From NCBI GenBank assembly GCA_034520665.1, contig JAXHNJ010000003.1, forward strand, positions 11,057-75,056: a DNA stretch of 64,000 nucleotides, written 5' to 3'. The notes beneath the pieces are model-generated. The model did not search any database and had not been told where the DNA came from. It saw nothing but the letters and a program-made list of their open reading frames with translations. The stretch's first letter is position 1. The number at the start of each line of letters is the position of its first letter. Source of the stretch: Patescibacteria group bacterium. GTDB taxonomy: Bacteria > Patescibacteriota > Patescibacteriia > JAXHNJ01. This document shows, one piece after another, positions 1 through 64,000 of this stretch. The translations under genes and the position numbers were made by a program.

Positions 1-10
1 CTCTAGATCC

Positions 11-71
11 CTTAATCACTCAATCAACTCAATTAACTATAATTAACTTAAATTAACTCAACCCCTAAACT
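11..71 (+). repeat. stop-codon-rich octamer array, copy A (overlaps cysS stop)
   Basis: cttaatcactcaatcaactcaattaactataattaacttaaattaactcaacccctaaact; units of A(A/T)(T/C)(A/C)AACTA; same family as copies B to F. Confidence 0.7.
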
Positions 72-1494
72 GCCACACCTGTTCCCCTTCCTGGGTGTCC
101 CTCACTTCAATACCTTTTTCCGCCAACTGATCTCTGATTTTATCAGATTCTTCAAAATTTCTCTTTTTCCTAGCCTGATCCCTTTTTTCTAAAAGTTCTT
201 TTTCTTCACTTGATAATTTTCTTTTCTTGTCATGCCCCCAAAAAATAAAGCCCCAGATCTGATCAATTTCTTTAAGAAATTTAATAATTCTCTGACCCTC
301 ATTTTGGGAAATATTTTTATTATCAATTTCTTTATTTATTTTTTTTATAAAACGGAAAATAACTGCCATGGCTCTGGGCGTGTTCAAGTCATCGTCCATA
401 TACTTTTCAAAATCTTCTTTTATTTTATCCAGATATTTTCTTAAATCAAAATCTGATTTTGCCGCCGATAAATTATTTAAACGCTCGGTGAACTCATCAA
501 ATTTTTTCAAAGAATTTTTAGCTGATTTCATGGCTGTTTTGGTAAAAACTAAGGGCGTGCGGTAGTGGTTAGTTAAAACTAAATAACGGAAATCACGAGC
601 CGAAAAACCCTGCTTTATGATTTCCTCTAAATTCAAAACATTGCCCAGGCTTTTGGACATTTTTTCTTGGCCCATCCGCAAATAAGAACGGTGCACCCAG
701 TATTTAACAAACCTCTTACCAGTGGCCGCTTCGCTTTGGGCGATTTCATTAGAGTGATGAGGAAATTTCAAGTCAATAGCCCCGGTGTGAAGGTCAATCG
801 AAGGCCCCAGGAGCGAGGTCGACATAGCCGAGCACTCAATATGCCAGCCCGGACGGCCTTTCCCGAGTTCGGTTTCCCAGAAAACATCGCCGTCTTGGGG
901 TGACCAAGCCTTCCATAAGGCAAAATCAGCCACTTCTTTTTTATCATAATTATCATGCAAAACCCGGGCCCCGCTTTTTAGCTTTTGTTTTTTTAAATTT
1001 ACTAATTGGCCGTAATTTTTAAATTTTTTGACTTTATAATAGATCGAGCCGTCATCGCCCTGATAAGCATAGTTCTTATCCAGCAGAGTTTTAACCATAT
1101 CCACAATGGATCCGATAAATTCAGTGGCTTTGGGGTAATAGTCAGCCGGCTGCATATTCAAAGCTTTAATATCCTGAAAAAAAGCTTCAATAAAGGGTTG
1201 GGTATAGGTTTCTAAATTTACCCCCGCTTGCATCGAGCCTTTAATGGTTTTGTCATCAACATCGGTCAAATTCATAGCCTGGTTAACCTGATAACCAGAA
1301 TAAATTAAATATCTTTTCAGTAAATCAGCGGCTAAAAAAGCCGACAAATTACCAATATGGGGCTTAGCATAGACCGTCGGACCGCAGCTGTACATAGTCA
1401 CCTTTTTCTTTTTTAAGGGTTTAAAGTTTTCTTTTTTTCTGGATAATGAATTATAAAGTTTAAACATAAAATAGTATTTTAAATATCTAACCAT
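58..1494 (-). CDS. cysS: cysteinyl-tRNA synthetase
   Basis: 478 aa. Class I aaRS motifs: N-terminal CGPTVY..HIGN (HIGH-type) and KMSKSLGN (KMSKS); overall CysRS-like layout. Confidence 0.93.
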   Translation of the reverse strand: MVRYLKYYFMFKLYNSLSRKKENFKPLKKKKVTMYSCGPTVYAKPHIGNLSAFLAADLLKRYLIYSGYQVNQAMNLTDVDDKTIKGSMQAGVNLETYTQPFIEAFFQDIKALNMQPADYYPKATEFIGSIVDMVKTLLDKNYAYQGDDGSIYYKVKKFKNYGQLVNLKKQKLKSGARVLHDNYDKKEVADFALWKAWSPQDGDVFWETELGKGRPGWHIECSAMSTSLLGPSIDLHTGAIDLKFPHHSNEIAQSEAATGKRFVKYWVHRSYLRMGQEKMSKSLGNVLNLEEIIKQGFSARDFRYLVLTNHYRTPLVFTKTAMKSAKNSLKKFDEFTERLNNLSAAKSDFDLRKYLDKIKEDFEKYMDDDLNTPRAMAVIFRFIKKINKEIDNKNISQNEGQRIIKFLKEIDQIWGFIFWGHDKKRKLSSEEKELLEKRDQARKKRNFEESDKIRDQLAEKGIEVRDTQEGEQVWQFRG

Positions 1495-2195
1495 TGGCCC
1501 GACTTGGCCGTGATATTGGCCGGCAGAGTGCCTTCAAAGTAAGAATAGCCATCAAAATATTTTAAGTCTTTAATAGCCAAGTTAGGAATTTCAGCTAAGC
1601 GGTTATTAATAGTTTTTTCCAGCCATGCTTCAGCTTTTTCCAAATAACCTTCGGGCACTGGAATTAAGCCAATTTTCCCTTTTTTTATTTTTAACTCAAT
1701 TGTCTGATCATCCTTTCTTTCCACTAAAACCCGAGTCCAGACCGGCACCTTAAGAGGTTTATTTAAAAAAGCAGATAACTCAAGACCACCTTCAATCATT
1801 TTTACCTGTAAAGAACGGCCCGGGTGATCTTCTGGAAAAGAATACTGAAGCAGTGAAGTAATTTCCTCCTGAGTCGGCTGCAAACTCAAAGAAACCTGAT
1901 CCTTATATTCTTTCTGGCTAAAAGGATGACTATTAGCCTCGAGATTTATTTTTAGCCCGGTTTTTTGTAAAAAGTTTTGCCTTATTTCCTGGCTGGAATT
2001 TACTTTAAGATCCTTAGCCTGGGCGGTTGAAAAAATATGAGAAAGACCCGGTATTTTGTATAAACCGGTCAGACCGATTAAAACTAATGGTATTAAAATA
2101 ATGATCAGACCGAAAACCAGCCAAAGCCATTTTTTTGACTTTTGCTTTTTTTCCGGTTTAATTGGATTAATATCTGACTTATTCTCTAGTCTCAT
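1479..2195 (-). CDS. hypothetical membrane-anchored protein
   Basis: 238 aa. Lys-rich N-terminus followed by one TM helix (WLWLVFGLIIILIPLVLIGL); the rest is predicted soluble with no recognisable family. Confidence 0.45.
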   Translation of the reverse strand: MRLENKSDINPIKPEKKQKSKKWLWLVFGLIIILIPLVLIGLTGLYKIPGLSHIFSTAQAKDLKVNSSQEIRQNFLQKTGLKINLEANSHPFSQKEYKDQVSLSLQPTQEEITSLLQYSFPEDHPGRSLQVKMIEGGLELSAFLNKPLKVPVWTRVLVERKDDQTIELKIKKGKIGLIPVPEGYLEKAEAWLEKTINNRLAEIPNLAIKDLKYFDGYSYFEGTLPANITAKSGQWLDI

Positions 2196-2571
2196 TTTTT
2201 TTATTTATTTGTTTATCAATAGTGCCAATCAGCTCATGAGGACTGGTTTTAGCTTTGACAAAATACCCGGAAGCCCCCAAAGCCAAGGCTCTTTTTATAG
2301 ATTCTTTATCTTCAATATTAGTCAGCATAATAATAGGTATGTTTTTGGTTTTGTCTTCTTTTTTGACAAATTGCAAAAAATCAAAGCCGTTAATTTTCGG
2401 AATTCGAATATCCAACAAAACTAAATCAGGAAAATTTTGTTTAATTTTTTTTAAACCCTCTTCGCCGTCAGAAGCTGAGCTAGTTTTGAAGTTAGCTTCT
2501 TGTAATATTTTTTTTAAAGCAAAGACCTCGGTGGGTTCGTCTTCAATAATTAATATTTTTTTATCAGCCAT
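2179..2571 (-). CDS. response regulator, receiver domain only (CheY-like)
   Basis: 130 aa. KILIIEDEP...DLVLLDIRIPKINGFDFL... receiver pattern with phospho-acceptor Asp and the Lys near the C-terminus; no output domain. Confidence 0.8.
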   Translation of the reverse strand: MADKKILIIEDEPTEVFALKKILQEANFKTSSASDGEEGLKKIKQNFPDLVLLDIRIPKINGFDFLQFVKKEDKTKNIPIIMLTNIEDKESIKRALALGASGYFVKAKTSPHELIGTIDKQINKKNETRE

Positions 2572-2941
2572 TTTTTATAACCTTTTTTATTTTATTAATA
2601 AAATCATCCAAATTAAATTCAGTCTTTATTAGATAATCTTTAGCCCCCAGCTTAAGTCCTTTTTCAATATCACCTTTTTTGCTTAAATTAGACATAATCA
2701 CCACCGGAATATCTCTATATTTATCATTTTCCTTAATTTCCTTTAAAAAATCATAACCACTCATTTGGGGAAGAATAATATCCAAGACGATTAAATCAGG
2801 CTCATCTTTCTCCAGAGCCTCTAAAGCTTTTTCTCCGGAATCAACTGTGGTAATTGAATACCCATCAACGGTTAGACGAGCCTTAAGAGCGTAGAGTAAA
2901 GCCGCTTCATCCTCGATTATTAATATTTTTTTTGATTTCAT
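2564..2941 (-). CDS. response regulator, receiver domain only (CheY-like)
   Basis: 125 aa. KILIIEDEAALLYAL...DLIVLDIILPQMSGYDFL; second stand-alone receiver, overlapping the downstream receiver gene by 8 nt. Confidence 0.8.
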   Translation of the reverse strand: MKSKKILIIEDEAALLYALKARLTVDGYSITTVDSGEKALEALEKDEPDLIVLDIILPQMSGYDFLKEIKENDKYRDIPVVIMSNLSKKGDIEKGLKLGAKDYLIKTEFNLDDFINKIKKVIKNG

Positions 2942-2958
2942 AATTTTAGATTTAATAT

Positions 2959-4032
2959 TTATGATAATGGTAAATTAAAATAAAAGGTAGTACCGACTCC
3001 TTTTTTGGAAGCCACGCCAATATTGCCCCCATGGGCTTCAACAATGCCTTTGACAATAACCAAACCTAAACCAGATCCTTTTTCCTTTTTTTGGGAAACA
3101 TTTTTCATCTGCTCAAACTTATTAAAAAGTTTTGATAAATTCTTAAAAGAAATACCCTGGCCATTATCAGTTACAGAAATAACTAGTGACTGGTCGTAAT
3201 TATCAAGCTTATTGTCACCACCTTTAAGATACCACTCAATCTGATTTTTCTCCGCTTCCTGGTTTAGGTCATGCTTTTTTTTATGTAAAAAAGCGCCGAT
3301 TTCTATACGCCCCTCTTTTTTGGTAAATTTAATAGCATTGGACAATAGATTCTCAAAAACCTGGCGCATTTTTTTCTTATCAATTGGTATTTGAGGTAAA
3401 TTTTCTGACTTTTTAAACTTGATTGATATATTTTTATTTCCGGCCACGGGTTTAAAATACTTAATAACATCTTCGATCAAATAGGAAATATCAGATACCT
3501 CTTTTTCTGCTTTAAACATGCCAGACTCAATTTTTGAAACATCCAGTAAGTCATTAACAATATCAAGCATCCTCTGACTGCTTTGATTTACCAGCTTGAC
3601 TGGTTCTTCAAAGTGGCGAACCTTATCTTTTTTAATATCATCAATCATTAAATTAGAAACCATGCGTAAACCGTTTAAAGGTGACCGCAGGTCATGAACC
3701 ATCATATTTATGAATTCTGTCCTTTGTTTTTCGGCCTTTTTCAACTTCTCCAAAGTATTTTTTAGTTTAGTGTTTATATTTTGCAGATTTTTTTTAGAAT
3801 CAGCCACTTTAACCGTGCCCTGATGGACAAAATAAGAAATAATAAACATAACCATAGCTATAAAAACTGTCATCAAAAAAACAATTTCTTCTGAATAATA
3901 ATTACGGGCAATAAAAAAAGTGGTCAAAATAAGCAGTATGGTGATAAAGCCGGCAAAAATAAACAAAGAAGAAGGACATTCGAAAAAACCAAGTTTAAGG
4001 TCTTTGCATTCTTTAAATGATTTAATTTTCAT
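2959..4032 (-). CDS. sensor histidine kinase (HisKA plus HATPase_c)
   Basis: 357 aa. Two N-terminal TM helices, H-box MVHDLRSPLNGL, then N/G boxes (DNGQGISFKNLSKLFNKFEQ, GSGLGLVIVKGIVEAHGG). Confidence 0.85.
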   Translation of the reverse strand: MKIKSFKECKDLKLGFFECPSSLFIFAGFITILLILTTFFIARNYYSEEIVFLMTVFIAMVMFIISYFVHQGTVKVADSKKNLQNINTKLKNTLEKLKKAEKQRTEFINMMVHDLRSPLNGLRMVSNLMIDDIKKDKVRHFEEPVKLVNQSSQRMLDIVNDLLDVSKIESGMFKAEKEVSDISYLIEDVIKYFKPVAGNKNISIKFKKSENLPQIPIDKKKMRQVFENLLSNAIKFTKKEGRIEIGAFLHKKKHDLNQEAEKNQIEWYLKGGDNKLDNYDQSLVISVTDNGQGISFKNLSKLFNKFEQMKNVSQKKEKGSGLGLVIVKGIVEAHGGNIGVASKKGVGTTFYFNLPLS

Positions 4033-4035
4033 ATA

Positions 4036-4338
4036 TTAATCAGTTAACAAGCCCCAAATAAAGGCGTAGATTAAACTATAAAATAAGAGAGAGTAAAATA
4101 TTCTTTGAGCTTTTGTTTTTGTTTTTATTATAGCATAGCTCTCCTTTTTTTCCTCTTTCCCTCCGATTATTTTTATAATATAAATAAGGCCGTAAACAAA
4201 AGTAACACCAGAGGCTATTTTAAAACATAGATTATAAGGTAATTGTCCGGCCAGACCATAAAGGACTAAAGAAAGCAGAAAAGTTAAAACAAATATTAGA
4301 AGTAAACTTAAGATCAATTTTTTTAATCTTAAAACCAT
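4036..4338 (-). CDS. small integral membrane protein
   Basis: 100 aa, three predicted TM helices; no family recognised. Confidence 0.35.
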   Translation of the reverse strand: MVLRLKKLILSLLLIFVLTFLLSLVLYGLAGQLPYNLCFKIASGVTFVYGLIYIIKIIGGKEEKKESYAIIKTKTKAQRIFYSLLFYSLIYAFIWGLLTD

Positions 4339-4343
4339 AAAGT

Positions 4344-5996
4344 TTACATTTTAACCACTTGACCCGGATTAAGGCTGTGATAATTTTTATTTTGGGATCT
4401 GGTTGATTTTTTATTTTCTTTGCTTGAATAATTTTTATTATCTTGGTGTGAAGATTTTCTCTGCTTAGCTTTTCTCCGCTTGCTTTGTTTAAAGGAAGTG
4501 GGCTCTTTACCTAAAGCTTCTTTCAATGATATTGCCTTTTTATTATCAATACTAGCTTGGGGCACAATTTTTTCTTTGCGAAAATCTACTTTAGGTTTAT
4601 TATCTTTTTTGTTATATCTTCTGTTTTTATTATAATTTTTATTATAATTTCGGTTTGTCTGATTATTGCTTTGGCTTTTTTGGGCTTCTGATTTGGCTCC
4701 GGTCCAGCGAGAAATTTTATCTTCAATTATTTCCCTTTTTTCTGAATATCTTTCCCGGGAAGTACGAATTATTTTTTCGCGGTTACCTTCCTCTTCTGTT
4801 ACTGGTGGCAAAGTAGAGGCAGAAAAAGGATCAGAAGCCACACCGTCAATCATTAGTTTTAAATAAACCTCATACTTAGTTAAATTAACTAAATCAGTCT
4901 CCGAAAAAATAGGCTCAAATTCCTTGACTAAAAATTCCGCGTCAGCAGCCCCCACCCGGAAAGCCACAATAGTGCCGACATTACCAAAAACAGCCGCCTG
5001 AACCTTTTCATCCAGCTGTTCAATATACTGATGAGCAATGGTTAAATCCAGCCGGTATTTTCTGGCCTCAGATAAAATAGTAGCAAAACTCTCGGTAGCA
5101 AAGTTCTGAAATTCATCAACATAAAGGTAAAAATCTTTTCTTTCTTCCTCAGGAACATCAATCCGACTCATAGCGGCCAGCTGAATTTTCGTCACCATCA
5201 TAGCTCCCAGTAATGAAGAATTATCCTCGCCCACTCGTCCCTTGGAAAGATTCAAAAGTAAGATTTTACCCTCATCCATAATTTCACGCATATCAATGGT
5301 GCTTTTGGGCTGGCCTACAATATTCCTGATGACCGAGCTGGATAAAAACTGCCCGACCTTATTTTGAATAGGAGAAATAGCTTCGGTACGAAACTGATTA
5401 GAATAGGCTTGATATTCATTCTTCCAAAAGGCCTTGACCACTGGATCAGTGATTTTATCCACCACTTTTTTGCGATAATTTTTATCCACCAGCAAACGAG
5501 TAACACCAAGAAGAGTGCTGCCTGGATATTCAAGCAAAGATAAAATAGTATTACGCAATAAGTATTCCAAACGCGGTCCCCAGGAATCAATCCATATTTT
5601 CTTGAAAACAGCAATTAAGCCAGAAGTAACTAAATGATGATAGGTCGGATCAACAGATTCCAAAACATTAAAAGCAATGGGATAATCTAAATCAGCCGGA
5701 TTAAAATAAACCACGTCATTAATACGATGAGAAGGAATAAACTGAATAACTCTTTCTACTAAATCACCCAGCGGATCTATTAGAGCCACTCCTTTGCCTC
5801 TATGAATATCATCTACAATCATATTTTCAATAGTGGTAGATTTTCCCATGCCGGTTTTACCAATAATATACATATGACGACGACGATCATCACTTTTAAT
5901 ACCAAACTTCCGGTTTATATTCCGAAAATTGGTCATAGCAAAAGGAGTAATCTCATTCTCCTGATTATTATTATTTTGACTATTATTGGTTGCCAT
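4344..5996 (-). CDS. FtsK/HerA/VirD4-superfamily P-loop ATPase (type IV coupling protein-like), no membrane domain, N/K-rich C-terminal tail
   Basis: 550 aa. Walker A IIGKTGMGKSTT followed by ALIDPLGDL (DPKGD/DPHGEY-like). Walker B FYLYVDEFQNF, then RKYRLDLTIAHQ...FGNVGT, typical of the TrwB/VirD4/HerA clade. The last ~130 aa are low complexity (N, K, Q, S, R). Confidence 0.6.
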   Translation of the reverse strand: MATNNSQNNNNQENEITPFAMTNFRNINRKFGIKSDDRRRHMYIIGKTGMGKSTTIENMIVDDIHRGKGVALIDPLGDLVERVIQFIPSHRINDVVYFNPADLDYPIAFNVLESVDPTYHHLVTSGLIAVFKKIWIDSWGPRLEYLLRNTILSLLEYPGSTLLGVTRLLVDKNYRKKVVDKITDPVVKAFWKNEYQAYSNQFRTEAISPIQNKVGQFLSSSVIRNIVGQPKSTIDMREIMDEGKILLLNLSKGRVGEDNSSLLGAMMVTKIQLAAMSRIDVPEEERKDFYLYVDEFQNFATESFATILSEARKYRLDLTIAHQYIEQLDEKVQAAVFGNVGTIVAFRVGAADAEFLVKEFEPIFSETDLVNLTKYEVYLKLMIDGVASDPFSASTLPPVTEEEGNREKIIRTSRERYSEKREIIEDKISRWTGAKSEAQKSQSNNQTNRNYNKNYNKNRRYNKKDNKPKVDFRKEKIVPQASIDNKKAISLKEALGKEPTSFKQSKRRKAKQRKSSHQDNKNYSSKENKKSTRSQNKNYHSLNPGQVVKM

Positions 5997-6002
5997 AAAA
6001 AT

Positions 6003-7454
6003 CTATTTAGTAAAGGGTAAGTTATTGGGCGCCACCGGTGGTTGGCCGTCCTGAGGTTGGTTTTCTTTTGTCTTGTTACTAGGACCCACTGTTTGAGGAG
6101 ATTTTTTGGGTTCGGGAGAAAAGACCTGCTGAGGCAAAGACACCGGCGGTTCACCTTTTCGAGCCTCTGTCTTTTTAACCAGCGGCGCCTTGACTGTAGA
6201 AATTGGAAAGTGAAATAAACTGGCTAACTCTTCGATATTTAAAACAAACATATTGCGGCCTCGAACACCACTCCGGTATTTATAGCCCCAAAGCAGCCTC
6301 CTTTTACGGTTATTAATTCTCCACTGAGTAATAGCTTCAATAGGCGGATAAGTTACTTTGGTTTTGGTTTTTTTGTCCCGCTTAAGACCATTTAAATCTA
6401 AGGTGTTATACTGCTTCATAGCCCCGAGGACAGCCGGGATTATTCTTTTATGGCTAAAAACTTCTTTTTCAGCAAAATAAACTACCCGTATTTTAGTGCG
6501 GAAAGCAATTTTAGATATTTTAATGCCAATAGCCTCAACTACTGCTTTTTCTGAAGGAGTTAAGTGCTGCATCATAGTCGGCCATTTCAAGCCTTCGTTT
6601 TGACTAGCCCTTTCACCAAATTCAGAAGGAGGTATTATTGAAGCAGTCAGTGATTCACTAAACCCTTTAACAAAATCACGCGGCAACCAAAATAAATCAT
6701 TACTTTTAGAGGAACTTTTAGCTCCAATCAATTTCTTGATTAAATTAATACCATTATCACGCCATTTATTGCCTTCGGGAGGAGCAATAACAAACTGCAG
6801 CCAAAGCTGTTCTCCCTGCATTAAACGGCTTAAAATTTCCAATAAAGAACCCATCGGATCTTTAAAATATTCTTTGGCCGCCGGATCTTCAAAATCACGA
6901 TAAGTTTTAATCGGATAAACTTCTTTTTTGTCTAATTTCATTTCAGCTCCATAAATATCATATTGGTCATTGGGAAATTCAACTTTAATATCTTCTGTAT
7001 AGTCCTGAACTTCCGTAATTTCAGCGTCCGGATACTGAGCGTAAATGGCTGACTCTACCATATCACGAAATTGATTGGGAGTTCTGATCAAAAATTGGAT
7101 ATATCCGCCCATACTAATTATTTCCAAAGCAAAAGCCTGCTGGTTATAGCCATGCAGCCAGCGGTCTATTTTGCTGCCTTTTTTTTGTATGCCATGAAGA
7201 TGAGAAAAAATATTTTCCACGGCCTTGGGTGTCTGTTCATTTTCTTTGGGTATATCAATAGCTAAAAGAGTAAATTCTATTTTTGAATTGTAAATATTTT
7301 TACGCCACTGAATCCAGGTCCACCAAAGTCCAAACAAAATTGCCCCTAAAATAATTACCCAACCACCATGAATAATAATATACCAAAGCATAGCTAAAGG
7401 AGCAAAATAAGAGTTACTATTTATGGGAGTAGTTAAATCAATGCTAATTTCCAT
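6003..7454 (-). CDS. membrane protein partner of the upstream ATPase (two N-terminal TM helices plus ~400 aa soluble domain)
   Basis: 483 aa. TM helices at roughly aa 18-60, Pro/Gln-rich C-terminus. Separated by 7 nt from the ATPase gene, so probably co-operonic; may supply the missing membrane anchor. Confidence 0.45.
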   Translation of the reverse strand: MEISIDLTTPINSNSYFAPLAMLWYIIIHGGWVIILGAILFGLWWTWIQWRKNIYNSKIEFTLLAIDIPKENEQTPKAVENIFSHLHGIQKKGSKIDRWLHGYNQQAFALEIISMGGYIQFLIRTPNQFRDMVESAIYAQYPDAEITEVQDYTEDIKVEFPNDQYDIYGAEMKLDKKEVYPIKTYRDFEDPAAKEYFKDPMGSLLEILSRLMQGEQLWLQFVIAPPEGNKWRDNGINLIKKLIGAKSSSKSNDLFWLPRDFVKGFSESLTASIIPPSEFGERASQNEGLKWPTMMQHLTPSEKAVVEAIGIKISKIAFRTKIRVVYFAEKEVFSHKRIIPAVLGAMKQYNTLDLNGLKRDKKTKTKVTYPPIEAITQWRINNRKRRLLWGYKYRSGVRGRNMFVLNIEELASLFHFPISTVKAPLVKKTEARKGEPPVSLPQQVFSPEPKKSPQTVGPSNKTKENQPQDGQPPVAPNNLPFTK

Positions 7455-7460
7455 ATTTGG

Positions 7461-8600
7461 TTATTTTTGTTTCAAATCTTGATCTTTTTCAATTAAAGTA
7501 TAGGTTTTATCAGGATTTTTATTAAATTTTTTAGAGTCGGATAAAGCCAGTAAAATAGTATTCTTTTTAACCATTCTTCTTTTTAAAACCCTCGCCACAA
7601 TTTCATCCCGTTTTAATGGTTGGTCAGAATTTTTTAAAACATCTTCAATAACATCAGACACCACACCAGACTGATAACCCCATTCTTTTAAAGCATAAAT
7701 ACCGCGGCCAACCAAAACATATTCGTCATTTAAAATTAATTCATTATGAACTGTTGGCGGATAGGCTTTTTTTCGGTCAAATCCGGCCTTGTTTATCAGC
7801 TCAGCAATTTTAGTAAAATGTAAGGGCTTTTCCTGTTTTTTTAAAATAATATGAATTTTATCATTTATTCTTTTTGGATTTATACTGCCCCAACTAGATA
7901 ACCCAAAATCACCATAAGGATTCATATCAATTTTTTTACTAATCCTTAAATAAGAAATTATAGCTTCATCTGATAAAACCTCATTTTCTGATTCATAGAA
8001 TTCAGTTTTTTTAAACTTTTTTATCACTTTGTCCTGGGAAATAGGCTTACCTTCTACTTTAAGGATTTCTAAAAAATTTTCTATAGATTTATCAAGAAGC
8101 TTTCGGCTGGCTGATTCTAGCTGCCATGAATCTCTTAACTTTTTATCACTAAGTGTTTCATACTTATAATCAAAAATACTCTTCATAAGAAATTTTACAG
8201 CGTTATCATTGACTTTATTATCCCCAGCATGAGATAAAAGTTTTTCATTAAAAAAATTCTTTTCCATAATACTGCCATGTTCGTGGATGAGATGAGTAAT
8301 TATACCTTCTACTTCATTAATTAAATCTTTAAATTGTGAGGATTTCTTAATTTTTTTCACTGAAGAGTTTTCAATTTGTCGAATTCTTTCCCGAGTAACG
8401 TTAAAATGATTACCAATTTCTTCCAAAGTTTCTTCTTTGTCACCGCTTAAGCCATATCGGCGCCTTAAAATATCCTCTTCTTTACTGGAAACTAACTTCA
8501 GAAGTGAAGAAACTATTTCTAGCGGATTAAAATGACTGATATCTGAAGCTTGTTTCGAGCTGAGGATCTTGTCTAAAAGACTTGAATCTTGCTCATTCAT
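7461..8600 (-). CDS. sigma-70 region 4 (N-terminal) fused to C-terminal HARE-HTH domain protein
   Basis: 379 aa. aa 40-90 EEDILRRRYGLSGDKEETLEEIGNHFNVTRERIRQIE is a textbook sigma70_r4 HTH. aa 270-330 KPLHFTKIAELINKAG...YPPTVHNELILNDEYVLVGRGIYALKEWGY matches the HARE-HTH of RNAP delta subunit. No region 2 or 3. Confidence 0.6.
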   Translation of the reverse strand: MNEQDSSLLDKILSSKQASDISHFNPLEIVSSLLKLVSSKEEDILRRRYGLSGDKEETLEEIGNHFNVTRERIRQIENSSVKKIKKSSQFKDLINEVEGIITHLIHEHGSIMEKNFFNEKLLSHAGDNKVNDNAVKFLMKSIFDYKYETLSDKKLRDSWQLESASRKLLDKSIENFLEILKVEGKPISQDKVIKKFKKTEFYESENEVLSDEAIISYLRISKKIDMNPYGDFGLSSWGSINPKRINDKIHIILKKQEKPLHFTKIAELINKAGFDRKKAYPPTVHNELILNDEYVLVGRGIYALKEWGYQSGVVSDVIEDVLKNSDQPLKRDEIVARVLKRRMVKKNTILLALSDSKKFNKNPDKTYTLIEKDQDLKQK

Positions 8601-8777
8601 ATTTTTAAATTTAATATTTATAATTAGAGATTTTAGAGAGATAAACCTCTCTTTTAAAACATAAAAATTAATTTATATCTCATCTTTAGTATAGCATACT
8701 TTTTTAATGTTGTCAAGAATATGTTATAAAATAAAAATCGCCTTAAAAGCGAGTATTTTATTAAATTTAAATAATTT

Positions 8778-9671
8778 TTAGTTTTTCCGGTGATACCAGA
8801 CCGAAAGTAAAGGTGAAGCTATAAAAATAGAAGAATAGGTGCCAATAATAACCCCAATAATTAAGGCTAATATAAAAAAACGAATACTTTCACCACCAAA
8901 TAATAGTAGAGCCAATAAAACAAGTAAGGTAGTTATAGAAGTATTAAGAGAGCGAACTATGGTCTGATTGATGCTTTTGTTTAAAATTTCATCAAAGTCT
9001 TCACTCTCACCCTTAGTCAACCCTTCCCTAACCCGGTCAAAAACTACAATCGTGTCATGTACTGAAAAACCAAGTATAGTTAACAAAGCTGTAACAAAGA
9101 ATATATCCACTTCAATATTAAAGAAAAAGCCCAAAGCAGCAAAAACACCCAGAGTAATTAATATATCATGGATCAAGGCAATAATAGCATTAAAGCCAAA
9201 TACCGGGCTATTGATATGCGAAAATTTAATTTTTCTAAAAGCCCAAGAAATATAAATAATTATACCGACTAAGACCAAGGCAATAGCTACAAACGCTTTT
9301 TGTTTTAATTCCTGTCCAATTGTCGGGCCAATAGATTCAAAGCTTTCCTCAGTCACAGGTCCGAATTTTTCTTCTAACGAAGTTATAATATTATTTCTTT
9401 CTTGATTACTTAGTGTTTTTAGGCGTAAAAGTATACTTTCTTGGCCAGATTTTTGAACTTTTATTTCTCCCAGTTCTAATTGATTTAAATTTTCACGTAT
9501 CTCATTTGTTTCTGGAATTTCATTTTTAAAATTAATCTGCATCAAAGTGCCGCCAGTAAAATCAATACCCAGTTTAAGCCCTCCCGTAAAAATAAAAAAC
9601 AAACTAATTAAAATAAGCAAACCAGAAAATATAAACCAAATTTTTTTCTTTTCAATAATTTTATACATCAT
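8778..9671 (-). CDS. secF: protein translocase subunit SecF
   Basis: 297 aa. LKLGIDFTGGTLMQINF start, six TM helices, directly downstream of secD and overlapping it by 11 nt. Confidence 0.9.
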   Translation of the reverse strand: MMYKIIEKKKIWFIFSGLLILISLFFIFTGGLKLGIDFTGGTLMQINFKNEIPETNEIRENLNQLELGEIKVQKSGQESILLRLKTLSNQERNNIITSLEEKFGPVTEESFESIGPTIGQELKQKAFVAIALVLVGIIIYISWAFRKIKFSHINSPVFGFNAIIALIHDILITLGVFAALGFFFNIEVDIFFVTALLTILGFSVHDTIVVFDRVREGLTKGESEDFDEILNKSINQTIVRSLNTSITTLLVLLALLLFGGESIRFFILALIIGVIIGTYSSIFIASPLLSVWYHRKN

Positions 9672-11331
9672 CTTTTTTTACTCCTTTTACTCCTAAAAAT
9701 GAGGGGTGTTTTTCTAAAAAATTACCGGCTATTAATCTTAAAAAGGTACGCGTAACAATAATAGCCGAAAACATAGAAATTAATATACCCACACCCAAGG
9801 TTATAGCAAAACCTTTTATTAGACTGGTGCCAAACCAGGCTAAAATAACACAGGTAATAATTGATGAAAAGTTAGAATCACGAATAGAGAGCCAGGCTCT
9901 TTTAAAGCCTTCCTCAATAGCCATATTTAAAGGTTTATCGCTCTCTAACTCTTCTTTAATCCTTTCAAAAATCAAAACATTCGCATCAACCGCCATCCCA
10001 ATGGATAATATAAAACCAGCCACCCCGGCTAAAGTCAATGTGATTGACCAAAGTTTAAAAATCGCGACTACTAAAAGCGTATAAATAGCTAAAGCAAAAA
10101 CTGAAATCAAACCAGGCAGACGATAATAAATAATCATAAATAGAGCTAAAAAAGCTAAACCAAGCAAGGCGGCAAAGAAACTTTTCTGAACCGAAATTTT
10201 ACCCAAAGAAGCCCCTATATTCTGCTGGCTAATTAAAGTAATGGGCACTGGCAAAGCCCCCGAATTTAAACGTTGGGCTAATTCCTTAGCCTCGGTCACA
10301 CTAAATTCACCGGTAATAACAGCTTTACCATCAGGTATTTTTTCATTAACCCGAGGCATGGATATAGGAGAACCGTCGAGATAAATACCGACTATATTCC
10401 CGATATTTTCCTCTGTTATCTGAGCAAACAATTCTTTGCCTTCATCATTAAATTCTAAAGCTACCTGAGCTTCTCCGGTTTGGTTATTAAACTGCAAATA
10501 AGCTTTTTCTAATTGCTGGCCGGAAAGTCCGGTATTTATCAGGCCCTGATTGGTTTGATAATCAGCTTCTGATTTCTTTTTTATAAGTATATGAGAAGCC
10601 TTAACCTCTTTATTTTCACCTTCTCCTTTTTCTTCCGTCTTTAAAATGATATGGTAGCCAAAATCAGTCTCTACTAATTCCGGATAAACCTGGCCTATTT
10701 TGGCCTTTTCAAAAATAGCTTGTTCAAAAGCCGGTACCATTTCTCCTTTTTTGAAAAAGCCTAAATCCCCTCCCTGTTCCTGACTACCTGGATCTTCACT
10801 TTTTTCCTTGGCCAGAGTAGAAAAATTTTCAGGGGTGGCCTGGTCTAATATTTCTTGAGCTTTATTTTTGGCTTCCTCATTATACTCTTCAATTTTTTGC
10901 TTTTGTTCTGGAGTTAATTCAACCGGCGGCGGTTGTTTTTTAAATTCAAGCAAAGGTGTTTTACCGATCATTTCCACGGCTTGATTAACCTCTGTTACTC
11001 CAGGTAACTCCACAATAACCCGCCAGTCATCTCCGGATTTATTAGTTTGAACAACTGGCTCAGAAACCCCAAAAGTATTAACTCTTCTCTCAATAACATC
11101 ACGGACCCCTTCTAAGGCGCTAGCTTTTTCAGCTTCTTCTATTTTAGAGGTATCGGCCTGATAGACTAAATGAGTCCCTCCCTGTAGATCAAGACCTAAA
11201 TGAATTTTTAATTCCTTAAAATAAGAGCCAATTTTTATATCTGGCCCGGCCGGATAATCAACTATACCCGCTAAAACAGCTAGTATAATTATACCGATAA
11301 ATGTCAGCCAAATTTTCTTTCTAATATTCAT
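9661..11331 (-). CDS. secD: protein translocase subunit SecD with parvulin (PpiC-type PPIase) insertion in the periplasmic domain
   Basis: 556 aa. LGLDLQGGTHLVYQAD SecD signature and C-terminal six-TM bundle. Inserted between LLEFKK and the P1 head is GGDLGFFKKGEMVPAFEQAIFEKAKIGQVYPELVETDFGYHIILK (parvulin core) followed by VKASHILIKKK (normally the first strand of a parvulin). Confidence 0.88.
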   Translation of the reverse strand: MNIRKKIWLTFIGIIILAVLAGIVDYPAGPDIKIGSYFKELKIHLGLDLQGGTHLVYQADTSKIEEAEKASALEGVRDVIERRVNTFGVSEPVVQTNKSGDDWRVIVELPGVTEVNQAVEMIGKTPLLEFKKQPPPVELTPEQKQKIEEYNEEAKNKAQEILDQATPENFSTLAKEKSEDPGSQEQGGDLGFFKKGEMVPAFEQAIFEKAKIGQVYPELVETDFGYHIILKTEEKGEGENKEVKASHILIKKKSEADYQTNQGLINTGLSGQQLEKAYLQFNNQTGEAQVALEFNDEGKELFAQITEENIGNIVGIYLDGSPISMPRVNEKIPDGKAVITGEFSVTEAKELAQRLNSGALPVPITLISQQNIGASLGKISVQKSFFAALLGLAFLALFMIIYYRLPGLISVFALAIYTLLVVAIFKLWSITLTLAGVAGFILSIGMAVDANVLIFERIKEELESDKPLNMAIEEGFKRAWLSIRDSNFSSIITCVILAWFGTSLIKGFAITLGVGILISMFSAIIVTRTFLRLIAGNFLEKHPSFLGVKGVKKDDV

Positions 11332-11426
11332 AACTTGCTAGTTATTATACACTATTTTATAAACATTGCCAATAAGAAAAGAGGTTTTTAAAGTATAAAG
11401 ACCCCTTTTCTTTTTTAGTATTTAAA

Positions 11427-11549
11427 TCTATTTCTTCTTTCGGCATTTTCTAGTGGTTTTCCTTTTCCTAGTAGTTTTTTTTCGACCTGGTTTTCTTTTT
11501 GCTTTCTTTTTGGTACTTCTTTTTTTCTTGATTTTTCTTTTTCTTGGCA
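11427..11549 (-). CDS. possible 40-aa polybasic peptide (MPRKRKIKKKRSTKKKAKRKPGRKKTTRKRKTTRKCRKKK)
   Basis: ATG preceded by a strong SD (AGGGGGTGAgcttaATG), located between the Gmad2 gene and secD. Caveat: it lies in a polypurine tract that is stop-free by composition. Confidence 0.25.
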
Positions 11550-11642
11550 TTAAGCTCACCCCCTTTCTTTTTCTAATAAACTAATTATACCCGAAAAAAA
11601 CGGTAAAAAAAATGTTTTGTCCAGTCTTTGTTTGGCCAGTAT

Positions 11643-12131
11643 TTACTTAAATAAAACCGGTAGACAAAGTTCTTCAAGTTCTTTTTCCAGCCCCCGAGGG
11701 TTGGATTGAGTAATATAAATATAACCTTTTTCAATATTTTCGGCTTCAAATTCAATTTCTACCTTAAAATCAACAAAATTATCAGTCATCCAATTACCAT
11801 CAGCAAAAATACTTCCCTCTCTTAAAACAAGTCCCCCTTGACTGACTAGTCTAAAAGGCATTTCACCTTCAGAAAACCAAGTTCCCTTAGCCTGGCCTTC
11901 TATAGTTAAAGGACTGGTTATAACTTGATTGTCTTCTATGTTCTCTACTACTATTTCATTCGATAAACCTTCTCTGTTACCAGGTCTTGTTTTTTCAAGA
12001 TTTTCATTCTCATTGGCTGCCTGATTGGTCTGTTTATTAACCGAACCTTTTGTAAACCAATAAATACTGGATACTCCAATCACTATTAAAATAAGCACCA
12101 AAGCGGTTATAAATGTTTTTTTGTCAATCAT
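11643..12131 (-). CDS. Gmad2 immunoglobulin-like domain protein, membrane anchored
   Basis: 162 aa. N-terminal TM, then GQAKGTWFSEGEMPFRLVSQGGLVLREGSIFADGNWMTDNFVDF matching the Gmad2 pattern (ArG.WFFEa.FPv.L.d..G). Confidence 0.5.
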   Translation of the reverse strand: MIDKKTFITALVLILIVIGVSSIYWFTKGSVNKQTNQAANENENLEKTRPGNREGLSNEIVVENIEDNQVITSPLTIEGQAKGTWFSEGEMPFRLVSQGGLVLREGSIFADGNWMTDNFVDFKVEIEFEAENIEKGYIYITQSNPRGLEKELEELCLPVLFK

Positions 12132-12200
12132 AAGCTTATTTTAACATTTTTTAAAATATAAAAAAAGCTTAATTAAAAAGCTTTTATTTAAAAATTATTT

Positions 12201-13712
12201 TTAATTATGGATTAATATCGGAGTACCCACTTCCGTAAAATTATAAACATATTCAGCCGCTTCCCAGGATAATCTAACACACCCATGAGAGACACGAATA
12301 CCCAGATGATTTTCTCCTTCTTTTATCACCCCCCCACTACGCAGCTTCCAGTAGGGTAAGCCGTGCAAGCCGTGACCAATCCCGGTAAACTGCTGCCAAT
12401 AAGGCATATACAAAGCATAGCTTGATGAGTAAGCATTGGGTGATTTATTCATCACTTTATAGGTACCAACTGGGGTATCCATACTCGGCTTACCTGAAGA
12501 GATAATATAATTTTTTATGACCATACCATTCTCACGTAAAAATAAACGCTGGCTGGAAATATCTATTTCAACATATTTTAAGCTGTTCGAAAGTGTAGTT
12601 CCAGAAAGAAACCCAGGTCCGGTTATTAATTCAATATCATTATCACCATTAAGATCACCAGCCGCTAAATAAACCCCGCCTCTGAAATTTCTAGGATAAG
12701 GAAAAAAGTTTACGTTAGCCAGCGAGCCATCATAATTAAATCCCCGAACATGCGGACCGCCGCCTGAATTAGCCGCGGTAATAATTTCATCGTATCCATC
12801 TGAATCAATATCACCACAAGTTAAGTTAACCCCGCCTTGAAAACTACCATCATAGGCGTAGAAACCGGCCAGTTTATTTTTTTCTTGATCATAAACTTCC
12901 ACAATCGGCCGACCATTTTTGTAGACAGCGGTTACTATTTCTTCTTTTAGATCATTTGTTAAATTTCCGCTGGCCACGGAGACACCGCCTCGGTGATTAA
13001 AATCAAATGGCCAGAAATCTTTGCCTAAGTTAATTCCACTGGCCGAGAATATTCTGACATGAGCTCCGCCTCCCGGTCCCGGACCGGTTATTATTTCAGA
13101 AACACCATCACCGGTTAAATCACCGCAAGCTACATTAACGCCGCCCCTAAAACTGGGAGCGTAAGCCATAAAGCTTTCTAGTTGCCGTCCCCTGTTATCA
13201 AAAACTTTAACGTTTGGACCACCCCCGGCCCCCGGACCAGTGATAATTTCAGAAACTCCATCACCGGTTAAATCACAACTGGCTACTTTTATGCCTTTTC
13301 TAAAACGCACGTCATAAGCCATAAAACTTTTATACTTATCTCCTTCACCAGCAAATATCTGTACGTTGGGGCCCCCTCCCGGTCCAGCCCCAACAATAAT
13401 TTCATCAGACCCATCAGCGTCAACATCACCACTGGCCAGACGAACTCCACCTTTGAAGGATTTTAAAAAGCCAAAAAAACTAGAGGTTTGTAAATTATTT
13501 TCAAATATTTTAACTTCCGGTACAATACTGCCATAAGCCTTAACTTTTTTTGGACATAAAAAAATAACCCCTAGAACAAGGATTACCATTGTTAAAATAA
13601 TATAAAATTTTTGATACCTAAAAGGCATATTTTTTGTTTTTGTTTTTAACACAAAGGTGAAAGCCAGAGGCCTTAAGATGCTTGATGGTTTTTGTAACCA
13701 GGAGGCACACAA
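12201..13712 (-). CDS. FG-GAP repeat beta-propeller fused to L,D-transpeptidase (YkuD) catalytic domain
   Basis: 503 aa. Five or six repeats of GD(V/L)..DG..EII.G.G.GGGP.V.(I/V)F. The C-terminus has the SHGCVRLS catalytic Cys motif with preceding HGLHG, as in L,D-transpeptidases. Confidence 0.75.
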   Translation of the reverse strand: MCASWLQKPSSILRPLAFTFVLKTKTKNMPFRYQKFYIILTMVILVLGVIFLCPKKVKAYGSIVPEVKIFENNLQTSSFFGFLKSFKGGVRLASGDVDADGSDEIIVGAGPGGGPNVQIFAGEGDKYKSFMAYDVRFRKGIKVASCDLTGDGVSEIITGPGAGGGPNVKVFDNRGRQLESFMAYAPSFRGGVNVACGDLTGDGVSEIITGPGPGGGAHVRIFSASGINLGKDFWPFDFNHRGGVSVASGNLTNDLKEEIVTAVYKNGRPIVEVYDQEKNKLAGFYAYDGSFQGGVNLTCGDIDSDGYDEIITAANSGGGPHVRGFNYDGSLANVNFFPYPRNFRGGVYLAAGDLNGDNDIELITGPGFLSGTTLSNSLKYVEIDISSQRLFLRENGMVIKNYIISSGKPSMDTPVGTYKVMNKSPNAYSSSYALYMPYWQQFTGIGHGLHGLPYWKLRSGGVIKEGENHLGIRVSHGCVRLSWEAAEYVYNFTEVGTPILIHN

Positions 13713-14114
13713 CAGGCCTCCGGCTAATTTGTGTTTTTGTTTTTGTTTCCTTTTAAAGGACTATACCATCATAATAGCATACATTTGCCAAAAAGTCAAG
13801 CTTAAGATAAATCTATTATTTCTCTAGAGATAACATTAATTCCTCTTTTTACTGATAAATAAAAATAAAAAAACCTGACTCTTTTAAAATAAGTCAGAGA
13901 GGCTTTAATTATAATGAACCGTTGAAGTAAGAAATTTTCTAAACTATTAATGAGGCTATAAACATTAGAGTTAAAGTTCCGCCAAAAATAAGCCTGAAAA
14001 TATCATCCGGAAATTTCGGTTAACATAATTTTTAATAATAAAGAACCACTTATTCATTACTCTCCTCCTTTTTACTCTAAAATAAAATTATATAAAAATT
14101 TATTGATTAAATTG

Positions 14115-16790
14115 TTACCGTCCGCAACACTTTTTATACTTTTTACCGGAACCGCAGGGACAGGGATCATTCCGTCCAATTTTTTTGCCGTTTTTATTTT
14201 GCCGACGGCGATTTGATAAATTATCCGTCGGTTTTTCTCTTTTTTCTTTAGCGTGTTTAGATGGAGCCGATAAAACTTGTTTGCTCTTAGCCACCGGTGA
14301 AGCAGACATATTTTTAGCTAAAGGTATTTTATAAAGGCTGTAGATAATATGGGCATTTATGTTTGACAATAACCGGTTAAAAAGTTTGTATGACTCTTTT
14401 TTATATTCAACCAAGGGATCCTGTTGACCATAGCCCCTAAGACCAATACCGGTTCTAAGATGAGTCATCTGACTAAGGTGTTCAATCCATAAAGTGTCAA
14501 TAGTTCTAAGTACAATACCTTTAATAATTCTAAAAAGATCATGGGGGCTATCCAGTTGATCAGACATTTGATCAAAAGATTTGTTCGCCAGTTTCATGAG
14601 GTACTTAACAATTCTTGTTCTTACTTCGGCCTTTTCCTTTTCACCAGCGTTAGAACTTTTTATCTCTTCCAATTTAATTCTTGATTCAATAGGTATGGGA
14701 AAAATAGTATCAACCACTTCATAAACTTCTTCTATATCCCATTCTTTTTTAGCCTCAGGAGCTGTGTGGAAATAAACCACTCTTTCAATTTCATCTTCAA
14801 CTATCAACATCATTTTATCCTTTAATTTATCTCTTTTCATAGTAAGAAATTCTTTTCTTTTTTTATACAAAACTTGACGATGCTTATTCATCACGTCATC
14901 GTATTCTACTAAATGTTTTCGAATATCAAAATTACGCGACTCAACTTTTTTCTGCGCTTTTTCTATAGAGCGAGAAATCATTTTGTTTTCAATTGGCATA
15001 TCATCAGGGACTCCTAATCGATTCATAACATTTTTCATTCTGTCCGAGCCAAAAATACGCATTAATTCATCTTCCAAAGATATAAAAAATTGCGAAGAAC
15101 CAGGATCACCCTGACGGCCGGAACGACCCCGAAGTTGGTTATCAATGCGGCGCGATTCATGCCTCTCTGTACCAATTACCTTAAGCCCACCCAATTCTTT
15201 TATTTCTTGGGCCTTTTCTTTATTAAAAGGCTGGCCGCCTAAAACTATATCCACTCCCCGACCGGCCATGTTAGTAGCCACTGTCACGGCTTTTTTTCGG
15301 CCAGCTTGGCGGATAATCTGGGCTTCTTTTTCGTGATTTTTAGCGTTTAATAATTCATATTTAATGCCTTCTCTTTCCAAAAGCTCCCCTAATAACTCAT
15401 TTTTTTCAATAGAAATAGTGCCCACCAAGACTGGCTGGCCGACTTCATAATCACGTTTAATTTCCCTTAGTATAGCTTTAAATTTACCTTTCTCAGTTTT
15501 ATAAATACTGTCATTAAGGTCTTCCCTGACCATGGGTTCGTTGGTCGGGATAACCACCACGTCCAAATCATAAATTTTGTGAAATTCTTCGGCTTCAGTA
15601 GCGGCCGTACCAGTCATACCGGATAACTTATCGTATATGCGAAAATAATTTTGAAAAGAAATAGTAGCTAAAGTTTGGGATTCATTTTTAATTTCTACGT
15701 CTTCTTTAGCTTCTATAGCCTGGTGCAAGCCTTCCGAAAAACGTCGCCCCGGCATTAAACGACCGGTAAATTCATCAACAATCACAATTTCTCCTTCTTT
15801 AATTACATAGTCCTTATCTTTTTTAAATAAGGCGTGGGCTTTTAAAGCCTGTTCAATATGATGAACCATTTCAATACCGCCAGCCTGGTAAATATTATCC
15901 ATATTCAGCCAGTTTTCCATTTTACTAATCCCCTCTTCGGTTAAAGTAGCGGCTTTCATTTTTTCGTCAACATTATAATCCGGACCTTCCTCAAGTTGGG
16001 GAATTAATTTGGCAAATTTATAGTATTTGTCAGCTGATTCTTCAGCCGGAGCCGAAATAATTAAAGGAGTTCTAGCCTCATCAATCAAAATACTATCAAC
16101 CTCATCAATAATGGCATAATGAAGAGATCGTTGCACCATGTATTTAATATCCGGTACCATATTATCACGCAAATAATCAAAGCCAAACTCATTATTGGTG
16201 CCATAAGTTATATCAGCTTGATAAGCTTCTCGGCGACTAACTGGCTTTAAATGAGAGATACGCTCGTCCCCTAACTCTTTGTCCTCAAAATCGGGATCAT
16301 AAATAAAAGCCCCGTCATGAATAATACAGCCACAGGAAAGACCTAAATTTTGATATACCGGGCCCATCCAGCCACAGTCTCGTCGGGCCAAATAATCATT
16401 AACCGTAACCAAATGACAACCCTGGCCGGTTAAGGCGTTTAATGATAAAGCTAGGTTAGCGGCTAAGGTTTTACCCTCGCCGGTTTTCATTTCAGCTATT
16501 TTACCCTGGTGCATAACTATACCGCCAATTAGCTGCACATCAAAGTGTCTCATATTAACTTTTCGTCTGGAAACTTCGCGGACCATAGCAAAAACATCCG
16601 GCAAATAATCCTCCAACCGGCTTTTATCTTTTTTTATTTTATTTTTAATATCTTTGGCTTTTTTAGCAAAGTCCTCATTTTTATATTTCTTATACTGGCT
16701 TTCTAATTCATTAATTTTGTCCACTGTTGGCTGCAATTTTTCTATTACTTTTTTATTAGGATCACCAAAGATTTTGGATAATAATGACAT
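14115..16790 (-). CDS. secA: preprotein translocase ATPase SecA
   Basis: 891 aa. DEAD-like motor motifs (MKTGEGKT, DEVDSILIDEARTPLIIS) and the C-terminal zinc finger CPCGSGKKYKKCCG. Confidence 0.97.
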   Translation of the reverse strand: MSLLSKIFGDPNKKVIEKLQPTVDKINELESQYKKYKNEDFAKKAKDIKNKIKKDKSRLEDYLPDVFAMVREVSRRKVNMRHFDVQLIGGIVMHQGKIAEMKTGEGKTLAANLALSLNALTGQGCHLVTVNDYLARRDCGWMGPVYQNLGLSCGCIIHDGAFIYDPDFEDKELGDERISHLKPVSRREAYQADITYGTNNEFGFDYLRDNMVPDIKYMVQRSLHYAIIDEVDSILIDEARTPLIISAPAEESADKYYKFAKLIPQLEEGPDYNVDEKMKAATLTEEGISKMENWLNMDNIYQAGGIEMVHHIEQALKAHALFKKDKDYVIKEGEIVIVDEFTGRLMPGRRFSEGLHQAIEAKEDVEIKNESQTLATISFQNYFRIYDKLSGMTGTAATEAEEFHKIYDLDVVVIPTNEPMVREDLNDSIYKTEKGKFKAILREIKRDYEVGQPVLVGTISIEKNELLGELLEREGIKYELLNAKNHEKEAQIIRQAGRKKAVTVATNMAGRGVDIVLGGQPFNKEKAQEIKELGGLKVIGTERHESRRIDNQLRGRSGRQGDPGSSQFFISLEDELMRIFGSDRMKNVMNRLGVPDDMPIENKMISRSIEKAQKKVESRNFDIRKHLVEYDDVMNKHRQVLYKKRKEFLTMKRDKLKDKMMLIVEDEIERVVYFHTAPEAKKEWDIEEVYEVVDTIFPIPIESRIKLEEIKSSNAGEKEKAEVRTRIVKYLMKLANKSFDQMSDQLDSPHDLFRIIKGIVLRTIDTLWIEHLSQMTHLRTGIGLRGYGQQDPLVEYKKESYKLFNRLLSNINAHIIYSLYKIPLAKNMSASPVAKSKQVLSAPSKHAKEKREKPTDNLSNRRRQNKNGKKIGRNDPCPCGSGKKYKKCCGR

Positions 16791-16891
16791 ATTTAAAATT
16801 CCTTAAAACCTTTCCCTAAGTTTACCAAAAAAACCACCTAAATTCAAGCTTAAATTAAAAAGCCTTTAATAATTGTCTGGCTAAGAACTAT

Positions 16892-17416
16892 TTAATTTTG
16901 CCTAAAATTACTAATTAATCCAATCAGAAAAGGGATTAAAGCCAATTGCAGGAAAATTCCTACCATACCAAGATTTAAAGCACTGAATAAAAAAATAAAG
17001 GGATTTCCCGAGAGAAAGACCCAGGCTGTTAAAAATAAAACAACCCGCCCTAAAATCATAGCCAAAACAATTGAGGTAAAGCTATTTAATTCTTTTTCTC
17101 GAAAGTATCCGGCCCAAAAACCGTAAGCCGCTAACTCCAGTGTCATTACAGGAATTAGAGCCAAGCTGGGCCTACCTGATAATGCAAAAACAATAACCGG
17201 GCTTAAACCTCCGACTATAAAGCCGGTTTTTTTACCAAAAATTAACCCGCCAGCTAAAACAAAAAAATGCATCGGCAAAAAAATATTGCCGGCCAATTGG
17301 TATTGGTGGGCTATCATTGGCATGGCTATGGTTAAAGATATAAAAATAATAATAACTAGAGCTTGCTTTAAAGCACTAATTTTTATAATTGGTTTTTCTA
17401 AAATATTTTCTTTCAT
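16892..17416 (-). CDS. small polytopic membrane protein (possible ECF-transporter S-component-like)
   Basis: 174 aa, five or six TM helices with Gly-rich helices; weak resemblance to BioY/QueT-type S components. Confidence 0.3.
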   Translation of the reverse strand: MKENILEKPIIKISALKQALVIIIFISLTIAMPMIAHQYQLAGNIFLPMHFFVLAGGLIFGKKTGFIVGGLSPVIVFALSGRPSLALIPVMTLELAAYGFWAGYFREKELNSFTSIVLAMILGRVVLFLTAWVFLSGNPFIFLFSALNLGMVGIFLQLALIPFLIGLISNFRQN

Positions 17417-17796
17417 ATATTTTTTAAATTATTATTAATTAATGGTTTAATAAGACGGGCAAATTTTTTCATATCTTTTTTAAAATGAGCCTGAGCTATT
17501 TTTTTAAAGCCTTGGTTTAGGTTTATAACTATTTTTTTATTTGATAAATAAATAATAATTTTTAAATCACCAGCTTTTTTCAAGATGATACTGCTGCATC
17601 CGACTGTACAGCCGCTAGACAGCTGCAGTCCGTCAATCAAACAAGAGTAAGGTGTTTTTAATGGATTATAAATAACTATCTTTTCAATCTTACCGAAATG
17701 ACTTTTGACCAACTGGCCAATAATATAACCAGTCACAGCATAGGGACCAATATGACCGTGAAATTTTCTAATTTTTTCTAATTCGCTTTTTCTCAT
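17413..17796 (-). CDS. FmdE/FwdE-like domain protein
   Basis: 127 aa. The FHGHIGPYAVTGY motif resembles the FwdE-family HGH.CPG signature; a Cys cluster (SSGCTVGCSS) is present. Confidence 0.35.
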   Translation of the reverse strand: MRKSELEKIRKFHGHIGPYAVTGYIIGQLVKSHFGKIEKIVIYNPLKTPYSCLIDGLQLSSGCTVGCSSIILKKAGDLKIIIYLSNKKIVINLNQGFKKIAQAHFKKDMKKFARLIKPLINNNLKNI

Positions 17797-17835
17797 ATTA
17801 TATTTTTTTTGTTTAAATCAACCATTTAATCACTT

Positions 17836-17882
17836 CCGCCAGAGCCTGCCTGTGGCAGACAAGGCGGATCCCCCGTAGGGGG
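17836..17882. other. GC-rich double hairpin immediately 3' of murB
   Basis: ccgcc-agag-cctgcc-tgt-ggcagac-aa-ggcgg, then cccccGTAggggg; about 65% GC in an AT-rich intergenic region. Confidence 0.5.
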
Positions 17883-17885
17883 ACA

Positions 17886-17931
17886 ATTAACTTAATCAAC
17901 TCTCTTAAATTAACTCAACCTCTAAAACCCC
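17886..17931 (+). repeat. octamer array copy B (overlaps murB stop)
   Basis: caattaacttaatcaactctcttaaattaactcaacctctaaaacc. Confidence 0.7.
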
Positions 17932-18788
17932 ACCAGCTGAATTTCCTCCTGTAATTGTATATTTTTTTTATCCCTGACCTGCTGTTTAATATAACTGATA
18001 AGCATAACTACTTCTTCGGCCTTGGCACTGTTAGTATTAATAATATAATTAGCGTGTATTTCCGAGACTTTGGCCGCTCCCATACTTTTACCTTTGAGAC
18101 CACATTCTTCGATAATTTTTCCAGCCGACATTCCTGGTGGATTTTTGAAAGCACAGCCGGCTGAAGGCCTATTCAAAGGCTGGCTTTGTTTTTTATTATC
18201 TATATTTTCTTTAATTTTTTTTTGAATATTTTCTTTTGTATCTTTTATTAAATTAAAAAGTGCTGACAGAATAATATAATCTTTTTCTTTAAAAATACTT
18301 TTTCTATAGGCAAACTTAAGTTCTTGATGGCTTAATATTTTAATATCTAAATTCTCATCAATTACTTTGACCTGACTAATGAAATCACCAATGGCTTTTT
18401 TAGGGTTACCCGTATTACCAACAATAGCGCCGCCGACCGTGCTGGGAATGCCGGCCAGAAACTCAAGGCCTTTTAATTTATGGTCAAGACAAAACCCCAG
18501 TAATTCCCCTAGGGTCAAACCAGATCCGACTGTTATGGTTGTCTTAGACAAAATTTTTAATTCTTTTATTTCATTTTTAATCACCAGGCCGTCAAAACCC
18601 TGGTCAGAAACTAATATATTAGCTCCGTGCCCTAAAATAAAATATTTTATTTTATTTTTTTTGGCCCATTTCAAGGCCTCAATCAGCTGATTTTCATTCT
18701 TGACAATTATAAAATACTTAGCCGGACCGCCAATTTTAAAAGTAGTAAAGGGAGCTAATTTTACTTTTTCTTTCAAACCTTTCATCAA
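17922..18788 (-). CDS. murB: UDP-N-acetylenolpyruvoylglucosamine reductase
   Basis: 288 aa. FAD-binding N-terminus (FKIGGPAKYF...ILGHGANIL) and a C-terminal MurB domain; sits in the mur cluster. Confidence 0.9.
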   Translation of the reverse strand: MMKGLKEKVKLAPFTTFKIGGPAKYFIIVKNENQLIEALKWAKKNKIKYFILGHGANILVSDQGFDGLVIKNEIKELKILSKTTITVGSGLTLGELLGFCLDHKLKGLEFLAGIPSTVGGAIVGNTGNPKKAIGDFISQVKVIDENLDIKILSHQELKFAYRKSIFKEKDYIILSALFNLIKDTKENIQKKIKENIDNKKQSQPLNRPSAGCAFKNPPGMSAGKIIEECGLKGKSMGAAKVSEIHANYIINTNSAKAEEVVMLISYIKQQVRDKKNIQLQEEIQLVGF

Positions 18789-18873
18789 GTTTTATTATAA
18801 ATCAATTAGACTAATAAAAAAAGCCCCGGACTATTAAATCCCAGAGCTCAAATAATTTAGCTCATAAAATAAA

Positions 18874-19143
18874 TCATAACTTTTTGGTCAGAACCGGGAG
18901 TCGGGGCCCCTGACCAGGCCTGATACCGGCTACAATTTTATTAAAAACTTTCTTATAATTAGTATAGCCAGCCCGCAGTATAAACTCAGCTTCACCGGGT
19001 CTGTGAAAACTAGAGATTTCCTGTTCAACCCGTCCATGCTCTTTTAGCCAGCCTCGAGCCAGGTTCAACCGGCCAAAAAGATTAACCAAGCCAATATATC
19101 TAGCCTTGTTATAACCAGGTTCAAGAGCAGCTTTTACTGCCAT
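18874..19143 (-). CDS. GC-rich 89-aa ORF of unknown function (an ncRNA is the alternative reading)
   Basis: The 270-nt segment is about 45% GC against about 33% around it. The ORF fills the segment exactly and the product is Gly/Arg/Ala/Leu-rich with no family match. Preceded by the perfect palindrome GCGGATAAATTATCCGC. Confidence 0.3.
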   Translation of the reverse strand: MAVKAALEPGYNKARYIGLVNLFGRLNLARGWLKEHGRVEQEISSFHRPGEAEFILRAGYTNYKKVFNKIVAGIRPGQGPRLPVLTKKL

Positions 19144-19186
19144 AAATCCCGGCTCCTCACATCGTCACTTTTCAGGTCATCTTTAT

Positions 19187-19203
19187 GCGGATAAATTATC
19201 CGC
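19187..19203. promoter_or_regulatory. 17-bp perfect palindrome GCGGATAAATTATCCGC (candidate operator)
   Basis: Dyad-symmetric, 44 nt upstream of the GC-rich ORF89 on its strand. Confidence 0.45.
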
Positions 19204-19266
19204 AGATCTCCGGCCTCATTTAGAGACTAAAAACTTAATATCTTAATGTCCAATATCTCGATATCT

Positions 19267-19310
19267 TAATATCTAATAACTCAACAACTTAATTAACTAA
19301 TCAACCAACC
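19267..19310 (+). repeat. octamer array copy C (overlaps murC stop)
   Basis: taatatctaataactcaacaacttaattaactaatcaaccaacc. Confidence 0.7.
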
Positions 19311-20655
19311 TTTCCCCGACTTTATAAATATCCCCGGCTCCAACAATAAATATAACGTCGCCTTTTTTAATAATTTTCTTAATCAGTTTTTCAGTATATT
19401 TTAAATTCTTAGCGTAATAAACCTGATCTTTTTTAGCCATCACTTCACGGACAATATCCTGCGAAGAAACACCTTGGTCTTTTTTCTTTTCCCGTCCCTT
19501 AACTTCAAATATTTCGGGCACAATCAAGACATCAACTTTTTTTAAAACACGGACAAAATCATTGAACAAATTTTTGGTGCGGTTATGCTGATGGGGCTGA
19601 AAAACAAAAACTAGTCTTTTTTGGGGATACTTTTGGCGGGCCGCCTTAATTAAATTTTCCACTTCAGTTGGATGATGAGCATAGTCAGAAACAACCGGTC
19701 CACCGGCAAACTGACCAATGATTTCAAACCTTCGCCAAGTGCCCTTAAAACTTTCTAATGATTTTTTAATTATTTTTTTGTCAATACCCAACTCGCTAGC
19801 CAGACTAAAAGCGGCTAAGGCGTTAAAAACATTATAAGTACCGGGCAACTTTAAACTTATTTTAGTATTTTCAATTTTAAAACTAGTTGTTTTTGTACTG
19901 GTTTTAATATTTTTAGCCTGGTAATCTCCTTTTTTCAAACCAAAACTAATTATATTACCTTTAAAATTATGAGCCACTTTTTTAACATTCTTATCATCAG
20001 TATTTATGACTAAGGTTCCAGATAAGGTCAGATTTTCAATATATTTTTTAAAAGTCCTGATAATATCCTCCATATTTTTGTAAGTGTCCAGGTGATCTTT
20101 TTCCAGATTATTCAAAACAATATAATCCGGATAATAATTAAGCATAGCCCGGGCGTATTCATCGGCTTCAATGACTACAAAATTTGACTGACCCAGCCGA
20201 GCGTTGCCTTCTAGCTCGGGTAAATATGAACCGACAATAAAAGTCGGGTCAAAACCAGCCTTTTTTAAAACCCGGGCCATCATAGCCGTAGTGGTTGTTT
20301 TGCCGTGAGTGCCAGAGACGCAAATAAGCTTTTTATCAGCCGTAAACTGGCCTAAAGCCTGAGGATAGGATAACTCTTCTATATTATTTTTTTCAGCTTT
20401 ATTTCTCTCAATATTATCAACCGGTATAGCTTCGGAAAAGACTAATAAATCAGTATCTTTGGCTAAATTTCGGCCTTTATGAGCACCAATCTTTATCTTG
20501 GCTCCGGCCTTTTTAAGTCCTTTAGTTACTATTGATTCCGTCAGATCGGATCCGGAAACCTCTTTACCCATATCCAAACATATTCTAGCCAAACCAGAAA
20601 TACCAATACCAGAGATTCCAACAAAATGAATTTTTTTTGCCTTAGTTATATTCAT
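19297..20655 (-). CDS. murC: UDP-N-acetylmuramate--L-alanine ligase
   Basis: 452 aa. IHFVGISGIGISGLA N-terminus, Mur ligase GTHGKTTTT P-loop. Confidence 0.92.
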   Translation of the reverse strand: MNITKAKKIHFVGISGIGISGLARICLDMGKEVSGSDLTESIVTKGLKKAGAKIKIGAHKGRNLAKDTDLLVFSEAIPVDNIERNKAEKNNIEELSYPQALGQFTADKKLICVSGTHGKTTTTAMMARVLKKAGFDPTFIVGSYLPELEGNARLGQSNFVVIEADEYARAMLNYYPDYIVLNNLEKDHLDTYKNMEDIIRTFKKYIENLTLSGTLVINTDDKNVKKVAHNFKGNIISFGLKKGDYQAKNIKTSTKTTSFKIENTKISLKLPGTYNVFNALAAFSLASELGIDKKIIKKSLESFKGTWRRFEIIGQFAGGPVVSDYAHHPTEVENLIKAARQKYPQKRLVFVFQPHQHNRTKNLFNDFVRVLKKVDVLIVPEIFEVKGREKKKDQGVSSQDIVREVMAKKDQVYYAKNLKYTEKLIKKIIKKGDVIFIVGAGDIYKVGERLVD

Positions 20656-20659
20656 TATA

Positions 20660-21754
20660 TTAAAAATTATTATTAATCACTGCCAGTATAAGATCAGCTA
20701 CTTTAGAAGAAGCCTTGACTTGATAAAAACTTTTTATATTTTGGCTTAACTCGTTCAGTTTTCTTTTATGGGTTAAAAGCCCTTTAATACTACTTAAAAG
20801 AAGTTTTGGATTGAGCAAATTTTCACGGATCACAAAAACAGCATTTTCCTTCTCATAAAAGCGGGCGTTTTCTTCCTGGTGCGAATTAAATATAGGAATA
20901 ATAATGGCTGGTTTACCTAAAGCTGACAATTCGGACAAGGCACAAAGTCCAGCCCGCGAAACGACTAGATCGGCCGCCGCCAAAGCGTGATTCATATTAC
21001 TGGTTAAAAATTCAAATGATTTATAATTTTCATGATTGATACCAGCATCTTTTTTACCTTGGCCGGTTAGATGAATTATTTGAAAATTTTTCACCAGCTG
21101 GCCAGCAATCTTATTTATTACTTTATTTATCTTTAAAGCTCCGGTACCGCCACCTAAGACCAGAAGGATGGGTAAATCTTTTTTCAAACAGAAAATTTCA
21201 CAGGCCTTTTTTTTAGTGCCGCTCAAGATATCTTTTCTAATGGGATTGCCCGTTAAAACCGTTTTTGGCCGGGGAAATTCCAGCAGTGATTTTTTAAAAG
21301 TTACCGTGATTTTATCCGCTTTTTTTTCGGTTAATTTATTAGCCAGGCCTTTTCGAATGTCCTGCTGGTGAATTATAACTGGTATATTATACTTTTTAGC
21401 GGCCCAGATCACCGGCACCGCTACGTAGCCCCCGGCTGAAAAAACTATATCTGGCTGTGTTATTTTAAGAATATCCCGAGCCTGTTTATAGCCTTTTAAA
21501 ATATTAACCGGGTCAGTTAAATTTTTTATTGATAAATATCGACGTAATTTGCCGGCTGGAATATTTTTAAAAGAAATATTATAAAAAGAGGTAATCTTTT
21601 TTTCCGGTCCTTTTTTGGTACCAATAAAAAGAAAGTCTGTGTCAACTTTTCTTTGTTTTAACTCCTGGTAAACAGCCACCAAAGGCATAACTGAACCGGC
21701 CGTACCACCACCAGTTAGAATTATTTTAATTTCTTTTTTCTTTTCTTTTTTCAT
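20660..21754 (-). CDS. murG: undecaprenyldiphospho-muramoylpentapeptide beta-N-acetylglucosaminyltransferase
   Basis: 364 aa. ILTGGGTAGSVMPLVAV N-terminus and a GT28 C-terminal domain (LVLGGGTGA). Confidence 0.92.
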   Translation of the reverse strand: MKKEKKKEIKIILTGGGTAGSVMPLVAVYQELKQRKVDTDFLFIGTKKGPEKKITSFYNISFKNIPAGKLRRYLSIKNLTDPVNILKGYKQARDILKITQPDIVFSAGGYVAVPVIWAAKKYNIPVIIHQQDIRKGLANKLTEKKADKITVTFKKSLLEFPRPKTVLTGNPIRKDILSGTKKKACEIFCLKKDLPILLVLGGGTGALKINKVINKIAGQLVKNFQIIHLTGQGKKDAGINHENYKSFEFLTSNMNHALAAADLVVSRAGLCALSELSALGKPAIIIPIFNSHQEENARFYEKENAVFVIRENLLNPKLLLSSIKGLLTHKRKLNELSQNIKSFYQVKASSKVADLILAVINNNF

Positions 21755-21787
21755 TGTCTAAAAGTTTATAATTCTAAGTTTATAAAA

Positions 21788-22909
21788 TCATGTCCAAAAA
21801 CTCCTACTTTCTTGACTATACTTAGATATATTAACAAGTATACCAATAGCCGCCAAGCTAACTACCAGCGAAGAGCCACCCTGGCTGATAAAAGGCAAAG
21901 GGATGCCGGTTAAAGGCAGAATGCCAGTCATGGCTCCAATATTTATCATGGCTTGAAATGTAAACCAGGCCGTGATGCCAGCAGCTAAAATTTTAGCAAA
22001 ATTATTGGGCGCCCCTTTAGCAATTTTAAAACCACGAAACATAAAAATTAAAAATAAACCAATTAATATAACCACAAAAATAAAACCAAGCTCTTCGGCA
22101 ATAACCGCAAAAATAGAGTCCGAAGAAGCCTGAGGTAAATAATTAAACTTTTGCCTAGAGTGACCCAGACCCAAGCCTAAAAGACCGCCCGAACCAATAG
22201 CTAAAAGTGCTTGATTTATATGGTAACCAATACCCTGAGGATCTAATTCCGGATTTAAAAAAACAGTAAAGCGTTGCAAACGATACGGAGCCACTCTAAT
22301 CAGTAAGGCTAATAGGCCGCCGGCTCCCAAGCCAATTAAAGTTAAATGCAAAAAAGGAGCCCCGGCCACTACATAACAGCTTAAAGCTATAATACCGATA
22401 ACGGTCATGGTACCCAAATCAGGCTGAGACATAATTAAAGTAGTCATAATAGCCAGAATTATAATAAAAGGCCAAAAACCGGCTGAGAAATCCTTTATTT
22501 TGTCCCCTCTTTTGTCCAGCCAAGTAGCTAAATAGATTAAGAATGTTAGTTTAGCAATTTCCGAGGGCTGAAAAAATATAGGGCCAATCTTAATCCAACG
22601 ATTAGCTCCCAATAAACCAGCACCCATTCCGGGAATAAAAACACTAATTAATAAAACTAATGTGACAATAATTATTGGAAAGGCAAATTTTTGCCAGACT
22701 GAATAATGGGTACGAGACATTATGACAAAAAAGAAAATACCAATAACAAAAGCCACTAGTTGATTTTTGACAAAATGATTAGGGTCACCAAATTTTTGAA
22801 AACCCTCAACTGAACTGGCTGAAGAAAGCATAACCAAGCCAAAAATAACAATAATAGCTATAATAGCTATCAAAAAATAATCCTGTTCTTTCTCTAATCT
22901 TCGGCTCAT
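21788..22909 (-). CDS. ftsW: SEDS-family peptidoglycan glycosyltransferase (FtsW/RodA)
   Basis: 373 aa, ten TM helices; position between murD and murG as in dcw clusters. Confidence 0.88.
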   Translation of the reverse strand: MSRRLEKEQDYFLIAIIAIIVIFGLVMLSSASSVEGFQKFGDPNHFVKNQLVAFVIGIFFFVIMSRTHYSVWQKFAFPIIIVTLVLLISVFIPGMGAGLLGANRWIKIGPIFFQPSEIAKLTFLIYLATWLDKRGDKIKDFSAGFWPFIIILAIMTTLIMSQPDLGTMTVIGIIALSCYVVAGAPFLHLTLIGLGAGGLLALLIRVAPYRLQRFTVFLNPELDPQGIGYHINQALLAIGSGGLLGLGLGHSRQKFNYLPQASSDSIFAVIAEELGFIFVVILIGLFLIFMFRGFKIAKGAPNNFAKILAAGITAWFTFQAMINIGAMTGILPLTGIPLPFISQGGSSLVVSLAAIGILVNISKYSQESRSFWT

Positions 22910-22912
22910 AGA

Positions 22913-24301
22913 TTAAATATTTTTGTAGACTGTCTTAAATCGGTCTCCCCGGTCAAATTCATGTTTAAATAAACCAAAGCTAGCCGCACCTGGTGAAAGC
23001 AAGATTATATCTCCTTCCTCGGCCTCTTTTAAAGCCAGCAAAATGGCTTTTTTCATGTTTTTTATATTATCAAGACATCTAGTTTTTTTTATGGTCTTTT
23101 CTATTTTATCACTGGCTTTTCCTTTAAATAAAATACTGAGTTTACAGTATTTATCAATATATTTTCCCATTAAATAATAATCAAGGTTTTTATCAGCCCC
23201 GCCGGCCAGTAATATAATATTTTTATGATCAGTATTGCCTAATGTTTTTAAAGCTGAAATAGCGGCCTGAGGTACAGTAGCTGTGGTATCATTATAAAAT
23301 TTTATTTCTTTTTTTTGTCCTAAAAACTCCAAGCGGTCTGGCAGACCTTTAAATTTTTTAATCACTTTTTCTATTTTTTTATTGGGTATTTTTAAAATTT
23401 TACCTAAACAGCTAGCAGCTAAAAAATATTCCAGATTATGTTCAGGCTTAATTTCCATATTTTCAATAGAAAAAATTTTTTCTTTTTTTGAACGGTTTAT
23501 AAAATAAATATTCTCATCAATAATAGTGGTTCCGTGCTTAACAATTTTTTTTGAAGAAAAATAACATAATTGACTAGGGGTTTTTTTTGTCATCTGTCGT
23601 GTGTAGGTATTATCTGCATTGACTATGGCCCAGTCATTTTTGTTTTGAAATTTTAAGATCAAATTTTTAGCCTTAACATAATCATCCATGGAGTCATAAC
23701 GGTTTAAATGTTCTGGCATAATATTAGTAATCAGGGCCATATGAGGGGATTTTTTTAAATGAGACATACCCTCTAAATGCCAAGAAGAAAGTTCTAAAAC
23801 TACTTTTGTCGTTTTTTTTATTCCTGCCAAAACATCTAGCATTAAATAGTCCCGGATATTTCCGGCTATGACCGTATCCTGGTAATGACTTTTGACTAAT
23901 TTATAGATAAGATAAGAAAGAGTGCTTTTGCCTTTAGAGCCGGTAACCCCAATAATGGGAGCCGGGCAGAGTCGAAAAAAAAGACTGGCTTCGTTTTCAA
24001 GAGGAATATTATTTGTTTTAGCCAGTTTTATATATTTTGAATTACTAGGCACACTGGGATTTCGTATTATTAAATCTGCTTTTTTAAAATCTTTTTCCCG
24101 GTGTCCCCCTAAAACATATTCAATTTCTCCATTATTAATTTTATCTAGCGATACTTTAAGCTCTGCTTTGGTTTTTAAATCAGTCACTAAAACTTTAGCT
24201 TTTTGCTTTAAAAGCCAGTTAACTACTGAGACTCCCCCGCCGTGCAAGCCTAAACCCATAACCAGAACTTTTTTATTTTTCAGATTATTAAAATCAATCA
24301 T
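22913..24301 (-). CDS. murD: UDP-N-acetylmuramoylalanine--D-glutamate ligase
   Basis: 462 aa. VLVMGLGLHGGGVSVVNWL Rossmann N-terminus, GITGSKGKST P-loop, Mur ligase C-terminus. Confidence 0.9.
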   Translation of the reverse strand: MIDFNNLKNKKVLVMGLGLHGGGVSVVNWLLKQKAKVLVTDLKTKAELKVSLDKINNGEIEYVLGGHREKDFKKADLIIRNPSVPSNSKYIKLAKTNNIPLENEASLFFRLCPAPIIGVTGSKGKSTLSYLIYKLVKSHYQDTVIAGNIRDYLMLDVLAGIKKTTKVVLELSSWHLEGMSHLKKSPHMALITNIMPEHLNRYDSMDDYVKAKNLILKFQNKNDWAIVNADNTYTRQMTKKTPSQLCYFSSKKIVKHGTTIIDENIYFINRSKKEKIFSIENMEIKPEHNLEYFLAASCLGKILKIPNKKIEKVIKKFKGLPDRLEFLGQKKEIKFYNDTTATVPQAAISALKTLGNTDHKNIILLAGGADKNLDYYLMGKYIDKYCKLSILFKGKASDKIEKTIKKTRCLDNIKNMKKAILLALKEAEEGDIILLSPGAASFGLFKHEFDRGDRFKTVYKNI

Positions 24302-24420
24302 CTTAAGTACATTATAAATAAAATACCGTTTTTTTTCAACTTATATCATTTATTGAAGACAACAATAAGGTAAAGCAGACTAAGTGTTCTACCTTGCTTT
24401 TCTGTTATAAAAAATTATTT

Positions 24421-25176
24421 TTATTTTTCTTCTCTCCCTCTCGCCTTAAAATAAGCGCAATAATCACAATCTGGATCAGCGGCTGGAATATTATCACTAT
24501 TTAAACACTGATAAATATTTTTAATAGTTTTATCGACCCATTTGTCCGATCCCTGATAAGGTATCAAATTAACCCGAAACTCTAACTTTTTATCAAAAGC
24601 TTTTTTATCAGCTATACCATTACAGTAAACAAAATAACCGGTGTTAGAAACTTTATAACCGTTTTTTCGTAAAAGCCATTGGTAAACTTCCATTTGCCTT
24701 TTATAACTGTCATGCCAATCTTTATTTAATTCAGTGATTTCATCTTTTTTAGCGGTGGCTTTATAATCCACTACTATATATTCCTTTTGTGGATTTATCC
24801 AAAGATCATCAATGGCCCCAAATATAACCAAATTAGTTTCCTGGTCATGATACTGCACACCCGTAAAATTATGACGGTATTTATCTAATTTATCGTCTTC
24901 TACTGGTCTGGCTTTAATTCCGTATTCTTTTTGCAGAGGATGCTGAGTGCCTTTAACCCGATGAATATCAAATTCTTGTTTTAAAAGCCTATCCACAGCC
25001 GCGTTTAAAGCAAAAGGATAGCCTGGGGGTCGGCCTACCCCCAAAACTCGGTCCAGATAAAAACACTTCGGACATTCCATAAATAAATCAATTTTAGAGC
25101 GAGATAACTTAAAGGGTTTTTTCATATCCGGTTTATAAAGATTGCTTTTTCTCTTAGGATTGTAATATTTTGACAT
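24421..25176 (-). CDS. PD-(D/E)XK nuclease, Cas4/RecB-like with Cys clusters
   Basis: 251 aa. Motif II IDDLW, motif III VVDYKAT (D-x-K), QMEVYQWLL (Q..Y). N-terminal CPKCF and C-terminal CDYCAY Cys pairs as in Fe-S nucleases. No cas genes nearby. Confidence 0.6.
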   Translation of the reverse strand: MSKYYNPKRKSNLYKPDMKKPFKLSRSKIDLFMECPKCFYLDRVLGVGRPPGYPFALNAAVDRLLKQEFDIHRVKGTQHPLQKEYGIKARPVEDDKLDKYRHNFTGVQYHDQETNLVIFGAIDDLWINPQKEYIVVDYKATAKKDEITELNKDWHDSYKRQMEVYQWLLRKNGYKVSNTGYFVYCNGIADKKAFDKKLEFRVNLIPYQGSDKWVDKTIKNIYQCLNSDNIPAADPDCDYCAYFKARGREEK

Positions 25177-25511
25177 GGTTATATTATATATTATTTATAC
25201 TAAATAATAAAGTAATTTATTTATTTAATAAAATTTGATTAAAAAAAAGACCCCGTCAATGTGATCTTGTCTAGATTAGAAATTAATGTTATTCAACAAG
25301 GAATTTATCCCAAAACATCTTTGAAACGAGAAATTATTTTTGTATAAATAAAAATTGAATGGACAAATTTTCTGAAGGCTAGTTAGGGCACTCTATTTTA
25401 AAACATCTAGCCGAATTATGAATGGTCGAAAACCCGGAGGCAAGGATTCTATTTTTGATATTAGGCGGGATAAAGAATAAACCGCTAAACAAATTATTAA
25501 ACTTCTCAAAT

Positions 25512-25688
25512 CCGAGAAGCGCGGATCTCCTGATCCGCGTCACCTTATTCGGTTGGATCAGGAGATCCAACCTTCTCGAGCAAAAATAGATTATTAAATC
25601 TCTAATTCACCGAGAAGCTCTGGCCCCCAGGCCTTGAGCTTAGTAAATATATTGCCAGAACCGGTCTGGGGACCAGTTCTTTTCGCGA
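25512..25688 (+). pseudogene. about 177-nt repeat: two hairpins (cgcggatc/gatccgcg; ggttggatc/gatccaacc) followed by a roughly 100-nt sense fragment of the RAYT gene
   Basis: Identical to 42477-42653. The 3' 100 nt align with the reverse complement of 51604-51700 (the RAYT ORF region encoding KQIIKSLNHREALAPRPELSKYIARTGLGTGSS); homology decays by about 25735. Confidence 0.7.
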
Positions 25689-25738
25689 TAAAATAATAGA
25701 GTCTTTTAAAAAAGTTTTAAAAAAAACCGAAGATGAAT

Positions 25739-25763
25739 CTGGAGATAAATCTCCAGCTACGCG
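25739..25763 (+). repeat. REP-like palindrome, family 1 (CTGGAGATAAATCTCCAG + CTACGCG)
   Basis: Perfect 8-bp arms ctggagat/atctccag followed by ctacgcg (GTAG on the other strand). Identical copies at 41561-41585 and 41654-41678. Confidence 0.8.
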
Positions 25764-25833
25764 GAATGAGGATGGATTGAAAACCAAAGATAAATCAACA
25801 GCGGTTCAAAAAGAAGAAAAACCTTCTACTCAA

Positions 25834-25899
25834 CGCGTAGGCAAAAGATTTATCTCCGCCTTTAAATAAAATCGCCTAGGCGGGAATCCCTATTCCCGC
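25834..25899 (-). repeat. composite repeat, family 3 (degenerate REP cgcgtaggcaaaagatttatctccgcc plus cgcctaggcg and gggaat/attccc hairpins)
   Basis: Near-identical 66-nt unit at 42282-42347. Confidence 0.7.
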
Positions 25900-26046
25900 A
25901 ATACATTAACAATAATCATAACCTTAAAAAGAATATATTTAGCCAATCAATATTATTTTATAATCAAATTTTTACGACAAAAGCCTAGATGTTATTCGCT
26001 TCCTCAAAGATAAACCCACCTCTCAAAAAGAAGCGATCACTAAACA

Positions 26047-26078
26047 CCTTAATCACTCAGTAACTCAATCAACTCCCC
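26047..26078 (+). repeat. octamer array copy D (overlaps mraY stop)
   Basis: ccttaatcactcagtaactcaatcaactcccc; the first 20 nt are nearly identical to copy A. Confidence 0.65.
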
Positions 26079-27118
26079 TTATCCATCAAAAATAAAATTA
26101 CTCCGATAACGGCCATAACCGCGGCGACAATCCAAAAGCGCATCACTATTTTAGCTTCTGGCCAGCCAATCGCTTCAAGATGGTGATGAAGTGGAGCCGA
26201 TAAAAAAACTTTTCGCTTTCTTATTTTTTTGGAACAAACCTGGATAATGACCGAGCCAGACTCAATAACCAGAGGAAAGAGTATAATCGGCAAAAGTAAG
26301 GAGTAGTTAGTAAGCATGGCCACAATACCCAAGGTTATGCCCAGAGACATAGCTCCGGTATCACCCATAAAAAATCTGGCCGGTGGAATATTAAACCATA
26401 AAAAGGCAAATAATGAACCGGCAATAACCCCGCAAAAAGCCGCCAGGTCTGGTCTTCCCTGGACCAAAGCAATAGAGCCATAAGCCACAAAACCCACCAA
26501 TAAAATACCCCCGGCTAATCCATCCAAACCATCGGCTTCATTAGTAGAAAAAGCGGTAGCTACAATTATAAAAATAAAAATAGGCACATACCAAAGCCCA
26601 ATATCAAAATTGCCGATAAAAGGAACATGTATTGTAGTCCAGTCCAGTTTAAAGTAAAACCACATAGCCCCGACTAAAGCGATTAAAGTGTAAATTATCA
26701 AGCGCTGCCAAACCTTTAACCCACCACCGCCATTAGTACTTTTTACATCATAAATATCATCAACAAAGCCGACCACGGCGGCCGCTACCAGGACTCCCAA
26801 AGGTAACAGGGTTTCGGCCCTGGACAAAAAATTTAATTTATCTAAAAACTCGATATCAGTGATTTGAGAAATAAAATAAATAGCATAAATAAGAAAAAGC
26901 AAAGTTACCCAGATTAAAAGCCCGCCCATGGTCGGAGTGCCGCTTTTTTTCTGGTGCAAAGAAGAATAAACCGGGGTTTCTTTTTCGTTTCTAATTCTTT
27001 TGCCTAACTTATACTTGTATAAAAAATGAGTTAAAAGCGGGGTCCAGATAATAGTTATAATAAAAGAAATAGTGGTCAGAATAAATATTTTTATGGTTTC
27101 AAAATTGGTTTCAAACAT
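26069..27118 (-). CDS. mraY: phospho-N-acetylmuramoyl-pentapeptide transferase
   Basis: 349 aa. PTMGGLLIW and DD..D motifs, ten TM helices. Confidence 0.93.
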   Translation of the reverse strand: MFETNFETIKIFILTTISFIITIIWTPLLTHFLYKYKLGKRIRNEKETPVYSSLHQKKSGTPTMGGLLIWVTLLFLIYAIYFISQITDIEFLDKLNFLSRAETLLPLGVLVAAAVVGFVDDIYDVKSTNGGGGLKVWQRLIIYTLIALVGAMWFYFKLDWTTIHVPFIGNFDIGLWYVPIFIFIIVATAFSTNEADGLDGLAGGILLVGFVAYGSIALVQGRPDLAAFCGVIAGSLFAFLWFNIPPARFFMGDTGAMSLGITLGIVAMLTNYSLLLPIILFPLVIESGSVIIQVCSKKIRKRKVFLSAPLHHHLEAIGWPEAKIVMRFWIVAAVMAVIGVILFLMDKGS

Positions 27119-27132
27119 TATTTAATTTAATA

Positions 27133-27555
27133 TTATAGATTTTGAAATATAATAAATAAACTAGCTAGCCCTAAAAAAATTTGGATAACACTAGAAGAAA
27201 ATATTAAAATATAACTTAATATTTTTTCCTTGTGATAAATTATAATAGAAAAGAAAAAATTTATAAAGAAAATAATAAAACCAAATAATGGTAAAGCAAA
27301 AATTTTATACCAATCTCCAATTAGGTCGATGCCAAAATAAATGTTATAATGAAGAATAACCGGCTCTTGAGTGGGTTGAAACTGCATATAAAGTAAGAGC
27401 CAAACTACTAAATTTAAAATTAGTGAAATTATAAAATTAATAAGAAATATTTTGTTGGCAAACAAAACTCCTAATTCGGCCTCACCCCAAAAATCTCGGT
27501 TGAATACTTTCTTAAAAAAATATGAAAAGCTCTTGGTAATTTTATTCTTGAGCAT
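27133..27555 (-). CDS. small membrane protein
   Basis: 140 aa, four TM helices. Its 5' end overlaps the divergent GT-C gene by 104 nt, so the true start may be the internal Met. Confidence 0.3.
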   Translation of the reverse strand: MLKNKITKSFSYFFKKVFNRDFWGEAELGVLFANKIFLINFIISLILNLVVWLLLYMQFQPTQEPVILHYNIYFGIDLIGDWYKIFALPLFGFIIFFINFFFSIIIYHKEKILSYILIFSSSVIQIFLGLASLFIIFQNL

Positions 27556-29275
27556 ATTTTTAATTTTGAATTTATATCTGACCCTAGAGGATTCTCAAAC
27601 CATTGATGAAGGTCCTCATATTTCAGGCGGCTTAAGTTATTTAAAAACCGGTGATTTTCGTATTAACCCGGAACATCCTCCACTGGTCAAAGAGCTCTCA
27701 ACTTTACCCTTGTTAGGCCTTAATATCTCTATACCTACCGATCATGAAAGTTGGCATAATTATAACCAATGGGATTTTGGCCGTCAACTTATATACCACT
27801 CCTCTGCTTGGCCCGACACTATAGTTTTTTTAGCTCGACTCTTCCCTATTATTTTAGGCTTAATCCTCGGCTTTTATATTTACCGATGGGCTAAAGAAAT
27901 TTTTGGCTTTCAGTCCGGACTTTTGGCTTTATTTTTATATTGCCTCTCGCCTAACTTTATAGCCCACAGTCATCTAGTAACCACCGACACGGCCTTGGCT
28001 CTTTTCTTTGTTCTTATTATATACTATTTTGGTAAATATTTAAAAAATCCCAGTAAAAAAATACTTTTCGTAGCCGCTATTGTATTCGCCTTAGGTTTTA
28101 ACACTAAATATTCAGCTGTTTTATTTATTCCGGTTTTAATTTTTATCTACTTCTGGCATTGGCTAGTTAAAAAAGAAAAAACTAAACTGCGTTTAAAAAA
28201 ATTTTTATTAGTTTTTTTAGTATTTTTTGTTATAACGGCTGCTACTACTTTTATGCTTTATGGATTTGAAATGAAAAAACCACTTGAAGAGCCCCGAGTA
28301 CAAAAATTATACCAGGAAAGACAAGAACTAATTGACAAGAATTTAGTAAAAACCCAGCCGCTTTTTATCCAGCCTTTAGTTTCTTTAGCCAATCCGGAAA
28401 CCAAAACTGGTTCTTTTATTTATAATTTTGCTAAAAACATTTCAGTTCCGGCCTACACTTATTGGCGTGGCTTTTTTTCCGTTCTCAGTCATAATCATTG
28501 GGGTCATGGGGCCTACCTTATGGGTATGACTGGTACTCAAGGCTGGTGGTATTATTTTATAATAGCTTATTTAATAAAAACTCCTTTAACGACAGTTTTA
28601 CTCAGTCTATTTGTTTTTATTCTCTTTGTCTGGAAAAAAATTATAAAAAATATAGAAATACCTTTCTGGCAGAAAATTAAGAATATTGATTTTAAATATT
28701 GGCTGATTATCTGGCCGCCTTTAATATATTTTCTTTGGTCTTTAACTAGTCATATAAATTTGGGAGTAAGACATATTCTGCCGGTTTATCCTTTTATATT
28801 CATTGGTCTCTCTTCATTAGTCAGTATAAAAATAAGAAAAAGAAAAAGAAAAATTATTTATAATACCGGTTTAACTTTAATGATAATTTATTACCTGGCC
28901 ACTAATATAATGATTTTTCCCTTCTACCTTTCTTATTTTAACGAAGCTATTGGCGGGCCAGAAAACGGCCATCAATATCTGCTTGATTCTAATATAGACT
29001 GGGGACAGGATGTTAAAAGGCTCGAAAAATGGCTGGATAAAAATAATATTAAAAACTATCACACTTTGTTATTTGGCAGTCTTGATTCATCTTACTATTT
29101 GGATAACCAGCTATCTTTCCCTAAAAATGAAGAAGTGAGGCAAAACGGCATTTCTCCGGGTTATTATATAATTAGTGCTGGTCCTCTTTTTGATCCTAAT
29201 GGTGACTGGCATTGGCCTCATAAATATAAACCGATAAATAAAATTGGTTATTCTATCTATATTTACCAATTTTAA
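27452..29275 (+). CDS. GT-C fold glycosyltransferase (GT39/GT83, PMT/ArnT-like)
   Basis: 607 aa. DEGPHISGGLSYLKTGDFRINPEHPPLVKELSTLPLL is the characteristic first-loop motif of ArnT/PMT-like polyprenyl-phosphate-sugar dependent glycosyltransferases; more than ten TM helices. Confidence 0.75.
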   Translation: MLANKTPNSASPQKSRLNTFLKKYEKLLVILFLSIFLILNLYLTLEDSQTIDEGPHISGGLSYLKTGDFRINPEHPPLVKELSTLPLLGLNISIPTDHESWHNYNQWDFGRQLIYHSSAWPDTIVFLARLFPIILGLILGFYIYRWAKEIFGFQSGLLALFLYCLSPNFIAHSHLVTTDTALALFFVLIIYYFGKYLKNPSKKILFVAAIVFALGFNTKYSAVLFIPVLIFIYFWHWLVKKEKTKLRLKKFLLVFLVFFVITAATTFMLYGFEMKKPLEEPRVQKLYQERQELIDKNLVKTQPLFIQPLVSLANPETKTGSFIYNFAKNISVPAYTYWRGFFSVLSHNHWGHGAYLMGMTGTQGWWYYFIIAYLIKTPLTTVLLSLFVFILFVWKKIIKNIEIPFWQKIKNIDFKYWLIIWPPLIYFLWSLTSHINLGVRHILPVYPFIFIGLSSLVSIKIRKRKRKIIYNTGLTLMIIYYLATNIMIFPFYLSYFNEAIGGPENGHQYLLDSNIDWGQDVKRLEKWLDKNNIKNYHTLLFGSLDSSYYLDNQLSFPKNEEVRQNGISPGYYIISAGPLFDPNGDWHWPHKYKPINKIGYSIYIYQF

Positions 29276-29281
29276 AGGCGA

Positions 29282-29310
29282 TTGACTAAAAAGAAATATT
29301 ATGATATAAT
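29282..29310 (+). promoter_or_regulatory. sigma-70-type promoter for the pilB operon
   Basis: TTGACT, 17-nt spacer, TATAAT; 40 nt upstream of the pilB ATG. Confidence 0.55.
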
Positions 29311-29351
29311 ATAGTTAATCTAGAGACAAAAATAAAAATTATTTATATATA

Positions 29352-31085
29352 ATGTTAAATAACAAAAAACTCAAAGAAATTTTACTGAAAAGAAAAGCAA
29401 TCAACAAAGAAGATCTGGAAAAAGCCCTAAAAAAAGCCAAAAATAAAAACAAGCCCTTAGCCAATTATTTACTGGATAATAATTTAGTTTCTGAGGAAGT
29501 CATCTATGAATCAATGGCTAAGGAATTTAATATTCCTTTTGTTGATCTTAAAGATCGGGTTATTCGAAAAGATATTCTCAATCTAATACCAGAGCCGATC
29601 GTACAGGTTCATAAAATTGTCGCTTTTGAAAAAACAGATAAAGGCTTAAAAATTGCTTGTCTGGATCCGGAAGATATCCAGACTTTTGAATTTATCGAGA
29701 AAAAAACTGATCTTAAGCCGATTATCCATATTACCACCCCGGAAAGTATAAAGTCAGTTTTAAAACAATACCATAAGGGTTTAAAAGCTGAATTCAAAGA
29801 TATTAAAGGAAAAAAAGACAAAGCAAGCGGCCCGGTTCAGGAAAAGGATTTAAAAAAATTAGCAGAAGACCTGCCAGTAGTTAGAATAATTGATACTATT
29901 TTAGAATATGCTATTTATGAAAATGCTTCTGATATACATATTGAACCAACTGAAAAAGAAACTATAATCCGCTATCGCATAGATGGAATATTGCGAGATG
30001 TTATGACTTTGCCCAAGAATGTTCAGTCAGGAGTAGTGGCCAGAATTAAAATATTATCAAATTTAAAAATAGACGAGCACCGCTTACCTCAAGACGGACG
30101 TTTTAAAATTAATACTGAAAATCAGAAAGTTTCTTTTCGAGTTTCCATTATTCCAGTTTTTGACGGAGAAAAAATTGTTTTAAGACTTTTGCGTGAATCT
30201 GCTCAAGTATTAACCTTGGAACAACTTGGCTTTTTAAAAAAACCGCTCGAAATTGTTAAAAATAATATCAAAAAGCCCCATGGTGTTATTCTAGTTACCG
30301 GACCTACTGGCAGCGGTAAAACCACTACTCTTTACTCTATTTTGAATATCTTAAATAAACCCAAGGTCAATATCTCAACCATCGAAGATCCGGTTGAGTA
30401 CCGCATGCCCCGACTTAATCAGAGCCAGGTTAATCCAAAAATAGGATTTACTTTTGCTGCTGGTCTTCGTTCGCTCCTTCGCCAAGACCCTAATATTATA
30501 ATGGTGGGTGAAATTCGGGATAAAGAAACCGCTGAAATCGCCGTCCACTCAGCTATGACCGGTCATCTGGTTCTCTCTACTCTTCACACCAATGACGCGG
30601 CCACTACTCTGCCCCGATTAACTAAGATGGGAGTGCCTTCTTTTTTAATTGCTTCAACTACTAATGTCATAATTGCCCAAAGATTAGTTAGAAAAATATG
30701 TCTGGGTTGTATTGAAAGTTATACTTTGACTAAAAAAAATATAAAAGAACTGGAAAAACAGGTTAACTTTAAAAAGGTTTTAGAGGCTCTGGAAAAAGAA
30801 GGAGCCATAGTCTCAGCTGATCAGGACTTAGATTCTTTACTTTTTTACAGAGGTAAAGGTTGTAAGAAATGCAATGGTGAGGGCTATAAAGGCCGTATTG
30901 GTATCTATGAGGTTTTGCCTAATACTGAAGCTATTCAAAAAATTATTTTAGAAGGCGGATCAGCCGAGGATATACATAGAAAAGCTGTGGAAGAAGGTAT
31001 GATCACTGTTACTAATGACGGGTTTTATAAAGCCAAAACTGGTATTACCACCATTGAAGAGGTATTAAGAGTAACCCAGGAATAA
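29352..31085 (+). CDS. pilB: type IV pilus assembly ATPase PilB (GspE family)
   Basis: 577 aa. N-terminal GspII_E_N-like region, Walker A VTGPTGSGKTTT, Asp/His boxes, tetracysteine motif (CLGC...CKKC). Confidence 0.9.
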   Translation: MLNNKKLKEILLKRKAINKEDLEKALKKAKNKNKPLANYLLDNNLVSEEVIYESMAKEFNIPFVDLKDRVIRKDILNLIPEPIVQVHKIVAFEKTDKGLKIACLDPEDIQTFEFIEKKTDLKPIIHITTPESIKSVLKQYHKGLKAEFKDIKGKKDKASGPVQEKDLKKLAEDLPVVRIIDTILEYAIYENASDIHIEPTEKETIIRYRIDGILRDVMTLPKNVQSGVVARIKILSNLKIDEHRLPQDGRFKINTENQKVSFRVSIIPVFDGEKIVLRLLRESAQVLTLEQLGFLKKPLEIVKNNIKKPHGVILVTGPTGSGKTTTLYSILNILNKPKVNISTIEDPVEYRMPRLNQSQVNPKIGFTFAAGLRSLLRQDPNIIMVGEIRDKETAEIAVHSAMTGHLVLSTLHTNDAATTLPRLTKMGVPSFLIASTTNVIIAQRLVRKICLGCIESYTLTKKNIKELEKQVNFKKVLEALEKEGAIVSADQDLDSLLFYRGKGCKKCNGEGYKGRIGIYEVLPNTEAIQKIILEGGSAEDIHRKAVEEGMITVTNDGFYKAKTGITTIEEVLRVTQE

Positions 31086-31092
31086 AAATAAT

Positions 31093-32307
31093 ATGACACT
31101 TTTTAAATACTCTGCCAGTACCAAAACTGGTAAAAAAGTAAAAGGCCAAAAAAAGGTCGAAAATAAAACAGAACTAGTTGATTATCTTAAGTCCCAGAAT
31201 TTAACTTTGACTTCTTCAGAAAAAAAAGAAAAAAAATCACAAGACTTGAATTCCTTTTTAAGTAAATTTGAACGAATTAAACTAACTGAAAAAATATTTT
31301 TTGTTAATAACCTGGAAGTCATGATGCGCTCAGGCTTTTCTATTGGTAAAGCTTTAGATGTTATTGCCGAGCAAACAAAATCAAAAAAATTAACTAATAT
31401 TCTTCATCAATTAAAAGAAAACGTAGAAAGTGGTCAGTCTTTTGCTGAAGCTCTAAAAGAACATAAAAAAGTTTTTGGCGAATTATTTATCAATATGATC
31501 GCCGCTGGTGAGGCTTCCGGGCAATTAGATGAAGTTCTCAAAAAACTTAAAATACAGATGAAAAAAGACCATACTTTAGTTTCAAAGGTTAAGGGGGCCT
31601 TAACTTATCCGATTATTGTAGTCTTAGCTATGATTGGCGTCGGTATTGCTATGATGGTTTTTGTCATACCCCAACTAACTACCGTTTTTGAAGAATCAGG
31701 GGCTGAATTACCTTTAATCACCCGCCTGCTTATAGGTCTAAGTTATTTTATTGTTGCCAATGGTTTGTGGTTAGTCATTGGTTTAGTTCTAATTGTAATC
31801 TTGCTTTTTCGTTTTAAAAAAACAAAAAAAGGCCAAAAAATATTTCATAAAATAAATTTGAAAATACCCATATTTTCCCCGATTGTAAAAAAAGTTAACT
31901 TAGCCCGTTTTTCCCGGTCACTGCATTCTCTTTTAAAAACCGACATTCCGATTGTTAAATCATTTGAAATTATAGCCAGAGTTTTAGGAAATATATATTA
32001 TCGAAATGCTGTTAATGAAGCGGCTGAAAAATTAAAAAAGGGTGTCTCCGTAAAAAAATCTCTGGAAAAATATCCGGACCTTTTCACGCCAGTGATTCTA
32101 CAAATGATATCGGTCGGTGAAGAAAGCGGTAATTTAGACACTATCACTGAGGAAATTTCTAATTTTTATGAAGAAGAAATAGACCAAACTATGGATAATT
32201 TATCTACTATTATAGAACCGGTTCTAATGCTGCTTTTAGGCGCCGGCGTAGCCGGCATGGCCGCGGCCATAATTTTACCAATTTATTCACTCTCGGAAGC
32301 TATTTAA
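31093..32307 (+). CDS. pilC: type IV pilus platform protein PilC (GspF family)
   Basis: 404 aa. Two T2SSF repeats, three TM helices. Confidence 0.88.
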   Translation: MTLFKYSASTKTGKKVKGQKKVENKTELVDYLKSQNLTLTSSEKKEKKSQDLNSFLSKFERIKLTEKIFFVNNLEVMMRSGFSIGKALDVIAEQTKSKKLTNILHQLKENVESGQSFAEALKEHKKVFGELFINMIAAGEASGQLDEVLKKLKIQMKKDHTLVSKVKGALTYPIIVVLAMIGVGIAMMVFVIPQLTTVFEESGAELPLITRLLIGLSYFIVANGLWLVIGLVLIVILLFRFKKTKKGQKIFHKINLKIPIFSPIVKKVNLARFSRSLHSLLKTDIPIVKSFEIIARVLGNIYYRNAVNEAAEKLKKGVSVKKSLEKYPDLFTPVILQMISVGEESGNLDTITEEISNFYEEEIDQTMDNLSTIIEPVLMLLLGAGVAGMAAAIILPIYSLSEAI

Positions 32308-33261
32308 ATGAAAGATCAAAGTAAAAAAAAGGGTTTTACCCTGATAGAATCCTTAGTGGCTATTTTTGTTATGTCTTTACTTATTTTTATCTATGCTAAT
32401 ACAACCTATTATATCCGCCTGGCCACTGAACTTAAACAAACTATCCAAGCTTATAACATTGCTCAGGAAGAAATCGAAGCCTTAAGATTTTTACCTTTCT
32501 CTTCTCTGACCAATCAAACAGAAGGAAATTTTTTAAATGTGCTCTATAATCAAGGTCAATGGCAAGTCAATCAAAATGGTTCTAACAATTATTATGAAAC
32601 CTTTTCACAGGATATTTCTGATCTAACCAGCCAAGCATTATTACCTCTTTCAGGCTTAAGTGATTTTGATCTGGAAACCGATATATACATAGATTCTGAT
32701 TCACCAGCCAATTGGTCGACTGGTTTTTTCATTCGAGCCCAGGACAAAAATAACAATTATAAAATTATTTTTAACTCTGATAATTTTTATTTTTATAAAA
32801 CCGTATCCGGAGTAGAAACAGAAATTTTTTCTACTTCTCTGCCTACCACCACTGACAGCTGGAATACTTATAAAATCTCAGCTAACAGTAATAACTTTGA
32901 ATTTTTCCGCAACTCAACTTCTATCGGTACAGCCAATGACCCGGATACTATTTTTGATAGTGGTAAAATTTCTTTAATTGGCATAAATGGTATAAAAGCC
33001 CGATTTGATAATGTTAAAATAAATTCAAGCCTTGTTGATAACGGAGATTTTTCTTCCGGTCCTCTTGGCGAGGTAGCACAAAATTGGCAATGGTTAAGTC
33101 TTTATTCTTTACCCCAGGCCAAAGCTCAGTTAACAATTTCTGATTACTCTTCAAATCCTAATATCAAACAAGTTATTGCTGAAATTGAATGGCAGTCCCC
33201 ACAGAAAACAAAAAATATAAGCCTAGAAACATTAATAAGTAAATATGGTATACATGAATAA
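32308..33261 (+). CDS. prepilin-type N-terminal cleavage/methylation domain protein (pilin/pseudopilin with large C-terminal domain)
   Basis: 317 aa. Class III signal KKGFTLIESLVAIFVMSLL (G/FTLIE). Confidence 0.7.
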   Translation: MKDQSKKKGFTLIESLVAIFVMSLLIFIYANTTYYIRLATELKQTIQAYNIAQEEIEALRFLPFSSLTNQTEGNFLNVLYNQGQWQVNQNGSNNYYETFSQDISDLTSQALLPLSGLSDFDLETDIYIDSDSPANWSTGFFIRAQDKNNNYKIIFNSDNFYFYKTVSGVETEIFSTSLPTTTDSWNTYKISANSNNFEFFRNSTSIGTANDPDTIFDSGKISLIGINGIKARFDNVKINSSLVDNGDFSSGPLGEVAQNWQWLSLYSLPQAKAQLTISDYSSNPNIKQVIAEIEWQSPQKTKNISLETLISKYGIHE

Positions 33262-33805
33262 AAAAAAGGGCATGACTCTTGCTGAAATGCTAATTTCTAT
33301 TTCTATTATCTCAATTGTAGCCCTTGTTTTATCATTATTAATAATTTCTTCTTATTCAATTGTTCGCATCCAGCGCTCTTACCTTAATTTACAACAGGAG
33401 AGCACTAGTGCTTTAAAAAATATTTCAAATTCTTTAAATCTTTCCAGTGAAATAGTTAATTATCCTCAATCAACTCCTACCTATTATTCTAATAAAAATA
33501 CTCTGGCCTTAAAAATAAATGCCATAGACGAGGCCAATACTCCCCTAGAAAGCACTTATGATTATTTTATATATTATCTGGAAGATAACCAGTTAAAATT
33601 AAAAATTGACGCTGATCCTCTTAGTACTGGACGAGAAGATAAGGTAAAAGTTATCAGTACTTTTGTCGATAATGTAATTTTTCGATATAATGAAGTTGAT
33701 CCGGTTAACGCCAATTATGTTTCAATTACCTTAATAGCCTCTGACACGATTGGTAATCAGAAAAAAGAAACCATTTTTCAAACAAGTTCTTATTTAAGAA
33801 ATTAA
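33245..33805 (+). CDS. prepilin-type pseudopilin
   Basis: 186 aa. KKGMTLAEMLISISII prepilin peptidase motif. Confidence 0.7.
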   Translation: MVYMNKKKGMTLAEMLISISIISIVALVLSLLIISSYSIVRIQRSYLNLQQESTSALKNISNSLNLSSEIVNYPQSTPTYYSNKNTLALKINAIDEANTPLESTYDYFIYYLEDNQLKLKIDADPLSTGREDKVKVISTFVDNVIFRYNEVDPVNANYVSITLIASDTIGNQKKETIFQTSSYLRN

Positions 33806-33808
33806 GCT

Positions 33809-35614
33809 ATGAATAATAAAGGACAAATTTTAGCCATAGTCGTTACTTTTTTAGGAGTTTCTGTTTTATTAACAGCCGTCCTAATAAGTTTTATTATTGG
33901 TAACAACTATATTGTCCAGAAAAGATACCAGCAAAAAATAGCCTTTAATTTAGCTGAGGCCGGTATTGACAAAGCTATTGAAGAAATCAATCAAGATAGC
34001 AGTTTCAGCGGTGAAAATGTTGATCTTGACTTGGGTTCTTTTTCCAACAATGTTACCAGCTTATCCGGTAATACTATGCAAATTGAATCCACTGGTTATT
34101 ATCCTTCGGCGGCCCAGGCAAAGACTTCTAAAACCGTGCGAGCACAAATAGAATTAAACACTGATGACGTGGCCTTTCACTATGGCGTTCAGGTTGGTGC
34201 CGGCGGAATTGCCATGGCTAATAATTCTGAAATTTTCGGTAATGTTTATTCCAATGGAAACATCACTGGTTCAGGGATAATAAACGGTACTGCTCAAGTG
34301 GCCACTGGCTCTCAGTTCAGCTATTCGCATGAAGTCCAAAGCTTAGGTGTTGATGGCCAGCAGGTTTTTGGCCAGGCCTCGCCGGTCCTTGATTTAGCCC
34401 AAAGTTTTAAGGTGGATCAGGAAGCGCCGATCGCCCAGGTGGCCCTAAAATTAAAAAAAAGATGTAATAATCCAGCCCAGTGTCCGCCAAATTTAACCTT
34501 AAGAATTTTAGGCGATGACAACGGCTCGCCAGATAAAAACAATGTTCTTGCTTCAGGAATTTTATATGCCAGCCAAGTTTCAAGAAACGATTTCGGCTGG
34601 ATTAATATTACCTTAACCTCTAACCCAATTTTGAGTGCTGACACTACTTACTGGCTGATGCTGGATACTTCGGCTAATGCCAATCGTTACTGGTGGTGGG
34701 CTAAAGACAAAAATCAGGGCTATGGCAATGGCCTGGCTAAGTATTCACCAAACTGGGATGACACCAATCCTTTATGGACGGAAATAATCGGAGATTTAAA
34801 TTTTCAAATTTATTTGGGCACTAACTCTACTTATCTGGACGGTCCGGCCGTAAATGATGATGTTTTTGCCTACGAAATAAAAAATTCAAATATAAGCGGC
34901 GAGGCTTATTATACTTTCATTGATTCAGCCAGTCGAGTGCAGGGTTCTCCCTGTCCGAATGAATACTGCCATCCGGACACACCGGCCCCACCTTTGTCTA
35001 ATCTCCCTATTTCCGAGGTCAATATTCTTGATTGGAAAAAAGAGGCCGAAGCCGGTGAAACTATTGAAGGTGATTATAGTCTTTCCGGCACCACCGCTCT
35101 GGGACCAGCCGTTATAAATGGAAATCTAACCATTGAAATAAACGCTGTATTAGAGCTGACCGGCACGGTTTATGTCAAGGGCGATATCAGCATTATCAAT
35201 AACGCGCAAATATACCTAGCCTCTGAATATGGCTCTTTAAGCGGCTTAATTATCGCTGATGGCAAAATTGATGTCCAAAACAATGTCTTTTTCTGCGGTT
35301 CTGGCTATTCGACCGGTCCAACTTGCGACACCAGCAACAATAGTTTTATTATGCTTCTCTCCACCAGTGATAAGGCTACTGACAGCGATCCAGCTATTGA
35401 TGTCATGAACAACGCCAAAGCGGTAATTTTTTACGCCGGTCAAGGCGCTATCAAAATGCATAATAACGCCGGTGTTTATGAAGCAACGGCTTATAAACTG
35501 ATACTTGAGCAAAACGCCACGGTTGAATACGATCACGGCTTGGCCAATGCCAGCTTCTCTTCCGGGCCCGGTGCTAGCTGGGCTTTGAAAAAAGGCACCT
35601 GGCAGGTATACTAA
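33809..35614 (+). CDS. large type IV pilus-associated protein (PilX/minor-pilin-like N-terminus)
   Basis: 601 aa. A single N-terminal TM/pilin-like helix with no G-1 cleavage motif, followed by a long Ser/Thr/Asn/Gly-rich beta-rich region. Placed between the pseudopilins and pilM. Confidence 0.4.
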   Translation: MNNKGQILAIVVTFLGVSVLLTAVLISFIIGNNYIVQKRYQQKIAFNLAEAGIDKAIEEINQDSSFSGENVDLDLGSFSNNVTSLSGNTMQIESTGYYPSAAQAKTSKTVRAQIELNTDDVAFHYGVQVGAGGIAMANNSEIFGNVYSNGNITGSGIINGTAQVATGSQFSYSHEVQSLGVDGQQVFGQASPVLDLAQSFKVDQEAPIAQVALKLKKRCNNPAQCPPNLTLRILGDDNGSPDKNNVLASGILYASQVSRNDFGWINITLTSNPILSADTTYWLMLDTSANANRYWWWAKDKNQGYGNGLAKYSPNWDDTNPLWTEIIGDLNFQIYLGTNSTYLDGPAVNDDVFAYEIKNSNISGEAYYTFIDSASRVQGSPCPNEYCHPDTPAPPLSNLPISEVNILDWKKEAEAGETIEGDYSLSGTTALGPAVINGNLTIEINAVLELTGTVYVKGDISIINNAQIYLASEYGSLSGLIIADGKIDVQNNVFFCGSGYSTGPTCDTSNNSFIMLLSTSDKATDSDPAIDVMNNAKAVIFYAGQGAIKMHNNAGVYEATAYKLILEQNATVEYDHGLANASFSSGPGASWALKKGTWQVY

Positions 35615-35618
35615 TAAT

Positions 35619-36662
35619 ATGTTTAAATTAAATCCATTTAAAAACTCGTTTGGCCTTGATTTATCGGAAGATGCTATCCGGTTGGTTAAAATTGATAAAA
35701 AGAAAAAAAAATTAATTAGTCTTAATGAAGAAAATATAGAGCCTGGAATTATTGAAGATGGTGAAATTAAAGAAGAAAAAAAATTAAAAAAATATATAAG
35801 TAAATTAATAGAAAAACCACATGGTCATAAATTAAGAACCAAATTTGTTCACTGCGGTATACCGGAAAGAAAAACTTTTATCAAATTAATAGAAGTAAAT
35901 AATCGCCACAAGTCTAGTCTTTCCGAAGCTATTAAATGGGAAGCTTCACAACATATTCCTTTTAGTCCGGATAAAATTTATCTTGATTGGAATATTATTA
36001 AAACAAAAAATGCTAACAATAACGCCAGCGTACTTGTCGGAGCCGCTCCCAAAATAATTATTGATTCATATTCTAAAATCATAAATTCAGTAAATTTAAC
36101 CCCATTATCTTTTGAAATGGAATCCGTAGCCACTATCCGTGCGATAATTGCTCAAAATAATAAAATTTCCCAAACAACTTTAGTTATAGATTTAGGCGGT
36201 AATCACACAAACTTAATAATTTTTGACAGAAATTCAATCCAATTTTCATCCTCACTTACATTTTCCGGTGAAAAAATAACAAAAAAAATTATGGAGAAGC
36301 TTAAAATAAACAGAGAAGATGCTGAAAAACTTAAAATACTTTACGGGCTTGAGAAAAAAAAGGGCAAGGGTAAAATAAGAAAGGTCATAGAACCTGAATT
36401 TAATAAATTAACAGATAAAATAAACGAAATTGAAAGCTTCTATATAAATCATTTTCCTCATAGTAATAAAATTAAAGATATTATTCTTTGCGGCGGTGGC
36501 TCTCAGCTAAAATATCTTCCTCAACTTATCAGTCATAAAACTAAAAAATCCACCATCCTAGCTAATCCACTAAACTATCTCAATTCTGATAAAAAAATTA
36601 AAAATATTATTAAGAAAAACTCACCTTCATTTACCACCGCTATTGGTCTGGCTCTAAAATAA
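35619..36662 (+). CDS. pilM: type IV pilus assembly protein PilM
   Basis: 347 aa. Actin-like ATPase fold markers (FGLDLSEDAIRLVKI at the N-terminus, ILCGGGSQL). Confidence 0.75.
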   Translation: MFKLNPFKNSFGLDLSEDAIRLVKIDKKKKKLISLNEENIEPGIIEDGEIKEEKKLKKYISKLIEKPHGHKLRTKFVHCGIPERKTFIKLIEVNNRHKSSLSEAIKWEASQHIPFSPDKIYLDWNIIKTKNANNNASVLVGAAPKIIIDSYSKIINSVNLTPLSFEMESVATIRAIIAQNNKISQTTLVIDLGGNHTNLIIFDRNSIQFSSSLTFSGEKITKKIMEKLKINREDAEKLKILYGLEKKKGKGKIRKVIEPEFNKLTDKINEIESFYINHFPHSNKIKDIILCGGGSQLKYLPQLISHKTKKSTILANPLNYLNSDKKIKNIIKKNSPSFTTAIGLALK

Positions 36663-36670
36663 ATATATTT

Positions 36671-37240
36671 ATGATTAAATTAAATCTACTTTCAAATCAA
36701 AAGAAGAAAGAACTTAAAGAGTACAAAATTCTTAACACCTTTAGAATAGCTTCTTATTTGGTTATAGTTTTTTTAGTTTTGATCATTATGTCTTTGTATG
36801 GCGTTAGTTATTATCTTAGTAACCAGGTAAAAGAAATTAGTGATAAAAATGAAGCTAGTCAAAATAGACAGTCACAAGAAGGTAATATTAGTTATTCAAA
36901 AACAATATCTGAAATAAATAGTGATATTCAAGATATAAAAAAAATACAATCTGATTATATAATTTTTTCCGATTATCTTAAAGATTATACCAAGATAATC
37001 CCCTCTGATCTGAAGCTTACAAATCTGAGTGTAAATAACGAAACTAATCTTATACAAATAAAAGGTCTGGCTCCTACCCGCGAGGTTTTTTTGCAATTTA
37101 AAACAAATTTGGAAAACTCTAATCTCATTAAAGAAATAGATTCTCCCATTTCAAATTTAATAAAAAAAGTTAATGTGGATTTTACTATTAGTGGAAAAAT
37201 GATATTAGACAGTTATAATATCAACAATTATGAAATTTAA
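36671..37240 (+). CDS. pilN: type IV pilus assembly protein PilN
   Basis: 189 aa. IKLNLL N-terminal motif, single TM, coiled coil; follows pilM. Confidence 0.6.
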   Translation: MIKLNLLSNQKKKELKEYKILNTFRIASYLVIVFLVLIIMSLYGVSYYLSNQVKEISDKNEASQNRQSQEGNISYSKTISEINSDIQDIKKIQSDYIIFSDYLKDYTKIIPSDLKLTNLSVNNETNLIQIKGLAPTREVFLQFKTNLENSNLIKEIDSPISNLIKKVNVDFTISGKMILDSYNINNYEI

Positions 37241-37760
37241 AGAAATAAAATTAATTTATACGGCTGTTTTATTAGGAGCTATTATAGCTGTCTATATTTT
37301 TTTAGTAATGCCTTTAAGATCATCAATAAGTCAAACCAGACAAAATCTGCAAAATCAAAAAATAACCCAAGAAATACTTAAAAACCGTTCAGAGAATATT
37401 AGCACTTATAAAAAAGATATTGAGGAAATTAAGACTAAAAAAAACCGTTTAGAAGATATGTTTATAAGCTCCGAAAAACAAATTGATTTTTTCCGGCAAT
37501 TAGAGAATGTTGCCAAAGATTTAAACTTAAACTTAAATTATACCCTTGAGCAAACTTCTAATAATAAAGATAATATAAAAACCGTTAATCTAAAGATTAA
37601 ACTTGACGGAGCCTATACTGATAATCTTAAATACCTAGCTTCATTAGAGGCTTTACCTTATTATATTAAAACTAGTAATATTAGCTTTACCAATAGTAAT
37701 AATTCTAATATCACCGTCAATATTCAAGCAATAACTTATTGGCAAAACAATGAAAATTAA
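37230..37760 (+). CDS. pilO: PilO-like bitopic pilus assembly protein
   Basis: 176 aa. N-terminal TM plus coiled coil, position after pilN. Confidence 0.45.
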   Translation: MKFKEIKLIYTAVLLGAIIAVYIFLVMPLRSSISQTRQNLQNQKITQEILKNRSENISTYKKDIEEIKTKKNRLEDMFISSEKQIDFFRQLENVAKDLNLNLNYTLEQTSNNKDNIKTVNLKIKLDGAYTDNLKYLASLEALPYYIKTSNISFTNSNNSNITVNIQAITYWQNNEN

Positions 37761-38016
37761 TTTTGATAAAGAAAAAATTTATAAATTATTCAAGAAAAAT
37801 ATAGTAATTTTAATAATAATTATATTTTCTATAGTTTTTTTAGAAAACCTCTATTTCATTTATAAAAATATAAGAGAACCAAGCATTAATGAAGCTCAGC
37901 TTTCAAGTCAAGAAGAAAAAATTAATAATAAATTATATAATCAAATAATTGAAAAAGATAATAAAAAAACCAATCCAAGAATTGATCGGATGGATAATTT
38001 GAATAACCCTTTTTAA
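37750..38016 (+). CDS. small bitopic membrane protein (end of pilus operon; PilP-like position)
   Basis: 88 aa, one TM. Confidence 0.3.
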   Translation: MKINFDKEKIYKLFKKNIVILIIIIFSIVFLENLYFIYKNIREPSINEAQLSSQEEKINNKLYNQIIEKDNKKTNPRIDRMDNLNNPF

Positions 38017-38041
38017 TAAGTTTTAATTAAAAAAGTGTTTA

Positions 38042-39217
38042 TTACTTTTGGGGTGAACGCGCCCTGATTTTTTTTATCAAGTTAGGCAAAACCCTTAAAA
38101 ACTTTTCCACTTCTTCTTTGGTATTATGACGGCCTAAACTAATCCTAATAGCCCCATGACATCTACTTTCTGACAAACCCATGGCTTTCAAAACATGAGA
38201 GGATTTTAAAGAAGCTGAGGCACAAGCCGAGCCAGTGGAAACAGCCAATCCCTCTTTATCCAGCATTAAAAGTAAAGACTCCCCTTCAATATTATCAAAA
38301 GTAAAATTAATATGTCCGGGAGATCTTTTTAATAAGTCTCCGTTAAATATAGCCCCTTTAATATTTATCTTAACTTCTTTTATTATTTTCTGAGAAAAAT
38401 TAAATAACTTTTTATAATCCTTTTTCCTTTTTTTCCTCACCATTTCCAAGGCCTCCCCCAGACCAACAATTAAAGGCGTGTTAAGAGTACCGGGTCGAAC
38501 ACCATTTTCATGATGGCCACCGAAAATTATTGGCTTTAGATTAAGATTTTTTTTAAGATATAAAAGCCCCACGCCTTTTGGTCCATAAATTTTATGAGCC
38601 GATAAAGAGAGCGTGTCCACCCCTAATTTATCTACTGCCAAAGGAAAAAGAGCGGCCGCTTGAACAGCGTCAGTGTGAAATATAATTTTATTTTTTCTGG
38701 ATTTATTATTAGACTTAATTATAGCTCCGATTTTTTCAATTGGCTGTCTGGCTCCGGTTTCATTATTAATATACATTAAAGAGACTAAAAAAGTTTCTTT
38801 TCTAATAGCTTTTTTAAAGACCTTTTCATTAATTAAGCCCTTATTATTGACTGGCAAATAAGTAACTTTAAAGCCTTTTGATTCCAGGGCTTTGACTGTT
38901 TCTAATACCGCCGGATGTTCAATAGCCGTAGTAATTATATGTCCAAAATTATTCTTCCTTTTTAAAGCCACTCCTTGCAAAGCTAAATTTATGCTTTCAG
39001 TGGCTCCGGAAGTAAAATATATTTCTGCTTCCGAGCAATTTAAAAAATTAGCGGCTTGTCTTCTGGCCTTTTCAAGGCCTTGATTGGCTTTTTGTCCCGG
39101 TGAATGTAAAGAGTTAGGATTAGCAAAAATAGTCTTAAAATAAGGTCGCATAGCTTTAAAAACCAAGGGTTCTAAAGGCGTGGTAGCCGCGTGATCAAAG
39201 TATATATATTTATTCAT
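38042..39217 (-). CDS. cysteine desulfurase (class V aminotransferase, IscS/NifS-like)
   Basis: 391 aa. FDHAATTP N-terminus, PLP-Lys motif SLSAHKIYGPKGVG, active-site loop SSGSAC-like (STGSACAS). Confidence 0.9.
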   Translation of the reverse strand: MNKYIYFDHAATTPLEPLVFKAMRPYFKTIFANPNSLHSPGQKANQGLEKARRQAANFLNCSEAEIYFTSGATESINLALQGVALKRKNNFGHIITTAIEHPAVLETVKALESKGFKVTYLPVNNKGLINEKVFKKAIRKETFLVSLMYINNETGARQPIEKIGAIIKSNNKSRKNKIIFHTDAVQAAALFPLAVDKLGVDTLSLSAHKIYGPKGVGLLYLKKNLNLKPIIFGGHHENGVRPGTLNTPLIVGLGEALEMVRKKRKKDYKKLFNFSQKIIKEVKINIKGAIFNGDLLKRSPGHINFTFDNIEGESLLLMLDKEGLAVSTGSACASASLKSSHVLKAMGLSESRCHGAIRISLGRHNTKEEVEKFLRVLPNLIKKIRARSPQK

Positions 39218-39269
39218 AAAAAAATATATTAATTAATAAGTATTTCAATTATAACTAATAAAAGCCGGG

Positions 39270-39298
39270 TTGACAAATAAGAAGATCTATTATAGAAT
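39270..39298 (+). promoter_or_regulatory. sigma-70-type promoter for rpmA
   Basis: TTGACA, 17-nt spacer, TAGAAT (extended TATAGAAT). Transcription would start just before octamer array E. Confidence 0.55.
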
Positions 39299-39300
39299 AT

Positions 39301-39425
39301 TAATAATTAAAACCTAACTAATCAACTCAACCAATTAACTAAATTAACTAATCAACTAAACAACTAATTAACCATTCAACTAAACAACTAATTAACTAAA
39401 TTAACTAATCAACTAATTAACTATT
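39301..39425 (+). repeat. octamer array copy E (longest, about 15 units; 5' leader of rpmA)
   Basis: aacctaactaatcaactcaaccaattaactaaattaactaatcaactaaacaactaattaaccattcaactaaacaactaattaactaaattaactaatcaactaattaactatttc, ending 4 nt before the rpmA ATG. Confidence 0.8.
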
Positions 39426-39428
39426 TCT

Positions 39429-39710
39429 ATGGCCCATAAAAAAGCCGGCGGTTCCACTTCATTAGGCCGCGATTCAACCAGTAAAAGATTGGGGGTTAAG
39501 ATCCATCATGGCGCCTTGGCCCAGGCGGGCTCTATTATTATCCGTCAGAGAGGAACTAAATTCAGACCTGGTAAAAATGTCAAAAAAGGAGCTGATGACA
39601 CCCTTTATACCACCACCACTGGTTATGTTGAATTTATTAAACGCAAACTAAAAAGATTTGACGGTAAAATAAAACCGGCCCGTATAGTTAACATCATCCC
39701 CAAAAAATAA
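39429..39710 (+). CDS. rpmA: 50S ribosomal protein L27
   Basis: 93 aa. [16 protein letters not shown]...[30 protein letters not shown] is nearly canonical bL27. No rplU upstream. Confidence 0.95.
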
Positions 39711-39777
39711 AAATCACCTGCCAATTTATTTTATATTAACAGGTGGTTTTTTAATTAATAAATATTATCACAAAAAT

Positions 39778-40575
39778 TTACTCTTTGGTTATTTTAAAAA
39801 CTTGATCCTTAACTTTAGATGGATAATTTTTTGCCTGCTGCCAAACTATATCAAACTGTCCTTTCATCATTTTAGATAGTTCCTCGCTTTCTATCAAAAA
39901 ACCGTAATTTTCTTTACTTGAAGAGAGAAAGCGCACTGTACTTCCGTAAATCACATACCCGAGGGAAAAATTTACACTTTTGGGAGCAATTTTTACTTTT
40001 CTTTTGTTCTCCTTGTCTATTCCTAAAAAAGGATATTTTTTAATAGAAGGAATTTGCGAAGCTGGCCAAATAGTTTTAAGGCTGATATTTCTGGCTATCC
40101 TTTCCTGATGAAATTTAATTAAAAAGCTCTTTCCCAATATTTTTATCATTTTCATAATGGGCCAGTAAGCTCTGACTTTAATATCACGGTATAAAAGCAT
40201 ATCTTTCATCATTTGCTGCAAAGCCGATTGTCCATGATAAATTTGCAAACTCGGTTCTTTAATCGAATCATTTTTATATAACTTTTCCAAAGACTTAAAG
40301 GATTTTCTGGCTTTTTCAAATTCTTTTTCCTTTTCTGATAAAAGTATATTTAACTTTTCAGGATTCTTAACCGCATATTGGTTAACTCCAGCCTTGGGAG
40401 ACTCGAAAATTAAACCTTTATCTATCATTTTTTCTAAAAGATCATAAACAGAAGTCCGGCTGATATTAACTTTCTTGGCTAAAGTGGAAGCGGTCATTTC
40501 TCCTTCGAAGAAAAGCTTTTCAAAAAGTTCTATTTCTATTCTTCTTAAATTAAATTGTCTTAAAAATTCTTTCAT
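39778..40575 (-). CDS. TrmB-family transcriptional regulator
   Basis: 265 aa. N-terminal wHTH (ASTLAKKVNISRTSVYDLLEKMIDKGLI) plus a TrmB C-terminal-like domain. Confidence 0.7.
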   Translation of the reverse strand: MKEFLRQFNLRRIEIELFEKLFFEGEMTASTLAKKVNISRTSVYDLLEKMIDKGLIFESPKAGVNQYAVKNPEKLNILLSEKEKEFEKARKSFKSLEKLYKNDSIKEPSLQIYHGQSALQQMMKDMLLYRDIKVRAYWPIMKMIKILGKSFLIKFHQERIARNISLKTIWPASQIPSIKKYPFLGIDKENKRKVKIAPKSVNFSLGYVIYGSTVRFLSSSKENYGFLIESEELSKMMKGQFDIVWQQAKNYPSKVKDQVFKITKE

Positions 40576-40653
40576 ATTGTTTACTGTTGTGGATATGTCA
40601 CGACACTGTTTACACTACTCCCCTATTACTGTAATGTCAAGGCAAAGTCTGTT

Positions 40654-41040
40654 ATGTTCTTTAAAAATGAAAGGAAAGAGATGGAAAGTAGGCCAAAGAC
40701 ACGCTCTTGGGGAAAACATAATTTTTCACGCTTTCAACATATGTGTGAATTATTCAGATGTCCGAGTTGCGATTATAATTTCGGACATCAACTCACTAAC
40801 TGTTTTCCTTATACAGTTGGTTATAGTAATAAACCAGACTACAAAAAAAACCATCGTGAACAAGGTATACTACTTTTAGAGTGCCCTCAATGTTTTGAGA
40901 TTATCTGGTTTCATTATCCAGGAGATATCTTTATCAGCTCTGTAATAAGAGAATTAAAGAAAAATCCAAAATACTTTAAAGTCGCTGGTACTAAAGAGGC
41001 TTTTCTAGTCAGTATAAAAAGGAGGAAGAAAGATGTCTGA
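40654..41040 (+). CDS. zinc-ribbon containing hypothetical protein
   Basis: 128 aa. CPSCDYNF...CPQCFEI Cys pairs; located at the edge of the repeat island. Confidence 0.4.
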   Translation: MFFKNERKEMESRPKTRSWGKHNFSRFQHMCELFRCPSCDYNFGHQLTNCFPYTVGYSNKPDYKKNHREQGILLLECPQCFEIIWFHYPGDIFISSVIRELKKNPKYFKVAGTKEAFLVSIKRRKKDV

Positions 41041-41215
41041 ACATAAAAAAATAGCCAAGAGATGTGAGTTTTTGGCTAAGACTAATCTAGATTTGCAACA
41101 GCAAATTATTGCACTCAATGACCGTTTCATAGAGGTCTGTAAAGATAAAATTGAACTCATTGACGAAAAAAAAGAACTGGAAGATTTGCTTAGAGAAAAA
41201 AGAGGAGGAAATTAA
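41033..41215 (+). CDS. small coiled-coil protein
   Basis: 60 aa, heptad-like, overlaps the upstream ORF by 8 nt. Its 3' end plus terminator is duplicated at 42876-42950. Confidence 0.3.
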   Translation: MSEHKKIAKRCEFLAKTNLDLQQQIIALNDRFIEVCKDKIELIDEKKELEDLLREKRGGN

Positions 41216-41254
41216 AAAAGAGCTCGGTTTTTAAGCTCAAACTAATTTTACCAG

Positions 41255-41285
41255 GCTGCGCTTTTTAAGCGCAGCTTTTTTTTTA
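41255..41285 (+). terminator. rho-independent terminator
   Basis: gctgcgc-tttttaa-gcgcagc followed by a T9 run, downstream of the 40654-41215 ORF pair. A related hairpin plus T-run copy is at 42927-42954. Confidence 0.65.
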
Positions 41286-41560
41286 TTTAATGAATCCTGA
41301 ATAGAAATCTGATGCTTAGACAGGTATTGAGTCTCCCGGATAATATCTGCTAAACACGCCATTTTTTGCGTAAGCGGAGATTTATTCCCGCTATTTTTAA
41401 TAAGAAATGAGTGTTTGGTAAATTGAAAAATAAAATTTATATACAAAGAATAATTTATGCCAAATTATTATTAATACCCTAAATTATACCAAAAAGAAGT
41501 TTAATTATCTTCTTAATGCTTATGTAATTATGATAAAACAGGCTCATTTAATTTTGACAT

Positions 41561-41585
41561 CTGGAGATAAATCTCCAGCTACGCG
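41561..41585 (+). repeat. REP-like palindrome, family 1
   Basis: ctggagataaatctccagctacgcg. Confidence 0.8.
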
Positions 41586-41594
41586 GTTGGAGAG

Positions 41595-41652
41595 GTGGAG
41601 ATGGGGATCTGAACCAGAGTCGCGCTAAGCGCGACTTACTAAATAAGATATA
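41595..41652 (+). repeat. 58-nt repeat with agtcgcgc-taa-gcgcgact palindrome
   Basis: gtggagatggggatctgaaccagagtcgcgctaagcgcgacttactaaataagatata; second copy at 42808-42865. Confidence 0.7.
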
Positions 41653-41653
41653 T

Positions 41654-41678
41654 CTGGAGATAAATCTCCAGCTACGCG
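41654..41678 (+). repeat. REP-like palindrome, family 1
   Basis: ctggagataaatctccagctacgcg. Confidence 0.8.
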
Positions 41679-41725
41679 ATTGGAGAGGTTTGTTTACGAG
41701 TAGGTAAAAGATTTATCTCCGCTAA

Positions 41726-41835
41726 TTTACCAAGAAGTCTGAACTTAGTAAATATATTGCCAGAACCGGTCTGGGGACCAGTTCTTCTCGCGAAAAAATC
41801 TTTTTTAAAATATCGCCATATGAATGTTGCGCCAA
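41726..41835 (+). pseudogene. third, internally deleted RAYT-fragment copy plus shared 3' extension (cttttttaaaatatcgccatatgaatgttgcgcc)
   Basis: Matches 42570-42701 except for a deletion of about 20 nt; the 3' extension motif occurs again at 42150-42192. Confidence 0.6.
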
Positions 41836-41883
41836 ATTATATTTTATATTATTTAATAGCCTGGCGCCGGATTTATCCGGCGA

Positions 41884-42150
41884 TTTATGTTTTGCTAATT
41901 GGTTATGGTTATAGCAGCTAGTAAGGTTTTGGTTGTGGGTTTGGAATAAAAAACCATTGACTCAGCCTAATAACCAAACTAGCGGCTCGGCCCAAAACCC
42001 TCTTTTTTGCTAATTGGTTATGGTTATAGCAGCTAGTAAGGTTTTGGTGGTGGGTTTGGAATAAAAAAACCATTGACTCAGCCTAATAACCAAACTAGCG
42101 GCTCGGCCCAAAGCACTTTGTTTTAAGGCTAATTGGTTTATACTTGTGGA
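41884..42150 (+). repeat. tandem direct repeat, about 124-nt unit, 2.2 copies
   Basis: Unit tgctaattggttatggttatagcagctagtaaggttttggt.gtgggtttggaataaaaaaccattgactcagcctaataaccaaactagcggctcggcccaaa...; copies about 95% identical. Confidence 0.75.
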
Positions 42151-42281
42151 GTAATCTTTTTAAAATGTCGCCATATAAATGTTGCGCCAGGAAATAATAT
42201 TATTCTAATCTCTCTGGCGCCGGCTTCTAAGCCAGTGCTATAAGTTTGTATATTAAAAAATAGAATCTAATTACTTTCTAT

Positions 42282-42347
42282 CGCCTAGGCAAAAGATTTA
42301 TCTCCGCGTTTAAATAAAATCGCCTAGGCAGAAATCTCTATTCCCGC
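42282..42347 (-). repeat. composite repeat, family 3, second copy
   Basis: cgcctaggcaaaagatttatctccgcgtttaaataaaatcgcctaggcagaaatctctattcccgc. Confidence 0.7.
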
Positions 42348-42476
42348 TATATATTAAATATTCAAATAGTATGCTTTTGTTTAAATTTATTTTAATATCG
42401 ATAAATCAGGCGTAGAGGCGGGTCATGGCCCGCACCGCCTTATAAAACAAACTGCCAAGGAAACCCTTAAAATTAC

Positions 42477-42653
42477 CCGAGAAGCGCGGATCTCCTGATC
42501 CGCGTCACCTTATTCGGTTGGATCAGGAGATCCAACCTTCTCGAGCAAAAATAGATTATTAAATCTCTAATTCACCGAGAAGCTCTGGCCCCCAGGCCTT
42601 GAGCTTAGTAAATATATTGCCAGAACCGGTCTGGGGACCAGTTCTTTTCGCGA
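42477..42653 (+). pseudogene. second copy of the 177-nt hairpin plus RAYT-fragment repeat
   Basis: Nearly identical to 25512-25688. Confidence 0.7.
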
Positions 42654-42950
42654 AAAAACCTTTTTTAAAATATCGCCATATGAATGTTGCGCCGGGTTGT
42701 ATTTTAAATTATTAAACCTTCTGTGAACGAATTTATTCGGCGCTATGTTCTTAAAAAAAATGATACATTCTCACGCTTTCGCGTGGACACCACTTACTAT
42801 TGTTAAAGTGGAGATGGGGATCTGAACCACAGTCGCGCTAAGCGCGACTTACTAAATAAGATATAGAAAAGATCAGGGAGGAAATTAAAAAAGAGCTTGG
42901 TTTTTAAGCTCAAATTTTTTTCCCAAGGCTGTGGTAAACACAGCCTTTTT

Positions 42951-44582
42951 TTATTTCTTACAAACTTGTAAAAACTCGACAAACAAAGGATGGGGATTTA
43001 AAAATTGGGATTTATACTCCGGATGAAACTGCACGCCAATAAAAAACGGATGGTCTGAAATTTCCACGGCTTCCACTAATTTACCATCCGGCGAAGTACC
43101 GGCTATGGTCAAACCTTTTTTTTCCATTTTAGCCCGGTAAGCCGTATTAAACTCATAACGGTGGCGATGACGCTCCTGAATTTTTCTTTTATTTTTATAA
43201 GCTTTAGCTAACCGAGTACCTTTGATTATTTTACAGGGCCAGTTGCCGAGACGAATGGTACCACCGTATTGCTTTTTGGCTAGATATTTTTCTTGATCAG
43301 GCATAACATGAATAATTGGATGAGGGGTTTTGGGGTCAATTTCACTGGAATTGGCCTTTTTTAGCTTTAATACATTTCTAGCAAATTCAATAACCGCCAT
43401 TTGCATACCATAACAAAGACCTAAATATGGGATAAAATTCTCGCGCACATACTTGATAGTTTTAATTTTGCCCTCTGAACCCCTTGAACCCCAGCCCTGC
43501 GGCACCACTATGCCGTCATAATTTTTTAATTTTTTCACGTTTTGCGGTTTTCTTTCAAATTCTTCGGCGTTTATCCATGTCAGTTCTAATTTAGCTGTAT
43601 TAGCCCAAGCCGCGTGCTTTAAAGACTCAATTACAGAAATATAAGAATCCGCTAAAATAAAATCTCCTACGCCAAAATATTTACCAACAATACCGATTTT
43701 TACCTTTTTTCTGGCTCGTTTTGATTTATTTATTATTTTTTGCCATTCTTTTAAATCTCCTTTTCTTGGCCTTAGACCAAAATTTTTCAGTATTTTACGG
43801 GCTACTTTTTGCTTGGAGAAATTTAAAGGAATTTCATAAATATTATCTACGTCAACCGCTGAAATAATATTTTCCGGATCAACATTACAATTAGTGGATA
43901 ATTTCTCCCGGCGAGGTTTATCAAGCGGTTTTTCGGCCCGACAAAAGAGAAAGTCTGGCTGAATACCGGCTGAATTCAAAGTGCGTACAGCGTATTGAGT
44001 CGGTTTGGTTTTCATTTCACCAATTTTACTGGGAATAGGCAGATAACTGACTAAAATATATTGGACTTGTCCCGGGTTTTTTAAATTCATCATTCTGGCT
44101 GCTTCTAAAAATAATAGATTTTGATATTCGCCAACTGTACCACCGATTTCAATAATAATAAAATCAGCTTTTGATTTACGGGCTAGTTTTTTAATGCGTC
44201 TTATTACTTCGTTGGGAATATGAGGCACTACTTCGACACATTTGCCGTTAAATTCCAGGTTTCTTTCTTTTTGGATAACCGACCTATAAACAGACCCGGT
44301 GGTCATGTAATTGTCTTTGTTTAATTCCTGGCTTAAAAATCTCTCATAATTACCGATATCCTGATCAGTTTCCAAACCATCCTGAGTAACAAAAACTTCT
44401 CCGTGCTCGGTCGGGTTCATGGTACCGGCGTCAACATTTACATAAGGATCAATTTTCATAGCTGAGACCCGATAACTTTTGCTTTTTAAGAGACGAGACA
44501 AAGAAGAAACCGCAATGCCTTTACCTAAACCGGACAAAACCCCGCCCATGACAAATATAAATTTTGTTTTAGTTTTTTTCAT
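42951..44582 (-). CDS. pyrG: CTP synthase
   Basis: 543 aa. N-terminal synthetase (FIFVMGGVLSGLGKG) and C-terminal GATase (GLCYGMQ). Confidence 0.95.
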   Translation of the reverse strand: MKKTKTKFIFVMGGVLSGLGKGIAVSSLSRLLKSKSYRVSAMKIDPYVNVDAGTMNPTEHGEVFVTQDGLETDQDIGNYERFLSQELNKDNYMTTGSVYRSVIQKERNLEFNGKCVEVVPHIPNEVIRRIKKLARKSKADFIIIEIGGTVGEYQNLLFLEAARMMNLKNPGQVQYILVSYLPIPSKIGEMKTKPTQYAVRTLNSAGIQPDFLFCRAEKPLDKPRREKLSTNCNVDPENIISAVDVDNIYEIPLNFSKQKVARKILKNFGLRPRKGDLKEWQKIINKSKRARKKVKIGIVGKYFGVGDFILADSYISVIESLKHAAWANTAKLELTWINAEEFERKPQNVKKLKNYDGIVVPQGWGSRGSEGKIKTIKYVRENFIPYLGLCYGMQMAVIEFARNVLKLKKANSSEIDPKTPHPIIHVMPDQEKYLAKKQYGGTIRLGNWPCKIIKGTRLAKAYKNKRKIQERHRHRYEFNTAYRAKMEKKGLTIAGTSPDGKLVEAVEISDHPFFIGVQFHPEYKSQFLNPHPLFVEFLQVCKK

Positions 44583-45019
44583 TATTTTATAGTCAGTTTT
44601 AACTTAGCTTCTTGATCAGCTAATTTAATTTTGATATTAGACTGACCGGTTTGTTTAATCGGTTTATCTAAAATAATATTTTTTTCTTTTAAATCAAGAT
44701 TGAAATTTTTCTTAATTTTTTTTAATATATCACTTTTATGTACCGCTGCAAAAAGATGACCTTCCTCATTAGACTTCATTTTTAAAGTTATTTCTTTGCT
44801 TTTGAAAGTTTCTAATATTTTTTCATTCTCTTTTTCTTGTCTTAATTTTCTTTTTTCTCTTTTTTTTGCTTTTTTCTTAGCCGTTTTAATTTTATTAGGA
44901 GTGGCTTTTTCGGCTAAATTTTTGGCGATTAAAAAATTTCGGGCGTAACCTGGAGAGACTGCCTTAACTTCACCTTTTTGGCCCAGTTTTTTTATGTCTT
45001 CTTTTAAAATAATTTTCAT
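44582..45019 (-). CDS. rplI: 50S ribosomal protein L9
   Basis: 145 aa. MKIILKEDIKKLGQKGEVKAVSPGYARNFLI matches the L9 N-domain consensus. Confidence 0.85.
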   Translation of the reverse strand: MKIILKEDIKKLGQKGEVKAVSPGYARNFLIAKNLAEKATPNKIKTAKKKAKKREKRKLRQEKENEKILETFKSKEITLKMKSNEEGHLFAAVHKSDILKKIKKNFNLDLKEKNIILDKPIKQTGQSNIKIKLADQEAKLKLTIK

Positions 45020-45022
45020 AAA

Positions 45023-45298
45023 TTAATATTTTATTTTGAAATTTTGGTAATTTTTTTTATTTTCTAGATATTTTTTATCAATATTTTGTATTTGTCCTGG
45101 TGTCCGGCCACTTTTTAGCCAAGAAAAAAAATCTTCTAGTTTATTTTCAGAGCCAACCACTATTATTTCCACCCGGCCGTCATTAGTATTTCTGACATAG
45201 CCTTTTAAATCTAAATCTCTGGCTACTTGTTTTATATTATAACGCATATTCACCCCTTGAACAAGGCCTTCAAGCATAATTTTAACTCTTTTAATCAT
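45023..45298 (-). CDS. acyP: acylphosphatase
   Basis: 91 aa. V.GLVQGVNMR...GYVRNTNDGRVEI acylphosphatase signature. Confidence 0.85.
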   Translation of the reverse strand: MIKRVKIMLEGLVQGVNMRYNIKQVARDLDLKGYVRNTNDGRVEIIVVGSENKLEDFFSWLKSGRTPGQIQNIDKKYLENKKNYQNFKIKY

Positions 45299-45301
45299 TT
45301 A

Positions 45302-46540
45302 TTACCTCTGGTTTATTTCTTCTTTTATCAATTCTAAAGCTTTATCAAACTGGGGGTCTTTGTCATTATCAAAATCTTCCTGGGTTAGCTCTACTTCAAC
45401 ATCCGGAGTAATCCCTTTTTCATTAATATTATGTCCTTTAGGGGTAAGCCATTTAGCGGTGGTTAATTTAAGAGAAGAGCCGTCAGAAAATTGTTCATAC
45501 TCCTGGACTGAACCCTTACCAAAAGAGGTTTCACCGACAAGGGTGGCCTGATTATAATCTTTTAAAGCACCGGCTACAATTTCAGAGGCAGAAGCACTTC
45601 CTTCATTAATAATTACCGTCATCGGATAGCCTTGTAATTTAGCTTCCCCCTTAGCTTGGTACTCGGTAATATTCTCCTCAGAAAATTTTTCTTTAACAAT
45701 AACTCCCTCTTCTATAAAAAGCGAAGCTACTTTTATAGAGGTTTCTAAATAGCCTCCTGAATTGTTCCGCAAATCTAAAATGATACCTTGAACATCTTTA
45801 AGTAAAAAATCATTAGTGGCTTGGTCAAGTAAATTCATAGTGTCATCAGTAAAACTTGATATTTCTAAATAACCAATTTTTTTATCTTGGCTGGTAATAA
45901 TACTCCAATCAACACTTTTTATGTTAATTTTATCTCTGGTTATTTTTATATCTTTAAGCTCTTCCAATCCCTCCCTGGCCACAGTCAAAGTAACGGCCGT
46001 ATCCTTTTCCCCTCTGATTAAAGAAACCGCGTAATCCAAACTCATATTAGTCGTTTCTTGCCCGTCTATTTTAATAATTTTATCTTTGGCCTGTAAACCA
46101 GCTTTCTTAGCCGGTGAACCCTCTAGAGGAGCGATAACCTGCAGCTGATTATTTTTGATACCAATTTCAGCGCCAATACCCTCAAAACTGCCCTCAATTT
46201 CATTCAAAAAGACTTTTGATAGCTCAGGATTAAGAAAAGTGGAATAAGGGTCTTCCAGGCTGTTTACTAGGCCAGAAATAGCCCCATAAAGCATTTTTTG
46301 TTTATCAAGAGAACCATTAACATAATTTTCTTCAATGGCATGCCAAACCTTATTAAAAAGTATATAATTAACTGAGGAATTATTATCTGACAACAGACTT
46401 AAAGCCTCTTTTAAGGAAACATTTTTTTGCCAGGAAGAATTAGAGGAAAAACCCAATAAAAAACCGCCAATAAAAGCAGCCAGGATAAAAAAAACAACTA
46501 GAGTAATTAAATATTTTCTTTTACCAGTTTTATTATTCAT
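45302..46540 (-). CDS. ctpA: S41 C-terminal processing peptidase with PDZ domain
   Basis: 412 aa. N-terminal TM, PDZ domain, catalytic region (DLRNNSGGYL, SASASEI). Confidence 0.88.
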   Translation of the reverse strand: MNNKTGKRKYLITLVVFFILAAFIGGFLLGFSSNSSWQKNVSLKEALSLLSDNNSSVNYILFNKVWHAIEENYVNGSLDKQKMLYGAISGLVNSLEDPYSTFLNPELSKVFLNEIEGSFEGIGAEIGIKNNQLQVIAPLEGSPAKKAGLQAKDKIIKIDGQETTNMSLDYAVSLIRGEKDTAVTLTVAREGLEELKDIKITRDKINIKSVDWSIITSQDKKIGYLEISSFTDDTMNLLDQATNDFLLKDVQGIILDLRNNSGGYLETSIKVASLFIEEGVIVKEKFSEENITEYQAKGEAKLQGYPMTVIINEGSASASEIVAGALKDYNQATLVGETSFGKGSVQEYEQFSDGSSLKLTTAKWLTPKGHNINEKGITPDVEVELTQEDFDNDKDPQFDKALELIKEEINQR

Positions 46541-47792
46541 TGTTTATTCTCTTTATATCCGCCCCTAAATCTTTTAATCGCCGGTCAATATCTTCATAGC
46601 CTCGGTCAATTATTTCGGCTTGGTCAATTTCAGTGGTGCCTTCGGCAATGAGCCCGGCAATAATAAGAGTAGCGCCGGCTCTAAGGTCAGGGCTTTTGAT
46701 AAATTGGCCAAAAAGCGGTGTCGGACCGGTAATTAAAACGCGGTGCGGATCGCAAATAGTAGCGTTAGCCCCCATTTTCATTAATTCTTTAATATGGCTC
46801 ATACGGTTTTCAAAAAGAGGGTCATGAATTAAGCTGGTGCCCGGGCATTGGGTGGCCAAAACGGAAAAAGGAGCCTGTAAATCTGTGGGAAACCCCGGAT
46901 AGGGCATGGTTTGCACTTTAAAAGATTTCAAGCTTCTGGATTTTTTTATTTTAATATAATTTTTTTTCTCTTCTAATTTTACACCGGCCGCTTTTAATTT
47001 TAATACTACGCTTTCCAGATGTTCCGACACCACTTGTTTGATAGTTAATTTCGAACGGGTAGCCGCAGCCATAACTGCAAAAGTGCCGGCTTCTATCTGA
47101 TCCGGTATAATTTTATAAGAACCGCCTTTTAATCTTTCAACTCCTCTTATTTTCAGAGTATGAGTGCCAATGCCTTTTATTCTAGCTCCGAATTTATTAA
47201 GAAAATTACACAAATCCTGCACATGTGGCTCAGCGGCCGCCATTTTAATAGTGGTCAGGCCTTGAGCTAAAACAGCAGCCATAATCGCGTTTTCTGTTGC
47301 AGTAACTGAAAATTCTGGTAAAATAATAGTAGAACCTTTGAGATTCTTAGCTTTTAAAATATACTCTTCGTTTTTTTGCTCTATTTTAGCCCCTAGTTTT
47401 TTAAAAACATACAAGTGAGTATCAATCGGTCGGCTACCAATAATACAGCCGCCGGGTTGGGGAATTCTTACCTCTTTGAAACGAGTCAAAAGAGGAGCTA
47501 ATAAAAGTATGGAAGAGCGCATGGCTTCAACTTTTTCTTTGTTCAACTGGTTAAAACTAATATCCCCGGCCGAAACTTTTACTACATTATTTTTAAAATT
47601 GACCGCCACTCCTAAACTCAACATAATTTCTATTAAAGTTCTGACATCGGCAATATTAGGCACATTTTTTATAACAAAATTTTTATCAGATAAAAGAGTA
47701 GCCGCTAGAATCGGAGTCGCCGCGTTTTTCATACCGGATATATTTATTTCTCCTTTAAGGGATTTACCACCCTCAATAACAAATTTAGACAT
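46533..47792 (-). CDS. murA: UDP-N-acetylglucosamine 1-carboxyvinyltransferase
   Basis: 419 aa. EPSP-synthase-like fold, MSKFVIEGGKSLKGEINISGMKNAATPILAATLL, catalytic Cys region (GGCIIGSRPID). Confidence 0.93.
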   Translation of the reverse strand: MSKFVIEGGKSLKGEINISGMKNAATPILAATLLSDKNFVIKNVPNIADVRTLIEIMLSLGVAVNFKNNVVKVSAGDISFNQLNKEKVEAMRSSILLLAPLLTRFKEVRIPQPGGCIIGSRPIDTHLYVFKKLGAKIEQKNEEYILKAKNLKGSTIILPEFSVTATENAIMAAVLAQGLTTIKMAAAEPHVQDLCNFLNKFGARIKGIGTHTLKIRGVERLKGGSYKIIPDQIEAGTFAVMAAATRSKLTIKQVVSEHLESVVLKLKAAGVKLEEKKNYIKIKKSRSLKSFKVQTMPYPGFPTDLQAPFSVLATQCPGTSLIHDPLFENRMSHIKELMKMGANATICDPHRVLITGPTPLFGQFIKSPDLRAGATLIIAGLIAEGTTEIDQAEIIDRGYEDIDRRLKDLGADIKRINNE

Positions 47793-47847
47793 ATTTTATA
47801 CAAATCAATTGTTTATATTTTAACTTTAATATTAAAATTAGTCAAAG

Positions 47848-49161
47848 ATGACGATTAAAAAAAGAAGAATATTTTACCTGGCGCTTTTTTTGGTATTTAT
47901 TATTTTGGCCCCGATAATAGTTTTATACGCTACCGGCTATAATTTTAATATTGGGCAGAAAAAATTCACTAAAACCGGTTTTCTGGCGCTTGATTCCTAC
48001 CCTCAAAACGCTGATATCTATATTGATAACACAATCACTAAAGAAAAAACCCCGGAAAAATTCCGCTACCTCAGCCCCAGGCTTTATAATATTAAGATTA
48101 AAAAAAGCGGCTATACTGACTGGTCAAAAAATTTAAAGATACTGCCAAACCTATCTACTTTTGCCGAAAAGATAGTTTTATTTTTAAAAAAGCCCTTAGC
48201 TGAAAATTTATTAGAAGAAAATATTACTCAATATAAAGTTTCCCCAAATGGTGAAAAAATAGCTCTTGTTATAAAAAAAAATGATTATCAAGTTTTAGTT
48301 ATTGACTTAAAAAATAAAAATAAAAAAGTGATTAAAAAGTCTATTAAGTCACCGATTACCCAAATCGAATGGATTGATAATTTTTTGTTTTTAGCCGGGA
48401 AAAATGAGGAAAAAAACGAGTACCAGATTATCAGTACCATTTATTCAGAAGAAATAAATCTTTCCGAAATTTCTGATAAAGAGTTTACAAAAATAGAGCC
48501 TTATAAAGATAACTTTTATACTTTATCGGAAAATATTCTTTACAAAATTGATTTATCAAATAAAAAATTAACTAGAGTTTCTGAAAAACAAGTAAGTGAT
48601 TTTACAGTCAAAAATAATATTTATTATATTGGAAAAAATAATCAAGAAAAGAATCTTTATCGTCTTGAAAACGATGAAGATAAAATAATAGACAATTTAA
48701 ACTATAAACTTAATTATCGTTTTATTAGTTTAAAAAATAATAATTTCATACTGGCTTCAGAAAATAATTTTTTTCTTTATAAAGATGAAAATATAAGAAT
48801 AAATTTTAATCAAAAAATTACAAAGGCTGAGATTTCTCCAGACAGTAAAAAATTAATGTATTATAATTCTCATGAAATTTGGCTTTATGACTGGGAAAAA
48901 GAAGAAAATCATTTAATTACTCGCATCAGTGAAGAAATAAAAAATTCTTTTTGGTATCCGCGCCACCATTACATAGTTTATGAAGCAGCTAATACTATTA
49001 AAGCCACCGAGGTAGATTTAAGAGATAAACGCAATCAAATCACTCTGTATGCGGCTTCTGAAAATATTGATTTTATTTCTTTGGTTTCAGAAAAATATTT
49101 ATCTTTGATAACCAAAAAAGAACCATTGTCGGTTCTTAAATTGCTAAAAATACAAAAATAA
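47848..49161 (+). CDS. membrane-anchored PEGA-domain protein with C-terminal beta-rich domain
   Basis: 437 aa. N-terminal TM, then a PEGA-like segment (ADIYIDN...TPEKF.YLSPRLYNIKIKKSGYTDW), remainder repeat-like beta structure. Confidence 0.45.
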   Translation: MTIKKRRIFYLALFLVFIILAPIIVLYATGYNFNIGQKKFTKTGFLALDSYPQNADIYIDNTITKEKTPEKFRYLSPRLYNIKIKKSGYTDWSKNLKILPNLSTFAEKIVLFLKKPLAENLLEENITQYKVSPNGEKIALVIKKNDYQVLVIDLKNKNKKVIKKSIKSPITQIEWIDNFLFLAGKNEEKNEYQIISTIYSEEINLSEISDKEFTKIEPYKDNFYTLSENILYKIDLSNKKLTRVSEKQVSDFTVKNNIYYIGKNNQEKNLYRLENDEDKIIDNLNYKLNYRFISLKNNNFILASENNFFLYKDENIRINFNQKITKAEISPDSKKLMYYNSHEIWLYDWEKEENHLITRISEEIKNSFWYPRHHYIVYEAANTIKATEVDLRDKRNQITLYAASENIDFISLVSEKYLSLITKKEPLSVLKLLKIQK

Positions 49162-49162
49162 T

Positions 49163-49882
49163 TTAGCTTTCGTTTTTTTCAGCCATAATTTTATTAGCCC
49201 GAAAGAGTGATTTAAAAGTGCCGGCATCAGTCCAGTTATTCTTAACCATAGCAAATTTCATCTTCTTATCTTTGATGTAATGATTATTAACGTCAGTAAT
49301 TTCTAGCTCTCCCCGATCAGAAGGTTTGAGGGTTTTGATAATTTCAAAAACATGATTATCATAGAGATAAAGCCCGGTCACGGCCAGGTTAGTGGCCGGA
49401 TTTTTCGGTTTTTCTTCAATCTTGGTAATTTTATCTCCCTCAACACTGGCTACGCCAAATCTTTCCGGATCGGCAACTTCTTTAATAAAAATCATTGATC
49501 CGTCTTGGTGTCGGGCAAAATCCTGCATTGGCGCGGCAAAATTATCAACAAAAATATTATCTCCCAAGATCACGGCTATTTTCTCTTCATCAGCAAAGTC
49601 ACGAGCCAAACCCAAGGCCTGGGCAATACCGCCGGCTTCTTCCTGGATTTCATAGGTTAGATTAACCCCAAATTCGCGGCCTGAACCGAGTAAATTAAGA
49701 AAATGACCGGCGTGTCCTGGTCCGGAAATAATTAGAATATCTTTAATACCGGCTCTAATCAGAGTTTCCAAAGGATAATAAATCATCGGCTTGTCATAAA
49801 CCGGTAATAAGTGTTTATTGGTTACTTTAGTGAGCGGCTCCAGGCGTGAACCGGTACCGCCAGCTAAGACTATTCCTTTCAT
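49163..49882 (-). CDS. rmlA: glucose-1-phosphate thymidylyltransferase-like sugar nucleotidyltransferase (short form)
   Basis: 239 aa. MKGIVLAGGTGSRLEPLT..K.LLPV nucleotidyltransferase signature; placed with rmlD and rmlB. Confidence 0.75.
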   Translation of the reverse strand: MKGIVLAGGTGSRLEPLTKVTNKHLLPVYDKPMIYYPLETLIRAGIKDILIISGPGHAGHFLNLLGSGREFGVNLTYEIQEEAGGIAQALGLARDFADEEKIAVILGDNIFVDNFAAPMQDFARHQDGSMIFIKEVADPERFGVASVEGDKITKIEEKPKNPATNLAVTGLYLYDNHVFEIIKTLKPSDRGELEITDVNNHYIKDKKMKFAMVKNNWTDAGTFKSLFRANKIMAEKNES

Positions 49883-49900
49883 AGTTTATATTCTATTATT

Positions 49901-50725
49901 TTATAAAATTTTTGTCAAAAACTCCCTTAAAGCCTCGGGCCACTTTCTCATCGGCTTTAGCTTATTATTATTTAAAATGGAATATTGGGGCCGCAAAGCT
50001 GGCCGGGGGAATTGATCAGAGGTAACCGGCAATAATTTTATTTCTTTTTGAGCTATTTTAAAAATGGCCCGGGCTAATTCATACCAGGTACATGAGCCAG
50101 CATTGGTGGTGTGATAAATGCCAAAATCCTGATTTTTTTCTATTATTTCTTTGGTTTTTTGAGCTAAATCTAAGGCGTGAGTCGGTGAGCCGTGCTGATC
50201 ATTAACTACTTTTATTTCCTTTTTTTTATCGGCCAAATCCAGCATAGTTTTAACAAAGTTAGGACCGTTTGGCCCGTAAAGCCAGGCCGTTCTTAAAATA
50301 TAAAAATTATCGGTTTGTTCCTGAATTAATTTTTCTCCTAATAATTTTGATTTACCATAAACACTAACCGGATCAGGAGTGTCGTTCTCATCATAGCCGG
50401 CTTTTTTTTGGCCGTTAAAGACATAATCGGTGCTGTAGTGAATTAGCTTAGAGCCGAACTGGCGGCAGTATTTAGCTAAAAAGCCGACTCCCCGTCCATT
50501 AACTTCATAAGCTAGCTCTTGATTATCTTGACAGGCATCAACATCAGTATAAGCAGCCGCGTTAATCACTAATTCCGGCGCTTCTTTTCTAAAAAAAGCT
50601 TCAATCATTTTTGGCTTAGTAATATCTAATTCATCTTTATCCAAGCCCAAAGGATAATAACCAGAAAACTCTGACATTAATTCAGAACCGAGCATACCTT
50701 GCGAGCCAATAATTAAAGTTTTCAT
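49901..50725 (-). CDS. rmlD: dTDP-4-dehydrorhamnose reductase
   Basis: 274 aa. Short-chain NAD(P) Rossmann fold (IIGSQGMLG) and YxxxK (YGKSK). Confidence 0.85.
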   Translation of the reverse strand: MKTLIIGSQGMLGSELMSEFSGYYPLGLDKDELDITKPKMIEAFFRKEAPELVINAAAYTDVDACQDNQELAYEVNGRGVGFLAKYCRQFGSKLIHYSTDYVFNGQKKAGYDENDTPDPVSVYGKSKLLGEKLIQEQTDNFYILRTAWLYGPNGPNFVKTMLDLADKKKEIKVVNDQHGSPTHALDLAQKTKEIIEKNQDFGIYHTTNAGSCTWYELARAIFKIAQKEIKLLPVTSDQFPRPALRPQYSILNNNKLKPMRKWPEALREFLTKIL

Positions 50726-51354
50726 GTGATCTGGTGATTAGTTATTTTTTTTATAAATTGATGATTCTTATTTATTTTCGGACCCAGACGCGGATATTTT
50801 TTAAATCTCTGATAAGCTTTTTTAAAGCTGGAAATGACCGGTTTTTTCTTTTTTTGATCAAAGGAGGTGCGCATATCAGCGTAGGCAATAATTTTTTCTT
50901 CAATAGTCTCGGCTAAAGTATTTCTATTTTTAAATATACCATATTTTTGGTTTGTTTTCTTATCTAGTCCAGCCCCACCCAGGTGAACCAGGCAAATTCG
51001 GGCCAAACTTTCCGGGTAGCCCTCTTTTTTTAAAATATTATAACCCCTCAGCCCGTGGTAAATAGCCGGCTCTATCTCTTTAGAGCCAGGGCTGCCGGTT
51101 TTCATCCGGCCGATATCATGGACAAAAGAGGCCGGTTTTAAATAATCTAAATTGACTAGAAATCCATTTTCAATAGCTAGGTGCGCGATTTTTTTGGCAA
51201 AATTATAAACCACCTGGCTGTGTTTCCAGGTATTATTAACTTCTTGGGGAATGGCATTCTGAGCGGCAATTTTCTGCATCAAAGACTTAATCACCGGTAG
51301 TGAATACTTTTTGGCTTGGTAATTAATTTTCTTATTTAGCTTTTTAGCCACCAT
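50722..51354 (-). CDS. HD-domain phosphohydrolase
   Basis: 210 aa. H..HS...FAKKIAHL...VHDIGR metal-binding H and HD motifs. Confidence 0.7.
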   Translation of the reverse strand: MVAKKLNKKINYQAKKYSLPVIKSLMQKIAAQNAIPQEVNNTWKHSQVVYNFAKKIAHLAIENGFLVNLDYLKPASFVHDIGRMKTGSPGSKEIEPAIYHGLRGYNILKKEGYPESLARICLVHLGGAGLDKKTNQKYGIFKNRNTLAETIEEKIIAYADMRTSFDQKKKKPVISSFKKAYQRFKKYPRLGPKINKNHQFIKKITNHQIT

Positions 51355-51360
51355 TTAAAT

Positions 51361-51816
51361 TTATTCAATCTTTAAAATACTCTCATCCTCCATATAATAA
51401 TTCCGAAAACTTGAATATTTATAATCGGCTGCGTTTTTAACCAATTTGGCCCGGACAGGGTTAAAGTGGATGTAATCTAATTTTTGTTTTAAAAATTTCA
51501 TAGAAAAAATATTTTCTATCCAGTTGCGGCTTTGCCAGAGTTTGTAATTTTGATTATTAATATTTTGAGCGCCTTTTTTAAAACACTTTATTATTTTACT
51601 AGGAGAAGAACCGGTCCCCAGACCGGTTCTGGCTATATATTTACTAAGCTCAGGCCTGGGGGCCAGAGCTTCTCGGTGATTTAGAGATTTAATAATCTGT
51701 TTAGCGGTAAATTCTTTAAAATCGCGCATAATGTCCGATATAGAATTTTTACCCTGTGGCCAAATAATTGTGTGTAAATGATTAGCAGAGATAAATCTTT
51801 TGTCTACGCGGTTTTA
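51361..51816 (-). pseudogene. REP-associated tyrosine transposase (RAYT) / IS200-like HUH Y1 transposase, 5'-truncated
   Basis: The ORF-track protein (51361-51729) carries the RAYT C-terminal signature LWQSRNW...DYIHFNPVRAKLVKNAADYKYSS with the catalytic Tyr. Reading upstream in frame gives ...SANHLHTIIWPQGKNSISDIM with the HUH motif (HLHTII), but no start codon before a stop at 51817-51819. The 5' end runs into REP-like palindromes. Confidence 0.65.
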
Positions 51817-51848
51817 TTTAAGAGCGGAGATAAATCTCCGCCTACGCG
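51784..51848 (+). repeat. two REP-like palindromes (variant cagagataaatcttttgtctacgcg, then gcggagataaatctccgcctacgcg) at the truncated 5' end of the RAYT pseudogene
   Basis: Same half-site GAGATAAATCT and a trailing CTACGCG. Confidence 0.75.
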
Positions 51849-51959
51849 TGAGAAAAAATTTTTATTTTTCGATATCCGTGAAACCGGTAATCTTTTGCTT
51901 ACGCGTAAACAAACATCCCTATCCGTATAGGTGGAGATCTCTATCTCTAACTCTTCAAA

Positions 51960-52041
51960 CGCGTAGCTGGAGATTTATCTCCAGATTTATATCCAGATTT
52001 CAATTCATCCTCATTACGCGTAGCTGGAGATTTATCTTCAA
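51960..52041 (-). repeat. two inverted-orientation REP copies (cgcgtagctggagatttatctccag, then cgcgtagctggagatttatcttca)
   Basis: Reverse complement of family 1, with GTAG leading the palindrome. Together with 51784-51848 this forms an inverted REP pair (REPIN-like) about 110 nt apart. Confidence 0.75.
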
Positions 52042-52343
52042 AGTTTAGAATAATTAATTTTCAAATATCTTATTAGCTGAACAAGTTCAGCACACCGCCG
52101 GCCTTTTTATCAAATTTCAGCTGGATAAGTTCAGCACACCGCCGGCTGTTTAATTAAATAACTCCTTAAGGTTAGCGGCTTCACAAAACTTGTTTTGGGC
52201 AAAAGGTAACTTGATAATTTTCAAACATCTTATTAGCTGAACAAGTTCAGCACACCGCCGGCCTTTTTATTAAATAGTTTGCTTTATACTAGGTAGATGC
52301 GGGTCATGGCCCTCATCTACGCCTGGTTTATTGTTTAATAATT

Positions 52344-53363
52344 TTATTTTTTATAGTGCTTTTCTTCCCATTGCTTAAAATGTTCACCGGATAATATTTT
52401 CTGCCACCAGTCCTGATTATTTTGATACCAGTTTATGGTTTTTTCTAAATTTTCTTTCAAAGAATATTTAGGTTCATAACCCAGTTGGTTTTTAGCTTTA
52501 GACCAGTCCACCGCGTAACGCCGGTCATGACCAGGCCGATCTTTAATATATTCTAAAGAATCTTTTTCTTTTTTATTCATAACTTTTAAAATCTGCCTGA
52601 TTAAATCTAAGTTAGAAATATCTTCGGTCATGCCACCAATGCAGTAAGTCTCCCCGATCTTGCCTTTTGCTAAAACTAAATCAATAGCCCGGCAATGATC
52701 AATGACATAAAGCCAGTCGCGAACATACAATCCATCACCATAGATGGGCACTTTTTTGCCTTTTAATAGATTAGTAATAGCTACCGGTAATAATTTTTCC
52801 GGATATTGATAAGGACCATAATTATTAGAAGTATTGGTAATAGTCACTGGTAAATTAAAAGACTTCCAGTAAGCTCTGACAAGGTGGTCAGAAGCGGCCT
52901 TGGAAGCTGAGTAGGGGCTGTTTGGTTTGAATTGGGTTTGTTCGTTAAATTTTTCTTGAGTATCTAAAGGCAAAGCGCCGTAAACCTCATCCGTAGAAAT
53001 ATGATGAAATCTCTGGCCGCCGTGTTTGACCGCCGCTTCTAGCAATACTTGGGTGCCAATAATATTAGTCTGGGTAAATTCGTGAGCGTAGCCCTGGATT
53101 GACCGGTCAACATGCGACTCAGCGGCAAAATGAATAATAGTATCAATATCTTTGACTAATTCATCGACTAACTTTTTATCACAGATATCCCCTTTGACAA
53201 ATTTATAATTTTTATTTTTTTCAATATCTTTGAGATTAGCCAAATTACCGCAATAAGTTAACTTATCCAGATTAATTATTTCGTCATCTGGATATTTTTT
53301 TAGCCAATAGTGGATAAAGTTAGAGCCGATGAATCCGGCTCCGCCGGTGATTAGTATTTTCAT
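52344..53363 (-). CDS. rmlB: dTDP-glucose 4,6-dehydratase
   Basis: 339 aa. MKILITGGAGFIGSNF, YxxxK (YSASKAASD), extended SDR. Confidence 0.92.
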   Translation of the reverse strand: MKILITGGAGFIGSNFIHYWLKKYPDDEIINLDKLTYCGNLANLKDIEKNKNYKFVKGDICDKKLVDELVKDIDTIIHFAAESHVDRSIQGYAHEFTQTNIIGTQVLLEAAVKHGGQRFHHISTDEVYGALPLDTQEKFNEQTQFKPNSPYSASKAASDHLVRAYWKSFNLPVTITNTSNNYGPYQYPEKLLPVAITNLLKGKKVPIYGDGLYVRDWLYVIDHCRAIDLVLAKGKIGETYCIGGMTEDISNLDLIRQILKVMNKKEKDSLEYIKDRPGHDRRYAVDWSKAKNQLGYEPKYSLKENLEKTINWYQNNQDWWQKILSGEHFKQWEEKHYKK

Positions 53364-53460
53364 GTTGTATTAATAAATTAATTTTTATTATATCTCAATC
53401 TCTTACACCATCTCAAGCGTAGTCGCGTTGGCATAACCTTATTTTCTATTTCATGATTAC

Positions 53461-53516
53461 GCCACTCCCGCCTGCCTTCGCCTAACGGCGAAGCCGTTGT
53501 CGGGCAGGAAAGTGGC
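53461..53516. repeat. nested GC-rich hairpin (gccact/agtggc, cctgcc/ggcagg, ttcgcc/ggcgaa)
   Basis: gccactcccgcctgccttcgcctaacggcgaagccgttgtcgggcaggaaagtggc; three coaxial stems. Confidence 0.6.
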
Positions 53517-53640
53517 TAGGAAAAAAGAAAATATTATTTTCATACGGACTTTAGTCCGGTCTATTTTCTTTACGCCACTATTATAGAGGAAAGATCCATG
53601 TGAATGTTTTAAAGGGATTTCTCTATGTTGTCGACCACCC

Positions 53641-53668
53641 GTAGATGTCAGTCGCGACTGACATCTAC
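53641..53668. repeat. 28-bp perfect palindrome GTAGATGTCAGTCG|CGACTGACATCTAC
   Basis: Exact reverse-complement symmetry over 28 nt; lies in a 486-nt non-coding insert between ahcY and rmlB. Confidence 0.85.
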
Positions 53669-53849
53669 TCTTTAATGATCGGAGGAAATGGGTAAAGGGG
53701 GTAAAAGCGGTCTAAATGGAGTAAAACTGTTATAGGCCTTGCTTGCCGGTGATTAGTAGTTTCATAATATGATAATAAATAAATCTTTTTAGTAGTGTGC
53801 GTAATCGAGACTGCCACGCTCATTTTATTCGCTGGCAGTGACTTTCAGT

Positions 53850-55106
53850 TTATGTGCCGACTGACCACGAAGCTAAATATTTTTTTTGCTCCGGGGTAAG
53901 TTTATCAATTTTCACACCCATAGCTTTTAATTTCATGCTGGCTACTTTTTCATCAATTTTTTGAGGCACGCCATAGACTTTATTAGTCAAATTCTGAGGC
54001 TCCCCGGCCACCCACTGGCAGCAAAGAGCCTGGTTAGCAAAACTCATGTCCATAACTGAAGCCGGATGACCTTCAGCGGCCGCTAAATTAATTAAACGTC
54101 CGCCCGCTAAAACATTAATTTTCTTATTGTTTTTTAAAGTATATTCTTTAACAAAATTTCTGGTGTCACGGCTGGATTTTGCCATCTTCTTTAGAGTTTT
54201 TAAATCTATTTCCACGTCAAAATGACCGGAATTACAGACCACGGCCTCGTTTTTCATCATCTCAAAATGTTTTTTTCTAATAACATTAATATCACCGGTC
54301 AAAGTGATAAAAATATCCCCAATTTTAGCGGCCTCGGCCATGGGCATGACTTGAAAGCCGTCCATAACCGCTTCAATGGCTTTAAGGGGATCAATTTCCG
54401 TGACAATAACATGAGCGCCCAGTCCTTTAGCTCGCATAGCCGCTCCCCGGCCACACCAGCCATAGCCGGCAATAACCACCTTCCGCCCGGCTAATAAAAT
54501 ATTGGTGGCCCGGATGATACCATCCATCGTGCTCTGGCCGGTGCCATAGCGGTTATCAAAAAAGTGTTTGGTGTTAGCGTCATTAACGGCCACTACCGGC
54601 AGTTTTAAGACTTTATTTTTGGCCATGCTTTTTAAGCGAATGACACCGGTAGTAGTTTCCTCCATAGAAGCGTAAATTTGCTTTATTTGGTCTTTTCTTT
54701 GGCGGTGAAGGGTAGACACCAAATCAGCCCCATCATCCAAGGTAATGACTGGTTTTTGGTCTAGAACGGCGTTTAAATGCTGATAATAAGTCTTTTTATT
54801 CTCGTTGTTAATAGCAAAGACCGGAATCTGGGAATTTTTAACCAGAGCGGCCGCTACCTCGTCCTGAGTGGATAATGGATTGGAAGCGCATAAATAAACC
54901 TTAGCCCCGCCAGCCTTTAAAGTGCGCATGAGATTGGCCGTTTCAGAAGTAACATGCAGACAAGCCCCGATTTTCAGGCCCTTTAAGGGTTTACTTTTTT
55001 TAAAATCATTTTTTATCTGGCGCAAAACATCCATTTGTTTTTCGGCCCACTCAATTCTAATTTCGCCTTGTTTGGCTAATTTAATCGATTTAATGTCGTA
55101 GTTCAT
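53850..55106 (-). CDS. ahcY: adenosylhomocysteinase
   Basis: 418 aa. NAD-binding GYGWCGRG and a conserved AdoHcyase C-terminus. Confidence 0.93.
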   Translation of the reverse strand: MNYDIKSIKLAKQGEIRIEWAEKQMDVLRQIKNDFKKSKPLKGLKIGACLHVTSETANLMRTLKAGGAKVYLCASNPLSTQDEVAAALVKNSQIPVFAINNENKKTYYQHLNAVLDQKPVITLDDGADLVSTLHRQRKDQIKQIYASMEETTTGVIRLKSMAKNKVLKLPVVAVNDANTKHFFDNRYGTGQSTMDGIIRATNILLAGRKVVIAGYGWCGRGAAMRAKGLGAHVIVTEIDPLKAIEAVMDGFQVMPMAEAAKIGDIFITLTGDINVIRKKHFEMMKNEAVVCNSGHFDVEIDLKTLKKMAKSSRDTRNFVKEYTLKNNKKINVLAGGRLINLAAAEGHPASVMDMSFANQALCCQWVAGEPQNLTNKVYGVPQKIDEKVASMKLKAMGVKIDKLTPEQKKYLASWSVGT

Positions 55107-56071
55107 AAATTTTGTTTAAAATTATTTTTATATCTTTTGGCTAAAGTTTTTTTACTAAATTTATGGGTCTGGGTGCCGTATTTTTCCACGGTGTAAACAC
55201 TGACCAAGCCAGCCAAGCGACCGACTTTTTCTAAGGGATAACCCTCTAATAATCCCTTGATTAGTCCGGCTCGGAAAGCATCACCAGCCCCGGTGGGATC
55301 AGAAGTATTTTTGGGCCGAGCAATCGGTATTTTTATCTTTTCTTTTTTAGTTTCAAATAATGACCCTTTTGGCCCAAGAGTAGTCACCAATAAATTTATT
55401 TTATCAAGAATTTTCTTTTTTGTCAGGCCGGTTTTTTTGAGCATTAATGACATTTCATAATCATTGGCAATAATTACCTGACTGCCTAAAATCCCCGGTT
55501 TTAATTCTTTTTTACTTAAATTAGTAATCTGCTGGCCAAAGTCAAAAACATAAGGCAAATTTATTGACTGAGCCATTTGGCAAGCCTTAATCATATCCTC
55601 TTTATTACCCGGAGCGACAATTAAATACCGGCATTTTTTTAAAACTGATTTTTTGATTGAACAAGCATTTTTCATGGCTCCCGGATAAAAGGCAGTAATT
55701 TGGTTATCATCTTGATCAGTAATAATATAAGCCGAGGCCGTTACCTCATTTTTATATATTTTAATATTGGCCAGACTAATTTTATTTTTTTGATACCATT
55801 TTTTATATTTATTAAAATCAGAACCGGCCTGGGAGAAAATAACCGGCTCCAACCCCAGTAATTTTAAGTTATAAGCAATATTGCCGCTACAGCCGCCAAA
55901 GCCTTCTTGAAAAGTATCAGCACAAAAACTGACATTGAGCATATGAATCTTATCCGGCATAATATGGTCTTTAAACCGCCCCGGAAAATTCATAATGCGG
56001 TCGTAGGCTATTGAACCAGTGACGGCTATTTTTGTATTTTTGGTCATAGTATTAATAAATTCAAAGCACAA
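55103..56071 (-). CDS. PfkB-family carbohydrate/nucleoside kinase (likely adenosine kinase, partner of ahcY)
   Basis: 322 aa. GG..N N-terminus, DPTGAGDAFRAG anion-hole motif; overlaps ahcY by 4 nt. Confidence 0.8.
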   Translation of the reverse strand: MCFEFINTMTKNTKIAVTGSIAYDRIMNFPGRFKDHIMPDKIHMLNVSFCADTFQEGFGGCSGNIAYNLKLLGLEPVIFSQAGSDFNKYKKWYQKNKISLANIKIYKNEVTASAYIITDQDDNQITAFYPGAMKNACSIKKSVLKKCRYLIVAPGNKEDMIKACQMAQSINLPYVFDFGQQITNLSKKELKPGILGSQVIIANDYEMSLMLKKTGLTKKKILDKINLLVTTLGPKGSLFETKKEKIKIPIARPKNTSDPTGAGDAFRAGLIKGLLEGYPLEKVGRLAGLVSVYTVEKYGTQTHKFSKKTLAKRYKNNFKQNL

Positions 56072-56202
56072 AGCTCAAAATTCAAAACAAATCCTAAATT
56101 ATAATATCTAAATTCAAAACTTTTGTAATATATAGGGTTTTGAATTTTAATTTTTAATTATTTGGTATTATTTTGTACTTTGAATTTTGAAATTTGAATT
56201 TA

Positions 56203-56246
56203 ACAAAACTAATTAACCAATCAACAAATTAACTATTCCTCTAACT
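56203..56246 (+). repeat. octamer array copy F (overlaps rmlC-like stop)
   Basis: aacaaaactaattaaccaatcaacaaattaactattcctctaact. Confidence 0.65.
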
Positions 56247-56703
56247 CATCCCCTTCGCTGCATCCCCAATCATAACCAATCTCAGGGTCATTAAACGGCG
56301 CTCGGTGTTCGTCCGGATTTTCATGGTTGTAGGTCCTGGTTATAGTATTAATTAAAACAGCCGGCTGATCACCTAAAGCAGTAAAGCCATGGTAAACCCC
56401 TTGAGGGATAAAAACTAGCCTCGGATTATCTTCACCAATTTCAAAGTCATTGATTTCGCCTTTGGTTGGCGAGCCTTCCCGGCCGTCATAAAGAGCTACC
56501 TTGGCCATCCCTTTAACCACACAAAAGTGGTCATTTTGCTTATCATGATAATGCCAGGCCTTGGCATAGCCGGGTTTGCAAGTGGTTAGATAAACCTGGC
56601 CGAACTTTTCAAAAAAAGGGTCATCGTTTCGCAAAATTTCCATGAGATAACCCCGGTCGTCTTTAATCTTTTTTAGTTTTTTGGTTTGTACGCCTTGAAT
56701 CAT
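56233..56703 (-). CDS. rmlC: dTDP-4-dehydrorhamnose 3,5-epimerase-like cupin
   Basis: 156 aa. DDRGYLMEI...KAWHYHDKQNDHFCVVKG...IPQGVYHGF RmlC-family motifs. Confidence 0.8.
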   Translation of the reverse strand: MIQGVQTKKLKKIKDDRGYLMEILRNDDPFFEKFGQVYLTTCKPGYAKAWHYHDKQNDHFCVVKGMAKVALYDGREGSPTKGEINDFEIGEDNPRLVFIPQGVYHGFTALGDQPAVLINTITRTYNHENPDEHRAPFNDPEIGYDWGCSEGDELEE

Positions 56704-56834
56704 ATATTTATAATTAATTACTATTAAAATAATATTTTATTTATTTATTTATTATAACACCAAATTTATTAATTTACAAAAGTGTCATTTTCTGTTATAG
56801 TTTCAGATGAAATCATAAAAAAATTACCGCTCAA

Positions 56835-57791
56835 ATGTCAAAAATATTAATGACTGGCGGAGCTGGATTCATCGGCTCTAATGTCAGTAAAAAACTTTTA
56901 AAAAGAGGTAATCAAATTGTCTGTGTTGATGATTTTAATGATTATTATAACCCAAAATTAAAAGAAGACCGAATAAAAATATTTCTTAAAGATTATAAAT
57001 TTCCGGTATACCGAGTGGATATCAGAAATTATACCAGTTTAAAAGAAATTTTTGAAAAAGAAAATATTGACAAAATTTGCCATTTGGCGGCCCGGGCCGG
57101 GGTCCGAGCTTCTATTGAAGATCCTTTTATCTATCAAGAAACTAATATTAAAGGTACTTTAAATCTTTTAGAATTAGCTAAAGAATATAAAATAAAAGAT
57201 TTTATTTACGCTTCTTCTTCTTCAGTTTACGGCGGTAATACTAAAATTCCTTTTGCTGAAAAAGACTCAGTTGACGCCCCTATTTCCCTTTACGCCGCCA
57301 GTAAAAAAGCTGATGAGTTGATGGCTCATGTCTATCATAATCTCTATAATTTAAATTGCACTGGTCTCCGCTTTTTCACGGTTTATGGGCCTTGGGGTCG
57401 GCCGGATATGGCCCCGATAAAATTTGCGAAATTAATTTCTAATGATAAACCAATCGATGTTTACAATTATGGCAAGCACGAAAGAGATTTTACCTATATT
57501 GACGATATAGTTCAGGGAACTGTCGCGGCCCTTGACCACCCTTTCCCTTACGAAGTTATAAATCTTGGTAACTCAAATACTGTTAAGCTTGAATATTTTA
57601 TTTCCTTACTCGAAAAAGAGCTCGGCAAAAAAGCCCAAAAAAATATGCTTTCAAAGCAACCCGGCGATATGGAAATAACTAACGCCGATATCACAAAAGC
57701 AAAATCACTTTTAGAATTCGAGCCAAAAACAAATATTGAAGAAGGTATAAAAAAATTCATAAATTGGTTCAAGGAATACTATGGAAAATAA
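56835..57791 (+). CDS. NAD-dependent sugar nucleotide epimerase/dehydratase (extended SDR, UDP-GlcA epimerase-like)
   Basis: 318 aa. TGGAGFIGSN, YAASKKADE (YxxxK). Confidence 0.85.
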   Translation: MSKILMTGGAGFIGSNVSKKLLKRGNQIVCVDDFNDYYNPKLKEDRIKIFLKDYKFPVYRVDIRNYTSLKEIFEKENIDKICHLAARAGVRASIEDPFIYQETNIKGTLNLLELAKEYKIKDFIYASSSSVYGGNTKIPFAEKDSVDAPISLYAASKKADELMAHVYHNLYNLNCTGLRFFTVYGPWGRPDMAPIKFAKLISNDKPIDVYNYGKHERDFTYIDDIVQGTVAALDHPFPYEVINLGNSNTVKLEYFISLLEKELGKKAQKNMLSKQPGDMEITNADITKAKSLLEFEPKTNIEEGIKKFINWFKEYYGK

Positions 57792-58716
57792 TATAAAATA
57801 TTCAGTAGTGGTGCCTGTTTACAACGAAGAGGATAATGTTCAGCCTCTTTTTCAGGAAATCAAAGAGGTTATGCTTAAATTGAATGAGCCTTTTGAAATT
57901 ATTTTTGTTAATGACGGCTCTTCTGACTCTACTCATCAAAAATTAAAAACCCTTTCCCCTATAAAAATTATTGCTTTCCGGAGAAACTTTGGGCAAACCT
58001 CTGCTTTAGACGCCGGTATTAAACACAGCCAGGGAGATTTTATTATTACTTTGGATGGCGACGGACAAAACCCGCCGGCCGAAATTCCTAAACTGATTGA
58101 AAAAATAAAACAAGGTTATGATGTAGTTTCTGGCTGGCGTTATAATCGTAAAGATAATCTTTCCAAAAGAATTATTTCAAGAGGAGCTGATTTTTTAAGA
58201 AAGCTATTTGTTAAAGATAAAATACACGATTCCGGCTGTACTCTAAAAATTTATAAAAAGAAATGCTTTAAAGATATACAACTAATGGGCGAAACTCATC
58301 GTTTTATTCCGGCTATGCTCCGCTGGCAGGGTTTTAAATTAGGGGAAATTAAGGTAGAGCACCTTCCTAGAAAAAGAGGTTATACTAAATATACCTGGAA
58401 AAGAGTTTTAAAAGGTTTTATTGATATGCTTTCTGTCTGGTTTTACCGCAAATACACAGGCCGGCCGCTTCATCTTTTTGGCGGACTAGGAATTATTATC
58501 GGCGGAGGGGGTTTTATGATGGGTCTCTATCTAGCTATCGCCCGCTACTTTTTTGGCTATTCTTTGCAAAACCGCATCTGGCCCTTAGTTTCAATTTTTA
58601 TGGTTTTGGTTGGTATTCAGCTTTTTATTTCCGGTCTTTTAGCTGATATTTCGGTTAAAAATCATTATCAAGGTAAAAAAAATATTTATAACATCAAAGA
58701 AATTATTGAAAATTAA
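57781..58716 (+). CDS. GT2 polyprenyl-phosphate glycosyltransferase (GtrB/ArnC/DPM1-like)
   Basis: 311 aa. SVVVPVYNEEDNV, DGSSD, DGDGQ motifs, then two C-terminal TM helices. Confidence 0.85.
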   Translation: MENNIKYSVVVPVYNEEDNVQPLFQEIKEVMLKLNEPFEIIFVNDGSSDSTHQKLKTLSPIKIIAFRRNFGQTSALDAGIKHSQGDFIITLDGDGQNPPAEIPKLIEKIKQGYDVVSGWRYNRKDNLSKRIISRGADFLRKLFVKDKIHDSGCTLKIYKKKCFKDIQLMGETHRFIPAMLRWQGFKLGEIKVEHLPRKRGYTKYTWKRVLKGFIDMLSVWFYRKYTGRPLHLFGGLGIIIGGGGFMMGLYLAIARYFFGYSLQNRIWPLVSIFMVLVGIQLFISGLLADISVKNHYQGKKNIYNIKEIIEN

Positions 58717-58721
58717 TATTT

Positions 58722-58937
58722 ATGTCTGACAAATCTTATCGTAGCATAATGAAAGCCACTAGTTGGCGGATTATCGCTAGCCTAACTACAGTTTCTTTAG
58801 TCTATTTTTTTACTGGTAAATTAACTTTATCCTTGGAAATCGGTGGTCTAGAAATAATTTTCAAAATACTTTTTTATTACTTTCATGAAAGAATATGGAA
58901 TAAATCAAAGTGGGGTACCAAAAATAATAATAAATAA
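58722..58937 (+). CDS. small two-TM membrane protein (DUF2061-like)
   Basis: 71 aa. SWRIIASLTT...YFFTGK...YYFHERIWNK pattern; position is typical of a GT2 companion. Confidence 0.35.
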   Translation: MSDKSYRSIMKATSWRIIASLTTVSLVYFFTGKLTLSLEIGGLEIIFKILFYYFHERIWNKSKWGTKNNNK

Positions 58938-58942
58938 AATTT

Positions 58943-59848
58943 ATGGAAAAATACGAAATTAATTATCTTAGACAATTAGAAAGCGAGGCAATACATATTA
59001 TTCGAGAAGTAGTGGCAAATTTTAAAAATCCGGTTATGCTTTACTCTATCGGCAAAGATTCCTCTTGCCTGTTAAGATTAGCTCAAAAAGCTTTTTACCC
59101 CGGAAAAATTCCTTTTCCTCTGATGCAAATTGATACTGGTTATATATTTAAAGAAATGTATGAATTCAGAGAAAAAATTAATAAAAATAACAATTTAAAA
59201 ATAATAGTTTATAAAAATGAGGATCCAGTAGCTTTATCCATGAAGGCTAATCAAGCTCACAGTGAAGAATACATCTATCATAAAAAAACCAAGCCATTAC
59301 TGGAATCTATTAAAAAATATGAGTTTGACGCGGCTATTGGCGGATCCAGAAGAGAAGAAGAAAAATCCCGAGCTAAAGAAAGAATTTTTTCTCCACGAAC
59401 CAAAGAAGGTGTTTGGAATCCCAAAGATCAAAGACCTGAGTTATGGCATCTTTATAATACCCGAATAAAAGAAAAGGAATCCATGAGAATTTTCCCTCTT
59501 TCGGATTGGACCGAAATAGATATTTGGCGTTATATTAAGCTGGAAAAAATTGAAGTAGTGCCGCTTTATTTTGCTAAAAAAAGAAAGGTAATTAAAAGAA
59601 AAAATATTTATTTGCGTCTTGATGAATATGTTTCTCCCAAAAAAAACGAGGAAGTACTTGAAATAAATTGTCGTTATCGAACACTTGGTTGTTCGCCTTC
59701 TACTGGAGCTGTTCCTTCCACGGCCACTACAGTTGATGAAATTATTGAAGAGCTCATAGAAGCCAAGGATTCTGAAAGACAAAATAGAGCCATTGACCAA
59801 AATTCAGACAGTGCTATGGAAGATAAAAAAAAGGAGGGTTATTTTTAA
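58943..59848 (+). CDS. cysD: sulfate adenylyltransferase subunit 2
   Basis: 301 aa. PAPS-reductase-like fold, YSIGKDSSCLL PP-loop. Confidence 0.92.
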   Translation: MEKYEINYLRQLESEAIHIIREVVANFKNPVMLYSIGKDSSCLLRLAQKAFYPGKIPFPLMQIDTGYIFKEMYEFREKINKNNNLKIIVYKNEDPVALSMKANQAHSEEYIYHKKTKPLLESIKKYEFDAAIGGSRREEEKSRAKERIFSPRTKEGVWNPKDQRPELWHLYNTRIKEKESMRIFPLSDWTEIDIWRYIKLEKIEVVPLYFAKKRKVIKRKNIYLRLDEYVSPKKNEEVLEINCRYRTLGCSPSTGAVPSTATTVDEIIEELIEAKDSERQNRAIDQNSDSAMEDKKKEGYF

Positions 59849-61660
59849 ATGAAAAATATAAATAATAACGAAAATATTGAATTAGTTAATTTAGTGGCTG
59901 CTGGCAGTGTTGACGACGGCAAATCCACTCTTATCGGCCGGCTGATGTATGATTCCAAAGTAATCTCTGCTGACCAACTTAGAACCGTTAAAATAACCAG
60001 TAAAAAAAGAGGTTTTGAGGGTATTGATTTTTCTCTTTTCACTGACGGGCTTTCGGCTGAACGCGAGCAAGGTATTACTATAGATGTAGCTTACCGCTAT
60101 TTTGGCACCAAAAAAAGAAGATTTGTTATTGCTGATGTGCCCGGACACGAACAGTATACCCGTAATATGGTTACCGGGGCTTCAAAAGCTAACCTGGCCC
60201 TTTTAATTGCCGACGCCAGAAAGGGTCTTTTAATCCAGTCAAAAAGACATTTATTTATAGCTTCTCTCTTGGGCATTCCTCATATTGCTATTATAGTCAA
60301 TAAAATGGATTTGATGAATTATCAGGAAAAAACTTATGATAAAATAAAAGACGATTTTACTAATTTTGCCGCTAAAATGAATATTTCTGATTTACAATTT
60401 ATTCCCGTTTCCTCACTCAAAGGAGATATGGTCGTTAATCGCAGAGATAATATGCCCTGGTATAACGGGCCAACCGTTTTATCCTATCTTGAGAATTTAG
60501 AAATTTCCTCTGATCGAAATATGATTGATTTCCGCTTTCCTATTCAATATGTTATTCGTCCTCACCAAAATTTCCGAGGCTTGGCCGGAAAAATAGAAGG
60601 CGGTACTATTAAGCCTGGTCAGAAGGTAAAAGTTTTGCCTTCTGGAAAAGAAACCAAAATAGATAAATTAATTTGTCATCAAAAAAGTCAAAAACTTTGT
60701 TATAACCCCCAGTCAATAGTCATTAAATTGAAGGATGAAGTAGACGCCAGCCGCGGTGATATGATTGTAAAGTCAAAAAATATTCCTGAAATTTCAAAAA
60801 GTTTTAACGCCATGGTTTGCTGGTTTTCTGATACTCCTCTTGATCAAGACAAAACCTATCTTTTAAAGCACCTTGCTAAAACTACTCGCTGTTCCTTAAA
60901 AAAACTGCAGTATATTATAAACATAGATAATCTTCACCGAAAAAAAGCTAATAAATTAAAAATAAATGAAATTGGCAAAATAAATATTACCACTAATGAG
61001 CCGATTTTGTTTGATCCATACCCTAAAAATAGAAACACCGGTTGTTTTATTATTATTGACCAGTTAACTAACAATACCATTGCCGCCGGAGTAATTATTG
61101 ACCGAGCTAAGGAAAAAAAGAAAGCCAGTAAGTCTCTTAAAAAAGGAGCTGTGCTTTGGTTTACCGGCCTGTCCGGCTCGGGTAAAAGTACAGTAGCCAA
61201 TAAGGTCTATGAAATTCTTAGTAAAAAAGGGATTGATTGCCAGAGACTGGACGGCGATATTATGCGCCAGTCTTTATCCAAAGACCTTGGTTTCAGCAAA
61301 AAAGACCGAGAAACTAATATTGAAAGAGCTGGCTTTGTAGCTGAAATATTGGCTAAACACGAGGTAATGGTTTTAACTGCCTTTATTTCGCCCTATAAAA
61401 AACAAAGAGCTGAATTAAGAAAAAAAATTGATAATTTTGTGGAAATTTTTGTTGAGGCTCCCCTCTCTCTTTGTGAAAAAAGAGATGTTAAAGGCCTTTA
61501 TAAAAAGGCTAAAAAAGGAGAAATTAAGCACTTCACTGGCATCAGCCACCCTTATGAAAAACCCCAAAATCCACAAGTAACTCTTCATACAAAAAAAGAA
61601 TCTCTGAATACTTCGGCTAATAAAGTTATTACTTATTTAAGAAAAAATAATTATATATAA
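59849..61660 (+). CDS. cysNC: bifunctional sulfate adenylyltransferase subunit 1 / adenylylsulfate kinase (CysN-CysC fusion)
   Basis: 603 aa. N-terminal GTPase (GSVDDGKSTLIGRL, DVPGHEQY, NKMD). C-terminal APS kinase (LWFTGLSGSGKSTVA). Confidence 0.92.
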   Translation: MKNINNNENIELVNLVAAGSVDDGKSTLIGRLMYDSKVISADQLRTVKITSKKRGFEGIDFSLFTDGLSAEREQGITIDVAYRYFGTKKRRFVIADVPGHEQYTRNMVTGASKANLALLIADARKGLLIQSKRHLFIASLLGIPHIAIIVNKMDLMNYQEKTYDKIKDDFTNFAAKMNISDLQFIPVSSLKGDMVVNRRDNMPWYNGPTVLSYLENLEISSDRNMIDFRFPIQYVIRPHQNFRGLAGKIEGGTIKPGQKVKVLPSGKETKIDKLICHQKSQKLCYNPQSIVIKLKDEVDASRGDMIVKSKNIPEISKSFNAMVCWFSDTPLDQDKTYLLKHLAKTTRCSLKKLQYIINIDNLHRKKANKLKINEIGKINITTNEPILFDPYPKNRNTGCFIIIDQLTNNTIAAGVIIDRAKEKKKASKSLKKGAVLWFTGLSGSGKSTVANKVYEILSKKGIDCQRLDGDIMRQSLSKDLGFSKKDRETNIERAGFVAEILAKHEVMVLTAFISPYKKQRAELRKKIDNFVEIFVEAPLSLCEKRDVKGLYKKAKKGEIKHFTGISHPYEKPQNPQVTLHTKKESLNTSANKVITYLRKNNYI

Positions 61661-61661
61661 C

Positions 61662-62453
61662 TTGGAAGAAATAAATTTATTAAAAAAGGCGGTCAAAAAA
61701 GCCGGTCGGGTAGCCTTAAATTATTACCACAGCAAAAATATTATCCATGAGGACGGCTACACTCCCCTAACCAAGGCTGATTTTGCCTCAGAAAAAGTTT
61801 TAATCAGCGAATTAAAAAAAACGCCTTATAAAATACTTTCCGAACACCAGGATAATAAAGAAAGATTAAAAGAAAATAAAATCTGGATTATTGATCCTTT
61901 AGACGGCACCAAAGACTTTATTCAGAAAACCGGTGAGTTTTCTATTATGGCCGCTTTAACCCAAAATAACAAGCCGATCATAGGCGCTATCTACCAGCCA
62001 GTGACAAAAAAATTATATTACGCCCAAAAAGATAAAGGCGCCTTTCTAAAGCAAGGTAGAAATAAACCGATTAAATTATCAGTTTCAAATAATACTGACT
62101 TTACCGATATGTCTCTACTAGTCAGTCGTAATCATTTATTGCCCGGTGAAATAAAGCTTTGTGAAAATTTAAAAATCGGTAAAAAAATACCCTACGGCAG
62201 TGCCGGCCTAAAAGCGGCTCTTATCTGCGAGCAAAAAGCTGACATTTATCTTAATAGCAGTGACCAAACCGGCGAATGGGATATCGGCGCCGCTGAAATT
62301 ATTTTTAAAGAAGCCGGCGGTAAGATTACCGATATGTTGGGGCATGACTTAAAATACAATAAAAAGAAACCAATTAATAAACAGGGATTTGTTCTATCTC
62401 ATAAATTAGTTCATAAAAAAATAATCTCTGAACTTAAAAAAATTAATGAGTAA
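61662..62453 (+). CDS. cysQ: 3'(2'),5'-bisphosphate nucleotidase (CysQ / inositol monophosphatase family)
   Basis: 263 aa. WIIDPLDGTKDF metal-binding motif, second motif in the SAGLKAALICE region. Confidence 0.8.
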   Translation: MEEINLLKKAVKKAGRVALNYYHSKNIIHEDGYTPLTKADFASEKVLISELKKTPYKILSEHQDNKERLKENKIWIIDPLDGTKDFIQKTGEFSIMAALTQNNKPIIGAIYQPVTKKLYYAQKDKGAFLKQGRNKPIKLSVSNNTDFTDMSLLVSRNHLLPGEIKLCENLKIGKKIPYGSAGLKAALICEQKADIYLNSSDQTGEWDIGAAEIIFKEAGGKITDMLGHDLKYNKKKPINKQGFVLSHKLVHKKIISELKKINE

Positions 62454-63537
62454 GCCGTCAAAAAAAATATTAATACTTAATTATGAATTTCCTCCTTTGG
62501 GCGGTGGGGCTTCTCCGGTTTCGTATGAGATAGCCAAAGGTTATGTTCAGAGAGAGCATAAAGTGGATGTTGTGACTATGAGTTATAAAGACCTGCCTTC
62601 TTATGAAAATAAAGATGGAATTAATATCTATAGAGTTCCTTGTTTAAGAAGTAAAAAGGAAATTTGTCATCCTTGGGAACAATTAATATATATTATTTCA
62701 GCAAAAAGATTTCTAAGAAAACATCTTAAGAATAACTCTTATGATATTAATCACACTCATTTTATTATTCCTACAGGAATTATTGCAAAATGGTTGAAGA
62801 AGAAATTTGGAATACCTTATATTATTACAAGTCATGGGAGTGATGTTTTGGGTTACAACAATAAAAGAAGTTTCAAGTATATTTATCCCTTAGTTAAAAA
62901 ACAATGGAAAGAAATTGTTAAGGAAGCCAAAGCTGTTGTTTGTCCATCTAATTTCTTGAAAAATAAAATTCTGAACATTACAACACAAGGAAACTTAAAA
63001 GTCATTCCTAATGGAATTGATAAGAACAAATTTAAACCAATGAAAAAAGAAAAAAGAATTTTAATTGTTACAAGACTTTTTGAAAATAAAGGAGTTCAGG
63101 ATGTTTTGGATGCATTAAAAGGATTAAATTTGAAAGGTTGGAAAGTAGATATTGTAGGTGAAGGACCATATAGAAATTTCTTAGAAAAAAAAGCAAAAGA
63201 AAACAACTTAAAAGATATAGTAAAATTTCATGGTTGGGTAGAAAATAATTCTAAAGAAATGAAAAATCTTTATGGACATGCAAGTATTTTTATAAGTGCT
63301 AGTTGGTTTGAAAGTTTTGGATTAACTGTTTTAGAAGCAATTCAAGCTGGATGCTATCCTCTAGTTTCAGATATTGGAGGTCACAGAGAAATATTAAAAA
63401 ATAAAAAATATTTTCTTAATAAAGATTTAAAGATAAAAATTGAAAAATTAATAAACCAAAAAATTAATCCTCCAAAGTTTAACCAAAATTATAATTGGAA
63501 GAATGTAATTAAAAAATATGAGGAGATTTTGAGATGA
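62446..63537 (+). CDS. GT4 (GT-B) glycosyltransferase
   Basis: 363 aa. EFPPLGGGASPVSYEIAKG N-terminus; C-terminal E..FGLTVLEA...G.P.V motif. Confidence 0.85.
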   Translation: MSKPSKKILILNYEFPPLGGGASPVSYEIAKGYVQREHKVDVVTMSYKDLPSYENKDGINIYRVPCLRSKKEICHPWEQLIYIISAKRFLRKHLKNNSYDINHTHFIIPTGIIAKWLKKKFGIPYIITSHGSDVLGYNNKRSFKYIYPLVKKQWKEIVKEAKAVVCPSNFLKNKILNITTQGNLKVIPNGIDKNKFKPMKKEKRILIVTRLFENKGVQDVLDALKGLNLKGWKVDIVGEGPYRNFLEKKAKENNLKDIVKFHGWVENNSKEMKNLYGHASIFISASWFESFGLTVLEAIQAGCYPLVSDIGGHREILKNKKYFLNKDLKIKIEKLINQKINPPKFNQNYNWKNVIKKYEEILR

Positions 63538-64000
63538 AAGATAAAATCAAGGTTATTTATATTTCCGGAATTGGTCGAAGCGGTTCTACTCTCTTAGATT
63601 TATTAATTTCCACAAATGATAGTGTATTTAGTGTTGGAGAAATTTATAAATATAATGAATTAAAGAAGAGAAATATAGAATGTAGTTGTGGAAATAAGTT
63701 TAACAAATGTATTTTTTGGAAAAATTTTGTTAATAATAAAACAAAAATTATAAATCGCATGAATCTTAAAGATTATCTAAAGATGATAAATTTTTTGTTG
63801 AATCCTCTTTCAAAAAAAATAAACTTCAAGGATAAATCTCAAGATTATGATCTATTTACAAAAATAAAAAAAGAAAATCCAAATGTCGAGTACATCCTCG
63901 ACTCATCCAAGGATATTGCAAGATTAATTGAACTTGACTCTGACCCGCGAATTGAGATATATAATATTTCTATAATTAGAGATGGAAGAGCAGTTGCAAA
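63536..64000 (+). CDS. sulfotransferase-family protein (partial, runs off the window)
   Basis: Starts at the ATGA overlap with the GT4 stop. YISGIGRSGSTLLDLLIS is a PAPS-binding 5'-PSB-like loop as in Stf0/Sulfotransfer_3 families; context is cysD-cysNC-cysQ. Confidence 0.5.

Follow-up and report, generated by a model that had tools for sequence, protein, structure and literature searches.

The window analysed here, a 64-kb stretch of a Patescibacteria contig, contains six short tandem arrays (A to F), each of which touches the end of a protein-coding gene (Table 1). Pfam searches confirmed the genes flanking five of them as CysS, MurB, MurC, MraY, and an RmlC-like epimerase, all encoded on the minus strand. 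The remaining array, E, precedes rpmA, whose translation we take to be typical of L27. The same searches identified SecA/D/F, a type IV pilus cluster, L9, and other proteins in the window, and no Rfam families or tRNAs were found within the 64 kb. The closest MurB relatives are only 57–62% identical, and exact-protein look-ups with the cysS and rpmA products found no record.

Table 1. Arrays and neighbouring features of the window (the strand of an array is that of the gene it adjoins; scores are plus-strand vocabulary scores as defined in the text).
Feature	Position	Strand	Description
Array A	11..71	-	3′ trailer from the cysS stop codon (58-60); runs up to the window edge; score 22
Array B	17883..17931	-	3′ trailer of murB, stop codon 17922-17924; fills the space from stop codon to GC-rich hairpin; score 18
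Array C	19261..19310	-	3′ trailer of murC, stop codon 19297-19299; score 19
Array D	26047..26078	-	short 3′ trailer of mraY, stop codon 26069-26071; score 10
Array E	39301..39428	+	about 13 units; makes up the complete predicted 5′ leader of rpmA (ATG at 39429)
Array F	56203..56246	-	3′ trailer of the RmlC-like gene, stop codon 56233-56235; score 17
Two GC-rich hairpins	17870-17882 and 17836-17867	-	immediately 3′ of B in gene sense; fold z = -3.4
Hairpin after C	19187-19203
Hairpin after D	25997-26035
Predicted rpmA promoter	39270..39298	+	TTGACA-17-TAGAAT; 11/12 matches on each strand
rpmA	39429..39710	+	ribosomal protein L27; gene downstream of E
Two promoter-like sites	39248-39298		both strong; common palindromic TTGACAA/TTGTCAA
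Repeat beside C	19226-19309		23-nt period
Repeat beside F	56170-56201		7-mer ATTTTGA, 4.6 copies; AT-rich
Gene-free spacer	25177-26068		892 nt, from mraY to a PD-(D/E)XK/Cas4-like gene
Tandem repeat	41890-42145		115-bp unit, 2.2 copies, 90% match

The arrays are built of degenerate direct repeats in tandem, with units of 8–10 nt such as AATTAACTAA, AATCAACTAA, AACTCAAT, TTAACTAA, and TCAACTAA. The consensus unit is approximately W-A-T-Y-A-A-C-Y plus 0–2 bases, with a core of TAACT or CAACT. On the plus strand G is missing from five arrays and occurs once in D (3%), C accounts for 20–31% (41% in D), and A+T for 59–80% (56% in D). Read on this strand, none of the arrays contains a possible start codon, and TAA stops occur in most frames. 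[quoted passage not shown] Our analysis showed that the six are present where they had been placed, that the common orientation is borne out (the vocabulary scores of A, B, C, and F are also obtained on the plus strand), and that in every array all three minus-strand frames contain a stop codon.

An independent Logan assembly matches B and C with zero mismatches (B in Logan contig L144), which indicates that the arrays are not an assembly artefact. Logan contigs end at positions 89, 17844/17862, 25541, and 56578 of the window, several of these ends being close to array-side hairpins. Another contig (L006, run SRR26473339) carries a glycosyltransferase identical to that at 61464-63998; its nucleotides do not match the window position by position, suggesting that it comes from a strain with indels. 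Repeats of other kinds adjoin C and F (Table 1), so the same spacers house more than one type of repeat. Around the 115-bp tandem repeat, no ORF longer than 70 aa and no Rfam match was found within the 1.9 kb at 41041-42950, which extends from a small hypothetical gene to pyrG.

For a vocabulary score, the 6-mers of E were counted in 40-nt windows. Simulated sequences (200, from Markov models of order 2 and order 4, scored on both strands) peaked at 15, and the best score on the real minus strand was 12, within a coding region. A, B, C, and F are well above the simulated scores; D is at chance level. Despite this score, D was grouped with A because of exact matches. As had been noticed before, the two share a head, which consists of the exact 13-mer CCTTAATCACTCA, with only two copies in the window, followed by CTCAATCAACTC, and the difference between the two heads is one 8-nt unit. 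A tail had also been proposed as common to A, B, and D; it is an exact 17-mer, TTAACTCAACCYCTAAA, in A and B and is absent from D. A scan of a genome collection for the tail motif AATTAACTCAACCYCTAAA returned 16 chance matches, all in coding regions of unrelated taxa. We confirmed that the six runs are real and non-random.

Five arrays lie at the stop codons of minus-strand genes, as the first-pass annotation had stated, with the stop inside the array or at its edge. In gene sense these five are composed of U, A, and G only, are free of C (except for one C in D), and are rich in stops. Array A reads TGA GTTAATTTAAGTTAATTATAGTTAATTGAGTTGATTGAGTGATTAAGG in gene sense, and B reads TAG-AGGTTGAGTTAATTTAAGAGAGTTGATTAAGTTAATT after murB. 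In C, the last codons of murC, L-V-D-stop (TTGGTTGATTAG), already match the repeat unit. The last codons of these genes, together with their native stop, thus conform to the repeat unit already, and the stop codon acts as the first unit. The possibility that the arrays create new C-termini was ruled out, since the C-termini of MurB, MurC, and MraY coincide with those of their homologues; in CysS, which has 478 residues, the CysS_C domain extends to residue 474, and at most three residues are uncertain.

The hairpins adjoining B, C, and D are GC-rich and have no U tract, and no intrinsic terminator, defined as a hairpin plus a U tract, was called at or in the arrays. A terminator hairpin as the constant partner of a trailer was rejected as well, since it is found in some cases only (median MFE −9.3 vs −6.0). 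No plus-strand promoter was predicted ahead of B, C, or F, and promoters driving plus-sense transcripts through these three arrays were rejected for this reason. A conserved structured RNA was likewise rejected, as the arrays gave no Rfam match, no tRNA, and no fold.

Array E is different in position. TRF assigned it a period of 8 and 13.6 copies, and the window has no G-free run longer than the 135-nt one that contains it. The predicted rpmA promoter stands back to back with a predicted promoter on the minus strand, which would serve a class-V aminotransferase gene. E begins only a few bases from where the transcript is expected to start and ends with TTAACTATTTCT-ATG of rpmA; it has no Shine-Dalgarno sequence, no start codon, and no G. 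Its fold (MFE −2.7 kcal/mol over 150 nt) is not better than those of shuffled sequences. E is predicted to be the entire 5′ leader of rpmA. Being unstructured, devoid of upstream start codons, and located in a predicted transcribed 5′ UTR, it has the sequence properties expected of a translational enhancer or standby leader, and it is the only leader-type array in the window. Shine-Dalgarno matches of at least 4 nt were found for 13 of the 59 window genes, and most starts are preceded by plain A/T-rich sequence. A few genes, such as cysNC, have a perfect Shine-Dalgarno sequence.

In three relatives the order of the mur genes is conserved, but the murB, murC, and mraY junctions have no arrays and are occupied instead by GC hairpins, short spacers, or other small genes. 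The arrays are therefore young or fast-changing. Small genes lost at the array sites were considered and rejected, since tblastn detected no remnants; in the gene-free spacer next to mraY, where small membrane-protein genes sit in relatives, no remnant was detected either.

The same vocabulary was found at no fewer than 120 metagenome stretches, in a sample that was selected by one pattern, includes related strains, and has crude greedy ORF calls. These stretches look like the window arrays, and some have more than 20 units. A first, loose pattern (AACTAA three times) had been dropped because it was unspecific and matched many coding repeats. One group of the metagenome stretches belongs to Bacteroidota, its SucD matches being named Paludibacter and Bacteroidales. 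Another locus, L252, represents a second Patescibacteria lineage, as its GroEL matches are named Patescibacteria, and there the array fills the groES-groEL spacer. In one Patescibacteria genome this spacer reads TGA-(TTAACTAA)x3-TTT-ATG, and in a close relative the array there is longer and mixed. The spacer reads TGA-TTAACTAATTAACTAATTAACTAATTT-ATG in a relative with 91% GroEL identity and is A/T-rich without repeats in one with 88% GroEL identity. The start-side genes of the metagenome arrays include groEL, sucD, and pyrG.

A palindrome, CCTCCCGATAGCTATCGGGA, directly adjoins the arrays in four contigs that resemble the Bacteroidota group (L247, L251, L273, and L282). In L310, L314, L326, L327, L332, L347, and others, two arrays of opposite orientation lie 40–250 nt apart and point outward; such pairs may be the leaders of divergent genes. 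A pattern scan also identified 104 viral stretches with matching vocabulary. In several phage contigs (L034, L046, L147, L150, and L155), a (AATTAACTAA)n array runs precisely up to the ATG of a gene for a gp32-like single-strand DNA-binding protein.

Orientation was analysed on 101 non-coding G-free arrays among the metagenome matches listed, and an array was counted at a start or stop codon if it lay at most 12 nt away. Near start codons, the arrays were in the G-free sense 15 times and in the C-free sense 3 times (p = 0.008). Near stop codons the C-free sense was found 19 times and the G-free sense once (p = 4e-5). Expressed by the ends of the G-free strand, the 3′ end lay at a gene boundary in 34 of 83 cases and the 5′ end in 4 of 72 (p = 1.6e-7). 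All eight stop-side metagenome genes that were tested have Pfam domains reaching their C-termini. The six window arrays all follow this gene-relative rule. However, viral contigs with perfect TTAACTAA arrays have both orientations at stop codons (13 vs 11), which counts against the rule.

The first-pass annotation had taken the strict polarity of the six arrays as pointing to a DNA-level, replication-oriented signal. This part of its interpretation was not supported: the gene-relative rule predicts the strand of each array, and the shared plus strand results from the rule because rpmA is on the plus strand and the five trailer genes are on the minus strand. The finding of six out of six on one strand (two-sided p ~0.03) comes from arrays that are not independent, A, B, and D sharing segments, and it is confounded with gene direction. 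In addition, 16 of the 23 other contigs with several arrays have both orientations, so a general chromosome polarity is not supported. The alternative that the annotation had offered, a 3′-UTR RNA motif, fits the position of five arrays.

The arrays were also compared with known systems. In agreement with the first-pass annotation, they are neither REP, CRISPR, nor classic terminators. CRISPR has repeats of 23–50 nt and unique spacers of similar length, whereas the units here are 8–10 nt and stand head to tail. REP/BIME elements and intrinsic terminators resemble the arrays in lying just after stop codons, inside operons or at their ends. However, the arrays differ from REP/BIME and MITE in being direct repeats that do not fold and whose ends are not inverted copies.

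Rather, the arrays are a local variant of a described kind, the closest being the TAACTGA heptamer direct repeats of marine Beggiatoaceae, cyanobacteria, and Bacteroidetes (MacGregor 2015, PMC4679880). Most TAACTGA sets point at a start codon without RBS and end a few bases away from it, ribosomal protein genes included, and sets toward a stop codon are a minority (12/170 in BOGUAY) (PMC4679880). They are missing from the same spacer in close relatives, have contig breaks nearby, and occur in hosts poor in Shine-Dalgarno sequences (PMC4679880). Like the window arrays, they are intergenic, tandem, and direct, have a TAACT core and no predicted structure, occur in both start-side and stop-side positions, and are patchy and lineage-specific. 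Within the window, the arrangement at a start codon without RBS is found in E only; it is also found before groEL in other Patescibacteria and in 15 metagenome arrays. The lack of RNA structure together with forward stops, the absence from the same spacer in relatives, the nearby contig breaks, and a host making little use of Shine-Dalgarno sequences are found here too. The exact 7-nt unit is not: the window units are 8–10 nt long, consist of TAACTNA plus 1–3 bases or of CAACT, and never of TAACTGA, and their strand is free of G (one G in D). Furthermore, five of the six window arrays are directed toward a stop codon, and the host is a member of Patescibacteria, a phylum new to this kind of repeat.

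The STRR of cyanobacteria are short tandem repeats in spacers. Together with the heptamers of Nostoc, they resemble the window arrays as short tandem spacer repeats near promoters or starts, but their units are 7 nt long and have different sequences, many with G. To our knowledge, an orientation rule at gene ends has not been described for these repeats. The Nostoc heptamers are located near start codons and are suspected of an effect on transcription or translation (bioRxiv 10.1101/2022.06.06.494920).

Array E, as far as its sequence tells, is similar to enhancer leaders, being a G-free, unstructured run of A, C, and U with repeated UUAACU cores in front of an AUG without Shine-Dalgarno sequence. 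Unstructured leaders of this kind are the epsilon enhancer of T7 gene 10 (UUAACUUUA), the CAA-rich and G-poor omega of TMV, and the A-rich leaders of Bacteroidetes. The UUAACU core of E recalls the epsilon enhancer. However, E is far longer and more repetitive than these leaders, and the trailer arrays have no counterpart among them. The translational operator of T4 gene 32 is also an unstructured leader with short A/U-rich repeats, which is bound by the product of its own gene. The metagenomic phage (AATTAACTAA)n arrays at the gp32-like ATG recall this operator; E differs from it in that the rpmA product is not a single-strand-binding protein.

Taken as a whole, the best explanation in our opinion is that the arrays are lineage-specific slippage repeats whose orientation is set by the adjoining gene and which have leader and trailer roles, a reading on which we are evenly divided. 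Replication slippage and unequal recombination in non-coding DNA would create the arrays and homogenise them. The fraction of units that stand next to an identical one is 0.80 at the centre of long arrays and 0.44 and 0.52 at their two ends; such homogeneous centres fit slippage or unequal exchange and disfavour growth from one end. One-end growth was also considered as an explanation of the 3′-end rule and was rejected, since the two ends are alike (p = 0.55) and the middle is the most uniform part. The exact end segments of 13–17 nt common to A, B, and D suggest, from their sequence, copying or gene conversion between loci, a step outside the proposed model that we count against it.

The analysis showed that the arrays lie only in untranslated gene ends and that their orientation goes with the neighbouring gene. 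According to the model, where an array reaches a start codon, the G-free strand would be the RNA, as for E before rpmA; where it begins from a stop codon, the C-free strand would be the RNA, as after cysS, murB, murC, mraY, and the RmlC-like gene. Both UTR assignments are predictions based on predicted promoters and gene order. A G-free leader without AUG, GUG, or UUG would load ribosomes independently of a Shine-Dalgarno sequence, possibly via S1 or another single-strand-binding protein. A C-free trailer would form an unstructured, stop-dense spacer between the stop codon and downstream hairpins or promoters, or may be merely tolerated rather than useful.

The proposed model is weakest in accounting for the scarcity of the G-free sense after stop codons. 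Stop density alone is a weak reason for the stop-side orientation, the C-free sense having 20 stops per 100 nt and the G-free sense 11. In 13 of the 19 stop-side arrays, the G-free sense has stops in all three frames. Since the G-free sense is thus also stop-rich after stops, its near-absence there needs another cost, for example unwanted loading of ribosomes or Rho.

Among the other explanations, the one that survives best, unlikely in our estimate but by no means negligible, is that the arrays are neutral slippage products without function at either gene end. The orientation rule would then only reflect which orientation is harmless in a leader, where it brings no upstream starts, or in a trailer. 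The absence of arrays from the same junctions in relatives, the homogeneous centres and degenerate ends of long arrays, the lack of RNA structure and of Rfam matches, and the chance-level vocabulary of D are all in favour of neutrality. However, arrays recur before highly expressed genes without Shine-Dalgarno sequences, such as rpmA here and groEL and sucD elsewhere, and the post-stop bias of 19 to 1 requires a cost of the G-free sense that neutrality does not supply.

At the opposite extreme, and somewhat more doubtful, the arrays could be a two-faced RNA module that is spread across the Shine-Dalgarno-poor phyla Bacteroidota and Patescibacteria. The G-free face would be a landing pad for ribosomes or for an S1/Csp-like factor, and the orientation after stop codons would be actively selected, either because the C-free face ends stray translation and remains invisible to ribosomes and Rho, or because the G-free face loads Rho on antisense transcripts that enter the 3′ end.

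The termination factor Rho may also be concerned, which we find improbable. The G-free, C-containing strand would be a Rho loading site that couples transcription to ribosome loading in leaders and stops antisense transcripts from AT-rich spacers at 3′ ends, the C-free mRNA sense being invisible to Rho. This agrees with the arrays being 44–128 nt long and unstructured with 20–31% C on the G-free strand, with the 3′ end of that strand pointing at the gene boundary, and with the near-absence of the G-free sense from mRNA after stops (1/20). The length of a rut site, at least 70 nt, is reached by E only. Rho prefers pyrimidine-C dinucleotides, but the TTAACT units have none. The lack of predicted plus-strand promoters ahead of B, C, and F also stands against this explanation, as does the fact that arrays in the G-free sense are common between co-directional genes (25 '++' contexts).

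A chromosome-strand-polar DNA signal tied to replication direction, such as a protein-binding array or an orientation-dependent site, has in our view little likelihood left. Besides the six of six arrays on the plus strand, it could draw on the cumulative GC skew, which drops steadily from 1 to ~56 kb, so that the arrays may share one replichore, and on Microcystis, in which eight TAACTGA sets between stop codons all have one chromosomal orientation (PMC4679880). However, the window skew largely tracks gene direction, and the neighbouring gene predicts orientation equally well; elsewhere, most multi-array contigs are mixed, as described above. The known polar signals Chi and KOPS are scattered through coding DNA, but the arrays are found in spacers only and touch gene ends.

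Slightly less credible still are operator-like sites for a sequence-specific DNA- or RNA-binding protein, which would bind cooperatively on the 8-nt unit and define a regulon. The unit is regular and common to several loci and phyla, the arrays of phage contigs end at the ATG of gp32-like genes in the manner of the T4 operator, and binders of the S1, Csp, or CsrA type have been proposed for the TAACTGA repeats (PMC4679880). However, no protein emerged as a candidate binder, the genes downstream of the arrays have unrelated functions, and the sequence, length, and copy number of the units are very loose. Finally, it is hardly believable that a small mobile element (MITE-, REP- or IS-derived) which inserts at stop codons left the arrays as remnants or carries them as cargo: A, B, and D have exact end segments in common, relatives have other genes or short spacers at the array places, and palindromes adjoin arrays here and in metagenome contigs, but there are no terminal inverted repeats, target duplication, or internal hairpin, no transposase nearby, and the protein C-termini are native.

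In Bacteroidota and Patescibacteria, little is understood of the way in which ribosomes locate starts that lack a Shine-Dalgarno sequence. With a repeat family that stands in place of a ribosome-binding site before rpmA, groEL, and sucD, a concrete sequence is available for tests in reporters. The orientation rule at both gene ends is a simple statistic that can be checked in any genome, and for annotation the arrays mark gene boundaries. If the arrays are neutral, they would be a clean case of selection on UTRs shaping which strand of a repeat survives.

Follow-up and report, generated by a model that had tools for sequence, protein, structure and literature searches.

A conserved gene pair of Patescibacteria appears to encode the two halves of a split VirD4/TrwB-type coupling protein

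Two neighboring genes of a Patescibacteria chromosome appear, judging from their sequences, to encode the halves of one protein, a relationship that is new in this analysis. Both are located on the reverse strand of the window (the whole 64-kb stretch of DNA that was analyzed). One (4344..5996, 550 aa) encodes a soluble ATPase that resembles coupling proteins (T4CPs); its nucleotide-binding domain is combined with an all-alpha domain, and the chain ends in a tail that is basic and disordered. The other (6003..7454, 483 aa) encodes a DUF8128 family protein (PF26449), which is anchored in the membrane and is the putative N-terminal half of the coupling protein. In the motor half, the residues of Walker A, Walker B and the putative arginine finger are intact, and the DUF8128 half combines one membrane helix with an alpha/beta domain of ~350 aa. 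The pair probably arose by fission of the gene for a monoderm-type VirD4/TrwB-family T4CP and represents a core module that probably feeds nucleic acid to a T4SS, the cargo and the partner channel being those that we infer.

Both ORFs have the boundaries originally predicted for the ATPase and the membrane protein, and the independent gene calls of the source contig concur. The DUF8128 gene precedes the ATPase gene, with a stop-to-start spacing in the window of 6 nt (TAG ATT TTT ATG) rather than the 7 nt given earlier. Among 80 related species-level loci, the 58 adjacent pairs have a median gap of 4 nt; the ATPase gene is not adjacent to DUF8128 in ~15 of the 73 loci having enough downstream sequence. 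The conserved first gene of the string encodes a protein of 379 aa with sigma-70 region 4 and HARE-HTH domains (Pfam; 7461..8600, reverse strand). This gene directly precedes the DUF8128 gene in Nomurabacteria and in 43-45 of the 80 loci. A consensus scan revealed a terminator-like hairpin after secF (8738-8752, reverse strand) and a TG-extended promoter-like site, TTGACA-17-TATACT (8688-8716, reverse strand), which probably marks the start of the transcription unit; note that across the whole region such promoter-like sites are no commoner than in its shuffles.

The motifs originally claimed for the ATPase (GKTGMGKST, LIDPLGD, YLYVDEFQNF and R...Q) are all present and do not vary among 57 homologues. 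The Walker A motif GKTGMGKST (aa 46-54; 5835..5861, reverse strand), read from the sequence, aligns with the TrwB P-loop GATGTGKS; G46, K47, T48, G49, G51 and K52 are its invariant residues, and the same constancy holds for LIDPLGD (aa 72-78) and for D294, E295, R312, K313 and Q323. YLYVDEFQNF (aa 290-299) begins with the Walker B motif YLYVDE (aa 290-295); the segment from there through R312 (5061..5129, reverse strand) aligns with IDE...GRK of TrwB. From this alignment and from knowledge of TrwB, R312 is the putative arginine finger, and R312 and Q323 make up the R...Q motif. The all-alpha domain is inserted in the nucleotide-binding domain (aa 117-227; 5316..5648, reverse strand), with model helices at 117-134, 141-156, 163-181, 185-219 and 221-227.

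Judged against Pfam's own cut-offs, the ATPase passes the profile check for T4CP families: TrwB_AAD_bind (PF10412) gives 36 bits (cut-off 20.5) over aa 35-348, DUF87 26.5 bits (cut-off 23.2) and TraG-D_C (PF12696) 24.7 bits (cut-off 22). The best Foldseek match of its model is TrwB (E 4.8e-12, TMt 0.62, ~15% sequence identity), before DotL (6.3e-11), the HerA chain 4d2i (6.7e-10), Cag-beta (8.7e-10) and VirB4 (~4e-7), and hhalign aligns the ATPase with TrwB over 265 columns (94% probability, E 9e-8). With TrwB ranking best, rather than FtsK or ABC ATPases, the ATPase groups, by both sequence and model, with T4CPs and not with VirB4, FtsK or HerA. A VirB4 identity was considered and rejected (1.9% probability for TrwK in hhalign, no match to the CagE_TrbE_VirB N-terminal domain PF03135). 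The P-loop domain, the catalytic residues, the profiles, the inserted all-alpha domain and the closest fold are all those of a T4CP; the membrane anchor is absent from this polypeptide. No hydrophobic segment was found on the 550-aa chain, as expected for the ATPase lacking a membrane domain that had been described. Because the anchor sits on the separate DUF8128 protein, we term the pair a split variant.

The upstream protein had been predicted to possess two N-terminal TM helices and a large unknown soluble domain. The large domain is present, and its family is DUF8128, the N-terminal domain of fused T4CPs: PF26449 is annotated on the 483-aa protein of the source contig and on nearly all of the 120 homologues listed. 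The AF2 model (pLDDT 79.5, pTM 0.73) shows a TM helix and then an alpha/beta domain (aa 61-413). The N-terminal hydrophobic anchor (aa 17-48; 7311..7406, reverse strand) is one unbroken Kyte-Doolittle segment, which a single long helix spans in the model (aa 18-58). As this stretch is continuous and the fused CPR forms carry just one TM helix at the N-terminus, one TM helix is likelier than two. Arginine and lysine follow straight after the anchor (WRKNIYNSK), and by the positive-inside rule the N-terminus is probably outside and the large domain cytoplasmic. The domain ends with the motif NxEELAxLxHFP (aa 406-417; 6204..6239, reverse strand), in which N406, E408, E409, L410, A411, H415, F416 and P417 are invariant in 62 sequences; the pattern was found in 74 of the 80 loci. 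A disordered linker (aa 424-483, pLDDT <50 over aa 424-449 in the model) ends with the motif PxNLP (aa 476-480; 6015..6029, reverse strand), which may act in docking; P476, N478, L479 and P480 are conserved to at least 90%, and the motif is C-terminal in 61 of the 80 loci.

The reading as a split coupling protein is supported by the existence of fused, co-linear homologues, in addition to the T4CP profiles and fold. Such forms, all with the same domain order, occur on Bacillota conjugative plasmids and in the CPR groups Gracilibacteria and Peregrinibacteria, and PF26449 is combined with PF10412, PF01935 or PF12696 in dozens of proteins, 750-1050 aa long, from Bacillota and CPR. Both halves are homologous to, and co-linear with, WP_051387410.1, an 870-aa 'DUF87 domain-containing protein' on the Peribacillus psychrosaccharolyticus plasmid NZ_CP068052.1 (DUF8128 at 48-329, 96.6%; ATPase at 327-745, 99.9%), and with the Gracilibacteria protein P0507 of 825 aa (DUF8128 at 5-355, 99.4% probability; ATPase at 359-783, 100%, 57% identity). 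A further one is encoded on a Pontibacillus replicon. The motif NxEELAxLxHFP marks the junction between the two domains: it aligns with VELAGFAHLP in Pontibacillus, EEMAAIMRLP in Peribacillus (EELASLFHFP in the window) and NELSGLVHLP in P0507, in each case just ahead of the ATPase part. The Peribacillus protein differs from the window pair in being one polypeptide, plasmid-borne and, like the other Bacillota fused forms, devoid of an N-terminal TM helix; its identity to the window ATPase is only ~30% and refers to the ATPase part. The fused CPR orthologues P0507, P0477, P0484, P0489 and P0501 (Gracilibacteria, Peregrinibacteria) have a core chromosomal context like that of the window pair, but are not split and have RuvX or pilin-like genes as neighbors.

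The fused Bacillota homologues and a T4CP homologue of Embleya are associated with T4SS or relaxase genes. The fused Peribacillus gene is flanked by genes for a primase and a replication-relaxation protein, after which come genes for conjugal transfer, TcpE and lytic transglycosylase, neighbors (replication-relaxation and Tcp-type transfer genes) that the window pair does not have. The Embleya gene is part of the string PrgI, ATPase, T4CP, replication-relaxation, NlpC/P60. About 7 kb from the Pontibacillus copy, genes for a pilin-like protein, a CD1110-family VirB4 and an M23 peptidase are clustered; a T4SS of this kind has been described in CPR (PMC12102498).

No T4SS component or relaxase was found in the 64-kb window when about 50 ORFs were scanned against Pfam, which agrees with the original prediction. 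Likewise, no T4SS, relaxase or channel gene is present near the pair in the 80 related loci, or near the fused genes in the Peregrinibacteria and Gracilibacteria contexts; an association with VirB4 and/or relaxase is thus absent from the window and these 80 loci. The window does contain a type IV pilus cluster (pilB, pilC, pilins, pilMNO; 29352-37760). The neighborhood of the ATPase consists of the sigma/HARE protein, DUF8128, a small membrane ORF and a histidine kinase. The two-component system that had been noted beside the pair is indeed adjacent, but as it is absent from all 80 related loci, the proximity of the histidine kinase and response regulators is incidental.

In Patescibacteria, the pair forms a core module of the chromosome that is inherited vertically, is under strong constraint and lies outside any mobile element. 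With the DUF8128 profile, 3,128 clusters (50% identity) were retrieved. Between related genomes, the ATPase core has changed less than SecA or SecD (median identity across related loci 65%, 53% and 54%, respectively). ABY1 and one Nomurabacteria genome have the order sigma-r4/HARE-HTH, DUF8128, ATPase in common, and in the latter even the longer string YkuD, secD, secF, sigma/HARE, DUF8128, ATPase is identical. The chromosomal position of the pair is constant in 80 species-level genomes and across classes, the window being housekeeping chromosome in which the GC content and skew of the pair resemble those of the flanks. The immediate neighbors vary by CPR class (sigma/HARE, RuvX or pilin-like genes).

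The ATPase ends with a basic low-complexity tail (aa 436-550; 4347..4691, reverse strand) that is rich in the N, K, Q and S residues originally reported (K 21%, N 15%, S 12%, Q 8%; net charge +23), although its length is 115 aa and not about 130 aa. In the model, pLDDT is <50 apart from a short helix at aa 491-496. The tail is a variable disordered region carrying short conserved motifs, i.e., ISLxEAL (aa 489-495; 4512-4532, reverse strand; I489, S490, L491 and A494 conserved) and LxPGQVVx[FM] (aa 542-550; 4347-4373, reverse strand), whose terminal PGQVV is conserved. Orthologue tails have 84-351 aa, and most of them possess a CxxC...CxxC motif that is missing from the ATPase of the window; in the orthologue P0213, the tail with this motif was matched to the treble-clef zinc finger PF23477. 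To call such a tail atypical for T4CPs was an overstatement, as variable C-terminal extensions are common among T4CPs (e.g., TraD, DotL).

Genetic data are available for Saccharimonadia. SEML1_0293 of S. epibionticum (921 aa) is probably the orthologue of the pair and probably fused, unlike the window pair, its N-terminal 360 aa being assigned to DUF8128 from position, length and synteny only. It carries the flags 'core family' and 'Patescibacteria enriched' and follows, as in the window, a gene annotated as sigma-r4/HARE-HTH (SEML1_0294), which is essential. SEML1_0293 itself was non-essential in published Tn-seq (normalized reads falling from 5817 through 2940 to 1372), whereas the T4SS genes are essential. 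Essential is also SEML1_0142, a second T4CP-like protein of this organism, which may be the true partner of its T4SS. Furthermore, a published survey found VirD4-like T4CPs in 2,918 of 3,035 CPR genomes and VirB4 in only 2,417, so that at least ~500 genomes would possess a T4CP homologue without a detected T4SS; only 148 T4CP genes were near virB4, and the authors themselves raise exaptation.

In the mechanism that we propose, the DUF8128 subunit would tether the ATPase to the membrane, and the two would contact each other via the conserved junction segment NxEELAxLxHFP...EPPxxLP, which is a covalent link in the fused homologues. The ATPase would form a TrwB-like hexamer that recruits a polymer and threads it at the expense of NTP hydrolysis. 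This polymer is most likely nucleic acid: the T4CP ancestry is next to relaxase-like genes, an all-alpha domain is present, the tail carries a net charge of +23 and orthologues have a zinc finger. The substrate would be handed to a membrane conduit, most plausibly the chromosomal MPF-FATA-type T4SS of the phylum encoded elsewhere in the genome. As SEML1_0293 is dispensable and the T4SS is essential, the module may handle a class of substrates that is conditional or accessory, and not the essential T4SS function.

Against such a T4SS-linked explanation counts the conservation itself, which is unusually high for conjugative T4CPs. The lack of T4SS, relaxase and channel genes near the pair, the surplus of T4CP homologues over VirB4 in CPR, the Tn-seq results for SEML1_0293 and SEML1_0142 and the loci with a non-adjacent ATPase gene also speak against it. 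It is conceivable, though doubtful, that the split motor, derived from a T4CP, now performs a T4SS-independent housekeeping job by exaptation, e.g., nucleic acid handling or import at the membrane (linked to competence or the type IV pilus, or uptake of nucleic acid from the host) or a role linked to the DNA-binding sigma-r4/HARE-HTH protein of the same string. The excess of T4CP homologues over VirB4 in CPR and their rare proximity to virB4, an ATPase core more conserved than SecA and SecD, and the different essentiality of SEML1_0293 and of the T4SS and SEML1_0142 all fit with this, as do the basic character of the tail and the zinc finger of the orthologues. The sigma-r4/HARE-HTH gene is an old neighbor (ABY1, Nomurabacteria and, by annotation, Saccharimonadia) and is essential in S. 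epibionticum; one Gracilibacteria copy is located among prepilin-type (N_methyl) genes; and a 2026 preprint reports that a cultivated member of the phylum takes up host RNA, by a route unresolved there. However, every characterized relative operates with a T4SS, an alternative conduit is not encoded beside the pair, and a hexamer would add only about six TM helices. The neighbors differ between CPR classes and therefore imply no single partner, and the loss of competence without loss of viability after comEC deletion in S. epibionticum, mentioned in a review, is uninformative on this motor.

That the ATPase is a substitute or paralogue of the FtsK/SpoIIIE chromosome translocase acting at division is highly improbable. 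It shares with FtsK the FtsK/HerA superfamily, the membrane tether, a long low-complexity region and the status of a highly conserved core gene, and some fused Bacillota homologues also match FtsK_SpoIIIE (PF01580). In the window ATPase, however, this profile scores 16 bits, below the cut-off of 24, with the P-loop alone matched, the gamma (winged-helix) and 4-TM domains are not matched, and TrwB is far better in both structure and profile. S. epibionticum possesses a canonical and essential FtsK (SEML1_0096, with 4TM, alpha, motor and gamma domains), in contrast to the non-essential SEML1_0293. We regard it as equally far-fetched that the pair is left over from an integrated conjugative element and is decaying, or that it is a defense ATPase (HerA or MADS-like); a remnant and a defense role had both been suggested originally. 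The ancestry is on conjugative plasmids, PADLOC assigns mad8 (9.5e-14) and HerA (5.7e-9) to the ATPase, and HerA structures are among its Foldseek matches. Yet both ORFs are intact with all catalytic residues invariant, and the remnant reading is rejected because of the core chromosome context and the strongly conserved synteny and sequence, to which the flank-like GC content and skew can be added. No integrase, relaxase, nuclease, Sir2 or other defense partner was found nearby; the PADLOC and HerA matches are at the level of the superfamily and reflect the common P-loop fold, and DUF8128 has no PADLOC match.

Returning to the coupling protein reading, a bolder version of it, which we consider rather unlikely, is that of a near-universal T4CP, domesticated and highly constrained, that recognizes nucleic acid and pumps it across the symbiont membrane, and whose DUF8128 half may keep an N-terminal domain like that of VirB4. 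In Foldseek, 12 TrwK/VirB4 chains stand out as the only significant PDB matches of the DUF8128 model (E 3.8e-5 to 2.3e-3, probability 0.96-1.0; next match E >0.02), with low TM-scores (0.29-0.33); comparison of DUF8128 with VirB4 by sequence and profile gave no signal and no PF03135 match. VirB4 (TrwK, R388) has the same architecture of an N-terminal domain followed by an ATPase, but its ATPase is unlike the T4CP-like one of the window, the likeness to DUF8128 is at the level of fold only (TM ~0.3), and that the match concerns the N-terminal domain of TrwK is our reading. If the pair is a domesticated T4CP, it could, for example, be the energizing or receptor part for the uptake of host RNA or DNA via the essential T4SS or the pilus apparatus, and if DUF8128 keeps a VirB4-like N-terminal domain, the lineage would connect the VirB4 and VirD4 families of ATPases in their architecture.

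A coupling-protein motor known from Bacillus-group plasmids as a single protein thus appears here as a split and very conserved core pair. TrwB (R388), VirD4, TraD and DotL have the nucleotide-binding and all-alpha fold, the catalytic residues and a variable C-terminal extension in common with the ATPase. TrwB, however, has its own two-helix membrane anchor, lacks DUF8128 and is plasmid-encoded beside relaxase and T4SS genes. A possible precedent for a T4CP anchored in trans is provided by TraI and TraJ of pIP501, a soluble T4CP ATPase for which membrane anchoring by a separate small TM protein has been proposed (PMC12857230); according to its description there, TraI is small, has two predicted TM domains and, unlike the DUF8128 protein, no large domain.

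Two co-directional minus-strand ORFs in the window (ORF listing) encode a membrane protein of 483 aa (6003-7454) and an ATPase of 550 aa (4344-5996), which confirms the pair noted originally. They are separated by 6 nt (TAG ATT TTT ATG), one nucleotide fewer than the 7 nt given originally. Both belong to a tight minus-strand gene string, which runs from a sigma-70 region 4 + HARE-HTH protein (379 aa, 7461-8600) through the 483-aa protein, the 550-aa protein, a 100-aa membrane ORF, a histidine kinase, two response regulators and a 238-aa ORF to cysS. The 100-aa ORF (4036-4338, minus strand) lies between the ATPase and histidine kinase genes, at distances of 5 nt and 3 nt, and has three to four hydrophobic segments; no homologue was found among 80 related loci, and no family match exceeded its threshold.

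The ATPase is a motor of the type IV coupling protein (T4CP) kind, as originally proposed. The Pfam families TrwB_AAD_bind, DUF87 and TraG-D_C all exceed their gathering thresholds, and NCBIfam gave sub-threshold matches alone (TraD, CedD, TrbC and VirB4 models). A PDB sequence search retrieved TrwB and DotL as sole matches. In the AF2 model (57 sequences, pLDDT 72), the protein consists of a RecA-like core, a helical block inserted at aa 117-227 and a disordered tail; Foldseek placed TrwB on top (E 4.8e-12, TMt 0.62, about 412 columns), followed by DotL, HerA and Cag-beta, with VirB4 coming later (about 4e-7). In a profile comparison with TrwB (94% probability, 265 columns), R312/K313 align with the TrwB GRK and the P-loop and Walker B DE are aligned too, whereas comparison with the VirB4 representative TrwK of R388 reached 1.9% probability. 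Every catalytic residue is invariant in the 57 homologues.

The partner was without a match in the Pfam, NCBIfam and PADLOC libraries used in the scan; its precomputed annotation assigns it to PF26449 (DUF8128), a family of >2,742 clusters at 90% identity for which a literature search found no paper. The DUF8128 profile retrieved 3,128 clusters at 50% identity (E 1e-3 or better). Instead of the two N-terminal transmembrane helices predicted earlier, the N-terminal hydrophobic region is a single stretch (aa 17-48) with R/K after it. In the AF2 model (pLDDT 79.5, pTM 0.73, from 62 sequences), a single long helix leads into an alpha/beta domain that covers aa 61-413, and the C-terminus is disordered. 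The alignment contains an invariant N-x-EELA-x-x-x-HFP (aa 406-417); VKAP...EPPxxLP comes next, then a linker that varies, and PxNLP ends the sequence. Sole significant Foldseek matches of the model in the PDB were 12 TrwK/VirB4 chains (E 3.8e-5 to 2.3e-3; next match at E >0.02), with low TM-scores of about 0.3. This similarity to the VirB4 N-terminal domain found no support in DUF8128 profile searches of PDB sequences, in hhalign comparisons with TrwK (narrow and broadened profile both negative) or when 62 family members were scanned against Pfam (E up to 10). A VirB4-like fold of DUF8128 is treated as a lead from the structural model, for which Foldseek is the sole basis. If true, this T4CP lineage would retain the two-domain architecture of VirB4. 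The analysis also offers a testable idea on the VirB4-VirD4 relationship.

The relation between the two proteins is revealed by fused homologues. When plasmids were searched by tblastn with the 483-aa membrane protein, one match was obtained, in a Pontibacillus replicon. Here, a DUF8128-like ORF (97.9% probability, E 3.7e-13, 357 columns with the DUF8128 profile) leads directly into ...RHVYVSGMTGVGK, a Walker A motif, and the remainder of the ATPase comes after two insertions. The ATPase query retrieved 355 plasmid records. In the Peribacillus plasmid NZ_CP068052.1, a single 870-aa protein comprises DUF8128 (residues 48-329; 96.6%, E 7e-10) and the ATPase profile (residues 327-745; 99.9%, E 1e-34). 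A database search with this protein yielded many Bacillota proteins of 800-900 aa combining PF26449 with PF01935, PF10412 or PF01580, and a second group of CPR (Patescibacteria) proteins from Gracilibacteria/Peregrinibacteria (750-1050 aa) combining PF26449 with PF10412, PF02534 or PF12696. In the Gracilibacteria protein P0507 (825 aa), residues 5-355 correspond to DUF8128 (99.4%, E 1e-21) and residues 359-783 to the ATPase (100%, E 2.5e-140, 57% identity). The fused CPR forms have a single N-terminal transmembrane helix, whereas the fused Bacillota forms have none.

As these homologues are fused and co-linear, the gene boundary in the window coincides exactly with the linker between the two domains of what is elsewhere one chain. 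The fusions show, at the level of sequence, that the window pair arose by gene fission of a T4CP of the monoderm-plasmid type, and imply that DUF8128 and the ATPase must act as one unit. Among CPR classes both arrangements occur, two genes in some and one fused gene in the rest. The idea of a split coupling protein is hence supported and sharpened by the fusions in Bacillota plasmids and CPR, and an orphan VirD4-like gene now has a defined anatomy of two subunits, one of them from an uncharacterised family. Note that a 1,016-aa fusion at the homologous locus L051 (CAYYYA010000020.1) is an artefact of mechanical ORF calling, in which a masked-N run (at about 6555-6757) bridges the DUF8128 and ATPase genes. 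Readthrough of the TAG between the in-frame window genes was rejected, because gap lengths elsewhere are not consistently multiples of three. For a T4CP whose membrane anchor is the product of another gene, TraI/TraJ of pIP501 are a proposed precedent (PMC12857230).

The surroundings of the homologues on plasmids of monoderm bacteria point to an ancestry in conjugation. In Peribacillus it has a primase gene on one side and a replication-relaxation gene on the other, beyond which conjugal-transfer, TcpE and lytic transglycosylase/C40 genes are located. The Pontibacillus copy lies about 7 kb from a cluster of a pilin-like gene (Mbov_0395 family), a CD1110-family VirB4 and an M23 peptidase; a "sigma factor-like" gene near it is unrelated to the sigma-r4/HARE-HTH protein. 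An Embleya linear plasmid carries the string PrgI, XF1762, ATP-binding protein, 812-aa T4CP, replication-relaxation gene and NlpC/P60. The N-terminus of the Embleya T4CP matches DUF8128 weakly (8% probability), so that the fused family is established in Bacillota and CPR but is not shown to extend to Actinomycetota. These plasmid contexts fit the published assignment of the CPR type IV secretion system (T4SS) to the monoderm MPF-FATA type (PMC12102498).

The Pontibacillus sp. ALD_SL1 replicon (NZ_CP062975.1; L084/L088) is a circular "plasmid" of 897,839 bp that encodes PBP, ClpX, a tubulin-like protein, SSB, a full flagellar gene set, ribonucleotide reductase (RNR) and a T4SS. The insertions in its T4CP gene (about 255 nt and about 1.5 kb) and RNR gene (about 320 nt) may be introns or inteins. 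Outside CPR, the ATPase has its closest match (41% identity, 381 aa aligned) on the Sulfitobacter mediterraneus plasmid NZ_CP081110.1 (L085, 7001-8128). This protein of 395 aa is the ATPase part alone, with transposase genes after it and no DUF8128 gene adjacent, and may be a fragment gained by horizontal transfer.

Scanning one genome per species turned up at least 577 relatives. From these, 80 loci were retained (73 with at least 1.5 kb of downstream sequence). The ATPase gene directly follows the DUF8128 gene in 58 of the 80 (median gap 4 nt); nine of the non-adjacent loci belong to a single clade, in which another set of downstream genes is conserved. On the upstream side, secD, secF and (sigma-r4/HARE-HTH) keep their order, which recurs, YkuD/FG-GAP gene included, in a complete Nomurabacteria genome; the sigma-r4/HARE-HTH gene (5400-6545 in the homologous locus L082) directly precedes DUF8128 in 43-45 of the 80 loci and in Nomurabacteria. 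The ATPase core is under stronger constraint than SecA; median identities to the window proteins across these loci are 65% (ATPase core), 54% (SecD), 53% (SecA), 47% (SecF) and 40% (DUF8128). No gene 3' of the ATPase is conserved across the 80 loci. The adjacent two-component system, correctly recognized in the window, has a kinase and response regulators that are specific to this genome, as is the 100-aa membrane ORF; none of these neighbours is conserved.

The synteny secD, secF, (sigma/HARE), DUF8128, ATPase could be read as a functional link to SecDF. This reading was downgraded, because in the window secF is separated from the sigma/HARE gene by a hairpin that resembles a terminator, together with a strong promoter-like site, and because fused CPR orthologues have other neighbours. 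The scans, themselves weak evidence, suggest that the transcription unit starts at the sigma/HARE gene. In Peregrinibacteria the fused orthologues come after L9 and RuvX, and one Gracilibacteria orthologue (L091, JAQTWV010000001.1, 9001-11478) lies among several prepilin-type (N_methyl) proteins with LRR domains; no T4SS genes were found near the fused orthologues of either group. Translation of L091 by table 11 does not give the recorded protein, which would be expected of a lineage with an alternative genetic code.

The window itself, from an AT-rich Patescibacteria MAG, is a housekeeping part of the chromosome and even in base composition, with secD, secF, secA, murC/G/D, ftsW, mraY, murB, pyrG and the genes for ribosomal protein L9 and rhamnose biosynthesis; neither tRNA genes nor matches to Rfam were detected in it. 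VirB4, VirB6, PrgI, T4SS pilin and relaxase were absent among the about 50 window ORFs scanned, which upholds the prediction that the window has no other T4SS components. Relaxase-like genes of the Replic_Relax family (PF13814) may escape standard MOB profiles. The pair is shown to be a core module of CPR under strong constraint, with neither T4SS nor relaxase genes in its vicinity.

The tail of the ATPase is indeed of low complexity and K/N/S/Q-rich, although it comprises the C-terminal 115 aa rather than about 130; it has a net charge of +23 and is predicted to be disordered (AF2 model). Close homologues keep the motifs ISLxEAL and a terminal LxPGQVVx[FM]. The tails of 57 orthologues vary from 84 to 351 aa (11-29% K+R), and most contain CxxC...CxxC, a motif absent from the window ATPase; the copy in the homologue P0213 matches the treble-clef zinc finger PF23477. 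By analogy with other T4CP C-termini, the tail looks like a recruitment or nucleic-acid-binding appendage.

Patescibacteria, which live at the expense of host cells, account for much of bacterial diversity; the wider question is macromolecule traffic between symbiont and host. As a putative membrane-tethered hexameric ATPase, the pair would perform NTP-driven translocation of a polymer, probably a nucleic acid, and would most plausibly act together with the T4SS of the phylum. A 2025 survey had recorded thousands of VirD4-like orphan genes distant from virB4 and suggested exaptation. VirB4 is present in 2,417 of 3,035 CPR genomes and VirD4-like T4CPs (5,713 proteins) in 2,918 of them, 148 T4CPs only being encoded near virB4 (Quinonero-Coronel et al.). 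The chief alternative is an exapted function independent of the T4SS; possible exaptation of the T4CP was suggested by Quinonero-Coronel et al. The T4SS is essential in the one genetically tractable Patescibacteria species. In S. epibionticum (Saccharimonadia), the probable fused orthologue of the pair, judged by synteny and domain layout, is SEML1_0293 (T4CP domains at residues 402-719, P-loop fold at 361-795; data from Wang et al.), whose gene is directly downstream of that for SEML1_0294 (sigma-r4 + HARE-HTH; annotated as RpoS, CPR-enriched). SEML1_0293 was flagged as core and CPR-enriched and was called non-essential at all three time points, with normalised reads that drop from 5817 to 2940 and 1372, roughly four-fold over two passages (Wang et al.). 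Essential in this organism are SEML1_0294, the canonical FtsK (SEML1_0096) and the T4CP-like SEML1_0142. Other readings of the pair, namely FtsK substitution, a defence ATPase or an ICE remnant, are disfavoured; for the first, the FtsK-type best match named in advance as contrary evidence did not appear, FtsK_SpoIIIE staying below the Pfam gathering threshold and TrwB ranking first. If the pair were an accessory T4CP only, this would be a useful annotation and no surprise. Its defined anatomy opens concrete experiments in Southlakia.

SEML1_0142 (1,019 aa, core and CPR-enriched) is described as "TraM recognition domain-containing", with the P-loop at residues 381-800 and no Pfam match listed (Wang et al. 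2023), and may be the real coupling ATPase of the T4SS.

Many Patescibacteria MAG records (L008, L009, L017, L026, L030 and others) are titled "uncultured Gammaproteobacteria bacterium", one Acutalibacteraceae and one Candidatus Binatia; titles of such co-assembly records are not reliable as taxonomy. In this genome and in the Nomurabacteria genome, SecD has an inserted PPIase domain (Rotamase, PF00639/PF13616); the genes are located at 9661-11331 (minus strand) in the window, 2716-4380 in L082 and 4666-6336 in L090. The window also contains a type IV pilus cluster (29352-37760, plus strand) with pilB, pilC, two N_methyl pilin-like genes, a 601-aa ORF (33809-35614, plus strand; no Pfam match), pilM, pilN and pilO, where one pilin-like gene encodes a lectin/3-keto-disaccharide hydrolase-like domain. 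Furthermore, this reduced-genome CPR bacterium possesses a fused CysN-like GTPase + APS kinase for sulfate activation (59849-61660, plus strand), which adjoins glycosyltransferases and may have a role in the sulfation of envelope glycans.

What the first reader, a model, noticed from the sequence alone, without database searches (positions are those of the whole stretch)
10390..10920. SecD carries an inserted parvulin-type PPIase domain that appears circularly permuted
Between the conserved LLEFKK segment and the P1 head of SecD lies roughly 120 aa with the PpiC/PrsA core motif (GGDLGFFKKGEMVPAFEQAIFE...FGYHIILK). The strand that normally opens a parvulin domain (V.ASHILVK) is found after the FGYHII strand (KEVKASHILIKKK). 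A folding catalyst built into the translocon's periplasmic arm would be a notable adaptation for a cell with a minimal chaperone set; the permutation is unusual in itself.
Basis: partly seen in the sequence, partly recalled or inferred. Interest (0 to 1): 0.6.

Follow-up and report, generated by a model that had tools for sequence, protein, structure and literature searches.

The report
SecD with built-in, circularly permuted parvulin
The protein-export subunit SecD of this candidate-phyla-radiation bacterium carries, in its outward-facing arm, a prolyl-isomerase (parvulin) domain whose first strand has moved to the end, and the same unremarked fusion occurs in many related bacteria, which suggests a folding helper wired into the export machine.

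Summary
SecD (window 9661-11331, minus strand, 556 aa) has about 125 residues (aa 133-262) between the P1-base strand LLEFKK and the P1 head. Thermus SecDF has about 31 residues there. Pfam finds a parvulin domain at aa 144-233 (E 6.8e-24) that lacks the first profile strand.

The missing strand, with its catalytic His, follows beta4 as KEVKASHILI (aa 242-251). Four lines support a real circular permutation:
- Re-ordering the same residues raises a canonical parvulin HMM score in 142 of 142 SecD inserts (+9.0 +/- 1.5 bits).
- AlphaFold2 predicts a confident beta4/beta1' hairpin (pLDDT 92 for the insert).
- Covariation links the trailing strand to beta2, beta4 and the start of helix 1.
- His247 is kept in 137 of 142 inserts, and Asp189/His227/His247 together in 114 of 142.

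The fusion is widespread in Patescibacteria (Kerfeld-, Buchanan- and Moranbacteria). Every source that gives a name calls these proteins only "SecD". I found no paper describing the fusion or any permuted parvulin.

Some relatives carry two parvulin units. Their pattern of His loss suggests a canonical domain nested in the hairpin loop of a degenerate permuted one.

The likely function is a PrsA/PpiD-like foldase fused to the SecDF head. Activity was not tested.

Verdict: a new variant of known kinds, moderately to highly interesting.

The parts
9661..11331 (-). secD gene (556 aa, stop codon included) carrying the insert
   Evidence: TIGR01129 secD scores 382.6 bits against a cutoff of 244.4. 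The protein is 100% identical to an NCBI Patescibacteria MAG SecD.
10936..11109 (-). P1 base, N-terminal part (SecD_1st, aa 75-132), ending in the strand LLEFKK
   Evidence: Pfam PF21760, E 2.7e-17. Aligns to Thermus SecDF residues 29-116.
10546..10935 (-). The whole insert (aa 133-262): a circularly permuted parvulin domain between P1 base and P1 head
   Evidence: AF2 gives mean pLDDT 91.9 and pTM 0.81 for this segment.
10633..10896 (-). Parvulin core found by Pfam (aa 146-233): helices 1-3, beta2 (GGDLGF), helix 4, beta3, beta4 (FGYHIILK)
   Evidence: Rotamase_3 E 6.8e-24. PF00639 matches profile positions 8-95 of 97.
10750..10773 (-). beta2 and catalytic loop GGDLGFFK (aa 187-194). Asp189 corresponds to Pin1 Cys113 / Par10 Asp41.
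   Evidence: Predicted strand E189-194. Asp189 is kept in 118 of 142 single inserts.
10627..10659 (-). beta4 (aa 225-235) with catalytic His227
   Evidence: Predicted strand E225-235. His227 is kept in 141 of 142 inserts.
10579..10608 (-). Displaced beta1 strand (beta1', aa 242-251, EVKASHILIK) with catalytic His247
   Evidence: AF2 strand with pLDDT 95-97. His247 is kept in 137 of 142 inserts. Matches canonical beta1 when moved to the front. Covaries with beta2, beta4 and the start of helix 1.
10246..10533 (-). P1 head subdomain (aa 267-362)
   Evidence: Pfam PF22599, E 2.1e-27. Aligns to Thermus SecDF from residue 148.
9733..10239 (-). SecD transmembrane domain (aa 365-533) with the invariant Asp449 in AVDANV
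   Evidence: Pfam PF02355. Asp449 is invariant in alignment A2 and aligns to the Asp of Thermus AVDGNV.
8778..9671 (-). secF, the partner subunit, overlapping secD by 11 nt
   Evidence: Pfam SecD_SecF_C E 3.6e-59. A secF lies immediately downstream of the fused secD in all 10 related genome loci that carry the fusion.

Best explanation
This is a genuine SecD (with SecF encoded next to it) in which the short variable segment between the P1 base and the P1 head is replaced by a complete but circularly permuted parvulin PPIase domain.

The domain starts with helix 1, runs through beta2 (GGDLG), helix 4, beta3 and beta4 (FGYHII), then turns back in a hairpin. It supplies the central 'first' strand (KASHILI, with the second catalytic His) last. 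The sheet order would therefore be the canonical beta2-beta1'-beta4-beta3. The attachment points to SecD are the helix-1 N-terminus and the beta1' C-terminus, not the usual beta1 N-terminus and beta4 C-terminus.

The most economical origin is out-of-register capture of one repeat length from a tandem-parvulin gene, from helix 1 of one unit to beta1 of the next. The insert aligns to SurA in exactly that way.

Functionally, P1 is the extracytoplasmic arm that seizes the polypeptide leaving SecYEG. The fused parvulin would then meet unfolded secretory chains at once and act as a PrsA/PpiD-like prolyl isomerase and holdase in cis.

Shown here: the architecture, the permutation at sequence level, a confident predicted fold, conservation of the catalytic residues, and wide occurrence in Patescibacteria.

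Inferred: extracytoplasmic location (by homology of P1), the exact strand position in 3D, catalytic activity, and hand-over of substrates from the head to the parvulin.
For: - Architecture: Pfam and NCBIfam.
- Insertion site relative to the solved Thermus and Deinococcus SecDF. The full-length model matches SecDF structures.
- All 120 best homologues (59-100% identity) carry PF00639 inside SecD.
- Of the 149 other proteins listed among the best 150 50%-identity cluster representatives (P0113 was already held), 56 are SecD with one or two parvulin units. The 93 non-SecD relatives are tandem-parvulin proteins; the six printed in full start with beta1, and the three lipoprotein-like ones end right after beta4.
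- Ten species-representative genomes carry the fusion with secF adjacent.
- The insert aligns to SurA from P1 helix 1 through P1 beta4 and the linker into P2 beta1 (GFHILKV...EVHARHILLKP).
- Un-permuting raises the Pfam score and coverage. It also raises a canonical-unit HMM score by 9.0 +/- 1.5 bits in 142 of 142 inserts, with the alignment start moving from HMM position 28 to position 4.
- AF2: insert pLDDT 91.9, pTM 0.81, strands 225-235 and 242-251 as a hairpin.
- Foldseek: the only significant hits are parvulin PPIases and PrsA.
- MI-APC top pairs link beta1' to beta2 (F193-A245, F192-E242, D189-K244), to beta4 (register sum 476-478) and to the start of helix 1 (A154-I250, Y150-K253).
- Residue conservation: G188 and G225 in 142 of 142, H227 in 141, H247 in 137, D189 in 118, F202 in 133. 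One sequence changes both His to Tyr together.
- The trailing strand survives 40-60 aa expansions of the hairpin loop.
- Non-covalent parvulin-Sec/SecDF associations are documented: PpiD/YfgM (PMC9643414), SurA (PMC9987972), and the Mycoplasma PrsA-like dome on the Sec translocon including SecDF (bioRxiv 10.1101/2025.04.25.650208 and 10.1101/2024.09.05.611430).
Against: - No coordinates could be inspected, so the placement of beta1' between beta2 and beta4, and the His227/His247 geometry, are inferred.
- DSSP strand boundaries alone would allow an odd register that puts the two His on opposite faces. Covariation favours an even register.
- Foldseek did not list the small single-domain parvulins (Pin1, Par10) in its top 50. 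This may reflect 3Di states that depend on sequence order, but it is unexplained.
- Full-length pTM is only 0.47, so the position of the parvulin relative to the head is not predicted.
- About 20% of single inserts lack Asp189 or a His. A subgroup has GG[AL]Y.G instead of GGDLG. Catalysis is therefore not universal.
- No activity or interaction data exist.
Confidence: 0.75

Rival explanations
1. The inserted parvulin is folded and permuted, but it works as a non-catalytic substrate-binding or holdase module, like SurA P1 or the PpiD parvulin domain. It would extend the polypeptide-capturing surface of the SecD head rather than isomerise prolines.
For: - Asp189 is replaced in 24 of 142 single inserts, and a subgroup has GG[AL]Y.G.
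- In double-insert SecDs the outer unit has lost both His, so a catalytically dead parvulin is tolerated and kept at this site.
- From general knowledge of the families, SurA P1 and the PpiD parvulin are inactive yet functional.
Against: - 114 of 142 single inserts keep Asp189, His227 and His247 together. Met198 (98 of 142) and Phe202 (133 of 142), which align to Pin1 pocket residues by my own manual alignment, are also largely kept.
- Double-insert proteins always keep one unit with both His. This suggests selection for one active site per protein.
Confidence: 0.2
2. There is no real permutation. The insert is an N-terminally truncated parvulin followed by a vestigial beta1 of a lost second parvulin, or by a SecD-specific strand that merely resembles beta1. 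The trailing strand does not complete the sheet.
For: The insert aligns collinearly to the SurA P1-to-P2 boundary, so the trailing strand could be a remnant. No coordinates were available to prove sheet completion.
Against: - The trailing strand is among the best-conserved parts of the insert (I248 in 141 of 142, L249 in 137, H247 in 137).
- It is kept across large loop expansions.
- It covaries with beta2 and the start of helix 1.
- AF2 predicts it with pLDDT 95-97 as a sheet strand, even for the isolated insert.
- A parvulin without its central strand would expose its core.
- The strand lies just upstream of the stretch of Thermus SecDF that first aligns to the P1 head.
Confidence: 0.04
3. 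Assembly or gene-calling artefact: a chimeric contig or a frameshift that fuses a parvulin gene into secD.
For: None found. The window comes from a metagenome-type low-GC genome.
Against: - It is one uninterrupted ORF.
- The same architecture is present in more than 170 distinct proteins from NCBI, JGI, ENA and Logan assemblies, including contigs above 1 Mb.
Confidence: 0.01

Closest known systems
PrsA (Bacillus and other Firmicutes), the extracytoplasmic parvulin foldase lipoprotein
   Same: Both place a non-phospho-specific parvulin with GGDLG...FGYHII motifs on the trans side of the membrane of a probably monoderm cell, acting on Sec substrates. PrsA structures are among the best sequence and fold matches (6vj4, 5htf, 4wo7, 6xd8). 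NCBIfam PrsA models hit aa 151-284 at E 1e-16 to 1e-17.
   Different: PrsA is a separate lipoprotein. Its canonical (beta1-first) parvulin is inserted in an NC chaperone domain and the protein dimerises. Here there is no lipobox or NC domain (PrsA models score about 60 bits against cutoffs of 343-361), the domain is permuted, and it is covalently part of SecD.
SurA (E. coli) and other tandem-parvulin proteins
   Same: These are the best PDB sequence matches (E 4.6e-16). The insert aligns collinearly from P1 helix 1 through the P1/P2 linker into P2 beta1. That arrangement is the likely kind of donor for the permuted unit. SurA is reported to contact the Sec holotranslocon (PMC9987972).
   Different: In the tandem-parvulin relatives printed in full, each unit starts with its own beta1; I take beta4(n) and beta1(n+1) to belong to different domains, as in SurA (from knowledge of the family). 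In SecD a single unit uses the following beta1 to complete itself.
PpiD/YfgM at SecYEG (E. coli)
   Same: A membrane-anchored parvulin-domain chaperone stationed at the periplasmic exit of the translocon (PMC9643414).
   Different: PpiD is a separate single-pass protein with a catalytically inactive canonical parvulin. Its association with the translocon is non-covalent.
Mycoplasma pneumoniae Mdp444/436/489 'dome' on the Sec translocon
   Same: In another genome-reduced bacterium, PrsA-like parvulin proteins sit directly over SecYEG-SecDF and cross-link to SecD. Folding is proposed to be coupled to translocation (bioRxiv 10.1101/2025.04.25.650208; 10.1101/2024.09.05.611430).
   Different: Those are large separate lipoproteins that form a cage. 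Here the link is a single-chain fusion inside SecD P1, with a permuted fold.
Canonical SecDF (Thermus thermophilus 3AQP/5YHF, Deinococcus 5XAM/5XAN)
   Same: The P1 base, P1 head, six-helix TM domain, the TM Asp and an adjacent SecF are all present.
   Different: The canonical proteins have about 31 residues where this SecD has about 125. No enzyme domain is known in their P1.

Membership tests
SecD (protein translocase subunit) | Match to the SecD equivalog model above its curated cutoff | tested here: met
   TIGR01129 scores 382.6 bits against a cutoff of 244.4, covering aa 45-531 and model positions 1-397.
SecD (protein translocase subunit) | N-terminal TM helix, periplasmic P1 with base and head, and a C-terminal 5-TM RND-like domain with the conserved TM Asp | tested here: met
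   Pfam Sec_GG, SecD_1st, SecDF_P1_head and SecD_SecF_C. Predicted helices at 3-25 and 378-541. Asp449 is invariant and aligns to the Thermus AVDGNV Asp. Foldseek top hits are SecDF structures.
SecD (protein translocase subunit) | Partner SecF encoded adjacently or fused | tested here: met
   secF lies at 8778-9671 and overlaps secD by 11 nt. The same holds in 10 related loci.
SecD (protein translocase subunit) | PMF-dependent enhancement of protein export | not testable with these tools
   Requires genetics or biochemistry.
Parvulin PPIase (PpiC-type, PF00639/PF13616) | Profile match above the gathering score | tested here: met
   Rotamase_3 scores 85.1 bits (cutoff 22.5). Rotamase scores 74.9 bits (cutoff 21.7).
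Parvulin PPIase (PpiC-type, PF00639/PF13616) | Canonical order of elements: beta1-alpha1-3-beta2-alpha4-beta3-beta4 | tested here: not met
   The order is alpha1-3, beta2, alpha4, beta3, beta4, beta1'. All elements are present but circularly permuted.
Parvulin PPIase (PpiC-type, PF00639/PF13616) | Parvulin three-dimensional fold (four-stranded antiparallel sheet packed by helices) | tested here: inconclusive
Parvulin PPIase (PpiC-type, PF00639/PF13616) | Active-site residues: dual His, Asp/Cys in GGDLG, hydrophobic proline pocket | tested here: met
   His227, His247, Asp189, Leu190, Met198 and Phe202 are present in the window protein. Asp/His/His are kept together in 114 of 142 single inserts. 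The correspondence to Pin1 H59/C113/H157/M130/F134 comes from my own alignment and knowledge of the family.
Parvulin PPIase (PpiC-type, PF00639/PF13616) | Measured cis/trans prolyl isomerase activity | not testable with these tools
   Requires an enzyme assay.
PrsA foldase | Lipoprotein signal peptide plus an NC chaperone domain flanking the parvulin, with a match to the PrsA equivalog above its cutoff | tested here: not met
   NCBIfam PrsA models score 54-62 bits against cutoffs of 343-361, and only over the parvulin part. The flanks are SecD P1.
SurA | N-terminal and C-terminal chaperone core plus two canonical parvulin domains, with a match to the SurA equivalog above its cutoff | tested here: not met
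   NF008038 scores 38 bits against a cutoff of 394.

The most novel reading that the evidence does not exclude
The parvulin is mechanically coupled to the proton-driven swing of the SecDF P1 head. The PMF would then cycle a folding catalyst between capture of the emerging chain at the SecYEG exit and its release. That would amount to an energy-coupled extracytoplasmic foldase that replaces PrsA/PpiD in these reduced genomes.

On this reading, the permutation was selected because moving the attachment points to the opposite end of the sheet turns the active site toward the translocon. The nested double-parvulin variants would be elaborations of the same device.
Probability: 0.15. Interest if true: 0.85.

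Novelty: new variant of a known kind. Interest (0 to 1): 0.62.

Why it matters
Three reasons.

1. It is a natural 'Rosetta-stone' fusion linking SecDF and parvulin foldases. This link has so far been known only from transient or non-covalent complexes: PpiD/YfgM, SurA with the holotranslocon, and the Mycoplasma PrsA-like dome. The fusion argues that folding catalysis right at the SecDF head is a general and selectable arrangement. It also offers a compact single-chain system for studying the coupling of translocation and folding.

2. As far as my literature searches reach, it would be the first circularly permuted parvulin. It comes with a plausible origin (an out-of-register excerpt of a tandem array) and with natural nested-domain derivatives. 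That makes it useful for protein-evolution and design studies.

3. It adds a concrete envelope-biogenesis adaptation to the little-understood cell biology of Patescibacteria.

Tried and rejected
- Model coordinates are not exposed, so I could not measure sheet order or His-His distance. I substituted topology reasoning, an order-swap HMM test and covariation.
As a result, 70 of the 80 loci are ordinary parvulin genes of unrelated bacteria, and it does not give a census.
- The listing of cluster members gave almost no organism names.
- Literature searches for SecD+parvulin, parvulin+'circular permutation' or 'circularly permuted', SecD+PPIase domain+Patescibacteria, and SecDF+peptidyl-prolyl+fused found no description of this fusion.
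- The paper on the Bacteroides PPIase (8hm3/8hm4) that I could open does not describe its domains.
- I considered whether the trailing strand could be the unmatched first 18 positions of the P1-head profile. I rejected this because the alignment to Thermus SecDF (from residue 148) begins downstream of the strand, and the strand carries the canonical parvulin beta1 motif.
- I considered an assembly artefact and rejected it because of the recurrence across assemblies.
- I ran no further search on the taxonomy of the double-insert group.
Full report
**What is there**

The minus-strand ORF at 9661-11331 encodes a 556-aa protein. It is 100% identical to an NCBI metagenome-assembled protein named only 'protein translocase subunit SecD [Patescibacteria group bacterium]'.

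Pfam divides it as follows:
- Sec_GG, aa 43-62
- SecD_1st (P1 base), aa 75-132
- Rotamase_3 / Rotamase (parvulin), aa 146-233 / 144-231 (E 6.8e-24 / 1e-20)
- SecDF_P1_head, aa 267-362
- SecD_SecF_C, aa 365-533

The NCBIfam SecD equivalog is passed with 382.6 bits against a cutoff of 244.4. secF follows at 8778-9671 and overlaps secD by 11 nt.

Upstream on the same strand lie a Gmad2 Ig-like protein, an FG-GAP/YkuD L,D-transpeptidase and secA. The window is low-GC, about 0.35.

The insert proper is aa 133-262, which is nt 10546-10935.

**Where the insert sits**

Against the solved Thermus thermophilus SecDF, the protein aligns at aa 39-131 to residues 29-116 and at aa 257-537 to residues 148-428. 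Thermus therefore has about 31 residues where this SecD has about 125.

The site lies directly after the last P1-base strand (LLEFKK) and before the P1 head. From published SecDF work, the head is the part that binds the emerging preprotein and swings.

The full-length AF2 model has mean pLDDT 79 and pTM 0.47. It matches SecDF structures best: 5xan, 5yhf, and 3aqp with TMq 0.55. It does not fix the position of the parvulin relative to the head.

**Is it a permuted parvulin?**

1. *Profile coverage.* The Pfam profiles begin at position 8 of 97 (PF00639) and 28 of 116 (PF13616). The opening strand is therefore not found upstream, where the sequence is QPPPVELTPEQ....

2. *The SurA alignment.* The insert aligns collinearly to E. 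coli SurA from P1 helix 1 through P1 beta4 and the linker into P2 beta1: GFHILKV...EVHARHILLKP against GYHIILK...EVKASHILIKK.

3. *Moving the strand.* Moving aa 239-254 in front of helix 1 extends PF00639 coverage to positions 1-95 of 97. It raises the scores from 78.5 to 85.5 bits (PF00639) and from 90.6 to 98.9 bits (PF13616).

4. *A composition-controlled test.* I built an HMM from 186 canonical units of non-SecD tandem-parvulin proteins. I then scored 142 single SecD inserts in native order and in un-permuted order, using the same residues each time. The un-permuted order scores higher in 142 of 142 cases (+9.0 +/- 1.5 bits). The alignment start moves from HMM position 28 to position 4.

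5. *Structure prediction.* AF2 on the isolated insert with a 52-sequence alignment gives pLDDT 91.9 and pTM 0.81. The element order is H-H-H-E(beta2)-H-(beta3)-E(beta4, aa 225-235)-turn-E(aa 242-251). The last strand has pLDDT 95-97. The same elements appear in the full-length model.

6. *Topology.* beta4 already pairs with beta3 on one side and forms the hairpin with beta1' on the other. The six-residue beta2 must then pair with the free edge of beta1' (the canonical partner) or of the short beta3. The first option gives the canonical order beta2-beta1-beta4-beta3. This step is inference.

7. *Covariation.* I ran MI with APC correction on the 142 inserts (Neff about 120). The 30 strongest pairs include:
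   - beta2-beta1' pairs: F193-A245, F192-E242, D189-K244, F192-K244
   - beta4-beta1' hairpin pairs with register sum 476-478
   - pairs between the start of helix 1 and the end of beta1': Y150-K253, A154-I250, A154-K253

   These are the contacts expected if beta1' occupies the canonical beta1 position and the two ends of the insert meet. Phylogenetic confounding is possible.

**Conservation of the active site**

Counts in the 142 single inserts:

| Residue | Kept in |
|---|---|
| G188, G225 | 142 |
| H227 | 141 |
| H247 | 137 |
| I248 | 141 |
| L249 | 137 |
| F202 | 133 |
| D189 | 118 (plus E6, N5, S5) |
| D189 + H227 + H247 together | 114 |

By alignment to Pin1 (my knowledge of the family), H247, D189 and H227 correspond to H59, C113 and H157, and M198 and F202 to M130 and F134. 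The basic phosphate-binding loop of Pin1 is absent, so the domain is of the non-phospho-specific bacterial type.

One sequence (P0240) changes both His to Tyr together. A subgroup replaces GGDLG by GG[AL]Y.G.

**Distribution**

- All 120 best homologues (59-100% identity) carry PF00639 within SecD. Those that have a source name are labelled Patescibacteria group, Kerfeldbacteria or simply 'bacterium'.
- An exhaustive HMMER search of 1.84 billion cluster representatives, with aa 105-290 as query, gave 42 representatives at E <= 1e-30. Of the 149 other proteins among the best 150 (P0113 was already held), 56 are SecD with a parvulin insert.
- The other 93 are tandem-parvulin proteins with no SecD parts. 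The six printed in full start with a signal peptide or lipobox and then beta1; the three short lipoprotein-like ones end right after beta4, and the longer SurA-like ones continue past their parvulin units. None of those examined shows the SecD arrangement.
- A truncated scan of GTDB species genomes found 10 loci with the fusion, each with an adjacent secF. They include Moranbacteria and Buchananbacteria MAGs.
- Kerfeldbacteria and Moranbacteria (checked) fall in the NCBI 'Parcubacteria group'; I did not look up the Buchananbacteria lineage (one search listed names only).
- Five bins titled Gammaproteobacteria or Bdellovibrionales carry the same CPR-type SecD, with 49-65% identity outside the insert. 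They are probably mislabelled.
- The 64-kb window holds no second parvulin. The rest of the genome could not be examined.

**Variants that inform the mechanism**

Twenty-nine SecDs carry two parvulin units:

| Position | His kept |
|---|---|
| Unit A beta4 | 0 of 27 (replaced by N, E, Y, F or A) |
| Final trailing strand | 3 of 29 (mostly Arg) |
| Middle beta1 | 28 of 29 |
| Unit B beta4 | 29 of 29 |

Pfam sees unit B as a complete canonical domain, profile positions 1-96 of 97. The simplest reading is a canonical parvulin nested in the beta4-beta1' hairpin loop of a permuted outer parvulin that has become degenerate. I could not test this structurally.

Three other SecDs have 40-60 residue low-complexity expansions in the same loop and still end with EVRASHILIRKK. 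The hairpin loop is thus a tolerated insertion point, and the trailing strand is under selection.

**How it most likely works**

P1 of SecD is extracytoplasmic. This follows from homology with solved SecDF, and the predicted TM helix 3-25 precedes P1.

A parvulin attached where the head joins the base would lie next to the polypeptide that the head captures as it leaves SecYEG. I therefore propose a cis-acting PrsA/PpiD-like foldase or holdase.

Published work shows non-covalent versions of the same partnership:
- PpiD/YfgM at SecYEG (PMC9643414)
- SurA with the Sec machinery (PMC9987972)
- In genome-reduced Mycoplasma pneumoniae, PrsA-like parvulin lipoproteins that cross-link to SecD and form a dome over the translocon (10.1101/2024.09.05.611430; 10.1101/2025.04.25.650208)

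The permutation moves the attachment points from the beta1-N/beta4-C end of the sheet to the beta1-C/helix-1-N end. This would turn the domain around relative to a canonical insertion such as that in PrsA. Whether that orientation matters is speculation.

The likely origin is an out-of-register excerpt of one repeat length from a tandem-parvulin gene. This is the classical duplication-and-truncation route to circular permutation.

**Comparison with known families**

It is a member of SecD; all testable features are met. It belongs to the parvulin superfamily by sequence and active-site residues but fails the canonical element order. I file it as a permuted variant, not a standard member.

It is not PrsA, SurA or PpiD. 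Their equivalog models score far below cutoff, and their chaperone domains are absent.

**Novelty**

Six full-text searches found no description of a SecD-parvulin fusion or of a permuted parvulin. The held library lacks most subscription-journal papers.

The domain combination is visible in precomputed Pfam annotations of public proteins. The raw architecture is therefore 'in the databases' but, as far as I can see, unremarked.

**Verdict**

It is a new variant of known kinds.

- Interest: 0.62.
- Confidence in the architecture and permutation: about 0.9.
- Confidence in the foldase function: about 0.6.
- Overall confidence: 0.75.

Noticed in passing
Related proteins P0097, P0099, P0108, P0109, P0117, P0126-P0130, P0136, P0140 and others; loci L008, L009, L032 (SecD ORFs at about 3140-5206, 1644-3716 and 3560-5686): About 650-700-aa SecD variants carry two parvulin units in the same insert. 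The outer unit and the final strand have lost both catalytic His. The inner unit is a complete canonical parvulin with both His. This suggests a domain nested in the beta4-beta1' hairpin of the permuted one.
   Followed up: partly
Related proteins P0125 (aa 245-300), P0132 (aa 230-290), P0168 (aa 237-285): Low-complexity expansions of 40-60 residues (Gly/Val/Glu-rich or Asn/Glu-rich) sit in the beta4-beta1' hairpin loop. The EVRASHILI strand is retained after them.
   Followed up: partly
Loci L005, L007, L008, L009, L032: MAGs whose record titles say 'uncultured Gammaproteobacteria' or 'Bdellovibrionales' encode the CPR-type SecD-parvulin fusion, with 49-65% identity to the window SecD outside the insert. 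These bins are probably taxonomically mislabelled.
   Followed up: partly
L004 (Buchananbacteria, SecD ORF 3373-5211) and P0156, P0157, P0166, P0171, P0188, P0209: A subgroup replaces the catalytic GGDLG by GG[AL]Y.G. In L004 the trailing His also becomes Glu. Several of these proteins also have a divergent P1-base segment (TPTFEIR instead of TPLLEFK). They may be non-catalytic.
   Followed up: no
window 12201-13712 (-) and 11643-12131 (-): Between secA and secD lie a 503-aa secreted protein with FG-GAP repeats and a C-terminal YkuD L,D-transpeptidase domain, and a 162-aa membrane-anchored Gmad2 Ig-like protein. Together with the sec genes they form an envelope-related cluster.
   Followed up: partly
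window 7461-8600 (-): A 379-aa protein combines a Sigma-70 region 4 segment at its N-terminus with a HARE-HTH domain and has no sigma region 2. This is an unusual arrangement immediately downstream of secF.
   Followed up: no
Insert model ma1164f822682 (window aa 133-262): Foldseek against the PDB lists multi-domain parvulin proteins (8hm3/8hm4, PrsA) but none of the many small single-domain parvulins (Pin1, Par10) within E < 3. Yet phmmer finds these at E 1e-8 to 1e-14. The permutation may affect the 3Di states. This is unexplained.
   Followed up: no
Related protein P0132 (905 aa) and P0194 (1015 aa): Some insert-bearing proteins are single-chain SecDF fusions with two SecD/SecF TM domains. 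The parvulin insert therefore occurs in both split and fused SecDF genes.
   Followed up: no

Follow-up and report, generated by a model that had tools for sequence, protein, structure and literature searches.

A GC-rich segment between murC and murB in a Patescibacteria genome: probable decayed copy of a small lineage-restricted gene

The murC-murB gap

We consider the gap between murC and murB in a 64-kb stretch of DNA from a Patescibacteria MAG; the whole stretch analysed, 64,000 nucleotides, is called the window throughout. The gap occupies exactly positions 18789-19296 (508 bp). The window is AT-rich (GC 0.346), the surroundings of the gap are mostly coding on the minus strand, and the neighbouring murG, murC, murB and secA genes are intact. 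Directly after murB come FmdE and then a gene for an ECF S-component. The features of the gap and its flanks are collected in Table 1.

The gap contains an annotated ORF of 89 aa. A preliminary description of this DNA had reported a rise of the GC content to about 45%, and the ORF indeed has a GC content of 0.452 as against 0.346 for the window. The same description had the ORF filling the GC-rich segment exactly, which does not hold: the GC-rich stretch runs from about 18857 to 19226 (GC 0.441), past the ORF at both ends, and is the span homologous to a longer gene on the metagenome contig L001 described below. The palindrome that had been noted upstream of the ORF is present, perfect and 43-44 nt 5' of the ATG, but its true length is 19 bp rather than 17 bp. 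Further 5', at 19230-19290 (minus strand), the gap is degraded and by eye contains short AT-rich direct repeats of the AAGATATT type (…TTAGATATTAAGATATCGAGATATTGGACATTAAGATATTAAG…).

Table 1. Coordinates of the features in and around the murC-murB gap (window positions)
Feature	Position	Strand	Remarks
murC	19297-20655	-	Flank; Pfam Mur_ligase domains on the identical Logan contig L002
Putative remnant of an ancestral gene of about 150 aa, whole	18857-19259	-	Homologous to P0002 residues 21-154, in three frames
In-frame TAG stop	19227-19229	-	Aligns with Ser codon AGC of L001; tblastn alignment crosses the TAG
Segment 1, frame A	19149-19226	-	SLNEAGDLRIIYPHKDDLKSDDVRSR; matches GETEVGDLRIIYPHEENLNNGDLVSR of P0002
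Palindrome TGCGGATAAATTATCCGCA	19186-19204	.	19 bp, perfect; 17-bp core of the preliminary description, GCGGATAAATTATCCGC, at 19187-19203
Frameshift 1, one base missing	19146-19149	-	Window CGGG-ATTT, L001 CGGGAATG
Segment 2 (the annotated 89-aa ORF)	18874-19143	-	NCBI locus tag U5L76_05930, hypothetical protein of Patescibacteria MAG; most likely the central fragment of the ancestral gene
Frameshift 2, one base missing, in a GGGG run	18907-18910	-	Window CAGGG-GCCCC, L001 CAGGGTGCGCC
Segment 3, frame C	18857-18907	-	APTPGSDQKVMIYFMS with TAA at 18857-18859; matches APEPGSEKKVWIYFMS and stop of P0002
Terminator-like hairpin and U7	18816-18847	-	GCUCUGGG/CCGGGGC at 18823-18847, U7 at 18816-18822; read from sequence
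TATAAT box	18794-18799	-	8 nt 5' of the murB ATG (18785)
murB	17922-18788	-	Flank of the gap

The homolog on L001

The first question is "does the 89-aa product have relatives in other genomes?" Among about 15 billion proteins there is a sole homolog, P0002, a protein of 154 aa encoded on L001, which is a JGI metagenome contig of 1009 bp (JGI 3300007668, Ga0102935_1100393). The 89-aa ORF and residues 60-148 of P0002 are 62% identical. The P0002 gene is intact, is preceded by a GGAGG ribosome-binding site and lies directly upstream of murB, the same location as in the window. A word-indexed search of 5.8 billion clusters returns two proteins, the 89-aa product and P0002, and a profile search of 1.84 billion representatives with HMMER returns the same two and no others. 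The homology search proposed in the preliminary description hence gives one conserved protein relative, with synonymous-site variation. Searching metagenome contigs finds L001 again together with L004 and L005. These last two share WLKEHGR alone, over 33% identity, and the long ORF beside the match is low-complexity, Asp/Glu-rich and reads as eukaryotic; we take them as chance matches. No relative of the locus is present in the GTDB genomes and viral contigs, tblastn against phages and plasmids gives no match, and there is no second copy of the gene within the 64-kb window. Across these sequence collections, the orphan family has two members and is confined to two genomes, those of the window and of L001.

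The product had been described as belonging to no recognisable family, and the family libraries agree. Pfam, NCBIfam, PHROGs and PADLOC return only noise for the 89-aa ORF, P0002, the frame-corrected protein and a further ORF of L001 (71 aa), the best sub-threshold scores being those of a ParE-like family (E 0.048), FLAD1_M (0.043) and phrog_2180 (0.035). A sequence profile search of the PDB gives nothing better than E values of at least 0.2.

The 71-aa ORF (L001 170-385) lies just 5' of the intact orphan gene and has a strong GGAGGTG ribosome-binding site, which puts GGAGG sites on both small ORFs of the contig. It is a singleton in the 5.8-billion-cluster collection without a family match, and for that reason we rejected it as a clue to a two-gene module. 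The N-terminus of MurB encoded on L001 is too short and too conserved to resolve the phylogenetic position of the contig.

The junction in relatives

Relatives whose MurB is 57-62% identical to that of the window have a DUF72 gene between murC and murB, sometimes with a biotin-lipoyl gene or small ORFs, and often packed tightly against murB. The relatives compared are L008, L010, L011, L013, L014 and L017. Their murC-murB loci contain no relative of the orphan. The synteny comparison that had been suggested earlier finds a variable slot with DUF72 in place of the orphan and, as far as these loci go, the murC-murB junction is a slot of variable content with the orphan block specific to the window and L001. 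The possibility that the orphan is a fragment of DUF72 or of the neighbouring genes is rejected: tblastn against L008-L014 gives only E values of at least 0.17, in arginase genes. Several relatives also have a cluster of arginine/ornithine decarboxylase, deoxyhypusine synthase and arginase genes 3' of murB; at the corresponding positions the window is without DUF72 and without this decarboxylase-arginase cluster.

One gene in three frames

When P0002 is compared with the window by tblastn, it matches three collinear pieces in consecutive frames: residues 21-66 at 19259-19122, residues 60-148 at 19143-18877 and residues 137-154 at 18913-18860. Two stops stand in frame with the first piece, the TAG of Table 1 and a TAA located 13 codons 5' of it, and segment 1 has no ATG, GTG or TTG start before its last 7 codons. 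With the first missing base (about 19148), frame A gives way to the frame in which the ORF is annotated. The ATG of this ORF is a point change (L001 has ATA there) and a GAGGAG at 19153-19158 (minus strand) lies 9 nt 5' of it. At the other end, the last 10 residues of the ORF (PRLPVLTKKL) are out of the ancestral frame, and the ancestral C-terminus is found in segment 3, past the annotated stop codon. In the window, no uninterrupted frame leads from a start codon to the stop homologous with that of P0002.

It may be asked whether these lesions belong to the genome or to its assembly. All 508 bp of the gap recur without a difference on a Logan contig assembled from run SRR26473340, and the 200 bp at each end of this contig are found in the window at the distance expected. 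Because a second assembly has the identical gap and the neighbouring genes are intact, a slip in a single assembly pipeline is unlikely to explain the lesions, with the proviso that the NCBI MAG and the Logan contig may come from the same run and could then have a systematic read error in common.

The coding signal

The codon statistics are based on the DNA alignment of the window with L001 (A1), that is, on two sequences with no outgroup. The differences at codon positions 1, 2 and 3 number 31, 23 and 60 (chi-square p = 4.7e-5). In terms of codons, 34 differences are synonymous, including Ser TCT/AGC and Arg CGG/AGA, and 44 are non-synonymous; as many as 34 synonymous differences are reached in none of 5000 column shuffles (mean 13.9, maximum 29). 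The Nei-Gojobori dN/dS is 0.136 in the proposed frame versus 1.17 and 1.46 in the wrong frames, and for segment 2 alone it is 0.15 versus the same two values. The coding-potential test that the preliminary description had recommended therefore gives a frame-specific excess of synonymous and third-position change. Judged by this pattern of substitution, the ancestral sequence is protein-coding, a small gene.

Each of the three segments contributes to this signal. Segment 1 has 8 synonymous and 12 non-synonymous differences (7, 7 and 16 at the three positions; 25 of 5000 shuffles reach 8). Segment 2 has 21 synonymous differences, a number reached in 1 shuffle of 5000, and segment 3 has 7 identical, 5 synonymous and 4 non-synonymous codons, with 69 of 5000 shuffles reaching 5. 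Since the synonymous excess is found in every segment, all three would have encoded protein through most of the period after the split of the two genomes. The pN values of segments 1, 2 and 3 are similar (0.26, 0.20 and 0.17) and dS is saturated at about 1.8, which together argue that the lesions are recent relative to the divergence.

The murB junction and translation starts

Downstream of the segment and upstream of murB lies the terminator-like hairpin followed by U7. By eye it has an 8-bp stem and a 9-nt loop; the terminator scanner, with its loop limit of 8, made no call. L001 has at the same place GCCUUGGGA-UUUUAAG-UCCCAGGGC and U7, with a 9-bp stem and a 7-nt loop, and the changes between the two hairpins keep the pairing. 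The TATAAT box ends a 30-nt block that recurs almost unchanged in L001 (TTTTTTTATTAGWCTAATTGMTTTATAATA). This box is probably the promoter of murB, which would then have a leaderless or very short-leader mRNA; the murC transcript would end at the hairpin and U7, with murB transcribed from its own promoter. Between the U tract and the TATAAT box there is also an ATTAG-N-CTAAT palindrome (18803-18813, minus strand, in the window; about 909-919 in L001). It is common to both genomes with a different centre base, and with arms of 5 bp its significance is low.

A GGAG or GAGG core at -18 to -6 is found in only 3 of the 53 long ORFs of the window. Most ORF starts in the window follow A/T-rich sequence, and in several genes, including murB, a TATAAT-like box lies a few bases 5' of the ATG. 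These starts suggest that leaderless or non-Shine-Dalgarno initiation is widespread in the genome.

A probable decayed gene

Combining an intact homolog elsewhere (P0002) with the disabling lesions in the window, we arrive at a pseudogene: the GC-rich segment is probably a decayed copy of a small lineage-restricted gene 5' of murB, and the 89-aa ORF is most likely the middle part of a broken gene of about 150 aa. The small protein gene of the preliminary description is right as to its coding origin and the existence of a homolog, but the 89-aa ORF is a fragment of the longer gene. The course of events would be as follows. The relative L001 keeps the intact 154-aa ORF. In the window genome the 5' end of the gene is lost or degraded, and two one-base deletions, probably recent on the scale of the divergence of the two genomes, divide the remainder into three frames. 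With the start lost, stops in frame and two deletions, the longest ORF to survive is the 89-aa middle piece, the only one that gene callers report, and it happens to open at an ATG. The murC transcript probably carries the remnant at its 3' end, up to the hairpin and U7, and murB would be expressed from its own TATAAT box. The ancestral protein would no longer be made from the remnant, which presumably does nothing now.

This arrangement resembles other bacterial pseudogenes, with an intact homolog elsewhere and a local copy that is split, has in-frame stops and is without a start. The mis-annotation is of the usual kind too, the longest surviving ORF being reported as a "hypothetical protein". 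Usual pseudogenes have a well-characterised parent, whereas the parent family here is an orphan with two members. In that respect the gene is like the ORFans of Patescibacteria/CPR: a small protein, known from two Patescibacteria-like contigs only, that has no relatives in Pfam, NCBIfam or the PDB and evolves under purifying selection (dN/dS 0.14). Unlike ORFans generally, it lies within the conserved mur/dcw cluster, in the slot that holds DUF72 in relatives, and it would already be decaying in one of its two hosts.

Alternative readings

The alternative that survives best, although we consider it unlikely, is that the 89-aa ORF is a shortened and still functional protein, made from its own ATG with the GAGGAG before it and a new tail of 10 residues. 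The ORF spans the best-conserved part of the family, with 55 invariant columns including WLKEHGRVEQ and ISSFHRPGE, and would retain the conserved beta-alpha-beta-beta-alpha core. The GAGGAG before an ATG that L001 is without means that the ORF could be translated, and the pN of segment 2 is neither lower nor higher than that of the other segments, so nothing in it contradicts continued constraint. However, at the protein level the out-of-frame segments 1 and 3 show no less conservation than segment 2, and this suggests recent breaks rather than a long-standing new form of the gene. Shine-Dalgarno sites are also rare in this host, whose genes start in A/T-rich leaders, whereas the ATG of the ORF lies in GC-rich sequence with the start region paired in a helix of the minimum-energy fold. 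The shortened protein would moreover be without the N-terminal helix and the first hairpin of the domain predicted by a low-confidence model. If the peptide MAVKAALEPGYNK... were detected, it would be a sign of translation.

It is very improbable, to our judgement, that the 89-aa remnant survives as a new micro-protein acting with the cell-wall genes or that the family is a selfish or accessory gene. The only functional hint is a predicted two-layer fold of low confidence: the AlphaFold2 models (pLDDT 47.5 and 40.3) agree solely on the order alpha-beta-beta-alpha-beta-beta-alpha. A Foldseek search of the PDB gives nothing below E = 0.01 and finds generic two-layer alpha/beta folds. Among these matches are a few to I-DmoI (E about 0.07-0.1, TM 0.30), obtained with the model of pLDDT 47.5. 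Free-standing LAGLIDADG genes resemble the orphan in this predicted order and in a length of about 150 aa, a resemblance only. Homing endonuclease genes are selfish genes, and the sporadic spread of the orphan, its site among the conserved genes of the mur cluster and its frameshift decay would fit their life cycle. The assignment to LAGLIDADG homing endonucleases is rejected all the same: there is no LAGLIDADG match in Pfam at E <= 10 and the Foldseek match is insignificant. Comparison with I-CreI by hhalign shows no similarity, with only 13 columns aligned at a probability of 0.9%, and the LAGLIDADG-like motif IAQIIDQIA is, by reading, without the catalytic acidic residue. A toxin of the ParE/RelE type is rejected as well, since PF15781 stays at 14.1 bits, well short of its cut-off of 28 (E = 0.048), and covers only the N-terminal 44 residues of P0002, and PADLOC gives no match to a defence system. 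An endonuclease-like selfish gene is thus speculation. If the selfish or accessory reading were true, the gene would have been inserted beside murB with its own terminator, would have displaced DUF72 and would now be partly decayed; it might then encode an endonuclease-like protein of the alpha-beta-beta-alpha-beta-beta-alpha class that has diverged strongly.

We find it highly improbable that the gene is intact, either read through recoding (two programmed -1 frameshifts together with read-through or non-canonical initiation) or with its lesions being sequencing errors. Both indels are single-base deletions and hence both would need a -1 shift, and from a reading of the sequence the Gly-tRNA could re-pair one base back in the GGGG run of frameshift 2. 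The same reading finds an X XXY YYZ heptamer at neither site, the first (CGG GAT) not being slippery, and with no slippery heptamers programmed frameshifting is rejected. The in-frame TAG and the missing start codon would demand two more special mechanisms, and the intact homolog P0002 is without a frameshift. Against sequencing errors stand the agreement of the two assemblies and the intact neighbouring genes.

There is next to no likelihood that the segment is a horizontally acquired small gene with the palindrome as its operator, as the preliminary description had offered. The gene is confined to two genomes, the murC-murB slot varies among relatives, the strong GGAGG sites on both small ORFs of L001 are unusual in the window genome, and a palindrome with 9-bp arms near the ORF is locally improbable. 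The palindrome, however, lies within the ancestral codons of segment 1, CTG CGG ATA ATT TAT CCG CAT (LRIIYPH). L001 encodes LRIIYPH as TTA CGA ATT ATT TAC CCT CAT, which differs by five synonymous changes and is not palindromic; the sequence in place of the palindrome is CGAATTATTTACCCT, coding the same residues. A consensus scanner finds no promoter-like site near the palindrome. Being part of the ancestral coding sequence, not palindromic in L001 and without a promoter-like site nearby, the palindrome is not a conserved operator.

The rise in GC is not exceptional: the 89-aa ORF ranks in the top 3.4% of 270-bp windows, and the same level is attained in 19 regions of the window. GC at codon positions 1 and 2 is 0.567 and 0.411 versus 0.423 and 0.311 in the host, and GC3 is 0.378 versus 0.299 +/- 0.058, a value reached by 18% of the 90-codon windows of the host. 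The homologous part of L001 has a GC content of only 0.383. Since the excess lies in positions 1 and 2, it reflects the amino-acid composition of a product rich in Gly, Ala, Arg and Pro and is no evidence of foreign origin. With GC3 in the host range and no match in phage, plasmid and viral collections, there is no support for horizontal acquisition; the murB junction, with a terminator-like hairpin and a TATAAT block in both genomes, fits inheritance with murB.

We give equally little credence to the ORF being a misread structured RNA, non-coding and RNase P-like or of another kind, that is closed by a helix of GGAGCCGGGA with UCCCGGUUCU. The region is GC-rich in an AT-rich genome, and its folding z-score is -3.7 over 431 nt, two hairpins included, and -2.6 over the 306-nt core. 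The homologous region of L001 has a modest z-score of -2.1. The 5'/3' pairing described earlier as P4-like does form in the minimum-energy fold of the window. When its 10 pairs are counted by hand on the alignment, L001 retains only 7, and no change compensates for the others. The consensus fold of the two homologs lacks this pairing, and 2 of the 59 pairs in that fold have a double change, in a comparison of two sequences that has little power. No Rfam family reaches its gathering score over the whole 64-kb window, which agrees with the earlier finding of no RNase P, tmRNA or SRP signature; in 18700-19400, a search at E <= 10 gives only noise at E of at least 1, with best local scores of 14-20 bits versus thresholds of 50-80. 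In its size of about 300 nt, its GC-richness against an AT-rich genome and a possible closing helix over long range, the segment is indeed like RNase P RNA and other Rfam RNAs, but unlike them it matches no covariance model, its helix is lost from the consensus fold and its sequence evolves as codons. The synonymous-site pattern, codon-periodic with dN/dS 0.14, largely refutes the RNA reading.

Other repeats in the window

Perfect inverted repeats that contain G or C and have 8-bp arms number 15 in the window versus 1.0 +/- 1.0 in shuffles, so that chance alone accounts for about one in a window of this size. Most of them belong to a different, intergenic repeat family, whose motif the palindrome at 19186-19204 is without. 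A 25-nt intergenic repeat, CTGGAGATAAATCTCCAGCTACGCG, consists of a hairpin and a CTACGCG tail and is located at 25739-25763, 41561-41585, 41654-41678, 51960-51984 (minus strand) and 52017-52041 (minus strand). These 5 copies with at most 2 mismatches compare with 0 expected, a variant GCGGAGATAAATCTCCGCCTACGCG lies at 51824, and from its sequence we describe the repeat as a genome-specific palindromic family.

A separate stretch of about 1.7 kb (41237-42950) is without a convincing ORF and dense in repeats and hairpins. It has a tandem duplication of about 105 nt (41890-41995 and 41996-42110), a repeat of about 110 nt (near 41740-41850 and 42600-42700) and two occurrences, at 41596 and 42808, of GTGGAGATGGGGATCTGAACCAnAGTCGCGCTAAGCGCGACTTACTAAATAAGATATA, a unit about 55 nt long. 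At gathering score the stretch has no match in Rfam.

Meaning of the locus

The feature between murC and murB is real and biologically ordinary. Our understanding of cell-wall synthesis and of RNA biology is unchanged by the locus, and the GC-rich island is not to be pursued as a new RNA. The main value of the analysis is for annotation: U5L76_05930 should be flagged as a fragment or pseudogene. For this Patescibacteria lineage, the murC-murB junction is variable, with DUF72 in relatives and the orphan in the window, and the locus suggests that murB has its own close-set TATAAT box.
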